Below, piece by piece: positions 1 through 64,000 of a DNA stretch of 64,000 nt. Below the pieces are notes generated by a model. That model had not been told where the DNA came from. It was given only the letters and a program-made list of their open reading frames with translations, and did no database searches. The DNA is from Mytilus edulis. Lineage: Eukaryota. Where the stretch lies: positions 35,464,001 through 35,528,000 of the forward strand of contig NC_092346.1 in NCBI RefSeq assembly GCF_963676685.1. The letters are read 5' to 3'. Made by a program: the position numbers and the translations under genes. Positions within the stretch are counted from its first letter, which is position 1; the number at the start of each line of letters is the position of its first letter.

Positions 1-486
1 TGCAGCAATAAATGTTTTAAAAAAGCTTATGTTTGCAAAAATAATTTTAAGAACTGAAATGTAAAATTAAATGATTAAATGTCATATTAAAATAAATACA
101 TATCATAAATGTGAAGCAATCATTTAATATATTATTTGCATGTGTTACATTTCAAAGCTATCACCCTGTGTTCACAAATTCAGTTTTAAGAATATATGTA
201 AAATCAATAGATTCAATGGCATAAGTCATGTAAGTTAATAAACATATATCTTTAGCAATAATCTTATACATGTAACCTATATATCACTTCCATTAAAAAG
301 CGAAGTGTGTGAGGCATCTATATATGTCAGTGTTTGAATGGTAGTGCTAAGCATTTATTGTTGTAATAAGGACATTTATTTAAAACAAAAACAGTTTTAA
401 AATATATATTAAATTTATACATTCAATGGCATATATATCAAAACATATATCTATAGCAATCAATTTAGACATGTAACATATTATAT

Positions 487-1160
487 ATTATCACATATTT
501 GTTACGAATACGTTGGGTTTTGCATATGCAATAACCTCAAAATTGCCCGGGGCAAAAAAGACGATATTCATATTGCGCCCTGATTCCAAATGACGTCACG
601 TCAATGCGTACTTAACGACACTTTTGTGATACAAAATTTAAAATTTTACCTGTTATGTTTCATTAAATTGTAATAATTGAACTTTGTGTCTCTATTCTGC
701 AGAACTTAGATATGTGATAAATAGATTATAACATGTCTTTTCCATATTGGCCCTGGTATCATCCCTCGACCCATATCGGCCCTCGGCTAAAGCCTCGAGG
801 CCGATATGGGAGTCTCGGGATGATACCAGGGCCAATATGGAAAAGGCCATGTTATAATCTATACTTATTGTATAGCAATATAATATTTCCCACAGAAAGT
901 AACCAAAAGTTAGCGTGCAATAAATTCTAATATTGAACTAGTGCAATAAATCTTCAAAATTCATGACGTCATCAACGAAAAAATCTTAGTTTAAACCAAT
1001 GTTTACTTTTAAATATTATATTGCTATACAATAAAAGGGTTATTGCATGAATATTGGGGAATATTGTCCCTCGTAGAACATATATTGCACTCGCAAGCTC
1101 GTGCAATATAAAATTCTACTCGGGACAATATTCCTCAATATTCATGCAATAACCCTATAT
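487..1160. repeat. Two adjacent hairpin-ended elements (palindromes 721-862 and 1036-1156) inserted into a ~210-bp local tandem duplication
   Basis: Near-perfect 60-70-bp stems with loops GCTAAAGC and GCAAGC. The flanking duplicated unit at 291-383 recurs at 1183-1274. Confidence 0.75.
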
Positions 1161-1507
1161 TACGAAACTAAATATAACCATAATTAAAAAGCGAAGTGTG
1201 TGAGGCATCCATAAATGTCAGTGTTTGAATGGTAGTGCTAAGCATTTGTAGTTGTAATAAGGACATTTATTTAATAGTGTGTATGTGATAAGTTATAAAG
1301 GGTCAAAGGTACACCAATTTTATTTGTTTGATTTTTTTTTTAAATAATCTAGGATAGAGCTAAAAACTTTGTGTCTAAATCAATTTTCTTCCAACTGCTC
1401 ATTATAATCTAAAATGTACCAAAACAATCTAAATATATAAAAAAAAATGTCCTCATTTGTTGTGCATGCCAGCTTCCATAAAACATCTACATGAATATGA
1501 ATGATAC

Positions 1508-4500
1508 CTCCTTGGTTTAGGGATTTTAGAATACCTTCTGGATTTCTGTGGGGAGATGGGCGAGGGTAATGACTTCCATGTTGACGATGCAGCTGGGTTA
1601 CCAATGTTAGATCTAAATAATGATGACCCTACAGAACTTGTTAATTCTCCATTCACCCAGTCTGGTACTTTGTCCTAGACAAAAGATAATATCATAACTA
1701 TATCAGAAAGTTCTGTTTTAAAAATGTATATTGCATAAATCAAAATAATGCAGGTGAAAATTAGCTTAATCTTAGAATAGCTATTTCCCCAAGAAATACA
1801 AAATATTCATTTCAATGCCTTTAAAAGGCTTAAGAAAGACAAATAGCAGAACAAATTGGTTCGCATATATCTTGTTTTGTTGTAAATTGAGTTGTCATTG
1901 AAAATAACCCACACATTTGTGTTTTCATTCAAAGTTAAATGTGTGGAAACCCATTGGTGGACTTCTGCTATTTTCTGCTCTGTGCTTGGATTGTTGTCTC
2001 TTTGAAACATTCCCTTTTTTGATTCTCAATCTTATTTCATGTAGCTTGCTGTTCAGTGACAACCATGGCTCCCTATTGAAACAGCACTTTGACCTGTAAT
2101 TGTTTTTATTTTAACACATTGTGACTTGGAAGGAGAGTTGTCTCATTGGCACTCATACCACATCTTATTTCTATGACCATATTCTTGGACAGTATCCTAT
2201 TTATTCTAAATATTTCCTCTTCTTCGTTAAAATAAATGATGCCTGAAACCCTGCTCTAAATAGTAACACTTACATCTGTGTCAGGTGATGATGAAGGTTC
2301 ATCAAAATAGATAGACTGAAAATATACAAGTATGTCATTTAAATTATACTATTATAACAATGTCTGGAGCAAGTTCCCCGAGCAACTGTAGTATAAATGA
2401 CCTTTCTTAATAATTGTGTGATTGTTATTTTTTAAATAATTACATTACATGCATGTTTCGTTATAATGCCCTATTTTGATTGGCTAAAAGCAATCCTGCA
2501 TCATTCTGATATTAACCTTCATTTCAAAATGAAATGTAACATTCATAGTGACACTAGCTTCCACAATTAAGTGCACAGGTAAATACAGAAAAAATTGAGT
2601 AAATTTATGTATATATAATCCTAGCCAAAAAAATTTAATTGTAAGTATTGAATGCTCCTTTCAGTAATTTTATAGGATTGTTAAAGTGTTGACCGTGCAC
2701 ACATTTTCATAATAAAGGCTTTCTAACTCCATATAAAATGTATTTCGGTCAACGCTTTTACAACCCAATAAATTTACAAAAAGAAACCATTTAAATGTAT
2801 TTTCTTAATATTAAGATACCTCTTGAAAATATTTCAGCTTAACATGCATCTTTCAAATGTGAAAGTAAACTATGAAATCATTTCATGACCTTTTCATTTT
2901 TTAAGAGGGCACATAACTCAATAAGAAATGAAAAATTGTTACAAGTAATGGTCTGGGTGTATATTATGTCAAATAATTTCAAACTTTTAAAGGTTAATTT
3001 AAAGGAAATGTTCCATCATGGCTATCTGACAATTCAAAGTACTTATATATAGATTCCTACACTGCAACAAGTGTATTACGATATTTCTCCACTCAAGACA
3101 GTTAAGAAATATCGTAATACATAAGTTATAGTGTTTGAATCTGTTTCTCTGATAATTTTTATCCTTCTTTTTCAAAGATTTTCAGAAACATTTGTTCTTT
3201 ATATGCGCCGTCATCAGACATGATTGCCTTTTTTCATGATGTCACAATAGGAAAATTCAGAAGAGAACAAAACATTTTGACGTCATAATCATATTTCGAC
3301 TAATCATTTGCCGAGGAACAGATATTTCACTAGTGAGGAGAACTATTTTTCTCACAACGATCAAGAAATGTGAAAATAGCACAAAAGTTAGAGAAATAAA
3401 TATCTACCATATATGGAGGTAAAGTTGGTAATTCCCCATCTTGTGGTTTACTGGTAAACGGTCCTTCCAGTACTCCCCGCTTCAACATGTGTAACATTAA
3501 CTGTGCATAAGCATTTCTGTTCTTTCTACAAAATAAAAGACACAAAAATATATTACTCCATGTTCTCATTCTTTTAACTTCAGGACAAGTAACATAATAA
3601 ATATTTAGTTCTGTCAATTCTAGAAATGTGGTAAATTATGTATGAGCAATATTTCATACTAAGCTGCACATACCAAAATCAAATCTCAACCCATGTCTAT
3701 TTCTTCAAATAGAAAATAGAGATTCAAAGAGCCTATATTACCTTTTTCATTTCATAACTTGAAGAAGATATGACCTGATGACATAATTTTTAATTTTGGT
3801 TCCAAAAGTTAAATTAATGCAGAACTTCCCCCAAAAATACATCCATACCAGTAAAAGTGTCAAATTATTGTCAAAATGCGTATTTAAATCTATCTATCAA
3901 CCGGAGCAATATTTAAATTCCCATCTCCCTGCATTGAAGACCCATTGGTGGCCTTCGGTTGTTTTCTACTTTATGGTCGGGTAGTTGTCTCTTTGACACA
4001 TTCCCCATTTTCATTCTCATTTTAATCTGTTTTGTAAAATTGACTTTTTTGTGATGTTCCACCCAAAAAGACTTCACAGCAATGTCTGACTAATATTAAA
4101 CCAGTATTTTACTATTTTGCATTTTGCCCTGTCCCAAGTCAGGAGCCTCTGGCCATTTTTAGTCTTGTATGCTTATTTTTAAATTTTAGTTCATTTATGT
4201 GTTTTGCAGTTAAGTATGATGTCCATTTTCACTGAACTAGCAAATTTTTGTTTAGGGGCCAACTGAAGTCTGCCTCTGGGTGCAGGATTTTCTTGCTGTG
4301 TTGGAGACCCATTGGTGGCCTCAGCTGTTTTTTTACTCTCTGGTTGGGTTGTTGTCTCTTTGACACATTCCCTGTATCCATTCTCAATTTTATTCATTGT
4401 TACAGTTTTGACTAAATGACATACCTTCCTGTAATACCTGTCACTGGTTCACAAAGCTTCTTTATCCAGATGGCACACTTCTGTCGATCTAAAAAATCAA

Positions 4501-7500
4501 AATAAATGATACAGATATCTTGTATCTATTTATGCAGGTTGTGATTTAAAATAACATATCAGTTCTTCGTTTTCTGCAAATTTTATGGTTGTCTTTTACT
4601 TATCAAAAATAAAATTTACAATGGATAGAGTTTGAATATCAATTGACAATTTTATTATGAAAAAGTGGACGGACTAAAATTTCAACAAAAAGTTGGTAGC
4701 CAATACTTCAATAAACTAATCTTTTTAAAACAATCATTAATGGTCTAATTACATGTACATTTTCCGCACTTACAATAGATGTAGAATAATCCAATAGCAA
4801 TTAAAAAAGTGTAAACATAAATAAAATATTGTTACAGTCTGGCTTACAAGAATAAAGTTGCTATGTAGAAATTGGACATCCAAAAAAAGAACTGACGAAC
4901 AAATATGAGAAGTTTAACAGCGTCATCCAAAGAATTTTCAGTTAAAAGTAATTTTAAGTATTAAAAAATCTTGCATCAAGACAATGAAACCATGACAAAT
5001 AATGTTTAGTTTGTGGTAAATAATAGAAAATTAAAAATTTACAGCAACCTGGTATCCTGATGCTAAAACTGAATGAGGAAAACACAAGGTTGGTGTTGTA
5101 AATGGGTTCAGGAATCAGGACAAATTGATTTAGGTAACAGTTTTAAATGGCAATATAAGATAATTTTGATTGAGGTTGTGGAAAACTGAGGGGACATCTA
5201 AACCATCTTGTTACAAACACAACGAAAAATGACAAATTATGGATTATCATAAAATAAGTTGATTAAGAAAGATGAGTTGTGATTTTGTGGAAAAAACTTA
5301 ACACGCTCCCATCAACCTCCTGTGATAAAACACACTTTAAACTATACTACTTGTGATTTTTCTTAAATAACAGTAATGCTTAAAGAATAAAAAAGACAGA
5401 AAGAACACAAAAATCTACACTTGTTTTGATACTGCTAAAAAAAATCTTTAAATGTTTAGACGAACAATGTGTAATTTGTAACTCATCCACATGTTATGAA
5501 TGTTTTTGTTACTTTATAATTTTTTTTAATGATTCACTGATATTTAAGGGAAATCGCTTCTCAGTTTCAAAGTAATTAACATTTCAAAACACTAGTTTAT
5601 ATAGATAGGGGATTAATAAAGGAATCCAAAGATAAAAAAAAATATATAGGTCACCGTGCTTGTTTTCGAGATATTAGCCATTGAAATTTTGGCGGGAAAA
5701 TATTCTCTCTTGACTTTTCATAGCTTTATCATTGACAAGATGAAGTTCTCAAAAACTGTTAAAAAGTAATAAAATTTTTATAAGACTTTTACAGATGGCT
5801 TATCAAAGATTTACAAAAAGAAAAATGGGGGTCACCGGGCAAAATTTTTCAAGGCATTCAAATGGATAAAACCAGAGGATTCTGAAAATCTGACAAAAAA
5901 TCTAAAACATGACAAGCCAGCTTCCTTAAACCATCATAGCTCCTTTTTTTCTAGAAATTTATACTGTGTACTCCTTTACAAATTCTAGACTATAATTCCT
6001 ACAATTCATTCAAAGTTGCCATAAAATTTCAAAAACTTATTTATTCACAATAACCAGTTGAAAACCCAAAATATTATGCCATTATACCTTCTACTAAAAA
6101 TATTTAAAGTCTTAGGAGGTACAATAATGAAATACCTATTAAATACTTCAATAATTAGATTTGAACATATCTGATGATTAGTACGGATATTTAACATGTT
6201 TAAATACTTAGTGTTGATCTGATTAAATAATCAGAGATCAATACACAAATAAATCATTTATATATTAAAGACTGATCTCCAGAAAAAATCAAATAGTTCA
6301 ATGGTTTTAACATGGCTTTATAAAGACTATGTCAACATGACAAAGTTATCATTTATATATAGTAAATCTATGGTTGATTGCTTAGTTTAAAGTCTCAGAT
6401 ATGTTGAATATTTCACCATCTTTGCCCTGGGTTATCAGATTTTGATTTTGTGCTTGACTCTTTCTACCTATGATTTGAGAACTAATAAATAGATTTTTTT
6501 AATTTGACAAGTACAGCATTAAAAATCTGTGTCAAATTTTATAAAAAGATATTATTAGTTGTTTTTTTAATTTATAATTGCAAACACCTTTAATAAAGAG
6601 TGAGTGATTATGAAATAATAAATAAATAAATACAAAAACCAAATTTTTAACCAAAGAGTAGAAATTCAAAATAAAACCAAAATAAAACAAATCAACTAAA
6701 CAATATATACGGAGCATACATTACCTGAGCGCTTTTTGTCTCCTAACCAAATATGAAATTAAATCATCTTTTGACTCTCAATTATAAAATAATAAAATCA
6801 AATATAACCAAATATATCTATACATTGACTGTTCTTAGATGAACATGCTAATCAATATAAAACGAAAAAAAATTAAAAATAGGTAAAATTAATTTTCGAA
6901 ATAAAAAAAAGGCATATACCAAAGATGTGGCCTATTTATCACCAATGATATTCCTGCTACAACTTTCTTCTGTTGACATGGTCAATACGAAAATAATGGG
7001 CCATGGATATGAATATTTTAATCATGCTCACATAAAGCTTGATACCAAATTTCATGAAGCTCCTTCCTATAATTCCGGAGAAAAAGGAGGGGGAATTCAT
7101 TAGACAGACAGGCAGATATAGCATAATGATACACCCCTCCATTTCAGTGGGGGTATACGACTATAAGTATGCCTATGCATTGTTATAGCATAATTTACTT
7201 ATAAGTGTGTACATGTATATATTTGAATTTTTATTCAGTGTTAATTTGTTAACTATATATATAAATAGTAGTATTCTAAAATAGTATATCTTTTATTCTA
7301 AAACAGAACCGGTATGTGAAATTATGTCATGAATTAGAAGTTACTTTCTTTATTAATTGAAAATTGACATCCAGTACTAGTCTATGTAGAAAATTTAACT
7401 GGAGTGTTATTTAATGCTATTAAGTTAAAGGATTTTCCAGTTTCTTAGTTTGAAACAACATGTTTCCATTAAGTGAAGATATGTTAGAAAAAAAACCTAG

Positions 7501-10500
7501 GCTAGTAGAACATAGGCTGTTGGGATAAGAAACTAAATTTTAATACAATATTTCAAATTTTATTAAGAAAGTACGCAGTAAATATAGGAAAATTAAATCA
7601 TGAGCAGGATTACCGTTAAAGGCTTCAATAATATTTAAAAAGGTATAGATAAAATACTAGTGAGGAAAAGACAATGTACAAATAACTGCTTTGTCAATTG
7701 CAATTTTTTCAAAAATGTGTTTAACGATTGTGCCTGTGTACACAAAAATTAAATGTAGTTTAAAAAGAAAAATGTTAAAAATAAATGTTACTTTCGAAAT
7801 ATCAATACCTTTTCTGTCCTCTGCAAAACCACCATTTTATAAATATTGAAAAATAAGATCTTTGCTAACACAAAAAAAAGGTTTAAAAATTTAACAAATC
7901 AAATACATTGGTTGTTGAAAACGCTTTTAAAGGAGTAGGTCCGGTAAGGACCGATTTTGGCCTCAAATTTCAGTTTCATCTTACGAAAGATTTTGATCAC
8001 TTTTTAAACACTTAAGTGTCTATTTCATATGATTCAATTTATGTGAAAGATTTTAACTTATTTTGTTATTAAAAACGGTCCGATTCAAGCTCAAATATGA
8101 AAAATCTACCAAATATGCTGACAAATGTCACTTTTCAGATGGTTTTTGTCAAAAACGAAAGTGGCCGCATCCGTGTTCATCCTCAATCTTTATATATGTT
8201 ATGTATTATCATCAAATACAACTTCCATTTCAATATTTTGGATGAACACGAATGCGGCCACTTTCGTTTTACACGGAAACCGTCTAAAATTTATGTAAAA
8301 TGCTGGAATTGTTAAGATTTCAGTAATTTAGCATGACTTAATGGTGCTAGTACCCAATATATGTGCATTGTTACAGGGCTCACGCTACCAGGCGACTTGG
8401 GCGAAGAAGTCGCTTTCTCGATCGTCACTTCGCTTTCCCCGACCCCCAAAAGCGAAAACAAGTCGCCCTGTTCTTGACGATACTCGCTTTCAGTCGCTTC
8501 CGTCATCGGACATTTTCAATTTTTACCAAGTTGATGAAACATCAATTTTTTATTGATAATTAAAGAAATTTAGACCTAAACGATTGATTATCTTAAGAAA
8601 AGAGGTTGAAGCATTGTCTTTGCAGTGTGTAGCAGGTTATTTGATAAAAATACAACGTTCATTTCCGCAAGTTCCGGTGGTTGTTACTCGAAAACGTACA
8701 TCAACTTAAATTTCGGCGGCAAAATAAGTTTGTTACTTCATTTAAACGTGATAAAAGTTGCCTCCAGTAAATGTTCAATCCATTTATTGCATTAAAAACG
8801 CCATGTTCCTTTCCAAATTACTTGTCAAACATCGTTTATTTTTGTAAATTTTCTTGCATTCGTCCCCCATTGACCGATTTCTAAACTACGGATCTGAACC
8901 GGACCAGCTGTGACCGAAATCCGTACTTTTTCAATAATTACTACGGACGCACGGATGGAACAGCTGACAGAAGAATATTGATCCCTAAGGGAAAAATTAC
9001 GTATTCCACACGCATTAAGAGACTTTTGGTTACATCTCATTGATTGGTGTATATAATTCCCTATATTTTTTATGGATTGTTTCAAAGTTGCTTAACTCTG
9101 AGACTATTAACTATATTATGGCCCAGCTTAATAACTTTTATATTTTTTTTATGAAAAACACTGAATTTCATACACAAGATAGATTTGAATTAAATTGTAA
9201 CTGATATACATGATATATAAATATTTAGATTGTAGTTTCTCAAAACCTTAGTTAAACTTAAATAACTTTTAATTTGAAATGTTACTTTAATTGTATACTC
9301 AGATATGAATTGAATAATATAAAAAGAACATTATTTACATATGACCGTTTATACTATAGTAAAATCCAAACATTGTAGCGCACCGCACGAATGAGCACTT
9401 CTCTTTCAAATCTCACCACTTCTCCCTATCATTTTCAAAAAGAGAAGTCACTTCTCCCTATAATTCTGAAGTAGTGTGAGCCCTGTTGTATTGTCAAAAA
9501 CAGCCCATATTTATGTAGCAGAACCATTCTACTGTCCAATAAATGACTAAAAGTTTACATTTTAACAATTTTGTAAAACCGCCATATTTTGGGGCCAAAA
9601 AGGGGTCTTACTGGACCTACTCCTTTCAAGTAAAAATTACTGAAATTAACAGGAATGTAATACCAAAAATATTTCAAATTTCAAAACTTTTTACAATAAG
9701 ATAGATCTAATATAATTTTATTTAAGTACATAATACCATAATACTAGTTTGATTTTATTTGTACACAATCTTTTCCAGACCAGCTAAAAAGGACTATGAG
9801 GAAGACATTTATTTTTGAAACATATGGATTGATTTACCATCTCTAGTTGACTGGTCTGCTCAATATAAAAGTGGAAATTACACACCATGTGACATGTACA
9901 TATATATACATGGACACTGCAGTGATTGTATACATAATAGAATTTAAACCTAAGAAATCTAAAGTGAATAATAAGAGACAACAGAGGTTGACAGATGTTC
10001 AAAACTCGTAAACATATTTTGAATATACAAACATGTGTGCACCACTCTCAATTGAATGAATCACCCAGCTAAAAGGGATAGTGAATTGGACATAATCATG
10101 ACAATCTAGGTAAATTGACATATCATATGACTTTTAAGACTGTGAAAATTAGCTTTTAATATTTGTGACCTGAGATATGAACAGACAAACTTTTTATTTT
10201 CCAACAGTTTGTAATGTTGAAGGCATATACATTAACACTAACAGCCAGAGGATAAACTTGATTGAACGTCACAGGAGTTGGGCTCCATTATCTTCATCGT
10301 AAAAATAATGAGATCCAAACAAAATGTAGTGTACATGTATATGCCCTTATTGCACATAATCATTAAAACAAATATTACATACGCAAATGCAGTAAATACA
10401 TTAGTTCTACAAATCATGTCTATCTAACAAGTCATAGCAAAAGAAAAATACTTTAAACAGTTTATAATCATGATAATTATAAAAGCAATGCAAATAAGAA

Positions 10501-10659
10501 ATAAATTTTTGCCAAAACATTGTTTAATAACGTTTTAAAATCTACATTAATATTACCTGTTTTGTGTGGTAGCTTCAATACATATGGCTTCATATCTGCC
10601 AAAACTTTGTCAAACTTCTGGTCCAAAGACACATACACAGGATCTTCAGAAAATGCCAT
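1508..10659 (-). CDS. CEP112: Centrosomal protein of 112 kDa, N-terminal part (DUF4485 region). Coding exons 10659-10557, 4488-4425, 3525-3408, 2315-2274, 1674-~1535 or ~1508; gene presumably continues left of the window
   Basis: GT-AG spliced, phase-consistent translation MAFSEDPVYVSLDQKFDKVLADMKPYVLKLPHKT/DRQKCAIWIKKLCEPVTGITG/RKNRNAYAQLMLHMLKRGVLEGPFTSKPQDGELPTLPPYM/SIYFDEPSSSPDTD/DKVPDWVNGEL closely matches the vertebrate CEP112 N-terminus as I recall it (DMKPFVLKLPHRTERQRCALWIRKLCEP...RKNRNLYAKLLLHMLKRG..EGPF...SIYFDEP). An acceptor at 10677-10676 implies an upstream non-coding exon. The donor of the last visible exon is ambiguous. Confidence 0.92.
5548..5925. mobile_element. Degenerate MITE flanked by TTAA (Kolobok/piggyBac-type target)
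   Basis: TTAA-GGGAAATCGCTTCTCAGTTT ... AAACATGACAAGCCAGCTTCC-TTAA form imperfect TIRs. Confidence 0.5.
7931..9624. mobile_element. MITE with AGGAGTAGGTCC termini at a TTAA-like site (Kolobok-like), interrupted by a CAGGG element
   Basis: TIR of about 35 bp (AGGAGTAGGTCC.GTAAG..CC..TTTTGGCC.CAAA). An uninterrupted related copy lies inverted at ~27276-27826. Confidence 0.75.
8374..9485. mobile_element. Nested non-autonomous DNA element, TIR CAGGGCTCAC(G/A)CTAC, approximate TSD TTGTA
   Basis: The inverted termini are visible. The empty site GTGCATTGTATTGTC is seen in the sister copy near 27410. Confidence 0.75.
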
Positions 10660-10953
10660 TTTTAACCAAGCTAACCTATTAAAAAGAAAATAATGTTTTA
10701 AATCCCACATGGATTATTTTGAAATCATGCATAGTTTAAAATACACCTGATTATGGTATCTTAAGATAGTAATATAATAATATGGGGACGAAGTCCCGAA
10801 TTACGGTAGAAAAATCAATAAAAAAAAATAAAAAATTTCTACTAATGAAGTCAAAATCGTTAACTTTTTTTTTCAGTTCTACTTCCTGTTCCGGTCTTGT
10901 TTGCATGAGACTTTGAATAAAATGTATATTTATCAACATATCAACAAATAGAG

Positions 10954-11150
10954 CAGTGTTCTGCCCAGGGCCTTTTAGCATCATGGGTATGTGATGCTAT
11001 AATCTTAAATGTGATGCTATCTGAAATGGTTCTCTTATAGGTAGTGTTATGGATGTGATGCTATAATTTTCAGATACATAATTGTATTTCAACATGTTCA
11101 ATTTCCCCTGTAACCCAGGATGCTAAATGAAATATCTGGGGAGAGCACTG
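10954..11150. mobile_element. Short MITE, TIR CAGTG(T/C)TCT, about 5-bp TSD
   Basis: CAGTGTTCTGCCCAG ... CTGGGGAGAGCACTG, with flanks TAGAG and TATAG. Confidence 0.6.
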
Positions 11151-11569
11151 TATAGCCTAAAGGAAGGAATTCAACACCCAATAATTTTAAATAATTGTTT
11201 GATATGAAAAAAATGTTACCTGATAACAACATTCTTTGTTTACATTGAATATGACGTCATAACTTAAACCCCTGACAACAGAACCAGTATCGGAAATGTT
11301 ACGGTATTTCAGTTTCTTTTATCAACATGCTCGATTTTTTTTTTAAAAGTACAGACTTCATCCCCATTCACCATGTTCACAGGTCATGCCTGCCTCATAT
11401 CAACTATTATATGAGTAAAGATGTATATTTGGTGTGAGCAAAGGCTCTGTGTTGAAGACCGTACTTTGACCTATAATGCATTATGGATAACTTTTACAAA
11501 TTGTGACTTGGAGTTATATGGAATGTTGACTCATTGGTCCTCATTCCACATCTTCTTATATTTATGTAT

Positions 11570-14241
11570 ATCATTATCTATCGAACTATCAGTAACCAAG
11601 CAGAAAGTGACCTACTACAGAAAGATCTCACATCATTAGAGGATTGGGAAGATAAGTGGCAAATGAGCTTCAATGCAAGGCCAAAATAAAAAGATTGTAT
11701 GTTTGCCCAAACGCGACCGACCCAAAATAAACCCGCCGACTCAAATTCTTTTTTTGACGTTTTTTAGAAGAATTTTTTTTTTTTGCGGATTCTTTTCATG
11801 TCCGCTCCGTCATTGTATAAAACTTAATGTTGGTCGTCTTTGCGTTTGAAAGTAACTGTGAATATGATTAAAAGAAAGCGCATAAGAGACGCAGTTAATC
11901 GATCTTCGATGTTCTCTGTTTTTATCTTCTGATTTAACGAACGTAAAGAAGTGAAACATGTGAAGTGGCACAGTTTTTTTACGCTGTTGTTGTCTGTACA
12001 TGTACTAACAAACCCTTACCTATATGCTCAATGTTAATTTCATCGTGTAATCGAATATCTGATAAGAATATTCAGGTAGATTTGTTCAAAACCATGTGCA
12101 ATCGAATATTTTCAATGTTACTCTGACAGGAAATGGATCCGGAAGTTGCGAATTTACAATCTTGCAAAAAGATTTTGTTTTTACTGAATAAAAAGGAATT
12201 ACTTCTTGAAAAATTGTTGTCTTAAATTATAATCTTCCGTTATCATGTGAATTAGATGCCCTTTTATTCAAATAGTTCAAATTTACAAGTCTCAGTTGAC
12301 AGTTGGTTTTTGGTGGGGTTCGTGTTGTTTATTCTTTAGTTTTCTATGTTGTGTCATGTGTACTATTGTTTTTCTGTTTGTCTTTTTCATTTTTAGCCAT
12401 GGCGTTGTCAGTTTGTTTTAGATTTATGAGTTTGACTGCCCCTTTGGTATCTGTCGTCCCTCTTTTTTTGACAAGATACGTTGCTGTTTGGGAGAATTTG
12501 ATTAAACTATAATTGCTCACAGAATCAGAAATATAATCTTAACTGAATGTAACTCTTTCTGAATAATTTAGTGCAATGTAAATCCCCTTTGACAAGAAAA
12601 ATCTGGCTTTTGTCAGAAATATTTTTTTCACATGTGCAAAAGTTACAAACACATGTTATGGTTGGATTTTTATACAAATTTGTGAGGAAGCCTCTAGAAC
12701 CATGACCTAAAAATAAATAGTCTCCAGAAAACGTTAACTTTATGCAATTATATTTTATCAATAATGATTATTTAAAAAAAAAAAAACTTGATTATTTAAA
12801 GAAATAAAATTATAACAAATACGTTTTTGGTTTGGAGATTCTACAGAACATGTTTTGATCTATTTATGGCCAAATTAGTTTACCTGTGTGATAATGTAAA
12901 AATATAAATTTGTTGTCAAAACATAAAAAGACAGAAACTATGGATGGTAGATAATAGTTCATATAAAATATTTTAGGACATTTAATCTATTTTAAAAGAT
13001 ATAGGATTTAAAAACTGCAAACAAATTAAATCATTACATAGTCAGCTGATATTTTTTTTTACACAAACATCTTGTTGATGTAACTGTTGAAAATCACTTC
13101 ATAAATCCACCAGCCCTTTCACACATTTAGCAATTGTCAGGGTTATAAACATCTCAGGATACAAATCATATAGTAGACTAATTTATTTATAGAGGTTTTA
13201 AATTCATGGCTTTTGGTTGACTCTACAAAGGTTTAACGGGAAAAAAAGATGTACTGTTTTAAGATCTTTTAATATTTTCATGCAAATTCTGAAAAAAAAA
13301 AGAATTTGCCTACCTACCTACCCACACCCAGTCATCTTGGGTCGGGTTTGGGCAAACTGAAATATTTTTAATTGTGGCCCAAAAAACTGCATTGTAATTA
13401 GAATACAACCCAAGAACCGTCCTGTAATACCAACTAATTACAAATTACACGGACACACACTGGACACCGTTGAAGCTAGTAAATACCTGGGAGTTACTAT
13501 CAGCAATAATCTAACCTGGGACAGACACATCGACAACATAGAAGGAAAAGGAAACAAAACATTAGGTTTCATACGACGTAACCTTAAAGATTGCACTAAA
13601 CCGGTCAAAGCAGCAGCATATTCAACAATAGTAAGACCTTCAATTGAGTATGCTAGCACAGTAATGGGACCCTACGAAACAGGCTAAAATAAAAGCAATA
13701 GAGCAGGTACAGAAAAGAGCAGCTAGATTTGTCAACAACAACTACACAGACCGCACACCTGGCTGTGTAACAAAAATAGTAACATCTTTAAAATGGGAAA
13801 GCCTTGAAGACCGCAGGAAACAAAATAGGCTATGCATGCTATTCAAAATCCAACATGATCTGATAGACATAGATAGGCACCAATATCTAACGCCAAACGA
13901 TAGCCGGACCAGAGGTAAAACCCGCTTCTTCCAAGAAAGGGCCACAACAGACGCCTTCGGACAATCATTTTTTCCAAGGACCATTAGAGACTGGAACCAA
14001 CTGCCAACATCCGCAACATCAGCTGACACAGTTGATGGATTCAGAGCTGCCCTGAAGGCATGCTCTGCTAAAATTTAGACAGTAACATCCTGTACATAGT
14101 TTTAATTGTATATATATAGAGAACGTTTTATCCTGTAAATAGCCAAGAGAAAACTTTCTGTGTTGTCCGACATTGCGTTAGTTTTCGCGGGACCTCATAC
14201 ATTCAAGATTTGAATTCGGTTCCTTACCTTGAAGAAGAAGA
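11570..14241 (+). mobile_element. 5'-truncated non-LTR retrotransposon (CR1/L2-like) RT C-terminus with 3' UTR and (GAA)n tail, split by a DNA element at 11679-13379
   Basis: IIYRTISNQAESDLLQKDLTSLEDWEDKWQMSFNA|KNCIVIRI..., then KYLGVTISNNLTWDRHI, IEYASTV, QKRAARFV and SFFPRTIRDWNQLP. There is a frameshift near 13665 and a GAAGAAGAAG tail at 14231-14240. Confidence 0.85.
11679..13379. mobile_element. Non-autonomous DNA transposon (Harbinger-like GGCC ends, 3-bp TSD CAA) containing a further short repeat at ~12303-12470
   Basis: TIRs GGCCAAAATAAAAAGATTGTATGTTTGCCCAAACGCGACC and rc GGCCACAATTAAAAATATTTCAGTTTGCCCAAACCCGACC. CAA occurs at 11676-11678 and 13380-13382. Removing the element restores the LINE reading frame. 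Confidence 0.8.
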
Positions 14242-15032
14242 TTATACACAAAAATCTACATTTGTTTAGACAAAAGATGCTAAAATATTTAGCATGTTTA
14301 GAAAAATAGAAATTGAAAAAAATGCATTTTACTATCATATTTTTCTTCAATTGACACCTTTCAAATTCCTGTTCATTTCATTTAAAAGATCATGATAAAT
14401 GTTTTATGTTTGAAATGACATGAATGATGAATGCAAGCAATGGTAATCTTACCTATATATGCAACAATAAATGGTTTAAGTGTGAGATATGCACAACTGT
14501 AAATAATATAAACACAAATACTAATCAAATCAAACTCGATAAACGTGATCAGGCATGTTGACTTTGTTGTGATTTTTTAATCAGCTTATTAGTGCAATGT
14601 GAAGTAAGATTTATGAATATGCATAAGGTTTACCTAGTGTATGTTAATTATCAAACCTGGTGTTCAATGCAGGACTAGTTACTTATTTCGAAATCATAGC
14701 AACGATTTTTTAAAAAGGAGCTTGGTCAGTAACACGACCGGATGTTTGAATTTTCAATTTTAGGCTATGAATAAAGAAATAAGAATTCTAAACACAACAA
14801 AAGTTACCTTTGAAATGTAATAAATACTAATTCCTTTTCACAAACAAAATATTAAAATATGAATAATTAAATTACAGCATGATAGATTATATTACATAAG
14901 CTTTAATCTAGATACAGGTAATCACAATGGAAATAATAAATCTATCTTTTTATCAAAACTTGCATGAATTAACTTCCGGTTTTATTTTTAGGCCGGTCGG
15001 GCACCTGTCCGAGCTCCCTGTCCTTCTTAGGG

Positions 15033-18000
15033 ATGACGACTATTCGTCCGTTTACTTGTGACGACTTATTTAGATTTAATAATGTGTAAGTATAGGCTTT
15101 ACAATGGTAACCAGTTCTGTCAGTGTCACTTTATCCTTTTTAATGTGTTTGACTTTTTTTTTTATTATTTATCATGTAAATATGATAATTTATCTAAATG
15201 TGAAATAAAATATATGATATAAATCTCAAGGGATTGTTTAGAGGATCATACGACATTTAACTGTCAATGGCGTTCTCTATCCTATATATATGACAAAAAA
15301 GTTACAGCTAATGGAATCTTGGTCTGTTCGCCCTGGCAGACAAATCTGGGTCCGTTCGTGCCCATTCACGTTCGCACCCACTCATATTCGCCCCCTTTCA
15401 CTTTCGCACCCTACAGCACCCAAAGTCCGTTCGCGCCCAATTTTAATTTGTTTTGTGTTTAATAACTTTGTAATCAACATGATCAAGTTTTGGCAAGTGT
15501 ATTCTTGTAAGTATAATTGTTGTCATAGTCTCAAACTGATAAAGTGAAACAGCATTTTTTTTGGTGTTGAATGAATCTTCATCATGTTTTGGATATGTAT
15601 TGTTAAAAAAAAATAATAATCCTTTCTAAATAAAGTGGGATTCTGTCAACGCTTTATTTTGTGTTGAATAACTGTTAGTTAATCATGTTTTGGTCAGTGT
15701 ATTTCTATAACTTTGTTGCATTGACTTGTTTCAAAATAAAGTGAGATTCTGTCTGTGTGTTGAAAAATTTTTATCATGTTTTGGTTATAATATTTCTATA
15801 TTTTGTTGTTTCATTGTTTCAGATCAAAGGGACCAAGCAGTTAAAAACAATTATCTTTTGTGTTATTCATTTAAAATCTTCAATGTTTTACTCATACCAA
15901 GCTATAAATACATTCAGTATTTACACCAAAGCAATTTAAAACAAATATCATGATTTTCCAATTATTCAACTGGAATTTGAATTAAAATTGGGCGCGAATG
16001 TGTAGAGTGCGAACGGACCTTGGGTGCAACGTGCGAGATGCGAAAGTGTATTGGGCGCGAACGGACCTGATACCCTGGCAGACATGTTTGCCCATTCCAT
16101 GCATTCACGTTTCCACCTCTAATTTTAGGAGTGTGGTAATTGGAATACTTTCTCATGAAAACAAATAATAAATTTATTGCCAAATGATGTAAACAGTATG
16201 TTTTGGTGATAATTAAATGTGCACTTTCTTTTAGATGATAAGAAATCGCTTAATTTTGATAAATCTTGTAAAAAAAATTCCAAAAATAACGGTAGAGATA
16301 ATTATTTGAGATGAATCACAATTTAATAGGATGTTTTGACAAATCACAGTAAAATTTTAACCAATTTGACGCTAACGATAGGTGAAAATGACTGTTTGCA
16401 TCTGACGGTAAAGGGAACTACTACAAATGTACCCTCATTCAGTGTACTTGGTGTAGTGATGTAGTAATTTCAGCATCCTTATTTTATAATAGTATGTTGA
16501 TTATATCTTTTTTCAGTATTTCTACAGCAAACAATTAAAAAATAGAAGGGTTTGCCCAGAAATATTGACCTGTTCTGATTTTTAGGGATTTTTTAGAGAC
16601 CCCCAAAATGAGGGATATTTTGTAAAGTTTCCTCTGTTTATATTTCTAAGGAATAATAAATATATTTTGTTTTTTGTTTGTTCAGATTGATTAAGTAGGT
16701 AGTATTTTTAAATGATACTACACCTGCTAAATGCTTGAAATGTTTTGTTCCATTCGATATTCAACATGTTCAACAAACAGTTCTAATAAAATCGATAATG
16801 GATGCTACAAATTAGATTGAAAGGATTAAATTTTGATATTATTTTGCAGGAATTTAGATCCACTGACAGAAACTGTATCCTTCATACCAAGAACAGAATG
16901 AAATTGATATGCCTCTTCTGTGTTTTTAAACCCCCAAAAATGTTGTACTAAACATTCTCACACCACATCTTCCTATACAATGTATCTATGTATGCATGTA
17001 GCTTCAGAAATAAAGAGAAAATAGGAGCTTTTCTCCTAATTTGAAGAGATTGAAGTTACATATGATTCAATTATGTTGTATTAAAATACAATTATTGATG
17101 GACATGAACATTGCCTTGCCTTGGACACAGACCTTGAGGAGAACCATTCAGACCAAAATAAACTGGGACATTTACTGCAATTGCAATATAACTTTCTTTT
17201 CAAATTTGAAACAGTATAGTATTGTCTATATGCTTAACTCACAGTATATTTGTACACCAAGGACCTGTATTAAATACTCAATGCCTAGACATACAATAGA
17301 GGTTTAGAAAGGTTCTTATTTGGTACATGTAATAAATTGTTCTGACCTACATGTGACTATGATGATTTTGTAGTTTATATACATTTTGTACACTTCAAAA
17401 TTGTACAAAGAATCTAAAATAACACATCTACAAAACTTTATATTTTTATATAACTAATTAATTGTATCCAGATCTTTATTCGAAAAGGCATTTAGTTGAA
17501 TATAACCATCATAGTCCTTACATGTAATTGGCACAAATGTACGTATAAGTAAAATTTTACCTTTCTTTTATTCAAGACATACACATATATTTCAAGTTAA
17601 TGTAATAATGGTCATTACTGTCATGACTGTAAAACAAAAGCTTTTTCCTGTAATTGTAATCAACGCAACAGTAAAAAAAATACTTCTTTGATCACTGACC
17701 AGAATGATTGAATGGTAAGGTTATTAAGTAAAGTCCAGATATGGGAACTGAAGTTTATGTTGTCACTGAGTTGTTACTATTTATCTAGATTTGTTTTTAT
17801 TCCTTGACACTCTCAGTATGGCTTACCATTTTACATGCAGTACCTTGCTCACTGGCCAGAGTACTTCCAAGTTGCTGAATCGCCGGCTGGACAAATTATG
17901 GGATATAGTAAGTACATTTTCTCATAATTTGCCCATTGGTAAGAGTATTTCTAATTATCTTACCTCCTATACATTTCCAGGAATATGATTGGTTAAAAGC

Positions 18001-21000
18001 GTCCGTGTGCAAACCGTGTATATTTGATATTAGGTTAGTAGGGAGGCGGGGTTTATCTCATACACGGTTAGTAGTGGAGTTACGTCCCTTTATATTCCTT
18101 ATTTGGTAAGAAGGGGGCGGGCCTTATTTAATACACGGTTAGTAATGGTGTTATGTCCCTTTGTAAAAAACAAAACGGTTCTGAGAAAAAATCTTAAAAG
18201 TTCCAACAGACGAAGAAATTGATGATTCAGATTGAAACAAATTCATAAAACACATTTAAACCTTACAAGTCGTTATTGTTGGCATCTGTTTTTGTAGGAT
18301 TAATGGAAGTATTTTCCTAGCGCTAACAGTATTGAAGACTTGCTCGTTTTGAGAATCACTCTTAATTTCACACGTGAAGATAGTCGGTAAGATAAATTCG
18401 TTACATAGTGTGCTAGTGACGTAATACGGTATATATGGGGTCAGTAAATTCCATATGGGGATTCGAGCTTCGCTCTCACCCCATATGGAATTTACTGACC
18501 CCATATATACCGTATTAGGTCACTAGCACACTATGTAACTAATAGTACAAAGAAACCTGACCTGTTTAAACTGAACTTTCAAGTGACTTAAGATTTTGTT
18601 TCGGTTTGGGCCGATGTTTGGTTTTTATCAGATTCACAACGCATACAATTTGATATGATGGTGCTAAAGAACATGTTGAGTTTAATTTTATACAGGTTTT
18701 CTGTTTATGCAGGATTCAGTTTAGCCAAGTTTCACTGTATTTGAATATCTCAGATACATACAATAATTGGATATAGCAATTTGTCCACAAGTTAATTCAT
18801 GTATACTCAAGTATCTGACCCACTGACCTTGGACTTGGTACACGAATGATATTAACAAGTATCTGAATCTCAGTAGCTGTACAAATAATTGGAATGATAA
18901 GGACATTCACTAGCATGACTAAATCCTTACTCACTGATACGAGTACATGTATAACATTTACAACTGACATAATCTTTGCTAAGACAAAAGATAGGATATA
19001 CTGAGCATATTTATCTACTGGCCAGAGTAAATGCGCAACATTTTTAACTGGCCTAATCCATGATGTTTTTGTGATCTTTCCCAGTTACAAAGAATTATGC
19101 GCATTTATTAATTTAGACATTATGTTAGAAGGGGTAAATGTATTTATAATATTCATGACTTTAAGTCTAAGTTGTATATGTAATAAATATTGCTTCAGTT
19201 AAATTGAAGATCTTGTTAAAATATATTATTTGTTTAATTTCAGTAATGGGTAAAGCTGAGGGGTCAAATGATTTATGGCATGGTCATGTGACTGCGTTAT
19301 CAGTGGCACCAGAATATAGACGTCTTGGTCTGGCAGCAAAATTGATGAATATTTTAGAGGAAATTTCAGAAAAGTAAGTAGAACTTCATGTGTTTTCCTT
19401 AGTTGAGACACCAGAGTTAAAATCTAGATGAGAAAAACTATGAGTGACATTTGAAAGTAAAAATGCTATGATTCAAATACTGTGGATTCATCTATTTTTG
19501 TGGGTAATAATTATTCTTTCATTGAGGACAACTGGAATTTTAGAACGTGGATATTTATATTTAATTTCATGGCTTTGCAAAAGTCTGCATAATATTTTTT
19601 AATCTGTTGAACATTTATATTCGTGGTTCACCTGTACCTACAAAATCCATGAAAATGTGTCCTATGAATAATAATGTAATATTTGGCAGTAAAGGGAGCT
19701 AACTTACAGTAAACTTTATGTAAATTTTCAGAAAAAGATGTTTCTTTGTGGATTTATTTGTAAGAGTTTCCAACAAAGTTGCTGTAGACATGTACAATAA
19801 GCTAGGATATACGGTGTATAGAACAGTACTGGAATATTACTCTGGAGAAGTGGACGAAGATGCTTATGGTAAGAAGTTGTTCTTTAGTATTGCTCAATAT
19901 TCATGTATTTACATGTGTTCCTAATTTATATATTAGGAACCTTGGTGGTAGACTGGTATAAGTAGTCAAACTACTCTATCACAAGCCAGTCAACACTGAG
20001 GTTGTCAGTTTGAATCCAGCACAGGGTAGGTACACTAGACAGCAATATTTATTGACTATGATAGTCAGTTTTCCTTCTGCAGTTTGGTGGTTTTCAGAAG
20101 GCACTACTACTTCCCCACCAATAAAAACTTAACACCACGAAATTGCAAAATAGTGTTGAAAGTGGCGTTTAACACCAGTCAATCAATCAATCCTGTTTAT
20201 AAGTGTACATAATTTGTAGGCAAAGATTAAAATATGTGTGGTTAAAATAATATGAAACCAAGGACTATGTGATGTTGCTGTCTGAGGAGAGGCCTTTCAT
20301 GTATACATGGTAGTGTGCTAGAAAATTTTAGATATCTCAACACGACTCTTACTCTTTTTATACCAAATTATTGTGCTCCCTGAAAAAATTTCAGAAGCAT
20401 ATTATAGTCATTGCTCTCCCCCTTTTTCTGGGTGTAAGAAACAAAAGGTTTTGGGATGAAAATTTCCTTAATTTGCTTGATAGTAACGAAATTATTTGTG
20501 TAGCAGAAATGTAGGGAAGGGGAAGAACTCTAATTACTTCGTCAGTTATGGTCACTTTTGTAAAATTAGAAAAACAACGATTTTGTTTTAGGATGGTAAC
20601 TTAAGTGTCCTTTTTTGTTTGATAATAAAACTTGTATATATTGAAAATATACAGAGGGGGTAGAATTCTACTGATTTTCAGGTTCAAAGGTCAAGGTCAT
20701 GGCTGCTAAAAATTTACTGAAAATAAAGAAAAATAAATTGTAATCTAATTTTTATATGTGGTGTTATGTGTAACTTTTCTTATTAAATTCATACATTGTT
20801 TTATTGCATTTTTTATTTTTTGATATAGATGTAATTAGTTTTATGAGGCAAACAACAAAATTTTAATTTTTTCATAAACATGATAAAATATACATGATAT
20901 CTAGATAAATCATCAGGAAATAGAATTTTGATGTTTATTTCAGGTATAAATCTTGTTAGTTCTTTATCTGAAGAACATACACAAAGATTTTATTATGTAA

Positions 21001-24000
21001 AATGTACCTGATTTTATATCTGTTGAAGATATGCATTTTGGTATTGAGTTATCTCTCTTGAATCAGATCACTTTTAAAAACTAAAATGAGCTAATGGCTC
21101 TTCAATGGTAAAAGTGTTAAAAGGAGATTATATGGACTTTTGTGGAGGAATGGGGTATGGATTAATAAGTTTTGATACTCAGAGTGTTTATTCTAGTCTT
21201 TTTTGGATGAGATTGGAATTTGAGTTTCAGTTAGTGAAAAAAATTTCCACTCTGATCTGTCTCAAACATTTACTTAGAATGTATAGAGGAAAATGTGCAA
21301 ACTAAAAGTTGAAGGACCTTTTTTCTAAAAGGGGTTTTATAATAAAAACTACAATTCCATCCCAGATTATTATTGTGCATAACAAAGAATAAACATTAAT
21401 CATTTATTATCTGCAAACTCAGTGATTTGCTGCCTTTACTCTTCAGAGTTGAAAAAGAAATGAATTACTTTACTAATTGCTATCATAATTAGAAATTGGT
21501 ACATTTGTACTGTGAAAGTACTTTTATTCGTGGGGAGCCAATTTTCGGGGTTTTCGAGGGATGACTTTATCCACAAATTAAAGTGGCCAATGAAATAAAA
21601 CAACTGTTGTCTTAATCAGTACATGGAAAGGTCCCCATGTAGGTTTGACTTCTGAAATGATCTAGAGAATATATTGAATATTGCTAAATCTGAGAATACT
21701 ATAATAGTAGTCACATGGCAAATGAACTATGAACTACAACTGCAGGTAGGATTATACACATTTAATCTTTGAAAACATAAACTACAACTTTTGATCTTTT
21801 CATTCTCGTAAAAAATATTTTTGATGAAAGTCAGATTTCCGATAATGATTTGCTATGATAAAGTTATCATTTATTAATATCCTCATAATTCTAGTACAAT
21901 GTTGCTGAACCACGAAAATTGATACCCATGAATTTAATAACTTTCACAGTACAAAAAACTGTACATGTATGTGCATGTTGAAAACGCATCAACATCTTTC
22001 TTTTACTGGAAGTTTTGAGATTTAAACCCCTATTTCAATATTTACAATAAAATGTATACCTAAACTCTTATGTGGGTTATTTTTCAGATCTTGTTCCTCC
22101 CTCAATATTCTGTTTGTCCAAAACATAATTTTGTCTAACTTTTTTCTCAATAACTACTGCTATACAGAATGATTTCATATTTGGTCAGTAACTAAATATT
22201 GATGAGTTGTAAATGGTGGTAATGTATGAATGCTTATCAAATCTGTCAGATACCTACTTTTGGTTTACCAATGCAGTGAATTTTTCAGAAACTATTATAA
22301 ACAAAATAATTTAATGTTTGGTCAGCTATTTGACAGTAATGGGTTCTATGTATGATTGCTTTCTAGATCTTTCAGATAACTGATTCCAGTTTTCAAATAC
22401 ATTAGAGTTACATTTGTATATTTTGGGATATGGGTAGCAATACAATGCTTGCAATTTCTTTTCCTAAATCTGCAGAACTCAGAAATTTTGGCAGTTTGTA
22501 CTGCATTTAATAAATGCACTCTATTATAAGATTAATCATCAGTATTGAATATGGAAGTAAAAAATAATGTTAATATTGCATTGATATCTGAAACACTAAA
22601 CATATGCAGAATTTCAGGAAGATAGATTGTTGACTTTCTGTATTCTCCCCAAATATATTGGAATATAGAATAAAAATATCAGATCATACATTTAGATTTA
22701 TTACCAGTAATGTTTTTAATGATTTTTCAGTGTTCATTTATTGCTACTGTACAAGCGTCTGTAAAATACAAGTACAGCTGGCTTTATAACGCTACACTTG
22801 TTTACCCTCTCAAATTAAAACACTTTACTGCCTGAGTAGAACTGATTTTAGTTCTTCTTCAGTGTTCTTGTAATAATTACCAACCGTCATAAAGTTACAT
22901 AATATCATAACAATTTTATTGAAGAGTTGTGCAGTAAATTACACAGTTTATGACTTGGCATAATAGTTATTCCCCTTGAAACTTCTATTGGAACATTTGC
23001 CAAGAGACATATTATTTTCCCCAATAATTTCCAACAGCGGCTGATTATGATACAAGCCAGACATCTATACAATCATTATAATAAAGGCGAAAAATTGAAA
23101 AGAAAAAAACTCATAAAGCTATTATTCTGTTGTAAGACATTGATTAATATCTGGTTGGGTTCCAATATTTTCTGACAAAAGTCCAAACGTTTTTCTGCGA
23201 ATGATTAATGTAAACAGCTGTGGTGTTTCTCAGGGATTAAGTTTGTTAATTAATCTTGGTATGATTCTGACATACTGACCTGCTGCCTGACACTGCTAGA
23301 TAACAAAGATGCGCAAAGTGTTGATATGATTTGTTGAAAACTTTCACCTGAAGATTTCTGTTATCGTTTCGTATTTATCATATCAGTTGAAAAAGGTGAA
23401 AATGGCAATTGGGGTATCTCTAATTTGTTAAAAGAAAGCAAATTATGCATTCTAAGGTGTTATATATCAGTGTTGTTGATGTCTAGGGGGGAAAAATCGG
23501 TTATCTGTTAGATTTCGTTTTTGTTTGATTGACTTGAAATTAACCTGCAATGAAAGAAGACATATTGCTAACAAAAAATTGTTTGTATCAGATTATAAAC
23601 AAGATTGCAGTTCTAAAGGGAGATAATTCCAAACAAAATATGCACCTTTGTGTAAAAAAATTAATACAAGACATTTGTGGCAAGTCCCAGACCTGTGCTT
23701 ATGGTTGCACTTTGTGAATACAGCTGTTTAAACCACTTCTCTTTTGGAGAGATATTTGATATTTATAGATGTTTTGTTTTGTTGACTTACTGGTTCCCAG
23801 AAAAGATATCCATGCTTCATATCATAGAGACACAACTTTTGAATTTTGCCATAATAAATACAATTGGATAGAGGTCAAATTGAATTCCAAGGAAGAATCA
23901 AAGTAAAGAGAGGGATAGCACAGCATTTTATTATCAACTCTTAGAAGTTTGAGACATAGTAATGTTGAAAAGTGTTGATCCTTGCAAAAAAAGTATTAGC

Positions 24001-27000
24001 TACCCAGTGGCGGATCCGGAGGGGGGATTCTAGGGGTTGGAACCCCCCTTTTTGGGGGACAATCAATGCATTCGAATGTGGACATATAGCTGAACCCCCC
24101 CCCCCCCCCCCTTTATCCTGGGTTGGAAAACCCCTTTTAAAAATGGTTGGATCTGCCCCTGATATCATACCTTTCCCCTATTCTATAATCCCCTCACAGA
24201 CTTACCAGCGTATGTATTTTAAAATGTTTTAAGACGATACTTTCATATTGCAGTGCAATGTACTACAGTTGTCATTGGTCAAACGGCTACAGACTAAAAT
24301 GTACTAACAATAGACTCCAACTTAATTAAATCTAATATCAACGCAATTAGAATGTGGTCCCACAAGATGTAATAATCAGCTGACGATATCTACAAGTGAA
24401 ACATACAAGACAAGAAAATGACACCTAAACTAATTAGTTAAGTGACAAGTTCATTATGTTCTATGCCTAATCCTTCAAATAGTTACAGTAATAGTTGTTT
24501 ATCATGTATGAGGAATAAGTGCAATTTAATTTGTTTGTCTGCTCATTAGCGGGGTTTGTTTATTTGATATACAACAGTGCATCAATTTACATTATTGAAA
24601 ATAAACAGAAAAATTTTGACAGATGAAACTCATCAGATTACAGATGTCTGCACACCTGTTAATTAATAGACAGAAACTGACATTAACTAATTTGCATCAT
24701 ACCAAGATGTAGAAATGGAGATATGGCCGGGTTAAGGTCAATGAGACATACACTCATCAACACATGTTTAACATGTTTATAAATTAGGCAGAAAGTTTTT
24801 CTGTTTGAATTGTTTCACATATTTCATTTTGTTTTTTTCTATAGCTGACTGTACAATAAGGCTTTTTATACCTCCGTTTATGGGACATATTATGGTATAC
24901 TGTTTACGGTCTGTCTGTCCCTCTGTTATACCGGAAGGACGGTCTGTCGTCAACATGCCAGACATTAACTAAAAAAATGCTTTAACCAATTTGCATAAAA
25001 ATGTATTGAATTGTTTAAATTTATTAACGTGAGCTCCCTTTCACTATTATTTATTTTTAGATTTTACGTTTCCGAGTTTGTGATTTTCTCAAAAATGCTT
25101 TGATCAATTCTCATGAAACTTTGGTGAATTGTTTATATCTATTGATGTAAGCTCCCTTTTGATTTTCATAAATTTATAATATGACATTAAGAAGTAATTG
25201 AACTTTATTCTTTGAAATTGTGACGGATGTATCATGCGCTCATGGCGCAGCTGTTTATTCTCAATGTTGAAGGTTGAACAGTGACCTATACATTTGTAAT
25301 TACTTTCATCATGGTCATTTGGTGTCTGAGACAACTATGGAGGATACAGCTACAATTGTTAGTTACCTACTTAAGTCAGTTTGATAGGAATAATTTGTGA
25401 TAGATCAATGATATTTTAAAGGCCTCATTGGCCCATTAGACTAAGTAGTTACTTCTATAATCACTAACCAGTAAACACTCAACAAAGAGGTTGTGAGCAC
25501 TTGAATTTACTCCAATCTTAATTGACTAGGATTGTCAGTTTTCCTATGGAAGGTCAGTGGCTTTCTCCAGTCACTCTTGGCCCCTTCGTCAATAAAAACA
25601 GGGCGCCAAGAAGTAGCTCAAAAACAGTGTTTAAAAGTGGCTTTAAAACACAGAAAATCAAATCAAAAATATTTTGTAAAAAGTTGCATTACTATCAGTT
25701 TGAAGGCTATTTCTGCCTACTAGGTTAATTTTCAAGTGACTTTCAATTTTTAAGCAATTTTCATTGTAAAGTTTTCTGCTTTCATTTGATTAGAGCTTGT
25801 GATCAAGTAATGATATTTTAAATAATGCTGCATTACTACCAGTACAGTCAGTTTGATGACCATTTCAAGGCCCTAACATGAGCCCCCACATAGGGTATGG
25901 TCCAGTGACTGAATATTTGAAATGTAACTATCCATCTTTTTTTCAAATTTTCTGAACAGTTCAAAAGTGAAAAAACTAAAAAGGTAGTCAGGTACAAGTC
26001 GAATGTACAATTCTTGCAGAAATATGCTGTGTGTGCAATATTTTTCAGGCGTTCTAAATTCCAACAACCTATCTCATTTTAAATTTTCTTTTGTGATAGA
26101 AATCTTAGATCAGTTTAAAAGCAGGAAATGATTAAACCATTGAGAAATTGCTTCATCATTGCTTGATACTTTCTAATGATGATGATGATAAAATATTGAA
26201 ATAGAATTCGTTAACGAGAATCAAGTAATTAATGTTGAAATTCAAATTTAATGGTTGGAAATGTACGGTACAAATATGGTCATGCACCTAGGAACTTCTG
26301 CATCTCTTAGAGGACAGACAGTTTAATAGGATACTGGGAGAAAATGTAGGTTTTGTAACTGAAATGAAGAGAAAAGAGGAAGAAAAAATCAAAGGAAGTT
26401 GTAAAAATAAGTTCAAGAAAAACAGGCAAGATATGTACAATGGCCCAAAAAAACACAAGAAAAACAAGTTCACAAAACACAATGAAATGATGGATGAACT
26501 CAAGTGCTGTGAAGGTTTATAGCCTTGCAGCATTAGAGAAAGGAGAATTTGGAAAGGAGACGGGGGGAAAAGGGGAGACAAAAAGAGAAAATAAGGGAGG
26601 TAGAAAGGGGAGTTAACTAAGTAAATGAGGCAGAAGATAATGTGTGTGTGTGTGGGGGGGGGGGGGCTGAAAATGAAATAGGCTATAAAGGAGGTAGAAA
26701 GGAAAACTGAGGCACTGTGGAAATAAGGGTGATAGAAAGGTTGGCAAAAAAAGGGGAATGTGGCAGAAGAAAGGTAGAAAGAAGAAGGGGAAAATGAGGT
26801 AGAAGATATGAGGTTGGGATAAGTGGAAGGGTAAAGTTGTCCGCTCTTACCCTTATTCAGATATTGTTTCATAATATTCTTTAAAGTAGTCAGTTTAATT
26901 GCTTATCTATGAGAACCAGTATAATAATTTTCCTAAATCAATTTCTATTCTCCGTTATTTTGACACATCATGCTTTGTTAATGAAAAACAAAAACATAAA

Positions 27001-30000
27001 TTCTAATTTGTGTAGTCATTTTCTTATCCAATATTGATGGTTTGTGTCAGTTTCTTCAACAACTTGAAATAAACTATTTGAAATCTTGAATGAATTGTCT
27101 AAAATGACACTATAAGTATTGATAAGAAATCAATTTTCTCAGCTCTGGTTTTCATGGCTTTGTTAGCAACTGTAGGTTCACAATAAGAGAATTACATCTG
27201 ATTAAGTTGATTAACAAAGTGTTATCGTTATCAGCAAAAATTTTGTAAGTAAAATTGTAGGCTGCAAGATTTAAAAGGAGTCGATTCAGTAAGACCCCTT
27301 TTTGGCCCCAAAATTAAGCAGTTTTGCAAAATTGTGAAAATGTAATCTTTTAGCTATTTTTTGGAAAGTAGAATGCTTCTGCTACATAAATATGTGCTGT
27401 TTTTGACAATACAATGCACATATATCGTGTACTAGCATCATAAAGTCATGCTAAATTACTGAAATCTTCACAATTATAGCATTTTAGTTAAATTTTAGAC
27501 AGTTTCTGTTTTAAATGAAAGTGGCCGCATTCGTGTTCATTCATAATATTGAAATGTAAGTTGTATTTGATGATAATACATAACATATATAAAGGTTGAG
27601 GATGAACACGGATGCGGCGGCCACTTTCATTTTTGACGAAAACTATCTGAAAAGTGACGTTTTTTGGCATATTTGATAGATTTTTCATATTAAAGCTTCA
27701 ATCGGAGCGTTTTTAATGACTGAATCAGTTAAAATCTTTTACATAAACTAATCGAATTAATTGAAATAGACACTTAAGTGTTTAAAAAGTGTCCTAAATA
27801 TCTCGTTAGATGAAACTGAAATTTGTATTCTCAGCAAAACCTTTGTAATCAAATCATCTCCTTCTGTGGGTTGATATCGTCAGTCATAAAAAAAAAATAG
27901 GATGCAAATATTTGTGGAAGAAAAAGTAGGGTGCAAAATCAGTTTCAGTCTTTAATCTTCTTTGATGATTAAGACAATCTATCCTATGGCATGTTTATGG
28001 TCTATGTATGCAATGAGTTGCAGGTGACTTTTGTGCACAGTGAAGTGCAGCGTTAACTCTTGATGAAGTGCAGCGTTAAATCTTCCTTACATGTGGCATT
28101 GTTTACTAAACTAATAAAATTGTTATTATAGACTATAATTAAATTTATTTAACTGCTGTAAATAATTGATGAAGTACATATTTTCCTGTATTTTCCGGAA
28201 ATATTGCCAATTTCTCATAGACAAATTCTAATTAGTTTAACAGTGATGATGATATTTGCCAAGATTTATACAGACAAGTGGTGTTCTGTGACAAGTTTTA
28301 TTTTACAGTGATTAAATTTTACATTCACTATTGATACAGATCCAATTTTCTGATGAAAATTACAGCAAAAATTGTATCTATTAAGAAAATTATTGCAAAA
28401 ATTATATCTATTTGAAAAAGTCAGATGTGTAGCTGGATATAATGATCTAATGATGTAAAAATTACATTTCATTACGAGATGTCTTCATAAAACAGATTTA
28501 ATGGATGATATGAGATTTTATGTTCAAATTTTTCACGTTTCATTTCTCAATTACTTCAGTTGGGTAATATGATGTTTATAGTTAGTGAGCAGAAGTAGAA
28601 AGCGTATAACATTTGGTTTTGGAGCATGCTTGATTAAGGGAAATCCAGAAAGATGCTATGGATGCATTAGATTTATAAAGTTTTATTTTCAATTATTTAA
28701 TGTTATTATTTCAGTGTGCACAACACATTTATATTGAATAATAATTATTTAGTATGCTTTTCATCTAAAGTTTAGAAAGCAGGAAAAATAAACTGTATAG
28801 AACAGTGGTTACTTTGCAACAAATTGTCAAAATTATATTATCTCTTCTTATCAGACCCTCTTAATAGCAAGCCAATCCTTTATTAAACTTAATTTTATTA
28901 TATTCAGCCAAACCTGTATATACCGGTAATGATCTAAAAAATGACCACAGAAAACTGAGCTTAAAAGAGACCTAACCTCGGAGTTCAGATTTAAAATACA
29001 TACAGTGGCGGATCCAGAACTTTTCCTAAGGGGGGGGGGGGGGGGGGGGGGGGCGCTGACTGACCTAAGGGGGGGGGGCTCCAGTCATGCTTCAATGATT
29101 CCCTATATAATCAACCAAATTTTTCCCACGAAAGGGGGGCCCAGGCCCCCCAGGCCCCCCCCCCCCCCCCTGGATCCGCCTATGACATAGATATTACTTC
29201 AGTCAGACAAAAAACAGGTTAACCTCTGAGTTGACCTCACAAAACAGGATTGAAGTGATAGCAGTTTTAACTGCACATATGAATAGCAATTTTATAATAT
29301 TACACCTCATCAGATCTTAAGAGGCTTATATACATTACATAAGAGAGGTGGGCATTTGTTTGCTGTCTATATTACAAAAAAAAGCCAACTACTTATTGCT
29401 GCTTAAGAAATATATAGTATGAGTCTAACTATCATAAGGCAAATATCTCATAGTTTATGCTACTTTAAGTAATTTGTGGTAACTATATATATACTAAGGA
29501 GGCCCCTCATGGGGGGGGTCCTAGTAATCACATAATCACCATTTTTTTGCCAATATAATCACATAATCATTAAATATTTGCTTATCTTTAGTAATCAAAT
29601 AATCATAAACTAAAAATACAGTCCTAGGTAATCAAATAATCATGAAATATTTGGCTTAATAATCAAATAATCATTAAAAAAACGGCCAAGTAATCACATA
29701 ATCAAAAACCCCATGAGGGCCCTCACTAAGCTGTCAATCCTGATGATAATATACAATATCAGAAATGTTTTTAATCAATGCAGCCTAAAATCATCTGAAA
29801 GTTATGGTGGCTAGCCTTCACTTTCCACAGCAATTTCTTTTTGTATGATAATTTTTTATTATTTTGACAGGCATACATCTACCCCATAATTACTAGAACT
29901 ACAAAATGTTAGTGATTTTTCAATCCAGTAGAAACCTATATATTTAAGAGATTTTATGGCTGTCTGATGATATGTATATAGTTTCCTTGGTTGAATGGTT

Positions 30001-32033
30001 TATGACCATTTTTGGAATACATGTATTAGAAATGAAATCATCATTTTGATTATACAATATGGAAGCAGAAAAAGATCAGAGTTATGCCTCTTGTAATTTT
30101 TTTTTTTAGTTTAATTTTCAAGCTTTTGTTTGTACATTATTTAATTTGAAAAGCATCTGATCTAATATGATATGTTTACTGTAATTATAAAAAACACAGA
30201 CAATTGAGTATAACAGATGTAACATTTTGTTCTGCATGGGGCGAGGTTGTAGAATGCCAGGGAAAAATATTACTTTTCCAATGGCAAAAAACGGCAAAAT
30301 ATCTTAATTTCTTCTTGTCACTGACACCTTCGTTTTTAAAAATATCTGACATGGAGGTTGTTTAGTTTGTCTCAAAATAATTGTCAACAAACCTTGACAG
30401 CATTTTCACACTTGAGTTGTCGAGTTGATTTTAAACTAAATCTGACATGGAGATTGTTTAGTTTGTCTTTAAATAATTGTCAACAAACCTTGACAGCATT
30501 TTCACACTTGAGTTGTCGAGTTGATTTTAAACTAAATCTGACATGGAGGTTGTTTAGTTTGTCTTTAAATAATTGTCACCAGACTTTGACAGCATTTTCA
30601 CACTTGGGTTGTTTTAAGGAGTCTGATACATAAAAATCTTTCTAACATACTTTTTCATAAAGTTATAAGTTAAACTTCTATTCCAGTGAAATTGGTTTCT
30701 TAATTCTGGGCATGACCTTAATTTCATGTTCCAGTTGCCAGGATTATGCCTTTTTCTTAGTTCTTATAAATGGCAGGTGACACTGTTAAAAATATTGATT
30801 TTTTATTAGTATATATCTGTCTGTCTGTCTAAGTCATATGACCTTCACATATTTTTATACTCCAATGGTCAGGTTTAAGATTTTTGATTGGAATTATCAC
30901 AGAAATTATACATTTAAGCCATTGATTCACAATAATTTGTATACGGACTATGATAAGAAATGGATTTGTATCTAAAAGGTTTATTTGACGGCGACCTATT
31001 TTTTACTTAAAAATTAAAGAAATTCAAATATTGCTGTAAGAGAAATATTTTTAAGTGTCAACTTTAATTAAGCTGTATTCCTTTTTATCTGGAAAAATCT
31101 CTTGTGGACATCCTTTTCTTGTATTGACGTTAAATATATGTTATTAAATTTAGGCCATAATAGATGCAATTTTTTTTATTCTATGAGCTATTGACAAAAT
31201 ACATTTATACATGTACCAAGCAAACACAAATTTTTGTAATCGAAAAATTATAGATAACTTATAAAGTTTAAATATAAAAAAAAAAAAATTAATAAAATTT
31301 GAAATTAGAAATTTCTGGAGCAAGAAAGTTAAAAGAACAAAGAATTAATAAGGCTTGGTCTTATATATTTACTTTCAATTGAATGATATGCATGTAAATG
31401 AGCAAACTTCCTCTCTTGTTTCGTGGAATGCACTAAACTTCATAGGAAGATGAGGATGAAGTGACCTGTAAAACAATTCATTTGTCCTTTTATATGTTAT
31501 GTAATATTTTAAAAGACGTTTGAACATCCTATCCTAAGGCTTAAAGATGTCTTATTCTGTTTGTGATGTATACAGACCTTGATATATTTATAATAGCTAA
31601 TAATGAAATTACATAAGTGCATATTGAAAGGGATGATATATGTCTAGACTCCTATCAGATTGTACTTTCTCTCTTATCAAAAAAGATTAGAGTAGGGGGG
31701 AGTTGTAGTCTCAAGGTTCTCACTAAGGTTTTTTGAAGATGAGTCCTGAGACTCTTTAATTTTTGGCCGACGGGAGTCCAACAGTGAGAAGATGCAATTT
31801 ATTGCTATGTAATTTATTGATAAAATCCCCATGACAAAATAAAACAAGGGAATGCCAATTACAAGGAACTTAGATTTAATCTAAACTTGCGTTATCAAGA
31901 GATGATAGTTGTGCTCAGTTGATAAAACATTATGCAGTCTTGATGCAGCTGTTACCTGCTCTTTGGTGGGGTTGTTGTCTCTTTGAAATATTCCTCATAT
32001 CCATTCTCAATTTTATTATACCCCACGCAACGA

Positions 32034-32069
<36 letters not shown>

Positions 32070-33162
32070 CGTCCGTCCGTCAGTCCTGTTTCTTGTCATT
32101 GCAACTCCTCTCAAACCACACAACAGAATTTCACGAAACCTTTTCAGATGAAAAGGACATACTATGTAGTTGTGCATATCGACAGGAAATTGCGATTCAA
32201 TTTTTTTTATAAGAGTTACACCCCTTTGAACTTATTTGCTTAATGTACTACTGCAACAGTTTGTCATCGCAACTCCTCTGAAACTACACAACAGAATTTC
32301 ATGAAACCTTTTTAGATAATAAGGACATACTATGTAGATGTGCATATCGACAGGAAATTACGATTCAATTTTTTTCTAGGAGTTACCCCCCTTTGAACTT
32401 ATTTACTTTATTGTACTACTGCAACAGTTTGTCATCGCAACTCCTCTGAAACTACAAAACAGAATTTCATGAAACCTTTTAAGATAATAAGGACATACTA
32501 TGTAAATGTGCATATCGACAGGAAATTACGATTCAATTTTTTTTCTAGGAGTTGCATCTCTTTGAACTTATTTGCTTCAATGTACTTTTGCAACAGTTTG
32601 TCATCTCAACTCCTCTGAAACCACACAACAGAATTGCATGAAATTTTGTAGATAATAAGGACATACTATGTTGATGTGCATATTGACAGGAAATTATTAT
32701 TCAATATTTTTTCTTATACAATTTTTTTTTCTTACACTTATTTAATTTCTCCAATGACAATGTGGGGACGTGGGGTATGTGAGCGTGCTCACTAAGGTTC
32801 TTTAATTTTTGGACTGCACCAATTTTGAAAAAGATGAGTCCATACAGATTTTTTGCAAGTCAACGACTCTTAGTCTCACATTAGCGAGAACCCTGAGTCT
32901 GTTTATTCTTCACTTGCTAAAATTTTAGGGTCCTCAGATATGAACTAATCAGTTACTGTTAAAAGTGTGATGCTTTATATTCAGATGGATAAAAATTCTG
33001 AATGTCACGTATGTAAAAATCTCGGACCTCTTTTGGATAACAAAACTATTGATTAAAACTTACCTATCTTTTGTAGATATGAGAAAAGCGTTATCTAGAG
33101 ATACAGAGAAGAAATCTGTGATTCCGTTGGCTCACCCTGTTCGTCCAGAGGAGTTGGATTGA
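15033..33162 (+). CDS. NAA20: N-alpha-acetyltransferase 20 (NatB catalytic subunit), 173 aa. Exons 15033-15085, 16850-16874, 17817-17907, 19244-19373, 19732-19868, 33077-33162
   Basis: Spliced ORF of 522 nt: MTTIRPFTCDDLFRFNNV/NLDPLTET/YGLPFYMQYLAHWPEYFQVAESPAGQIMGY/IMGKAEGSNDLWHGHVTALSVAPEYRRLGLAAKLMNILEEISEK/KRCFFVDLFVRVSNKVAVDMYNKLGYTVYRTVLEYYSGEVDEDAY/DMRKALSRDTEKKSVIPLAHPVRPEELD*. It carries the GNAT acetyl-CoA motif RRLGLA, and all junctions are phase-compatible. Confidence 0.97.
15345..16072. mobile_element. Foldback element with GGTCCGTTCG(C/T)GCCC termini and subterminal TTCGC repeats, in NAA20 intron 1
   Basis: Inverted ends at ~15349-15440 and ~15980-16070. A 12-bp direct repeat CCCTGGCAGACA lies at 15331 and 16073. 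Confidence 0.55.
16875..17816 (+). other. U12-type (minor spliceosome) GT-AG intron, NAA20 intron 2
   Basis: The donor is GTATCCTTC (16875). The branch point TTCCTTGAC (17800-17808) lies about 10 nt before the CAG acceptor, with no long polypyrimidine tract after it. Confidence 0.9.
17940..18543. repeat. Hairpin-ended element (palindrome 18400-18539) in NAA20 intron 3
   Basis: GTTACATAGTGTGCTAGTGAC..CCATATGGGG / CCCCATATGG..GTCACTAGCACACTATGTAAC with loop GCTTCGC. The left boundary is approximate. Confidence 0.65.
19940..20192 (+). mobile_element. tRNA-derived SINE with V-domain-like core and (TCAA)n tail; further copies at ~25420-25665 and ~34768-35023
   Basis: A-box-like TGGTAGACTGG, B-box-like GTTTGAATCC, core GGTGGTTTTC..GGCACT..TTCCCCACCAATAAAA and tail TCAATCAATCAATC. 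Confidence 0.7.
21508..21951. mobile_element. TA-flanked MITE (Tc1/mariner-like), TIR CTGTGAAAGT; related relic at ~19478-19692
   Basis: TACTGTGAAAGTAC ... TAACTTTCACAGTA. Confidence 0.65.
24005..24161. mobile_element. Poly-G/C MITE family (CAGTGGCGGATCC...GGATCCGCC.CTG)
   Basis: TIRs are visible; the same family occurs at 29003, 34377, 48045 and partially at ~52026. Confidence 0.7.
27276..27826 (-). mobile_element. Second, one-end-truncated copy of the AGGAGT MITE
   Basis: Reverse-complement similarity to 7931-8373 plus 9486-9624. Confidence 0.75.
29003..29184. mobile_element. Poly-G/C MITE, 5-bp TSD ACATA
   Basis: ACATA|CAGTGGCGGATCCAG ... CTGGATCCGCCTATG|ACATA. Confidence 0.8.
29499..29724. 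mobile_element. MITE with GAGG(C/G)CCCTCATGGGG TIRs, 6-bp TSD ACTAAG and internal TAATCA repeats
   Basis: ACTAAG|GAGGCCCCTCATGGGG ... CCCCATGAGGGCCCTC|ACTAAG. Confidence 0.8.
30343..30610 (+). repeat. 96-bp tandem repeat, about 2.8 copies
   Basis: Units begin (A/T)ATCTGACATGGAG at ~30343, 30439 and 30535. Confidence 0.9.
31712..32895. mobile_element. CA(A/G)GGTTCTC-ended DNA element with 5-bp TSD AGTCT, hosting a HINE
   Basis: AGTCT|CAAGGTTCTCACTAA ... TTAGCGAGAACCCTG|AGTCT. Confidence 0.75.
32012..32802 (+). mobile_element. Helentron-associated interspersed element (HINE; DINE-1/CvA-like) with about 3.6 internal 168-bp tandem repeats
   Basis: 5' subTIR TTATACCCCACG plus inverted repeat, (GTCC)n microsatellite, repeat units starting at ~32095, 32263, 32431 and 32600, 3' CGTGGGGTAT plus hairpin GTGAGCGTGCTCAC, inserted in T-rich sequence. 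More degenerate HINEs occur at ~6930-7160 (-), ~24862-25255 (+), ~39235-40415 (-) and ~53600-53884 (-). Confidence 0.8.
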
Positions 33163-33164
33163 CC

Positions 33165-33302
33165 ATGAACCAGGTGAACTATGATGGAGACGAATTGCTA
33201 TGGTTACTTACAGTTCTCAGCCTCTGTTTTGCTGCAGTGGTCATAACTCTGATTTTATCGTTACTTATGTCAGGGAGCAGCATGGCTGACAGAGACTTGT
33301 AG
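33165..33302 (+). CDS. Putative 45-aa single-pass membrane microprotein (downstream ORF in the NAA20 3' UTR)
   Basis: The context is TGA-CC-ATG. Translation MNQVNYDGDELLWLLTVLSLCFAAVVITLILSLLMSGSSMADRDL* has an uninterrupted ~25-aa hydrophobic stretch. It ends before AATAAA at 33323-33328. Confidence 0.4.
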   Translation: MNQVNYDGDELLWLLTVLSLCFAAVVITLILSLLMSGSSMADRDL

Positions 33303-33322
33303 CAGAGAATGTATGACCATTC

Positions 33323-33328
33323 AATAAA
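33323..33328 (+). terminator. Probable NAA20 polyadenylation signal
   Basis: First AATAAA downstream of the NAA20 stop codon. Confidence 0.45.
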
Positions 33329-34376
33329 AGCCTTATATTCAAACTACATATTTGGAAACAAGAGCTGCAGTTAAACTATTTCTGATTTATCCACCATTGT
33401 TATGTAGCATTGTCATGTCCATTGTACAAATAACATTAATTCATCAACTGGGTAAATGATAGGAATTTTATTTCTCTGCATATTCTATCGTCTTTGTCTA
33501 TTTCTGGAACAGACCCTTATATCAAGGTTTCCCTCAGTGAGGGGTTTCTTAATGTTTTGGCCATTAAAAACAAGCAAGTTCAATTTTACTGAGATGGATC
33601 ATTCACAATTGCTTAACAGTTAAGGGCGTGGGCTTTTTACAAGTTAAAATTTTGATTTCTATGTAAAATGGTTGTCAACGGTAAAATGATCTGTCTTAGT
33701 TCAAAACATTTTTAATTCTAGAATAGAATTTATACACTTTGTGATTATCTAACCATTGAAGTAATGAGCAGTGATTAAGATAATGAAAATCAATTAGGTT
33801 TCTTTGTACAACTTCGTAATTATTGCAAACAATTACGTTGCTATTGTTGGTCAATATCAAATCTACCAACCTAGAAGCTTGTATCCATCATTTTTCACCT
33901 GGAGAATGTTTGTAATTTTTAATAAATTATTACTTTTAATAAACTTTGTTTTACTTTATTTAATTGTTCATTGAAATAACTAAGCTTAATTTATCTCTGT
34001 CCAGGGACTTTCTATACTAAAACAGAATAGAAAGTCCCTGCTCTGTCATAAGAAATTTGACATGATAAAAAATTTGCCATTTCATATTTAAAGCATTCTG
34101 GGTAAAAAATTTAAAGCATATACCCAATTGTCATTGGTTAACAAAATAACCAAGATTCCATCAGTTTATGAACTTTTGAAGCTATATGCATGAAAAATTA
34201 GTTTTATTTCTATTTATAGCATATGTTAATAAAAAGAGATCTGAAGTAAATATAAATGAGACAGCATCCCAACAACACAAGTAAACAAAAGGCTTTACAT
34301 TTTATTTTGACTGATAATTATCTCATAACCATTTAAACATACTAAATATGCTTGCATCCATTAGTGTCTACATTCG

Positions 34377-34527
34377 CAGTGGAGGATCTAGAAATTTTCA
34401 TAAAGTGGGGGCCCTTTGACTGCCTAAGAGGGGGCCCGTTCCGGTCATGCTTCAGTGATTCCTTATATAATCAACCAATTTTTTCCCAGATAAGGGGGGC
34501 CCAGGCTCCCCCCTAAATCCGCCTCTG
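34377..34527. mobile_element. Poly-G/C MITE family copy
   Basis: ATTCG|CAGTGGAGGATCTAG ... CTAAATCCGCCTCTG|ATTCT. Confidence 0.7.
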
Positions 34528-36399
34528 ATTCTGTTGTCATCTTTCAAAATTTTCAAATCTGAAAGCACATGATATGAAACATACAATAATCTTCATCTTG
34601 AAAAAAGGCAAGCATACACCAATGGGATCATAAAAAATCACTTCTCATAGAAAAATGAAAAATAGAAAAACAGACAACAAAGATTGAGCAACAAACAAGA
34701 AAAAAAAAACATTGAATTTCTTAGGTGCTCTGGAAGGGTTAGTAATGCCAGTTCATTTAAATAAGTGGCCTTGGTGGCCAAGTGTTCTAAATAGTCAAAT
34801 TACTGTATCACTTAGCCTGTCAACAGTGAGGTTGTGAGTTTGAATCCTGAACATGACAGAAGAAGTCCAATCTTAATTAACTAGTATTGTCAGTTTTTCT
34901 ACCAGAAGTCAGTGGTTCCCCAACTAAGGAACATGGCTTCCTCTTACAATAAAAACTGGTTGCCACAAATAGCACAACAGTGCTGAAAGTGGTGTTATAA
35001 TGCCATATATCAATAAATCAATCTTTTGAATAGTCTAAACAGTTCTTTGCACCATATTTAATGTGCATTGTGTCGCAATACCTTGTCAACATGATTGATG
35101 TAACATCATGTGAAAAACAATACCTCAAGCAGAAGAAGTAAACATACAGAGTTTTCCAAGGTTAAATATTAAAATTTTGTCAATAGGGAATCAGCTTAAT
35201 CTTTCTTAATCAATGTTGATACATAAGAGAAGATGTTTTCTACAGAACATCAAGGTCAAAGATGATAATATGGAACCATGATAGATATTAAAGCCTTTTG
35301 GATTGCACAAATTGCAGAATATTAAACAAACTGCATGAGTACATGTATTTTATGTGCAGAATATGAAGGTATTGATTGATCTTTAAGATTTTGACTCTAA
35401 CTAGCAAAAGGTCTGGGACGATAGGATATAAAATCAATAATTATGGTTTATTTTAAGCTTTATGCTGTTACAAGTAAACGGCCTTGAATATGTCCCTATG
35501 ACCTTTAATTTGTTACTGCTATACACACCCCTGCATACCTAGTATATAATGTGAGCATCAGACTGTCTCTATGACTAGACCAGACTGACTTCTGTGTCAT
35601 TTTTGTGCAGCATTATAGAAATACATGTATATTGTAATCTGCAGCCATACCAATAGAATGTTAAAATCAAAAAGAATGTCAATAGATTATAGGTCAAAGT
35701 ACTGTCTTCAACACAGAGCCTTGGCTCATACCGAACATCAAGCTATAAATGGCCCCATTTCGTTTTTCAAGAATTTTTAATATTTGACCAACTCTGTAGA
35801 CAGTTGTGTCGAGGCTACTTTATATTATTGTATACAGAAAACAATACAACCATAGTTTGACGTTTACTTCATTATACCAGAGCTGCTAAGGCGATGTCGC
35901 ACACTGACATCAACCCTAGATACATAACAGTAAAACGCGACATCTTGACTCCCGCAGTATTCTCGACAAGTTGTTCTGATGCTTCCCTTGGTAATATATC
36001 TGCACTCCTTTATCGTTGTTTTATAGGTTTTATATTGAATATGTCATTTTATCTTAAAGATTGGATTGGATTTGTTTCAAGGCATTTATATTGGCCAAAT
36101 ATTGTATGGAAAAGTATTTGTATTACAACTATACCAATCCTTGGTCTGGCTTTTTTTTTAATATTTCATGTGTTCAGAACCTGATCAACTTTACTTCTGA
36201 TGGACTGTTTTCTTTAGCTTAATTTCATTGCTTGACCAGACTTTCATGGCTGCTCTTTTGTATTATGACTTACTTTTAAATGGAAAGATAAAATAGTGGT
36301 ATCAACATTAGCTAGAAGATTTTTTTATTAAAGCTTCATCTACTTTAAATGGCATGTGAGTGGCCATTTCCATTTGTAGGGATCTTTTATGGTCTTTTT

Positions 36400-38460
36400 C
36401 TAGACTGCATCTGTTTCATAAACGTTTTAAGCATTAGACTTCATGTGTTTCTTGACCTTGCTCACCATTATACTACATGTGTTTCATGAACTTTACTTAC
36501 CATTAGACTGTATTTGTTGCATGACCTTTCTTAGCTTTCAACTGCATGTGTTTCTTGACCTTGCTCACCATTAGACCCAATGAGTTTCATGAAATTTACT
36601 TACCATTTATAGACAACAAGTGTTTCGTGACCTTGTTCACCATAAGACTACATGTGTTTCATGATCTTGCTTTCCATTAGACTACATGTGTTTCATGATC
36701 TTGCTTTCCATAAGACTACATGTGTTTCATTGCCTTACTTACAAGTAGACTACATATACTTATCTTTAGACTACAAATATTTCATGACCTTGCTCAACAT
36801 AAGACTACATGTGTTTCGTGACTTTTGCTTACCATTAGACTGTATTTGTTGCCTGACCTTTCTTAGCTTTATACTGCATGTGTTTCATGACCTTGCTTTC
36901 CATTAGACAACATGTGTTTCATGAATTTTAGCTACCATTAGACAAAATGTGTTTCATGAACCTTATTAGCATTTGATTACATATGTTTCGTGACCTTGCT
37001 CACCATTAGACCACATGTGTTCATCACCTTACTTACCATTAGACTATATGTGTTTCATGACCTTTACTTAACATTAGACCACATGTGATCATGATCTTAC
37101 TTACCATTAGACTTCATGTGTTTCATGAACTTTACTTACCATGAGACTGCATGTGTTTCGTGACCTTACCTAACATTAAACTTCATGTGTTTCATAAACT
37201 TTACTTACCATTAGACTGCATGTGTTTCATGACCTTTCTTACTTTTAAACTTAATGTGTTTCGTGACCTTTTCTTACCAATAGACCACATGTTTTTCATA
37301 AACTTTATTAGCATTTGAATACATATTTTTCGTGACCTTGCTCACTATAAGACCACATGTGTCCATCACCTAACTTACCATAAGACTACATGTGCTTTAT
37401 AAACTTTACTTACCATTATATTGCATGTGTTTCATGATCTTACTTACCATTATACTTCATGTGTTTCATGACTTTTACTTACCATTAGACTTCATGTGTT
37501 TCATGACCTTTACTTACCATTAGAACTACATGTTATCATGATCCTACTTACCATTACACTGCGTTAGTTTCATGACCTTACTCACCATTAGATCGCATAT
37601 GTTTCATTACCTTTACTTACCATTAGACTTCATGTGTTTCATGACCTTACTCACCGTTAGACCACATGTGATCATGATCTTACTTACCATAATAGTTTAA
37701 TGGCATTAAACTAAATGTGTTTCATGACCTTACTTACCATTAGATCACATATATTTCATGACCTTACTTATCATTAGACTAAATGTGTGTCATGACTTTC
37801 CATAACATTACATGTGTTTCATGACTTTATTACCATTATACCACATGTGTTTCATGACTTTATTACCATTATACCACATGTGTTTCATGACCTTACTTAC
37901 CATTAGACTACATGTGTTTCATAACCTTAATTGCCATTACACTGTATGTGTTTCATGGCCTTACTTGGCATTAGACTACATGTGTTTCATGACTTAACTT
38001 ATTATTAGACTACATATGTTTCTTGACCTTGCTTATCATTAGACTTCATGTGTTTTTTTTTATTTTTTTAGCATTAGACTTCATCTGTTCCTGTACTTTC
38101 TTTTCATTTGATTGCATGTGTTTCATGACTTTGCTTAGCAGAATACTGCATGTGTCTCATGAACTGTATAAGCATTAGACTGCATGTATTTCTGGACCCT
38201 TATAAACATGGAACTGAATAGATTTCAGGAATTTATTAGCATTTGACTAAATTCGTTTCATGACCTTGCTTAACATTGGACTGCATGTGACTCGTGACCT
38301 AGCTGGGGCCTAGACAATATGCATTTCATGACCTTATTAAGTATAAGACCGCGTGAGTAGCATGACCTTGCTAAGCATAAGACTTGATTAGTTTCATAAC
38401 CTTGCTTTAATGCTTAACATTAGACTTGCTTTTACATTTTGTTGCATGTGTTTCATGACT
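36400..38460 (+). repeat. 34-35-bp minisatellite, roughly 55-60 diverged copies, consensus CATGTGTTTCATGACCTTACTTACCATTAGACTA
   Basis: Contiguous head-to-tail units without spacers, degenerating at both edges. Confidence 0.92.
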
Positions 38461-41028
38461 GTAAATGCAATTTCATTCTTGATATTAGCTTCCTTATATG
38501 ACATATCATATTTGGCATAAGCTTCCCAAGATGACACACATTTCGTGACCTTGTCTACATTTTGAATAAATTACTCGGTTTAACCTTAAATAACATGCAT
38601 TTATCTTTTTTGACCGTCACTACCGTGTCTGGCATATATTTCAAGACATCAACTACTTTCAAAAGTTACTTTATCTATTGAGCTTCTTGCCCTTTTCTTT
38701 TCGTGTTTTTCGAACCTTATTTAATCATGTGCCTGTGCGTTTTACAATTAAAAGTCACTTTAATACATATGATATCGCCATGTAAAATTTCACACGTACT
38801 GGGAATGATTATTTTTACACCACATGTACAAAATACATGAATCAACCAAGACACAATTAATATTAATTGAAATGCACTAATGATAGTCTCAGGAAGATAT
38901 TAATATCCCATAAGTGTTTGTTTACCATATATGACAAGTATCGTAAATCTGTTGCAAAATAGGATTTATCACGTGTTCAAGAAAACACCAGCATCAGGTT
39001 TTGGGAGAAACTAAACTTGAATAAAATTGAGAGTGGAAATTGGGAATGGGTCAAGAGACAAAGGTTGCCAATGGGCCTTTTAGACGGTAAGTATCTCGTA
39101 CCGGAGGTGGGTTTCATCTGCCCCTAAATAAAATCGTGTACTAGTTCAGTGAAAATAGACGTCCCACAACTTCAAAACATGTAAATGAACCAAAACAAAA
39201 ACAATTAAAAACCAATTGTTCAGAGAACCATTGATGGTCTTTCCACCAGTTAAGACCTTTTTTTATATGAAAATATTAAAATTTGGTTTTAAATGTCAAT
39301 TTTAGCGTCAAATGACAGCTTTTTGAAAGCTTATCAAAAAAATATATGGTTTCTATCAAAAAATATATATTAAAGGGAGATAATCTGTTACTTCCGGTTT
39401 AAAAAGTTTACTTCCGGTATTGTTTGATAGTTTACTTGACACTGATTCCAAAAATATATGGTTCTATATACTTTTACATTGATTTAGTACAAAAAATAGC
39501 TACTTCCGGTTTACAAAAGGTCACTTCCGGTTGTGTTTTTTAAGGTCACATTGCTTACAACTTAATGCAAAAAGTCCCATGGCTTTATCATGTGTAAATA
39601 TGAGGTAAAAGCAAAGGTCAAAATCTAGAACGTTTAATTAGCATATGACCTTGAGCTCAATTTCAAGGTCATAAAACAAGGACCTCAAATCAAAAGACTC
39701 TAGTCCTTTACTTTATATTGTTAATGAGTTATATTTCCATACGTATGATATTAGATATAAAAAGGGGGAAAACTCGCGTCAAATGTCTACGTACCCTTTC
39801 GACTAAAATTTATGTGTTACGACATGTCGTAACTAACAATTGTGTGAAAATATTTTGTCGATATCTTGTATGATTTCTGAAAATAAGAGATAACAAGCCA
39901 AAATCAAAAATTTGAACATGACCTTGACCTTTGACCTTGACCTCATTTTTATACTTTTTGAGCAAGGGCCTCAAATCAAAAGACCCTAGGCCTCTATCAC
40001 TTATGGTTTTCCAGTTACAAATTTATTTCATTTATTTCAATACAAAAGGGGAAATTACTCTCATATGGGGTCTTCGTAAAGCTTCGGTCAAAATAAAACG
40101 TAACATCCTGAGGATATAACGAGCAATTTGGAAAAATAAATTTGTCGCTTTCTTTTACGGTTGCGGAGGAGATCTGATAACAAGAAAAACAGTGTTTGGG
40201 GAGATAACTCTTACAAAGAAAAGTGTTCGGTTAAACAGGGTGAGTTTCAAAAGCGTATAGACTGTATGATATCATATACAAAAAAACTAAGCGACATCTT
40301 TTGAAACATTTATACACCGCAAGAAAAAAATTATGCGGAAGAAAAAAAAAAGAAAAAAAAAATAATCAGAACAAAATCAATAGGTCTTTCCACACGGAAA
40401 GGTGGAAAGACCTAAATATGTACAAGACTAACAAAGGCCAGAGTCCCTGACTTGGGGAGGGGAGAAAAAATGCGGCAGAGTTAAACATGTTTTGTGAGAT
40501 ATCTATCCCATCATATATACCTCGGGCTCCAGCCAATGTTGATTAAACAAACTCTCAAACACCTGAAGGTAGTATTTGGTACTTTATTACTCGTATACTA
40601 GAATTTTATCATGACATTGTACTATAACAATACTCAGTTAAAACTTGTCTAGTCTACTTTCTCGGGAGTGGTTATAGCAAGCTGTGAACAAGCACATCAA
40701 AAACTCCGGCTCAAGGTGTCGATCTAGTACAACGCAGGGTTAATATTCATATTACATGAACATGTTCTCGTCCTGAATATGCATATTAAAAGTTGCCGCT
40801 TGATGTATAGCAGTTATTCGTCAGTATTATAATCATCATCGGTTCGTGTGTCCTCTCTTCGTTCGTGTTTGTTCGATTGAAAATAAATGTATAGTTTATT
40901 TTGACAATTGAAATTAAAATTGTGTGTGTGTTGTTCCAGTATGTGATGGGATTTTGTGTTGCACGACTATACCAATGTCTCAATTTTCTACTACTTTTAA
41001 ATGTGTTAAATCCACACATAATGATAAA

Positions 41029-41112
41029 TACATAAATCACAGTTTTAAAAACATAAATCACAGTTTTAAAAACATAAATCACAGTTTTAAAAACATAAAT
41101 CACAGTTTTAAA
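41029..41112 (+). repeat. 21-bp tandem repeat ACATAAATCACAGTTTTAAAA, about 4 copies
   Basis: Read directly from the sequence. Confidence 0.9.
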
Positions 41113-41189
41113 TCACCAGAAACCTTCGGATTTGGTCAGAAAAAAAGGACACGAGGTCCAGCAGTTAAGTTGTTTCATTATCAGTTTTA

Positions 41190-41441
41190 TATGGTGCCTG
41201 GATGCGGTCATTTCACCTTTTCGCGTATTCGCATTTTCTCCTATAACTTTGCAAATGCAAAATCAAGAAAGCGAGAAAGCGAATACGAGAAATCGAGAAA
41301 TCGGAAAATTGAGGAATCGTGAAATCGTGAAAATTGAGAAATCGAAAAATTGAGAAATTGAGAAACCCATTTTCCGATTTCCTAATTTCTCGTTTTCGCG
41401 TGAAGAGAAAAAGCGAAAACGGAAAATGTCCAGCCACCATA
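41190..41441. mobile_element. MITE with TATGGTG(C/G)CTGGA termini (IS3EU-like) and internal GAGAAATC repeats
   Basis: TATGGTGCCTGGA ... TCCAGCCACCATA. The TSD is not clear. Confidence 0.55.
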
Positions 41442-42890
41442 GCTATTAACAGTTAGATAGTTATCAAAGGTACCAGGATTATAATTTAGTACGCCAGACG
41501 AACGTTTCGTCTACGTAATACTCATTACAAAACGTATGACGATTAAAATTATGGAAGTAGCGGCTGTTTATCGTGGTGGTCATTGTTTATTGTTGGAGGA
41601 AACCGGAGTGCCTGGCCTCGGAGAGATCCACCGACCTTCAAAGGAATGTTATAGTCAAATAAGATTTCAGTACTCCTTAATGTCTCGTGCTTATAGCAAA
41701 GAAGCAGCAAATACCATATATAAGTCTTTTGGGTTTACACTGACAGGGGTTCGAACCTGGAAATGTACGTACTTCTGGACACCACTGAACAAGTTTATTG
41801 AAACTATCCTCGTTTGAATGTGTATGTTTTTTTATTATGAAATTGAGAATGGGAATGCGGAATGTGTCAAAGAGACAACAACCCGTCCAAAGTCAAAGAG
41901 CAGAAAACAGCCGAAGGTCACCAATGGGTCGTCTACGCAGCTAGAAAATCCCGCATTCGGAGGCGAACTAAGACTGACCCGTTAACAAAAGTGTACTAAT
42001 TCAGTGGAAATGCACGTCATACTCATGAACTAAAATTTAAAAAAAAACATACAAGAGCGACAAAGGCTTTGTTATTGCATTCCTATGTGGTTGAATCATC
42101 GAGTCTGTTGGTCCTATAATCGAGAGAAGTTTAATTATACCGTCACACGAAATTTTGCTGTTGTAAATTAGAGGAATTTTTCAATTTCAAATATCTGTCA
42201 TCTAATTTAAATGCTGTATGTATAAAATTAATAGATGAAATGAAAAATGCATGTATAAATTACGACCTCTGTCTAAAGATTATAAATCAAGTGCTGCCCC
42301 CACACGGGAATGCACCGTAATCAAGTACGATTTCAGGTGAAGAGCAAGTATAAATTAGTTTCTGGAAGAGATGTTTAATGGAAAGGTGATAATTTATAAC
42401 CGAAAGATTAGAGAAAAGTAAATGCGAATAAAATGACTATTATAGATTAACGCTGGAAGAGACAGCAACCTAAATGTAAAACACCGAAATCTTCATAGCT
42501 TCTTTGGATTGAAAAAAAAAAGTATTATTATCAAGTTTTTTAAATTAAAAAAATAAAACATTTCGTAAATAATTTTTTTTTAGTACATTTTTTTATGAGG
42601 GTCTGGATGCGGTCTACAGAATACGAACTATGCCATGACATTTCAAGAGTTGAGGTTAAAAAGGGGAAAAAATCAAAAGAAAACTATCATTTTGCATTAA
42701 GCATGATATCATGCATGGTGTAAATAAGATCATACACGCAGCAAATCGGAGTAACGCCCTCGTGCGTATATCTTATACTGATAAAAGATTTTAATGAACT
42801 GGAAAATTAAATATACAAAGTATCATTATCAAACCATGCCAATGAAATTGTCAGAATTAAAGGGAAATTATACGATTTGGGAGTATTCCT

Positions 42891-43336
42891 ATATCGTCGC
42901 TGGGCTTCTAAAATGTTGTAAATTACAAATTTTTCAAGAAAAAAATATCTCACAAACAGGCTTTGAAAATTTTGGCAAAGTGCATTCTTCCAAAATGTCG
43001 TATGTGAACTTGAACATTTTTGTAAATAGCAGTGAAATAAAAACTTTGACATTTCTGGATTATCCAAGAACAAGAAATGTACAATTATTTTTTTCCCAAA
43101 GCCATTCTACAACGATTTTCAAGTTTTCCGACATACAACATTTTGGAAGCAAACTTTACAAACAACTGACATTGGCAATTTTGTAATATGTCTTATTTCA
43201 CACATTTTGATTGGTCTAATTGTATGCTATTTTGTAATACCAAAGATTTCCTCCCCGCCCAGACCATTGGTTTCAAAAAGTATTTTTAGCCAAAAATAAA
43301 GTCATATACGACATTTTAGAAGCCCAGCGACGATAT
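42891..43336. mobile_element. MITE with 26-bp perfect TIR ATATCGTCGCTGGGCTTCTAAAATGT
   Basis: Inverted termini read directly from the sequence. Confidence 0.75.
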
Positions 43337-44979
43337 GTCACGGCACTACCCTCCATGTGGTATGATTATGTTAATTTGTTGTTTAATCTATTTATTAAAC
43401 ATCGTGATTTTGCAACGCGTGTTTTCTGTCCTCTGTATTAATGTTTCATAACAAATCAGCGTAGTTTTAAAAATTTCGCTGCAACTTGTAAAAATAGTGC
43501 GCGTATTGAAGTGCTTTGTTTCATTGTAATCTTTTTTGCCGACACGATGTGTGATGGTTATGATATAATTAAAGATTTTGTTTATGTCAGCTGTTTAGCT
43601 TATGTAAACTTGCTTAATTTGTGTTACGAGTTAAATTGTAAACAATATAAAAAAAGCCCTCAGTCACCATTATTATATATTTTGTTCGCCATACGTGCGT
43701 TTCCTCTAATCTGTCGATATCTATATTTTGGCAATGCACACGGTCATGTTTTTCTCTAACTGTTAATTAAGTCTTTATACTAAATCCATTGGATGTTGGA
43801 TATGTCAGACTAAGATACATGATTTTTTTAAAATTAGTTTGTATTGGCTTTGAACTGACTGTCAGTAACTGCTAGTACCCTCGGATCTGTATCGTGTTTT
43901 TTGTTGTTGTTGTTGTTAAGGATGAGGGATGGATAATACCCTGCCACGTCCTGCCTGCATGTGTTTTTGTATCGATCTGATGAGTAACTAGTATCAAATG
44001 AATTTTATATTTTGTTCTTAAGTTATGCTGTTACACCAATGTCTAGGGATAAGGGAGGGTTGAGAGCTCACAAATGTTTTCATGTTGGGGCCTTTTATAG
44101 TCGACTATACGGTATGGGCTTTTGTCGTTGTTGAAGGCCATACAATCATACCACATCTCCTTAGTTTTACATAAAATAACACGTCTCTTTATTTTCATAT
44201 TCATGAGTTTTTATCACATGGATGAATTTGACTAAGAATTCTAAGAACTAGACTAGAATCTATGTATTTCAATAATTTTATCTATTTTGCAAATAATACA
44301 ATTTTAATGAAAGACTTACATTTAAGAATGATTAACAACATTTACAAAAACAATTAACAATCTTGAAAATACATTTATACAATTAATGAACCTAACCGCA
44401 GTTGTTTCAAGTCAAAAACGAATACACCTCATATAACAGCAATTGCCCGGCACAAAAAAGTGGTATACATAGAACTACAGAGAACCATCTCTGTAAAAAT
44501 CAGCTGAACGTTTTAATCACTTTCGATCGTTAAGGAAATATTGAGCTTCTCAATGATCAAAATTTAAAAAAAAATGTTCATATTTTTTCTAATTCATTGG
44601 TTTTTTGTGAAAGGGTTAAAGTAAATATTTTGTGAAATTTTATGAACATGAAACACGCCAAATTAATTTTAGTCAAGGTGTTTGTTACCACCTTATATAT
44701 CAAACCATGCAATTGTGTTTCAGCAGACGAGAGTGCAAGTTTGTTAGAAATATCACAGTTCTGTCGGAATGTACAAACGTCTGTGATTGGTTAAACGCAA
44801 ATAGTATACTGAATTAAGTTTCGTCTCAGCATCTTTGTTTCATGAAACAATGGTGATTCAAAGGTTCATTATGCAGCAAATACGGTCTTTTGAATAAGTT
44901 AGAAGTTTTATACACATGCGGAATTGATACTGGCTGTACAATTGAGATCTTTTGTTTCAGATTATCATACATGATATGA

Positions 44980-47900
44980 TTATCCATTCTTCATGGCAAT
45001 TTTATTTTTTAAATTATTTTTCTTTCTTTCTTCCATCGTTCTCTTAGCTTTAGGTCCACGCTTACGTCTTCTCTTCGTTCTTCTATTTTTACGATTTTTC
45101 TGTTTACGTCTCCGTCTTTTCTTGGATTTTTTGTTTTTACGCTTTAATTGTTTTCTATTTTTTCGTCGTTTAGCACTTATATCAAATTCTGTCTCTTGGT
45201 ATTGTACATTTGTTCCGTGTTCCTGTGTCCCTACCATTCCGCACGCTCCCTTGTGGGCCATTCGGATGCGTTTTGCTCTGTGACATGACGTAACTCTCAA
45301 GTGACATCTAGATTCATACGTATTTCCATCTTTGCCACATACGTGTCTCCGTCGGCCTTTGCATACAAATGGGTTCGGACAAGTACAAAGAGGCAATCCT
45401 TGCATGTTTTCCATACACACTTTGAACCTGGGACACGACACTTGTTCACATGCACCATCTGCAAAGAAAAAATAAGAATTGCAATTTAATATGGCATAAC
45501 AAACAATACAGCACAGGCACTTGTTTCTGTCAATATGGGTTTATCTATCCATACCCGTACGAAAAATCACAGGATATGTCCACAATGGACTTGTTCATAT
45601 ACTATTTGCCGAATACAAGACTTAAGAATAGACTAGAGAATTGAAACTTAAAATATGCCAAAGAGACAACAACCCGGAACAGAAAACATGTACACGAGAT
45701 TTCATTTAGTATCATTTTAAGAATATAGCTGTTTACGTTCCCTTTATCTTCTTGCAGTGACTTTTTGTCAGCCGATTTTCAGTTTCCTTTGAACTATTTT
45801 TTGTGAACCAAATATTTTTACGAGCGGTCTGGCTCGTGGTTAATTATATAGTTGGTAGTTACATGTGCTCTATATTAACGAGACTAAAACCAAATTTTGA
45901 CAAAAACGATTGAAAAAGCCTTTTTTCCATAAAATCGCGGCTATATATTAATTATAACATCATGGGAATAGATCGTGAAACTACCTTATCTTTAAACTAG
46001 ACAAAAATGGAAATTTTGAAAGATTAAACTTCAGTGAAAAATTAAGTCGAATAACGCACTTATCGAAACTTGTTCTTTTTTTTAACAATAGTTCTAACCA
46101 CAACACAAACACAAACAACAATCACCACCATCACGCACACACACACACACACAAATTAACTGATTTATGCCGTCTATTTTCTACACCACACTCATCAGTT
46201 AATTATTGTATTTGAACTTTTCCCAACCCTATAATCAGCGAGCTAATAAGTAAAAGCAATTGACTAGGTTTTTTTTACAAAATGTGATACAAAATTGAAT
46301 TACGGATTATATCTTTTCCGGGCAGGTGTGCCTGGTTGTATTATTACCCCACTGGAATCCAAAAAGACAAAGGAAAAACTAAAGTATCCATATTGATTAC
46401 TCTGTTGTCAGAATTACGTACGATTTATGGGCTAGATATTAACATTTCCTACAATTAAACGAGTTGTATAATTTCACTGGCTAAAAACGGATATACGTTT
46501 TTGGAACTAATAGTTTTGTTTTGGAATCTACATTGGTCTTTTTCATAATAGTCGTAGGCGTGGGAACATGCATATCTTGTGATCGTAGCTATTTTGATTC
46601 ATTCATAACTTGTCATAAGTGAATGTCGTAGGCTGTTACATTGAAAAATTTCAATACTGCACGTTATCTTTGAATGATCAGCTGCAACTAACTGCACCTT
46701 AGATGGAGGTCTCAGTAAAAGTACTTGTGTTTAAACTTAAAAAGTTCGAGATCAGATATAATATGTACTTTAAAAGACAATTACTAGCCATAGTTACAGT
46801 GATGAATCATGTTTCCACATTTCAAACATTTTTCACGAAACTTGGAACTCAATGAAACTGTCACAAACACGTTCGCTATATCACAGGCATTTGTCTCAGA
46901 AAAAAAAATCCTATAAACCTTACGTTATATTTAGGTATCTGGCCTTTGTTAGTCTTGTTTTATTTTAATTTTTCTTTCTTGTGTACAATTTGGAAATTAG
47001 TATGGCGTTCGTTCATTATCACTGAACTAGAATATATTTGTTTAGGGGCCAGCTGAAGGACGCCTCCGGGTGCGGGAATTTCTCGCTACATTGAAGACCT
47101 GTCGGTGACCTTCTGCTGTTGTTTTTTTCTATGGTCGGGTTGTTGTCTCTTTGGCACATTCCCCATTTCCATTCTCAATTTTATATAGATTTTTTTTCTT
47201 TGACAAGTGCCTGTGCGCTATACGAATTAAAAGCAATAAAGTGCTTTAAGATCTGGATACAAAGCTTGAATTCCACAAAGCCGGTGCTAGGGGCCGGCGT
47301 AAACTTGTAGTGAGGTGAGAGATTTTTTCTCCGTGTTGAAGGCCTCACTGTGATGAAGAACAGCAATAAAAGCGCTGTTCCTTCGGTTTTTGTGTGTTTT
47401 TTTCTTTCTTTCTTATACATGTTCTTATTTTGTGTCATGGATAGATACCACATTTCCTTTGTTTTTCTACTGAAAAAATGGCTTGACATGTTCGGCTTTA
47501 TAATTCTGCTCATAATTCAAAACAAGACACTCATATAGATTGGACCGTTTGTTTTCACGTTTGAATGGTTTTACACTAGTAATTTTGGGGCCCTTTTTAT
47601 CTTGTTGTTTAGTGTGAACCAAGGCTCCGTGTTGAAGGCATTGCATTGACCTATAATGGTTTACTTTTATAAATTGTTATTTGGATGGAGAGTTGTCTCA
47701 TTGGCACTCATACCACATCTTCCTATATCTACTATGGTCTCAACACTTTAACAAAATAGGTGTCTGCACATCTCTATGATATCCTCCTATACACATACTT
47801 GTAACAGAAGCTGTTTGTGAATTTTACATCATTTCGGAGTAAAAAAAAATCATATTTTTTAGACGATTTGGAAACCCATATGTTTTCTTCTTTGTCGTTA

Positions 47901-48059
47901 TGATATTACCATTTACTATCAATTAATACCTAACTATATACTAAAGACTGTCCCTTTTACTATATAAAATAAGAGACAATAAACCAATTCAGCTTCTGAT
48001 ATGTTCACTTTTGCTATGATTCAACGGGGAACCCTAAAAGTGTGTAGTGGCGGTTCCAT

Positions 48060-48091
<32 letters not shown>

Positions 48092-50748
48092 CCGGAGGTT
48101 GGAACCCCCCCTTCTTTGGCCTATCAATGCATTTGAATGGGGACATATGGTTAGACACCCCCTTTTATCTTGGGTTGGTTTTTTTTAAAATGGCTGGATC
48201 CGCCCCTGGTGTGTTCAACTACCTTTCAACGATATTGACTTTAACATATCGGTAGTTTTGTGCCTCCGGATAAAGTCGCAGTACCAAGAGAGGACCAACG
48301 ATCTTCAACGAGACAACATCACTGTCAATCCTTGTAAATTTTTTTAAAACTTGGTTATTCTTTTTGGGTCGCTTTAGTACATAAAGCTCATTACGTGTCT
48401 ACGTAGTTATATATCCCTGCATGGTTTCCAAATGTTAAGTTTAAATGTTCCTGATGGAGGTTTATCAAGAAAATCGCTTTGGACGCACGAAATTTATAAA
48501 GCGCTATTTCCATTTATTGATATATTGTAATTAAACAGATACTAGCATTGTATTTAGGAACATTTACTCCAATATATTAAACAGACATTGATGAAAATAA
48601 CAAAAACGGCGTGTGTAGATATTCTGAGGTAAATCGAGGATTTACGATTTTTATCCAATTTGGATATATCTTGTATATTTTTTCTAATTTCTTTGTATCC
48701 ACGTAAAAATATTTGATTTCACTTTTTTAAGCATCTTGCACATATCTTGCATTCGCATGAGCGTTTTTCAAATTATTGTGTACAAAAACATTTCAAATAC
48801 TTCACTCCCTTATACATAGCAAAATTTTTTAAGAGTGTGGTCCCTCAATTCCTACGAAGTGTCTAAATGGCCAATATTTTTTTTTTTGCATTATGAATAG
48901 AACTTCTGCTCATTTCATACAATTTGATTTTTTCCCATCACCTTAATTAATCTCTTTCTTTGAAAAAAAGAACATTAGAAAGAATACAATGAAAAGAAGG
49001 TATAATGACAATGACAGAAACCCAAAAATAAACAAAACAAAGACACCCAGATGTCAACATCTGACTTTAAATGAGCCTGCGACAAAAGTAACATAATTAA
49101 CAAGCTGAGTTGAGTAGCGTAAAAAATGATTTCTTATATAATGAACTATACGGTGACCTATAGTTGTTTTAAAATGTCTGTCATTTTGGTCTCTTGTGGA
49201 CAGTTGTCTCATTGGCAATCATCCCACATCTTCTTTTTTATCTATCTAAGGTCTGCCATTTGTTTCTAAGTATGGATAGTAAAATTGGGGTTTTTCTCTG
49301 AGTCGTTTAAATCAGTCGAAACTATGAATTATAAATATAGAAAATTAAATATTTTAATCTGTATCATATACCCAAGCGCCTGTGTCCGAAAGCACTCAAG
49401 AAACAGTTACATTTAACTTAAAAGGGGCTTATTTGGTTCCTGACAAATGAACATGAAGCGGTGTGAAACGATTTCAAGCATTCTTACTTTTAAGTTTTCT
49501 TTCAAAATGCAATTTAACTGTGACAGCAATAAACCTTTAAAGATCTTTATTTCCAGACATATATTGGGACAATGATTGGGTTGCTGTCTCAGTGGCATGT
49601 AACCCTTGTGATTGCCTATAATTGCTAACAACTATGGGTTGCCTCATATGATAGGCAATCTAAAAAACGTCTCCGCGTATTTTTTATGAAGTTAAAGGGA
49701 AACAACTCAAATTTTCTTAAAAAACGAAACCTGAACTGCACCCATCTGTAATTTTCACATCAATTACGCCTATAGAAATGGAAATGAACACTTGTAATTT
49801 ATTAAGTTTATGAAGGATCTGTGATTCATATACATTTATAAACCACAAGAGTATCAAGTTTCACTAATATTAAGAGTTTTTAATAATCTTAATATAGGTT
49901 AATGTTTGATTGACACCTATTCCCCGTACAGACATCACCAACATTTCTTACTTGTTAGTTTAATTTAAAATAAGTTATTACATAACTGTATACTTATCTC
50001 CGATTACATTAAAGCGACCATAAAAGTCAGTTTATAATTTATACACTTCTATAAGCCTTAACAATGACAACCGCTCTGCTGAATAAATATGATAAAATTA
50101 TATGAAAGAATTCAGGGGGTGGCTTTAACACCTTTGTAAGTCAACATTTCGTAATTTATGTAAACAGCATACTTGATGTAAATCTATAATACTTGTCTGA
50201 GCTATGTTTTTACATGTACATTTGTCAAATTTCTACACAAATACCGTCTGACACGGTTAATCATGAGCTGATAAATAAATACATGTTTTAAAGACCCAGT
50301 CCGTGAGAAAACTATAAAATAGTGTAAAGCTTCTTAAATCTTTCAGTATTAAGTGTGAAAACAGATATATGTTGTCACTTAATAAACTTATTGATTGAAA
50401 AGTAGTTTTAAAACTCATTTTATATCAATCTGATAAAATTATATAATTACAAATAGAGTTTCTAGGAATAAAGATGATATGTTTTACACATTATTGGAAA
50501 AATTAAGAAAAAAAATACCTCTTACCTTTTTGAGCGTAAGTACTATTGAATCCAATATTTGTCGAACAATCCGGACAACAGCGACATCTGTCTTTCACTA
50601 TTTCTCCATCACAGAATTGTAATTTTGGACACTTTTTTAAGTCACATTCATTAGGACACGGGGTCTGATACCTCTTAAGAGGTTCTCCCCAAGTTAGGTG
50701 GAAGAACAACCACAGTATTAAATTGGATAAAATATAGCTAAGTTCCAT
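44980..50748 (-). CDS. Secreted cysteine-rich protein, 233 aa: signal peptide, N-terminal half IGFBP domain, follistatin (FOLN + Kazal) module and K/R-rich tail (IGFBP-rP/follistatin-like). Exons 50748-50526 and 45458-44980
   Basis: Exon 1 encodes MELSYILSNLILWLFFHLTWG (signal) and CPNECDLKKCPKLQFCDGEIVKDRCRCCPDC, ending at donor AG|GTAAG. The acceptor TTTGCAG| joins in frame to DGACEQVSCPRFKVCMENMQGLPLCTCPNPFVCKGRRRHVCGKDGNTYESRCHLRVTSCHRAKRIRMAHKGAC (10 Cys; Kazal VCGxDGxTYxSxC). Confidence 0.85.
46938..47185 (+). repeat. Abundant dispersed repeat (GAAGACC..TGGTG.CCTTC..GGGTTGTTGTCTCTTTG.CACATTCCCCATTTCCATTCTCAATTTT); other copies at ~1945-2035, 3930-4025, 4130-4395, 31945-32012, 39020-39200 (-) and 41838-42065 (-)
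   Basis: Multiple similar copies within the window. The class is not determined. Confidence 0.75.
47540..47732 (+). repeat. Dispersed repeat ending GAGAGTTGTCTCATTGGCACTCATACCACATCTTCCTAT; other copies at ~2060-2172, 11430-11560, 44085-44165, 49150-49240, 35690-35760 (-) and 56040-56110 (-)
   Basis: Multiple similar copies within the window. The class is not determined. Confidence 0.7.
48045..48208. mobile_element. Poly-G/C MITE, 5-bp TSD GTGTG
   Basis: GTGTG|TAGTGGCGGTTCCA ... TGGATCCGCCCCTG|GTGTG. Confidence 0.75.
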
Positions 50749-53700
50749 CTTATTTTCCCGTCCTTTTTAAAATTATATTTTATTGTTACATTATAAATAC
50801 GTTTTAACGTCTAACTTGTTCAAAAGACAAAATTATAACATCGCGCAATTTAAAGAACAAATTGGATAAAAGCTCATATGTATCCTATTGGTTCACCTCG
50901 GACAATATTAGTCTGTTCCAAGGACAGGGGACAAAGGTAGTCACGTTCACTTTAAAAACAATATTTAGTGTAAATGTATCTAAATACACACTTAATCAAA
51001 ATCAGTTTTAGATATATATTTTTTTTAAATCATAAAAAAGATGACATTATCATTCAAACAAGTCAATATTTTAATATGCAGTTTACCGAATACAGACATC
51101 ACCCCTTAAAATATAATGGATTTACCTAAGTAGTTTTCTCATCACTATACTATACTTTAATACAATATTGACAAATATGAGTAACTCTATCATTATTCTC
51201 ATTAATCAAATCAGGGGGATTGTATTCAATATATAGATTAGAAGACTTTCGTGATCATCAATAAGAATAGATCGTATGCAACAAGGAATATAATCATTTT
51301 CTTATTTATTTCTGATGGGAACCGTCGGGACCAGAACCGTCTGCAATCGGGTTGCATTCCGACTATTGTACCCAGAGGGATTGCACATCAGACATTCCTT
51401 TTGAGTTCAATGAACATCAGATATGAGATTATCTCAGATGTACCCGCGGGAATGTCAGAATTTAGTAAAGAAGCTGCAGGAATATTTATTCAAATGTATT
51501 CACCCAATGCAAAGATAAAAAAAAATTGACATGCCCAAAAGAAATCCATTAATGTATGAAAAATAGTTTTGTGTTTTGAACAGAGACATTTAAATTCAGT
51601 AATCTTCGTTTTGAAGCACCAAAGGATTTGAGGAATGGTATACTTAATATAACTACTCTAATGTGGATAAATGTGTCTGTCTTAAAGTAATCACTATTGG
51701 ACTAATAGGACTGAGAACATTTAATACAAGATACACATATCATTGAAGGTCTCATTGGAGTCTAAGCGTGACGCGGGATGCTGATTTTTTGTGAGCGTGA
51801 CATGCGAAAGTCAAATCATTGTGGCGAGAAAAAAGAAATGAAGTACCTACATAGTGTAAGCGGGATACGGGAATCTGACAAAACAGTAAGCGTTATCAGA
51901 ACACCCCCCCCCCCCCCCCCCCCCCCCCCATCATTGTACATATAATCACCGTTGATTGAATTAACTTTCCAGCGAATAAGACCATTTCCTTTGAGAAAGG
52001 AGGAAACTACCGAATTGACCATTGTCAGTGGCGGATCTACAACGTTTAATAAGGGAAAAAGAGGGGGCACTGACTGACCTAAAAAAAAAGGTGGGGTCCA
52101 GTCAAGCTTCAATGATTCCCTATAAAATCAACAAAATTTCACTCTCCTATGATTGTTATGGGAGATCAATCGAACTGTGAAGATTAGAAATCATATTATC
52201 TGTACCGTATGTCAATTTGTTTTGGCAATTGTGGGGTCGTTTGGCAATTGTTCTTAGATCTTCTTACTTATTGTACTTTGGCCATTGATAATTTGTTAAT
52301 TTGAAGGGTCAATTCAGTGGCGGATTCAGGAATCGACGAATTGGTCCTCTTTAAAAAATATTTTTTGAATCCCACAAAAAAGTGCATATTAAAATATTTA
52401 ACATCTCACTCCACGCATTTTTAACAAGCCTACACTAGAAAGCCGGTTCCGTCCTGGTTTATTATTCTGCGAAGACCACTTGCTGTAGGAACAAACAGTC
52501 ACGGTACAAACCAAGCCGTTTAACATACAAAATACAAATGATGATATGGATAGGTAATAAAACCACCAGCCTGCTATTATTTACACACAGATATTTAAGC
52601 AGAATCTATCGTATGACGTAGACTCAAATGGAGAAATGGAAAAACCACCAAAAAAAACGAAGAAGTTTAGTTTTGAGAAACCTACTATCAGTTTAACGAG
52701 GGTGCACATGGTGAAATATCTCGCCTGTGGAACTGATTATAAGTGAGCTTTACGCATTATTTTTGTAGATCAATGTTGTGTAGTATGTAGTATGGTAATA
52801 CAGAAAATTATTAATTATCAATAATTTACGATAATAAGGTCATTGTTAGATTATTTTTTTTTGGGGAGGGGGGGGGGGGGGGGGCAGATAAACCCTGCCA
52901 TTTTTGACTGATGTTCCTTACAATCATACTACCCAGCTAATATAGTTTACCTACTTCTTATATTTACAACTTCACCGGAGAAATAAACCTTATACAAAAA
53001 CTTATCGGTGGCAAATGAAGCATGAATATTAGGTCAAGGTCATTTGTACCCTGTGTGATGGACATCAACAACTTAAAATCATTCGATGCATCGAATATAG
53101 TTGACCCTTTATTTATAGTATTTGAGAATTGGATCTCATATAAAATAGTAATGTTGGGAAAAGAACCATGCATATGAGGTCAAGGTCATATTTATCCTGT
53201 CAGACAAACATGAACACATAACATTATTACACCCAATTTAGTACTTACAATATCTTTATTAAAAGAATTTAATCACGAAATCATGACGTTGATTAAAAGA
53301 ATTTAATCACGAAATCATGACGTTAATTAAAAGAACTTAATCACGAAATATTGATGTTGATTAAAAGAACAATGATAGTAATGCCAAGGTCAGATGAACC
53401 CTGGCATACGGACATGTACACTGTATAACACACAGTAATTCTATAATGTTATTCCGGTATATTTTACTTGCTGCGTATATAGATAGTATCGGAGAAATAA
53501 ATCGAATCATGAAAGCTTTAACGTTGACTCAGTTAACTATAAACTTTGAATGAGGAGAAGGTCTGATTAACTATTATAATAAGGCATCTTTATATCCGAT
53601 TTTGTACAAAGTTAAATAGGGAATGTGTCCATAGGACACAGATGATGAACCCGCTTGCATATCATATACGGTTATAACGGTAAAAGTAACGCTACCCAAA

Positions 53701-56700
53701 TTTGTACTTGATCAGAGTTTAATAGGTACCCGTATTGTGTATAAGTTTCCGAGCATATCATTTGGTTGAAGCAAACTAAAGTTAGAGAACGGAAACCAAC
53801 TTTGGGACGGACGTATACGTACAGACATACAGATGAACGGACCAGGGTAAAACTTAATCCCTCCGCTACGGGCGGGGGCATAATACCTTACGTTGCTGCC
53901 GCCGGGTTAGCACCCCTATGTCACATTTTGGTTAAAGAGAAAAAGACCCTTCGTCTCGCATTCACAATAAAATTTTAATCAAGAAAATTTAGCATAAGGA
54001 AGTATCGTGTATCTAAGAAGATGCTTGGCGAAATTCCCCGAATATATCTTTCACCAGGGGTCTTTTAAAAAGTGTTGTTCGATTCCTAATTTTAATTTAA
54101 TAAGTCCCCACGAAGTTTCATCACTCTTCGGATCTATAGACTGTGGGTTACGTGCGTGAAACAAATTAAGAAAACAAACACTAGAAATGTCATGGTAATC
54201 GTTTTTTTGTCTCTAGTGTCAGAATATTTCTACTTATACTTATTATTATTCCTTACCCTTTTGTAACGTTGGTTGAATGGATTGTGGATCAAACGTTCAG
54301 TTGCAAATATTACATCTGTATCAGGACAACATCATGTTGTGATGCAAGTATGAACCTTGCATTGTACTTTATCGATTTTGAACCTGTTAATTCACAATCC
54401 ATCAATCCGTAGGAATGCATGCATGTTACTTTAACTCAGACACATTATTTGGATTCTGAGTCGACCTTTACCCCTTAAATGTAGTGTGTTTTGTGGAAAA
54501 ACAGCTAATGCCAATTTTTAAATGTTTACTTTCACGGACTAAACAGGAGGTCCAACCCAAGGTCTCTTGCACTTTAAGAAGGTACCCTTCCACGAGGCCA
54601 CTAGATAGTGTGCCACCAAAATGGTAAAATACAAATATATTCCCATTTCCTGAGGAATGTGCTAATTAGCAAATTTCTTCTGACATGGTGACAATACACA
54701 ATGTTTCCTTATTTATATTTGTTGACACAGATTTGTTCATTTTATTTTTAATTTGCAGAGGTAAGCTACAAAACAGAGTGGATTGACTTTTTTCAGTGCA
54801 CACAAATTACAAATTAATTTACAAAATCATGATTGATTGGTTGTTGCTTGCTTGCTTAACGTCCAGTTGCTAATATTTCATATATAATTCAGGACGAGAA
54901 CAAATAGAAAATTAATACTATATGTAGGTTCAGAAAGGTACTTCGACAGGGGGAAAAAAGGAAATAAGAACTGTCACTGGAAAACGAGGATATGTTGAGT
55001 ATAGATTTCGCTTAGCAAAAGGCCACTCCTATGAAAGATGTAGGACTGCAACTGGAAAACGAGGTTATGTTGGGTAGAAGGGGGGATTTTGCTAAGGAAA
55101 AGGCCACTCCTCATTCAGAAAGATGTTGCAAGGGTCAATTATTGTGAAGAGAGCGCAAAATATCCATCATGGGTCTTTAAGAAGGTCCCTACATAATTGG
55201 GTCATCAGGGTCATTCTCTCTCTTCCACGATATATACTTTTCCCCTTTGATTTCTAAGAAACTGTTTGTTGAACTCACTGGTCAGATCTTTTTCAGCGTG
55301 GACATTTTGGATATTGGCACTAGTCTAGCATGACTGGTTACAATATTTACAAATGACTGATTTACAGGCAACCGAAATTTATATCTACAATCTACATGAT
55401 ATTAGGTACATATGCATGAATGTTTGACTGTAACAACTGAAATAATAAATTTCCATTCTGTGTTTTTTTTCTTTTTTTGTGCCTTTTTCTTGGTCTTTTT
55501 TTTACAATCAAGTTTTCTCTGTTCTTTCTCGTTTTGACCCATTAATCTCTTTTCTGTAAACTCTATTCAGATCATCATAAAAAGAATGGCATTTTATAAA
55601 CCAACACTTATGTTTAAGAAGATTGAATTAAATTTGTGATGAAATCAAGATCTGACCGACTTATTCCGAGAGAATTGATATTGTGACATCTTCAATGGCA
55701 GTAAAAATAAACATAAGATCAGAAGAGAGAGTATACTACTGAAAATGTATATAAAATTGAGCCTTCTTGTCAAATTTTATTTTCATTGGTTCAGTCTTCC
55801 TAGTAAAAATATTGTTGGTACATTTATATTCCATTAGGCTGTCATAATAGCAAGCTAGTTGCCACCAACGCACGATCACTCAGTTCAATTTATACAAAGA
55901 ACTATTCCGTCATATTTGGTTAGGATGAGGCCTTGTTTGGTCATAAAAATTTCAATGCATGATTATCTAAATTAAGTCTCAGAAATAAGCATTATTATGA
56001 AATAAACTGTTGACACAGAGATATGTCTCTCCTGTGTAGAGATATAGGAAGATGTTGTGTGAGTGCCAATGAGACAACTCTCCATCCAAATAACAAATTT
56101 ATAAAAGTAATGCATAGTTTAGAAAAAGACAATCAGATGAGCAGCAAAATTACTTTTTTCCTGGACCATGCTCTAGTGGAAAGGCCTCGAAATGGTCGAC
56201 AGTCTAAGATGTTATGTAACTTTATAAATATCAAAATAGTGTTACCTATCGTAGCTCCTATCAATCTTGAGCAGACAATTTAACATTGAAAACTGGTAAA
56301 TATTTGAAAGTCACTGGTCCTAGGATTCAGGGCATCAACTTGACCAGTCATCACACTGATATGCATGCTCTATAGTAATACGACTTCATACAAAATATCA
56401 TTGATCCGGCAACCACAATTAGATCCTATCAAACAAACTTAAGTAGAAAACTATACATTGAAAATTGCTTATTACTCCATGACTTGGGACAGGGAATCAA
56501 AATAGTTTTATCAATCTGGCCTGTACTGAAAGTCATGTAACTTCATATTTAATATTGATCATCTATCACAAGTGGTTTCTAACAAACCATCTTATGCAGA
56601 AAACTTAACAATGGTTGACGCCTTTGTAATTGTTGCCCGAAAAAGACAATCCCAATGTCTCGCTTAATGTTGCAGGCAGGGCAAAAACTAGATTTTGTGT

Positions 56701-57434
56701 TTCGAGCACAAAATGTGTACTCTTAGTACTGAATAAAGTAATATCGCTGAGCAGTTCCCTGGAAGACGATTATACCATATATTTTCCATAAGCTCAAAAG
56801 CAAAACAATAGCATTTTATTATGGCTGTATAAGTCAACCTATCAGCAGTTATATCATCCAGCAAGTACCTTACATGAAACATGTGTTATACCTTTTTCTC
56901 ATGAAATACAATTTTATAAATCCCTCCCAAAGGATTCAATGTAAAACTAAGCCTACTGTTTCCAGTCATAATAGTCTGCTGATCAGAACCAGGATAATCT
57001 CAGCTGACCACCAGTAACTAACCAATATCAGCAACTACCAATGACGACAACTGTATCTAAATGGAACTTTTTAAAATATATACTTATGACATGACCAAAA
57101 AAATGAGCCCATGTTACAGAAAAAAAGTCAAGCCAAAAAGATCATCTTAATCTCATAAAAATGGTTCTCAGCTTGGAAAATATTAAAACAGTGATATTTT
57201 AGAGTGTGATTAAAAAAATAAGTCCAGAAAATAAAACTGTTTGAGAAAATCGGAACTGCGGTGAAAAAACGAGTCCAACTTGTTCAAGACTCATTTATTT
57301 ATAAAAATCTTGCATCACTTAATATTTCTCAAATATAACTTTCATATCACAATTCTTACAAATGATCTATTGTTCTATTATATATAGACCGTTCTTAATA
57401 AGATTGTAATGAATATTCATATAAAATCGAAATC

Positions 57435-57450
57435 GAGGCTAAGCTAGGCA
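57435..57450 (+). promoter_or_regulatory. Subterminal motif GAGGCTAAGCTAGGCA, also at 61912-61927 (minus) and 62041-62056; candidate promoter or transposase-binding site
   Basis: An identical 16-mer sits 16 nt upstream of the exonuclease ATG and 15 nt upstream of the transposase ATG. Confidence 0.55.
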
Positions 57451-57466
57451 ATTATTTGTAAACAAT

Positions 57467-59485
57467 ATGGCAGCATCAACAACAAACGGTACCTCATCAA
57501 AAGATCTCTCACATTTACCAGATATATCATTTGCTTTTGTGGAAGAATTTATAAGAAAACACAGCCAGAGTTCAGGAAAAGAACAAATGACAAAAGGATT
57601 CAAATACTACAGCGAGGAATACGTACATTCTGTGTCAGGTAAGGTCACTTGTTATGTTTGTTTACGAGGTGCACGTGAGAAATATTGTCTTTACACAAAC
57701 CATTATTTTACCAGGAAATTATAACTTTTGACCATTATTTGTGCAGTAAAAATCATTATTCATATTCTTATTGTTTTAGTCTGCAGACTGCTGATTTATT
57801 TAGATAATTAACTCCGTATCTTGATCCTGATAATCACGTATAAATCAGCTGAATAAGTGAAGGGTAGCAATCATGCATGAACCCTCTTTGACAGAAAGTA
57901 TATTATTATTAGTAACAGATAATTAAACTTGTTTACATAGTTTTATATGTTAAATTTTATAGGTGTTTAGTATAAAAAAATGTATTTTTTTTTACAGTGC
58001 ATCCTGATGATACTGGGTGTTTGGTCAAAGGAAAATGTTTTAGATCACAAAGAAAAAACGAGTCTCCACATGATGTCAAGGTAGGCATACATTTTATTTC
58101 ACTTGTTGTACTAAACATAGAATATAAATATTAACTTTATATCCTCCTCAAAAAATATTTTGCAAATAAACAATTTCATACAATAATAAAGAACTTTACA
58201 TATTAATCAATACATGCATATGAATATAATAAAATTAGTAACAAAATATTAAACTAATACATCTCAAATTCTTTCACAGATCATGCTAAATGGAGGGCAG
58301 ATTGAATATTCATTCTGTACATGTACAATTGGACAAAGTGGTTACTGTGGACATGTGTCAGCCCTTCTTTACCAACTTGCACACTACAAATCCCTGAAAA
58401 TGAAGTTAATTCCAACAGATATTGCGAAAACATCTTTACCACAGACGTGGCATGTTCCACGAGGCCAGAAATTACATGGTGAAAAGGCTGATAACATCGT
58501 TGTGCAGGGTTATGACCGTGAGGATCCCCAACGAGCTACAAAGGGAATAAAGTCTACCCTATATAATCCTATTCCTGGGAACGAAGCTATTAATGTCAAT
58601 GACTTATTGGTCCAGGTTAACGATATGGACATTTTGTTTGACACTGTGGTGACAGAACACAGGACAGAACTAGTTCAAACTGAATTTGGTAAATTCCCTA
58701 AAGGAAGCATTCTCAGTTATCAACAAAAAATGGCAAGTGACTACCTCCTCAACTTAATGGATAATAATTCATTTCCAGAATTACCATTGAAAAATGTCAT
58801 GATTAACAATTTTGAAACTGTTCTCATGAAAGACCAGTTAAAAAAGTATGACTCCTTGAAGGTTACACTGCTGGAAAGTAAAGAGATTGAGGAAGGAACA
58901 CGTCTTCAATCGAATGATCCTAAATGGCATAAAATTAGACGTGATCGTATCACAGCATCACATGCAGGAGAAATAGCCAAGAGAAGAGCTGATGGGGCTA
59001 AACTTGCTGAACGCTTGCAGTCAACTAGACATGTTCAGACAGCAGCTATGAAACGTGGTATAGAATGTGAGGTTACTGCAGCCCAAGCCTATAGCAAGGT
59101 GATGAATGACAATGTCAACTTATATCCATGTGGTGTGATTGTAAATCCCTGGTGTCACTGGCTTGCAGCTACCCCAGACAGAAAAGTATATGCACCTGAT
59201 AGAAATCAACCACATGGTTTGTTGGAAATAAAGTGTCCAAACACTGACCAATTATCAAGCGTCAAATGTCTTCATTTAATTGACGGGGAGCTAAAATTGA
59301 AAAAAAATGATAACTATCATTATCAAATACAAATGCAAATGGCCGTGACAGGATTAGACTGGTGTGACTTTTTTGTTTGGCTTGAAAATGATTCACATTT
59401 GGAAACAGTTTATTTTGATAGTGAATTTTGGGAAGCTACAAAAGACAAACTTGATTTGTTTTTCAACACTTATTTTTTGAACTAA
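57467..59485 (+). CDS. SWIM zinc finger + YqaJ/lambda-exonuclease-like (PD-(D/E)XK) protein, 486 aa. Exons 57467-57638, 57998-58080, 58280-59485
   Basis: GT-AG introns with matching phases. SWIM motif CTCTIGQSGYCGH. YqaJ motifs TRLQSNDPKWHKIRRDRITAS, GIECE, LAATPDR, LLEIKCP and YHYQIQMQMAVTG. No internal stops. Confidence 0.9.
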
Positions 59486-59545
59486 ATTATGTCAATGTAT
59501 GCATGTATAAATGAAACACTATGCCAACTTTTAATTAGTGATGAT

Positions 59546-61896
59546 TTAGTTTTTTTGCTTAATTAATGGTCTTCTGAACAGAGTCAATAGATTAGCAACA
59601 GTCCATAACTGATTCACAGATCCAGCTAATGAAAGTGGGACTGTATACTGTAAAAGTCTATATTCTTTAGCCCGCTTTATATGCCGCTCAACATGTATTC
59701 TTAAGGATGCAATTTTTTGATTGTCCTCAATTTGTGACGGTGTAAACTGTCCATCACTGCAAAGGAAGTGTGGCGTAGCTATTGACACACCTGTATCTTT
59801 AAGTAATTTATTTAAAATAAACCCTTTATCCGCCATTATTTGGTCTCCTGGTTCTAATAAGTCAATAAGTCCACTATGCTTGGTAATTTCTATGTCAGAC
59901 ATACATCCAGAATATAATGCAGAAATGAAAGTGATAGCACCATGTGGCGATATTCCGACCAGTCCTTTCCAGGTGTTGTGACTTTTGTATGATGAAAAGG
60001 TTTTTGACGCCAAGGCTAAAGAAGAAGGTCTTTCTGTAAAAATTTCGGTACAGTCTATTATCACACGCGTGTTAGGGTACAGAAGTTTGAAGTCCTGTGG
60101 CATATGCTCCATTATTTTACCCCTACTAGGCCAGATATTAATGCCACCCAATATGAAATATAAATAATTTGTCCAAGTTATTATTTTTCTGCTTACTGTT
60201 GATGCATGAATGTTAAATCTTACTGACAAGTCCTCAGTCAGAAAACCACACCTTAACCTACATAAAAACATAAACAGTTCATCAATAGGATCCATTGACT
60301 TTGGACGTCCTCTATTGCTGGGTTCCTCAGAAGACTTATAATACACAGTTTTCATTCTTGTTGCAGTAGGCTTGATAGCAGAATAGAAAATTAAAAATAA
60401 ATCAAAAGTTGGAAATCCAGTATAAAACTCTATCATTTCATGGTCGTAAGAAAATCTTGTTACTCCAAACCGTTCCATTTGTAATTTCTGGTTTAAACTT
60501 GCCAGCTCATAGGTCTTGTCTTTAAGTTCAGAGTCCTTTTGCTGTACCACATGTTCAAGTTTCTCAATTTTCTCAAGACAGTCAGCATGAATGTTAGAAT
60601 CACAACTCCTGTCAATATAAAATAAATGTATTAAGTAATGGTATAATCTCCTTAACATTAAAAAGGGGGAAGTAGTTTTAAAGCACACTGTGTTTCCTTT
60701 TGATTTTATAAAATATTTTTATGTTTTCTTTTCAATTATTTTGAAAATAATTATATACATAAAAAAAACATGCAAGTTCAATTTAAATTTGGGTTTGTAC
60801 ATTTAATATTTTTTTATTTTGAATTAATACATTCTGATAACTAAACTTACATGTCATTTTCATGATCAACACTTTGTGAATTGTGAACTTCACAGACACT
60901 ATCCTCTACAACCATTTCATCTTCATCTTCACGATCGTCAACTTTCATCTTTTTGAAAAGGGACTGTCTTGATGTGGGGGCCTTTCTGCTGCTTTCATTT
61001 AATTTCCAATCAAAGACAGATGGAACAGCTTCTGGTTTGAGACATTTTCTGTTAGGAGTCCAGCGGTAATCTTCCTTCTTGAAATGTTTGGAACAAACCA
61101 CTGTATTTCCTCCAATCTGAAAACAAACACAAATTAATAGGTTTCGTTCTTGTATTTATATAACATTGTTCTTAAGTTATCATATTTATAATGTAGACCA
61201 GTAACATATTTATAAAAAAAATAAGAAGTTTATTCTTTTTATTATTTAATAAATAAAAGTATTTGCAATTTACAAATGTGTTTATAGGTAAATTATAATT
61301 TTAACAGAATGTTGAGAATGAAATTGTTGGTGTTGTTTACGAATACATCACATTATTTTCATTCTATATGACCATGACGACAGACGTGTTTGAAGTTCCA
61401 AATGCATATTATATTTATAACAGTCTCGTACACACAGTGATAAAAACAACATGGGATAAATTAATTACACATATCTACAGATATGGGATGAAGGAAAAAT
61501 CGCTATCAACATGTGGTAACAGTTTGACATGTAACACTTAAACAGATGTTTTACGGCTAAAATAAAAGTATTGTTAAAGAAAAATATTGTTGAACAAAAT
61601 CTTATAGTCTGTCTGAAACTAATTATTGAAAATTGGGACAGGTATTACATATAAAACAACATTATCGGCTTCTATGAAAAGTGTAAACAAATGCACGTGT
61701 TTCTAGTATTTACCTTGAAAAATTCACCTTCATCTCTACGGATTGCAACAATCCACTGTTTTCTTGTTAGCATTTTCTTTTCTGATGGTATATGATGAAA
61801 ACTCAACTCTTTATTAGTTCTGGCATTGCCGTTACAAAATGGCACACAACAGTATTCATCTCTTTGTTTACTTGTTGATGCTGCTGGAGAAGCCAT
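59546..61896 (-). CDS. THAP + HTH + DDE (DDE_Tnp_4, Harbinger/ISL2-like) transposase, 503 aa. Exons 61896-61714, 61116-60851, 60608-59546
   Basis: THAP C2CH domain: YCCVPFC..FHHIP..W..AIRR/IGGNTVVCSKHF..LKPEAVPSVF. Coiled coil, then HTH (LFMFLCRLRCGFLTEDLSVRFNIHASTVSRKI). Catalytic IIDCTE, MADKGF and RIHVERHI. Splice phases are consistent. Confidence 0.92.
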
Positions 61897-61991
61897 TATT
61901 GATAATACCGGTGCCTAGCTTAGCCTCATTTTCGAAAATTGAACTCTGGGTCAATGCATACATGAATAACTTTTAAGAACCGTCTATAATA

Positions 61992-64000
61992 AGACCGTTC
62001 TTAATAAGATTGTAATGAATATTCATATAAAATCGAAATCGAGGCTAAGCTAGGCAATTATTTGTAAACAATATGGCAGCATCAACAACAAACGGTACCT
62101 CATCAAAAGATCTCTCACATTTACCAGATATATCATTTGCTTTTGTGGAAGAATTTATAAGAAAACACAGCCAGAGTTCAGGAAAAGAACAAATGACAAA
62201 AGGATTCAAATACTACAGCGAGGAATACGTACATTCTGTGTCAGGTAAGGTCACTTGTTATGTTTGTTTACGAGGTGCACGTGAGAAATATTGTCTTTAC
62301 ACAAACCATTATTTTACCAGGAAATTATAACTTTTGACCATTATTTGTGCAGTAAAAATCATTATTCATATTCTTATTGTTTTAGTCTGCAGACTGCTGA
62401 TTTATTTAGATAATTAACTCCGTATCTTGATCCTGATAATCACGTATAAATCAGCTGAATAAGTGAAGGGTAGCAATCATGCATGAACCCTCTTTGACAG
62501 AAAGTATATTATTATTAGTAACAGATAATTAAACTTGTTTACATAGTTTTATATGTTAAATTTTATAGGTGTTTAGTATAAAAAAATGTATTTTTTTTTA
62601 CAGTGCATCCTGATGATACTGGGTGTTTGGTCAAAGGAAAATGTTTTAGATCACAAAGAAAAAACGAGTCTCCACATGATGTCAAGGTAGGCATACATTT
62701 TATTTCACTTGTTGTACTAAACATAGAATATAAATATTAACTTTATATCCTCCTCAAAAAATATTTTGCAAATAAACAATTTCATACAATAATAAAGAAC
62801 TTTACATATTAATCAATACATGCATATGAATATAATAAAATTAGTAACAAAATATTAAACTAATACATCTCAAATTCTTTCACAGATCATGCTAAATGGA
62901 GGGCAGATTGAATATTCATTCTGTACATGTACAATTGGACAAAGTGGTTACTGTGGACATGTGTCAGCCCTTCTTTACCAACTTGCACACTACAAATCCC
63001 TGAAAATGAAGTTAATTCCAACAGATATTGCGAAAACATCTTTACCACAGACGTGGCATGTTCCACGAGGCCAGAAATTACATGGTGAAAAGGCTGATAA
63101 CATCGTTGTGCAGGGTTATGACCGTGAGGATCCCCAACGAGCTACAAAGGGAATAAAGTCTACCCTATATAATCCTATTCCTGGGAACGAAGCTATTAAT
63201 GTCAATGACTTATTGGTCCAGGTTAACGATATGGACATTTTGTTTGACACTGTGGTGACAGAACACAGGACAGAACTAGTTCAAACTGAATTTGGTAAAT
63301 TCCCTAAAGGAAGCATTCTCAGTTATCAACAAAAAATGGCAAGTGACTACCTCCTCAACTTAATGGATAATAATTCATTTCCAGAATTACCATTGAAAAA
63401 TGTCATGATTAACAATTTTGAAACTGTTCTCATGAAAGACCAGTTAAAAAAGTATGACTCCTTGAAGGTTACACTGCTGGAAAGTAAAGAGATTGAGGAA
63501 GGAACACGTCTTCAATCGAATGATCCTAAATGGCATAAAATTAGACGTGATCGTATCACAGCATCACATGCAGGAGAAATAGCCAAGAGAAGAGCTGATG
63601 GGGCTAAACTTGCTGAACGCTTGCAGTCAACTAGACATGTTCAGACAGCAGCTATGAAACGTGGTATAGAATGTGAGGTTACTGCAGCCCAAGCCTATAG
63701 CAAGGTGATGAATGACAATGTCAACTTATATCCATGTGGTGTGATTGTAAATCCCTGGTGTCACTGGCTTGCAGCTACCCCAGACAGAAAAGTATATGCA
63801 CCTGATAGAAATCAACCACATGGTTTGTTGGAAATAAAGTGTCCAAACACTGACCAATTATCAAGCGTCAAATGTCTTCATTTAATTGACGGGGAGCTAA
63901 AATTGAAAAAAAATGATAACTATCATTATCAAATACAAATGCAAATGGCCGTGACAGGATTAGACTGGTGTGACTTTTTTGTTTGGCTTGAAAATGATTC
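61992..64000. mobile_element. ISL2EU-type transposon copy 2 (head-to-tail tandem, truncated by the window edge)
   Basis: Matches 57386-59394 at a constant offset of 4,606 bp. I saw no differences by eye, including in the homopolymer runs I checked. Confidence 0.9.
62073..64000 (+). CDS. SWIM-YqaJ exonuclease, copy 2 (exons 62073-62244, 62604-62686, 62886->64000; incomplete)
   Basis: Same sequence and splice sites as copy 1. Confidence 0.88.

Follow-up and report, generated by a model that had tools for sequence, protein, structure and literature searches.

How did two identical copies of a DNA transposon come to lie head to tail, only six base pairs apart, in the genome of the mussel Mytilus edulis? 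Tandem transposon dimers are seeds of satellite DNA, and in animals double insertion at a single site has served to explain them. The window analysed here, a stretch of 64,000 nucleotides, runs into such a dimer at its right edge (57386-64000), and we examined its structure, its relatives elsewhere in the genome and the sites into which it and its relatives were placed.

An ISL2EU dimer at the edge of the window

The first unit, E1, is a complete 4,600-bp element on the plus strand (57386..61985). It is followed by a 6-bp spacer, ATAATA (61986..61991), which forms a junction unique in the genome, and by a second unit, E2, whose first 2,009 bp lie in the window (61992..64000, plus strand). A repeat search of the window returned a direct repeat with an offset of 4606, and a script comparison found 0 mismatches between E1 and E2 over these 2,009 bp. 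By whole-genome search, E2 extends over C3:35525992-35530591 and is 100% identical to E1 across 4,600 bp. The terminal inverted repeats of E1 read AGACCGTTCTTAA at the left end (57386..57398, plus strand) and, on the minus strand, AGACGGTTCTTAA at the right end (61973..61985), matching at 12 of 13 positions. The order at the site is ...tatatAT|E1|ATAATA|E2|ATAcccc, with 2-bp flanks of AT/AT for E1, TA/AT for E2 and AT/AT for the dimer as a whole. The left AT of this whole-dimer target site duplication (TSD) lies at 57384..57385 and its partner beyond the window at C3:35530592-35530593. As the 3 bp to the left of E1 are TAT and those to the left of E2 are ATA, the arrangement is not a clean duplication with a period of 4606. 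E1 and E2 are sister copies, sharing 4 variants that occur in no other copy of the family, and with n=9 full-length copies in 1.37 Gb their adjacency by chance is negligible. The dimer is real, and its head-to-tail units are copies of an ISL2EU cut-and-paste transposon that is young and appears to be autonomous.

These results bear out an earlier note on the window, which had read an identical second copy at an offset of 4,606, AT/AT around the first copy, TA ahead of the second, and a repeat unit consisting of the element without host flank, for which segmental duplication is a poor fit. Its term "concatemer" was too strong: followed to the right past the window, the array ends after E2, and the C3 array is a dimer of two copies only.

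The note's assignment to ISL2EU, with a transposase and a YqaJ gene, agrees with our domain and structure matches and with the published description of this group (PMC4482050). The transposase gene lies on the minus strand (59546..61896, ATG at 61896); its main exon (60688-59546) encodes HTH_Tnp_4 and DDE_Tnp_4, and open THAP-coding pieces lie on the same strand within 61914-61675 and 61155-60850. Its minus-strand ORFs match PF13359 (5.1e-38), PF13613 (7.3e-13) and PF05485 (2e-7), giving the THAP, HTH and IS5/PIF-like DDE domains of an ISL2EU transposase. The second gene, on the plus strand (57467..59485), has exons mapped by tblastn at ~57467-57679, 57994-58092 and 58277-59485 and encodes a 486-aa YqaJ / lambda-exonuclease-like protein. 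This protein matches PF09588 (2.5e-18) as well as the structures of LHK-Exo (3syy, 8e-9) and lambda exonuclease (1avq, 2e-3), and it retains the catalytic PD...E-I-K motif. A weak SWIM match was also seen in it. To our knowledge, ISL2EU is the sole eukaryotic transposon group with a lambda-type exonuclease; YqaJ homologues exist in Ostrea, Saccostrea, Pinctada and other Mytilus. The remaining ISL2EU features are also found: inverted repeats (here 13 bp), a length near the usual ~4.8 kb (here 4.6 kb), an animal host (here a bivalve) and a 2-bp TSD that is typically AT. One deviation is the start of the inverted repeat, AG here instead of the usual GG of ISL2EU. The target context of the C3/C11 family is T|AT|A, unlike the published A|AT|T (PMC4482050). 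Judged by its sequence, the element is apparently intact and probably active. The YqaJ main exon is open in 9/9 full-length copies, and so is that of the transposase in all five copies of subfamily A, to which E1 belongs. A single TGA cuts the transposase frame to 377 aa in the four copies of subfamily B, where the match begins at residue 3.

Further copies and arrays in the genome

Nine full-length copies of this family (family 1) are spread over six loci of the genome, and 5/9 of them sit in arrays: the dimer and a head-to-tail trimer at C11:1997125-2010915 (~2.0 Mb) with 2-bp TA spacers. As a whole unit the trimer is flanked AT|array|AT, the same as the dimer. Each of the four solo copies lies in a clean 2-bp TSD, which is AT in three cases and TA in one. 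A genome-wide search for end-spacer-end junctions with spacers of 0-30 bp, which also allowed head-to-head and tail-to-tail orientation, found only three, namely ATAATA and the two TA junctions of the trimer. All family-1 junctions are head-to-tail with intact ends. The junction pattern had no match in metagenome contigs. The subfamilies of the dimer and the trimer have diverged by ~1%, and the two arrays are therefore independent events. Within the trimer, the units differ from one another at 4-8 positions, and 4 derived changes are common to units T1 and T2 as against T3, which indicates at least some growth in place.

A second ISL2EU family (family 2), whose inverted repeat begins with GG, forms a dimer on C4 with a 6-bp spacer. 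This dimer is without any canonical AT flanks and so did not get there by normal transposition. Among the ~100 transposase and ~100 YqaJ matches scored, about a third of the candidates, no same-strand close pairs occurred besides the three arrays. Array formation is a recurrent habit of ISL2EU elements in the Mytilus edulis genome. The observations new to this work are the nine copies at six loci, the C11 trimer, the C4 family-2 dimer, the AT/AT flanks at the level of whole arrays, the head-to-tail-only junctions, and the empty sites described below.

Spacers, target duplications and empty sites

Both family-1 arrays have empty counterparts. For the trimer, the two flanks meet in haplotig C975, where their match coordinates overlap by exactly 2 bp; for the dimer, the paralogous site C3:35546177-78 likewise gives a 2-bp overlap, and in another individual an X12 contig passes from the left flank directly to the right flank. 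The empty sites for both arrays hold one AT and no ATAATA. The inner spacers, TA and ATAATA, differ from the outer AT of both arrays. TA is the other TSD of the family, and ATAATA is readable as AT+AA+TA. Neither arises from a single second insertion or from the capture of flank bases at an AT-flanked site.

A close comparison for such a structure is with the P-element and hobo dimers of Drosophila, whose origin is double insertion (McGurk and Barbash 2018, PMC5932611). The mussel arrays resemble them in being head-to-tail, young and polymorphic, in consisting of intact cut-and-paste units with inverted repeats, and in that unequal exchange may enlarge them (PMC5932611). They differ at the junction, which in the P-element and hobo dimers holds the 8-bp TSD of the site, equal to the outer TSD, whereas here it is TA or ATAATA against an outer AT (PMC5932611). 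Given spacers other than the outer AT, and empty sites with a single AT, the second copy was not inserted at the present site, and double insertion at these sites can be rejected. The same holds for plain tandem duplication, in which the flank would be in register: no right/left split of the spacer fits both outer flanks. The arrays therefore fail the diagnostic of double insertion, yet they sit in normal target duplications with known empty alleles.

The earlier note had suggested that the element may target its own ends; if this simply meant that the TSD was hit again, the spacer would be expected to read AT, which is at odds with the spacers and the single-AT empty sites. We checked by hand, against the empty-site sequence, each position at which a second hit beside a solo copy could fall, and none yields the observed spacer and flanks. 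The note had also held that an independent insertion of the second copy, with a TSD of its own and no other tandem junctions in the family, would tell against a special mechanism; E2 is without a 2-bp TSD of its own, and tandem junctions are present in the C11 trimer and the C4 family-2 dimer. A local source of the spacers was considered as well. At element positions 11-18 the tail of the spacer followed by AGA, TAATAAGA, is found again, a match that is not significant (P 0.06-0.19), and neither is that for the trimer spacer (P 0.17-0.27).

How the arrays may have formed

The best explanation, which we put forward tentatively, is that right and left ends were joined away from the present site, after which the multimer went in as a single unit. 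A right end would first be joined to a left end via a short spacer at some place other than the present site. On the chromosome, two insertions 0-2 bp apart at an earlier site could do so, their TSDs (TA; AT+AA+TA) turning into the spacer; off the chromosome, the ends of excised copies could be joined together. The transposase would then take the two outermost ends and put the entire multimer into one T|AT|A target, producing one AT duplication, and growth from dimer to trimer could follow in place. It is the spacers that suggest movement of the multimer as a unit, and we regard such movement, with a junction formed elsewhere, as the most likely course of events. More broadly, the arrays suggest either that multimers are mobile units or that ends are joined to each other in a dedicated step. 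In macrotransposition and composite transposition (maize Ac/Ds, bacterial composite transposons), two copies and the intervening DNA move via their outer ends and generate one new TSD. In the known cases host DNA separates the two copies, whereas here there are 2-6 bp only.

Several observations run against insertion as a unit. Neither a donor site, a circle nor a solo allele was seen, and the transposase would have to ignore the intact inner ends, two or four in number, while moving 9.2-13.8 kb. The family-2 dimer without AT flanks and the growth in place seen in T1 and T2 versus T3 also count against it, and end joining in place with a short filler would look identical.

Such joining in place is the main rival, a possibility that we rate as the lesser one. 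A solo copy at AT would be cut at opposite ends (right and left) on sister chromatids, and host end joining would add filler while the outer TSD is kept. The outer AT/AT flanks and the single-AT empty site are equally compatible with this, as are the identity of E1 and E2 and their common private variants. Spacer nucleotides 1-3 (ATA) equal the right flank of the dimer, and in the family-2 dimer the final 4 spacer nucleotides equal the 4 nt to the left of its E1. In the X12 run, a copy with an internal deletion carries 7 nt of filler, which indicates that break repair acts on the element. However, the TA spacer of the trimer and the base before E2 are unlike the local flanks, and over both arrays the test for filler copied from nearby is not significant (P 0.06-0.27). 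The two identical TA spacers of the trimer require an extra step. Unequal crossover fits as the source of its middle unit solely where the exchange fell within the first 55 bp (~1% of the unit), which is unlikely.

The model of the earlier note is a special case of insertion as a unit, and we judged it separately, as unlikely. Excised copies would circularise (right end-spacer-left end) and multiply as YqaJ-aided concatemers, and the transposase would insert the multimers. It accounts for an array-level TSD with unrelated spacers, for the head-to-tail orientation alone and for the identical spacers inside one array. The spacer of IS circles and dimers has about the length of the TSD; that of the trimer has 2 bp, which is TSD length, and that of the dimer 6 bp, which annealed 2-nt overhangs do not predict. 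The exonuclease gene is intact, catalytic motif included, and the literature assigns YqaJ no known role (PMC4482050). Against the model, neither a circle nor a free junction was observed, the trimer units are not star-like (T1 and T2 versus T3), and the element is without a gene for a single-strand annealing partner. In bacteria, the minicircles and dimers of (IS30)2, IS911 and IS21 show a similar abutment of right and left ends in strict left-right order with a very short spacer, and sister copies give rise to dimers that act as units (PMC9333248, PMC3299598). The transposases of these IS elements are of the copy-out/paste-in kind and come from other families, and the junction is a proven reactive intermediate (PMC9333248, PMC3299598). 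Here, by contrast, the DDE_Tnp_4 transposase is IS5/PIF-like and outside the IS3/IS30/IS21/IS256-type copy-out families, the host organism is an animal and one of the spacers has 6 bp. A circular transposon with rolling-circle copying has been proposed for the head-to-tail Bari1 arrays in Drosophila melanogaster heterochromatin (PMC8834629, PMC5932611). These too are arrays of a cut-and-paste DNA transposon that formed twice independently with junctions lacking a site TSD, but their units are without the terminal nucleotides, their edge units are partial and one array has a flank duplication of ~500 nt (PMC8834629, PMC5932611). The mussel arrays have intact ends, borders exactly at the element ends and a canonical 2-bp AT TSD, and no damaged ends, partial edge unit or abnormal TSD was found.

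It is doubtful, but intriguing to consider, that ISL2EU, alone among eukaryotic cut-and-paste elements, regularly passes via a right-left junction (a circle or sister-copy dimer), with the exonuclease promoting this step or the multiplication and with multimers as the units of transposition. If true, eukaryotes would have a counterpart to the IS-dimer/minicircle transposition of bacteria. A link between YqaJ and array formation is pure conjecture; the C3, C11 and C4 loci supply junctions, alleles and natural substrates for probing the role of the ISL2EU exonuclease.

An assembly artefact, in which one C3 element was falsely duplicated, is very improbable. The identity of E1 and E2 and the lack of a haplotig at the C3 locus would suit it, as would the Logan contigs of four runs, where none of the pieces listed bridges 61985-61992 (a junction unitig, of ~66 nt, would be too short for listing); the four variants private to E1 and E2 were not present in these same runs. 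However, a novel 6-bp junction needs reads that bear it and cannot be created by collapse or expansion, and the diverged trimer units (4-8 differences) with their separate empty haplotig establish the family-1 arrays as real in the genome. Least probable of all is classical double insertion at the C3 or C11 site itself, as in P-element and hobo dimers (PMC5932611), followed by unequal exchange: the trimer spacer has TSD length, and the last T and first A of the element restore the preferred T|AT|A at both borders, making hits into its own TSD plausible, but the spacers, empty sites and hand-checked positions described above all speak against it.

A head-to-tail pair of ISL2EU elements

A repeat search of the window, which spans C3:35464001-35528000, returned a direct repeat with a start-to-start spacing of 4606. 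The first copy, E1 (57386-61985, + strand), begins with AGACCGTTCTTAA at 57386 and ends at 61985 with a near-complement of that start, and after the spacer ATAATA (61986-61991) the same AGACCGTTCTTAA opens the second copy, E2, at 61992. A script counted 0 mismatches between the copies over the 2,009 bp of E2 within the window. By genome search E2 is a complete copy that extends past the window end (C3:35525992-35530591), and alignment of the copies gave 0 differences over 4,600 bp; four variants are private to the pair and absent from all other copies. The earlier note had described an identical second copy after ATAATA at this offset, which holds at full length. Its term "concatemer" stands for the tandem head-to-tail order but not for the extent, as E2 is complete and the genome search found no third copy adjoining it, so the array is a dimer.

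From left to right, the array reads ...tatatAT, E1, ATAATA, E2, ATAcccc. The 3 bp left of E1 are TAT while those left of E2 are ATA, and no split of the spacer is compatible with both outer flanks of the pair. With the flanks and ATAATA thus out of register, a plain duplication of period 4606 is excluded, as the earlier note had argued for ordinary duplication. The final 120-180 bp of the E1 left flank (window 57200-57385) recur five times downstream, 20-27 kb apart and at 77-90% identity (G000:C3:35546058, 35565681, 35593349, 35616110, and 35642198), so these sequences mark a local segmental repeat, and the dimer occupies one of its units. Beyond the window, the right flank of E2 contains ~190 bp of a very abundant dispersed repeat (L002:6213-6396; ~2,000 first-look candidates at ~80% identity).

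Published accounts define ISL2EU elements as animal transposons of ~4.8 kb with an AT target-site duplication (TSD) and two genes, one for a THAP-HTH-DDE transposase and the other for a YqaJ protein whose role they give as unknown (PMC4482050, PMC4122938). The C3 element has every defining feature and is an ISL2EU element, in line with what had been read from its sequence: the large exon of its plus-strand gene matches the YqaJ domain PF09588 (2.5e-18), its minus-strand ORFs match DDE_Tnp_4 (5.1e-38), HTH_Tnp_4, and THAP, and its TSD is AT. The sole deviations from the published description are an inverted repeat that begins with AG and a target context in which the AT lies between T and A. 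Aligned with the solved structures of LHK-Exo and lambda exonuclease, the exonuclease protein (P0001, 486 aa, three exons mapped) retains the PD...E-I-K motif, and its homologues are widespread among bivalves. Sequencing runs that contain the stretch derive from several organisms and from a 'mollusc metagenome'. A subterminal inverted repeat of 24 nt (92%; window 57427-57450 and 61912-61935) immediately precedes each of the two start codons, so that the two proteins start with similar peptides (MAAST... and MASPAAST...). A stretch of ~95 bp between YqaJ exons 2 and 3 (window 58121-58215; element positions 736-830) has 74-78% matches at many dispersed loci and is probably a small dispersed repeat within the intron. 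A contig of run X12, which represents another individual, joins window 59607 to 60379 with seven other letters (GGCATTA) in between and lacks 771 bp of the transposase exon; this is an internally deleted copy, as expected of interrupted break repair after excision.

Family copies and a trimer on C11

The genome holds nine full-length copies, on which protein searches agreed, while a DNA search alone missed three of them. They form two subfamilies at ~1% divergence, A (E1, E2, and three solos) and B (one solo and three further copies). The YqaJ main exon is open in all nine and the transposase main exon in all five subfamily-A copies, while in all four subfamily-B copies one TGA leaves a shorter transposase frame of 377 aa open, in which the match begins at residue 3. 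The four solos have clean 2-bp TSDs, AT in three and TA in one.

We searched the genome for any element end followed within 0-30 bp by any element end, a pattern that also detects head-to-head and tail-to-tail junctions because the inverted repeats are near-symmetric. Three junctions were found, one with ATAATA and two with a TA spacer, the latter 4,598 bp apart on contig C11. Other tandem junctions in the family, which the earlier note had proposed as a check together with their spacers, therefore do occur: C11:1997125-2010915 (L035-L037) is a head-to-tail trimer of subfamily-B units separated by 2-bp TA spacers, composed of T1 (C11:1997125-2001720), T2 (C11:2001723-2006318), and T3 (C11:2006321-2010915), with outer flanks gtgtAT and ATagat. 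The units differ by 4-8 substitutions plus two indels, and T1 and T2 have four derived changes in common against T3. As the trimer belongs to subfamily B and the dimer to subfamily A, arrays arose at least twice; together they hold 5/9 of the full-length copies at 2/6 loci. The trimer left flank (L035:6596-6654) contains a ~47-bp motif that is repeated in long minisatellite arrays at C11:1.606, 3.158, and 4.222 Mb.

Empty sites and possible origins of the arrays

At the trimer site, the left flank matches haplotig C975 down to C975:14773 (99%, minus strand) and the right flank matches it from C975:14774 (97%, minus strand). These matches overlap by exactly 2 bp, so this individual carries a second, unoccupied haplotype in which the site has one AT. 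In comparison with C11, that haplotig has a ~370-bp tandem duplication in the right flank (C975:13813-14774). For the dimer, a paralogous region lies 25 kb downstream; its match to the left flank ends at C3:35546178 and its match to the right flank begins at C3:35546177, again overlapping by 2 bp. In another individual, a contig of run X12 follows the left flank to 57386, and its next 30 letters match the sequence beyond the ATA of the E2 right flank at 26/30 positions. Compared with the empty state, each array together with one AT thus amounts to one insertion, and ATAATA did not pre-exist at the dimer site.

Read most simply, the arrays would stem from a right-left junction formed elsewhere, after which the multimer would have inserted as one unit via its outermost ends, leaving a single AT TSD; taking the two routes of this reading jointly, composite transposition or off-chromosome joining, we put it at a little short of an even chance. 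By the first route, elements would have inserted 0-2 bp from each other at some earlier site and then moved by composite transposition. Because TA is an alternative TSD of the family, seen in one solo, and ATAATA can be read as AT+AA+TA, such insertions would explain both spacers; with its last T and first A the element also recreates the preferred target at its borders, a feature that would favour adjacent insertions. By the second, the model of the earlier note, excised ends would be joined off the chromosome as a circle or concatemer, with the same end state; within the joint estimate, we regard this form as distinctly unlikely. Mechanistically, the nearest parallel is the bacterial IS-dimer or minicircle junction, where the ends abut in strict left-right orientation (PMC9333248, PMC3299598), although the mussel transposase lies outside those families and no intermediate was seen. 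None of the present findings connects the exonuclease with array formation.

The main rival to junction formation elsewhere is in-place joining across sister chromatids, in which a right end would have been linked to a left end with filler bases; we consider this possible but doubtful. The grouping of T1 and T2 against T3 shows a later origin for at least the third unit, and unequal exchange would require a crossover within the first 55 bp. Testing the spacers as filler copied from nearby DNA gave no significant result.

Among eukaryotes, P-element/hobo dimers and Bari1 arrays come closest. Bari1 arrays, for which rolling-circle copying has been proposed (PMC8834629), have truncated ends and partial edge units. 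P-element/hobo dimers retain the TSD of the site in the junction, and their accepted route, double insertion at one site, predicts a junction equal to the outer TSD (PMC5932611), whereas the mussel arrays have TA or ATAATA against an outer AT; double insertion at the present sites is rejected accordingly. Working a second insertion through at every position beside a solo copy, with the known empty-site sequence, gave A, AT, ATA or T, TAT as spacers and displaced the outer flanks, and never reproduced the observed array structure. Given the diverged trimer units and the separate empty haplotig, misassembly is unlikely across the family, with a small possibility left for the identical C3 dimer. 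Spacers drawn from the local flanks are rejected, as E2 is preceded by A but the left flank has T as its last base, and the trimer TA fits neither flank.

A dimer in a different ISL2EU family

Same-strand transposase and YqaJ matches 14.5 kb apart on contig C4 led to two 14.5-kb units of 98.6% identity (loci L039-L042), C4:41035441-41050011 and C4:41050018-41064494, with the spacer TTTATT. By their ends, GGCTTGCACC...GGTGAAAGCC, they belong to a distinct ISL2EU family, solos of which are flanked by aAT and ATt, and a genome-wide search found no further junctions of this family. The flanks of the C4 dimer are non-canonical throughout, and TATT is the 4 nt preceding both left ends. This dimer is older and less clean than the arrays on C3 and C11, and it suggests host-repair capture or joining, not normal insertion. 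The sequence AAAAGC is present on each side of the C4 array.

Follow-up and report, generated by a model that had tools for sequence, protein, structure and literature searches.

A head-to-tail joint of two identical young ISL2EU transposons in Mytilus edulis and the likely role of their mirrored ends

In the 64,000-nucleotide stretch of Mytilus edulis DNA analysed here (the window), two unrelated genes start back to back around an inverted repeat. The original prediction read the repeated ends as twin promoters and their junction as a stronger divergent promoter, analogous to that of IS911. The locus raises the question of what the mirrored sequence does and how the joint arose. The site is a head-to-tail joint of two identical young ISL2EU copies. 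We regard it as probable (roughly 0.65) that the joint brings together two copies whose ends are phased THAP-site modules that also carry a promoter, and that the divergent gene pair is a by-product of duplication. The elements and their genes are positioned as follows.

57386 to 61985, plus strand: ISL2EU-type transposon, copy 1, 4,600 bp, with an AT target duplication just before it at 57384-57385
61992 to 64000 in the window, plus strand: ISL2EU-type transposon, copy 2, which continues to 66591 and is followed by AT
57467 to 59485, plus strand: YqaJ exonuclease gene of copy 1, predicted exons 57467-57638, 57998-58080 and 58280-59485, 487 aa
start at 62073, plus strand: YqaJ exonuclease gene of copy 2
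59546 to 61896, minus strand: transposase gene (THAP + HTH_Tnp_4 + DDE_Tnp_4), 502-503 aa
61986 to 61991, no strand: junction spacer ATAATA, which differs from the outer AT duplication

The transposase and YqaJ genes are convergent, each starting near one end of the element. Pfam matches comprise YqaJ (E-value of 2.6e-18) in one product and DDE_Tnp_4 (5.5e-38), HTH_Tnp_4 (7.7e-13) and a THAP domain divided over two exons (3.7e-8 and 5.5e-8) in the other. Transposase exons are predicted at 61896-61714, 61116-60851 and 60608 (or 60605)-59546, the splicing of both genes being predicted from GT-AG borders and an open frame. The spliced models are open throughout the predicted 487-aa YqaJ protein and 502-503-aa transposase, and both ATGs are apparently real starts. 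Their positions (57467 and 62073 on the plus strand, 61896 on the minus strand), 81 and 89 bp inside the ends, are those originally given, as is the 176-nt head-to-head separation at the junction. By its gene pair, AT duplications and short tips the element matches ISL2EU as described in PMC4482050. The likeness to this member of the PHIS group covers the combination of a THAP-HTH-DDE_Tnp_4 transposase with a YqaJ gene (PMC4482050, PMC4122938, PMC9179366), the AT duplication, the short inverted tips, a length of about 4.6 kb and an animal host. The 13-bp tips fall within the 6-259 bp reported for ISL2EU terminal inverted repeats, while the usual, though not obligatory, GG tip and A-AT-T target contrast with the AG tip and T-AT-A flank of the window element.

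Copies 1 and 2 display no differences across the full 4,600 bp, and both differ from every other copy in the genome at 14 positions or more. The genome holds at least nine full copies at six loci, comprising the window dimer, a trimer and four solo elements, these counts being lower bounds for the 4,600-bp family. Flanks read AT/AT at five of the six loci and TA/TA at the remaining one; the base outside the AT duplication is T in 4/5 left flanks and A in 5/5 right flanks. Full copies fall into two subfamilies separated by 51-60 differences, with one array in each. No stops were found in the matched coding stretches of any copy, and in one solo element the match to the first YqaJ exon is limited to residues 1-46, where a 2-nt insertion is located. 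The family is young and mostly intact. Element ends with other flanks were observed in four DNA runs from other samples, so that the family is polymorphic between individuals and was probably active recently.

With the left tip at 57386 and 61992 and the right tip ending at 61985, the two ends align with a local score of 66, against a mean of 20.9 and a maximum of 37 in 2,000 shuffles. The inverted similarity is thus real, but the continuous run of about 100 bp originally proposed resolves into a 13-bp tip, a 24-bp block that matches at 22 of 24 positions, and a 13-bp patch in coding sequence. The 16-mer described originally was located at both ends (57435-57450 and 62041-62056 on the plus strand, 61912-61927 on the minus strand). 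The two stretches between the mirrored islands align no better than shuffles (p values of 0.55 and 0.81). The end features around the joint are listed below.

61973 to 61985, minus strand: terminal inverted repeat tip at the transposase-gene end, 13 bp, 12/13 matching the other tip
61992 to 62004, plus strand: terminal inverted repeat tip at the YqaJ-gene end of copy 2 (copy 1: 57386-57398)
61912 to 61935, minus strand: mirrored subterminal block at the transposase end, core GAGGCTA at 61927-61921, 58 bp from the tip
62033 to 62056, plus strand: mirrored subterminal block at the YqaJ end, core GAGGCTA at 62041-62047, 49 bp from the tip (copy 1: 57427-57450)
62005 to 62032, plus strand: end-specific middle segment of the YqaJ end, TATTCAT at offset 28, candidate promoter part
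61936 to 61972, minus strand: end-specific middle segment of the transposase end, TATTCAT at offset 17, the same in three sibling families
61872 to 61884, minus strand: 13-bp coding patch (AAST), identical to 62076-62088 on the plus strand

The innermost island lies in frame, within a run of NCA codons, and gave p values of 0.0008 by codon shuffling and 0.008 when the NCA run was kept, both post hoc, as the patch was picked for testing after being seen. The resemblance of the two N-termini (MAASTT and MASPAASTS) does not hold up as a design feature, since it is confined to the 4,600-bp family: at this position four sibling families have only 5-7 bp in common, and older copies of the same family 4-10 bp. 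A at -3 and G at +4 were found in all eight starts picked by homology, a context that alone favours Ala or Asp at position 2. The most fitting reading of the patch is local conversion, or else drift in a leader that tolerates change.

Sibling families were collected by a transposase search, which returned 137 scored matches among 340 candidates, and 57 further stretches were taken. Both ends, set by eye at AT-flanked tips, were located in nine families, the window family included; F13 and F12, whose ends did not resolve, are outside the counts, and an inverted-repeat search at seven more loci gave no ends. The core GAGG(C/T)TA is present at both ends in five families (the window family, F1, F1c, F14 and F2) despite differing tips. 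The transposases of F1, F1c and F2 are ~51-63% identical, and F14 was found through its first exons. Over these 10 ends the tip-to-core distance is 48 bp in six cases, 49 bp in two, and 58 and 38 bp in one each. The distance from core to ATG, whose conservation had been put forward as a check, drifts through eight values (19, 21, 25, 27, 28, 30, 31, 31, 31 and 32 nt), and it is the distance to the tip that the motif keeps, although the standard deviations of tip-to-core and core-to-ATG distances are alike (4.5 and 4.3). A candidate spacing rule drawn from these sequences would set the tip-to-core distance at 48 bp, give or take one turn; because of the relatedness of the five families, close for F1 and F1c, the offsets represent about four lineages and the phasing two shifts of 9-10 bp.

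Other parts of the ends vary along different lines. The eight bases after the core match at 7.2/8 between the two ends of one family and at 3.4/8 between like ends across families. By contrast, the TATTCAT-bearing middle segment tracks end type, being conserved among the YqaJ ends of four families (0.67-0.81) and scoring 0.21-0.52 between the two ends within a family. TATTCAT lies at offset 17 in 4/5 transposase ends and at 27-28 in 4/5 YqaJ ends, one turn apart. A mirrored internal block exceeded 500 shuffles in six of the eight families tested (F14 was outside the test), while F5 and F11 revealed no significant block (477 and 64 of 500 shuffles, respectively). F3 displays a 13-bp offset between its two ends. 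Distant families carry other mirrored motifs, which may resemble host factor cores, a point against the transposase-site reading.

Genome-wide, the motif pattern has 21 matches, 13 of them at ISL2EU ends and eight scattered, and its control has seven. Two sequences were considered as host-wide promoter elements and rejected. For the motif itself, the eight matches outside ISL2EU ends compare with the seven of the control, and none of the eight looked like a gene start. The palindrome CATGAATATTCATA has 227 matches versus 54, yet presented no gene-start association: among its first 12 loci, four belong to one repeat family, and a start-like ATG was nearby in 0/12 (background 3/72).

The layout of these ends is similar to that of the P element and Galileo, which combine an N-terminal THAP domain with a family-specific, inverted internal site placed 40-80 bp from each end at unequal spacing. 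In the P element the THAP sites occupy bp 53-63 and 41-51 (PMC3688188), with a spacing of 9 versus 21 bp (PMC7776569), and in Galileo the family-specific site spans +63 to +80 (PMC3688188). The ISL2EU siblings present the same P-type arrangement, with offsets of 38-58 bp in all 10 ends and an extension beyond the core that follows the family. P element and Galileo differ in belonging to another transposase group in which binding is shown, whereas in ISL2EU binding is predicted and the sites lie just before the start codon. Since the motif is family-specific, inverted, unequally spaced as in the P element and Galileo, and uncommon outside these elements, it is read as a transposase subterminal site. 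The original idea of THAP binding at the motif is upheld in that it is a good candidate for such a site. The proposal of a mirrored core promoter fared worse, as the motif keeps its distance to the tip and not to the ATG and is uncommon elsewhere in the genome. On sequence and by analogy, the mirrored block is likely a subterminal transposase (THAP) site, which fits better than a core promoter.

Two other accounts of the block have to be weighed. It is quite unlikely that both genes are driven in step by the block acting as a core promoter element, with the joined ends forming a stronger divergent promoter comparable to Pjunc. The block does lie 19-32 nt before the ATG at all 10 ends, and the two convergent genes of MuDR are driven by promoters in its inverted repeats (PMC3440606), but the block tracks the tip rather than the ATG and displays no enrichment outside ISL2EU elements. 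Very doubtful is a reading of the mirrored patches as products of gene conversion between the ends, or as relics of an old long inverted repeat, with no protein site involved. Such an origin would agree with an identity that enters coding sequence (over 13 bp, with p 0.008 when the NCA run is kept), with the extension of F2 identity over 30 bp up to the ATG and with the poorer match of the coding patch in older copies; against it, the core survives across families with 51-63% identical transposases and different tips, and the segments flanking the block are not homogenised. The coding patch and the family-specific extension may nonetheless owe their likeness to conversion.

As to the promoters, little room had been noted between element end and ATG, and this extends to the siblings, with distances of 57-89 nt in 10/10 ends. 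Promoters therefore probably lie within the same stretch of the element ends, as in maize MuDR, whose two convergent genes also start near the ends and whose promoters and transposase site are all contained in the terminal repeats (PMC3440606). The MuDR repeats are continuous over about 215 bp, in contrast with the three short islands of the ISL2EU family. Tc1/mariner elements, too, are reported to have promoters in their ends (PMC6446368). RNA records (~37 million in four runs) contained 13, 1, 11 and 4 reads from the element (29 in total), without start pile-ups and at a coverage too thin to place starts; most were 90-99% alike and two at least 99%, and hence they come partly from relatives.

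If the block is a transposase site, each end would be contacted twice, by the THAP domain at the GAGG(C/T)TA block and by the catalytic core at the 13-bp tip, and spacing might then change only by whole helical turns. Transcription would start within the ends, the ATGs leaving no other room, and the bound transposase would sit on or beside both start regions and could damp both genes. Autorepression of both genes by the transposase is plausible.

How the two copies came to be joined can be approached through the spacers. None of the three joints equals the outer AT duplication: the spacer is ATAATA in the window and TA at both joints of the trimer, and the outer flanks of the arrays are all AT. 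A double insertion predicts a target duplication at the joint (bioRxiv 10.1101/158386), and thus simple double insertion does not explain the arrays. The identity of the dimer copies, at least 14 differences from all others, together with the 4-10 differences that separate the trimer copies from each other, points to local self-duplication, presumably via end joining or circle re-integration. The right end would be joined to the left end of the same or a sister copy, either directly or when an excised circle re-integrates, so that the outer AT duplication is retained and the spacer varies. Head-to-tail full-length copies with a palindromic joint in an active family are described for Drosophila tandem dimers (bioRxiv 10.1101/158386) and KolobokP multimers (PMC9587614). 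P dimers carry a target duplication at the joint (bioRxiv 10.1101/158386), in contrast with the window joint, and KolobokP arrays share a long direct repeat (PMC9587614) that the window element lacks.

It is unlikely that the arrays began as ordinary double insertions and afterwards moved together as one unit, or that the window dimer is an assembly artefact. Head-to-tail dimers are common in active DNA transposons (bioRxiv 10.1101/158386), and with a TA duplication at one of the six loci a TA joint could arise by double insertion. However, with none of the three junctions equal to the outer AT duplication both arrays would need a second move; moreover, arrays occur in both subfamilies, 51-60 differences apart, the trimer copies differ mutually, and ATAATA is absent from the local flanks. 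An artefact would agree with the complete identity of the window copies and with the 6-nt spacer being found in none of four DNA runs, the junction contig missing in three, although contigs show presence, not absence. Against this alternative, a single 57-nt contig from X10, a run that bears the label of another organism, has a 2-nt joint, though under the 31-base bridging bar. The Pjunc-like part of the promoter alternative draws on bacterial junctions in which right and left ends abut across a short spacer, as in IS2 and IS30 (IS911 is named in PMC3299598 and PMC9333248). In two of the three ISL2EU joints spacer and target duplication are of equal length, five of the nine full copies lie in arrays, and IS30 dimers form Pjunc with a fixed 2-bp joint (PMC9333248). 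Pjunc, however, has its halves in both ends and a set spacer, exact in IS2 (PMC3299598), whereas the ISL2EU spacers measure 6, 2 and 2 nt and each gene retains its own upstream segment. Two of the 16-mers in the trimer, one at a junction and one at the outer end, are interrupted by a 4-nt insertion. Exact-pattern searches for junctions in three sibling families, which miss decayed joints, gave 0, 0 and 1 match, the latter without element sequence around it, and RNA depth in the junction bin reached 0.04 in a single run and was nil in the other three, in runs that may lack the junction. Variable spacers, a disrupted motif at 1/3 junctions and the lack of a joint in the three sibling families searched argue against a selected junction promoter, and the IS911-like proposal is not upheld; the back-to-back gene layout is likely a duplication by-product. 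Quite improbable, finally, is a programmed joint, made through a circle or sister-copy dimer as in bacterial copy-out/paste-in elements, in which YqaJ would feed circles or broken ends into recombination with resident copies, and both genes, set back to back beneath two transposase sites, would be switched together. Two features of the spacers go with this reading. ATAATA and TA alike have TA as their last two bases next to the left tip, a place where AT stands in the host flanks, and ATAATA can be written as the right flank ATA followed by the inverted left flank TAT, as would result from a hairpin-opened end.

None of the components is new: elements of this type, promoters in transposon ends, subterminal THAP sites and tandem dimers have all been described before. 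Neither subterminal motifs nor arrays of ISL2EU turned up in the literature searched, outside which lay subscription journals and Repbase reports, and no biochemical study of ISL2EU transposition was found there. The available excerpts of ISL2EU descriptions contain no subterminal motifs, promoters or arrays, in contrast with the mirrored motif and arrays of the window element, and the role of YqaJ in ISL2EU is called unknown in PMC4482050. What is new is the end map with a candidate binding site, the spacing rule and the three junctions. Were the joints programmed, an animal transposon would be using the circle or dimer route known from bacteria; if they are not, the end map still offers a usable basis for reconstitution.

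The palindrome at the junction, described originally as cruciform-capable, does fold as a single strand (-8.0 kcal/mol over 48 nt, z-score of -5.2; -50 kcal/mol over 229 nt, z-score of -9.5); any head-to-tail joint of inverted tips gives such a palindrome.

A trimer of the same ISL2EU family as the window dimer was located in the host genome:

G000:C11:1997125-2010915 (stretches L025 and L026): trimer

Both joints of the trimer carry TA, with AT as outer flanks. Copy 3 lacks four variants that are common to copies 1 and 2, one of them the 4-nt insertion within the 16-mer. The middle copy resembles copy 1 at both ends, an arrangement not expected from a simple unequal crossover between the copies of a dimer.

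In both spacer types, at window positions 61986-61991 and at the trimer joints, the last two bases, adjoining the left tip (the YqaJ-gene end), are TA; host flanks have AT in that place. The window spacer, ATAATA, equals the right flank ATA plus the inverted left flank TAT. Hairpin opening could be the source of this spacer pattern, with a high chance of coincidence given so few A/T bases. One of the solo copies, at L030:449-5047 (G000:C7), has TA instead of AT as its duplication.

Within the transposase-end block lies an upstream ATG (window 61928-61930, minus strand) that opens a 4-codon frame, and sibling families display ACG or TCG at this position. For this ATG to be relevant, transcripts would have to begin upstream of the block.

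Distant ISL2EU-like families, whose ends lie in L073, L078, L092, L094 and L099, have different mirrored or end-proximal words, which we take to be similar to the core motifs of YY1, ETS, forkhead and E-box sites; in F11 and F11b the word is located 67-68 bp from the tip. In a genome-wide search, matches to ISL2EU/Harbinger-like transposases numbered at least 137, and many of them belong to families whose copies are nearly identical and whose frames are open. The palindrome CATGAATATTCATA is present in a distinct repeat family (L192, L193, L195 and L197) displaying 98-100% identity across 600 bp.

Other features of the window comprise the following:

1036-1156: near-perfect, MITE-like short hairpin (43-bp arms, 93%, 35-nt loop)
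18396-18543: near-perfect, MITE-like short hairpin (65-bp arms, 97%, 18-nt loop)
30333-30620: 96-bp tandem repeat
32093-32714: 168-bp tandem repeat
36390-38571: long, degenerate tandem array of a 34-35-bp unit with strong strand skew
50503-50766, minus strand: cysteine-rich frame, presumably resembling an IGFBP-type exon
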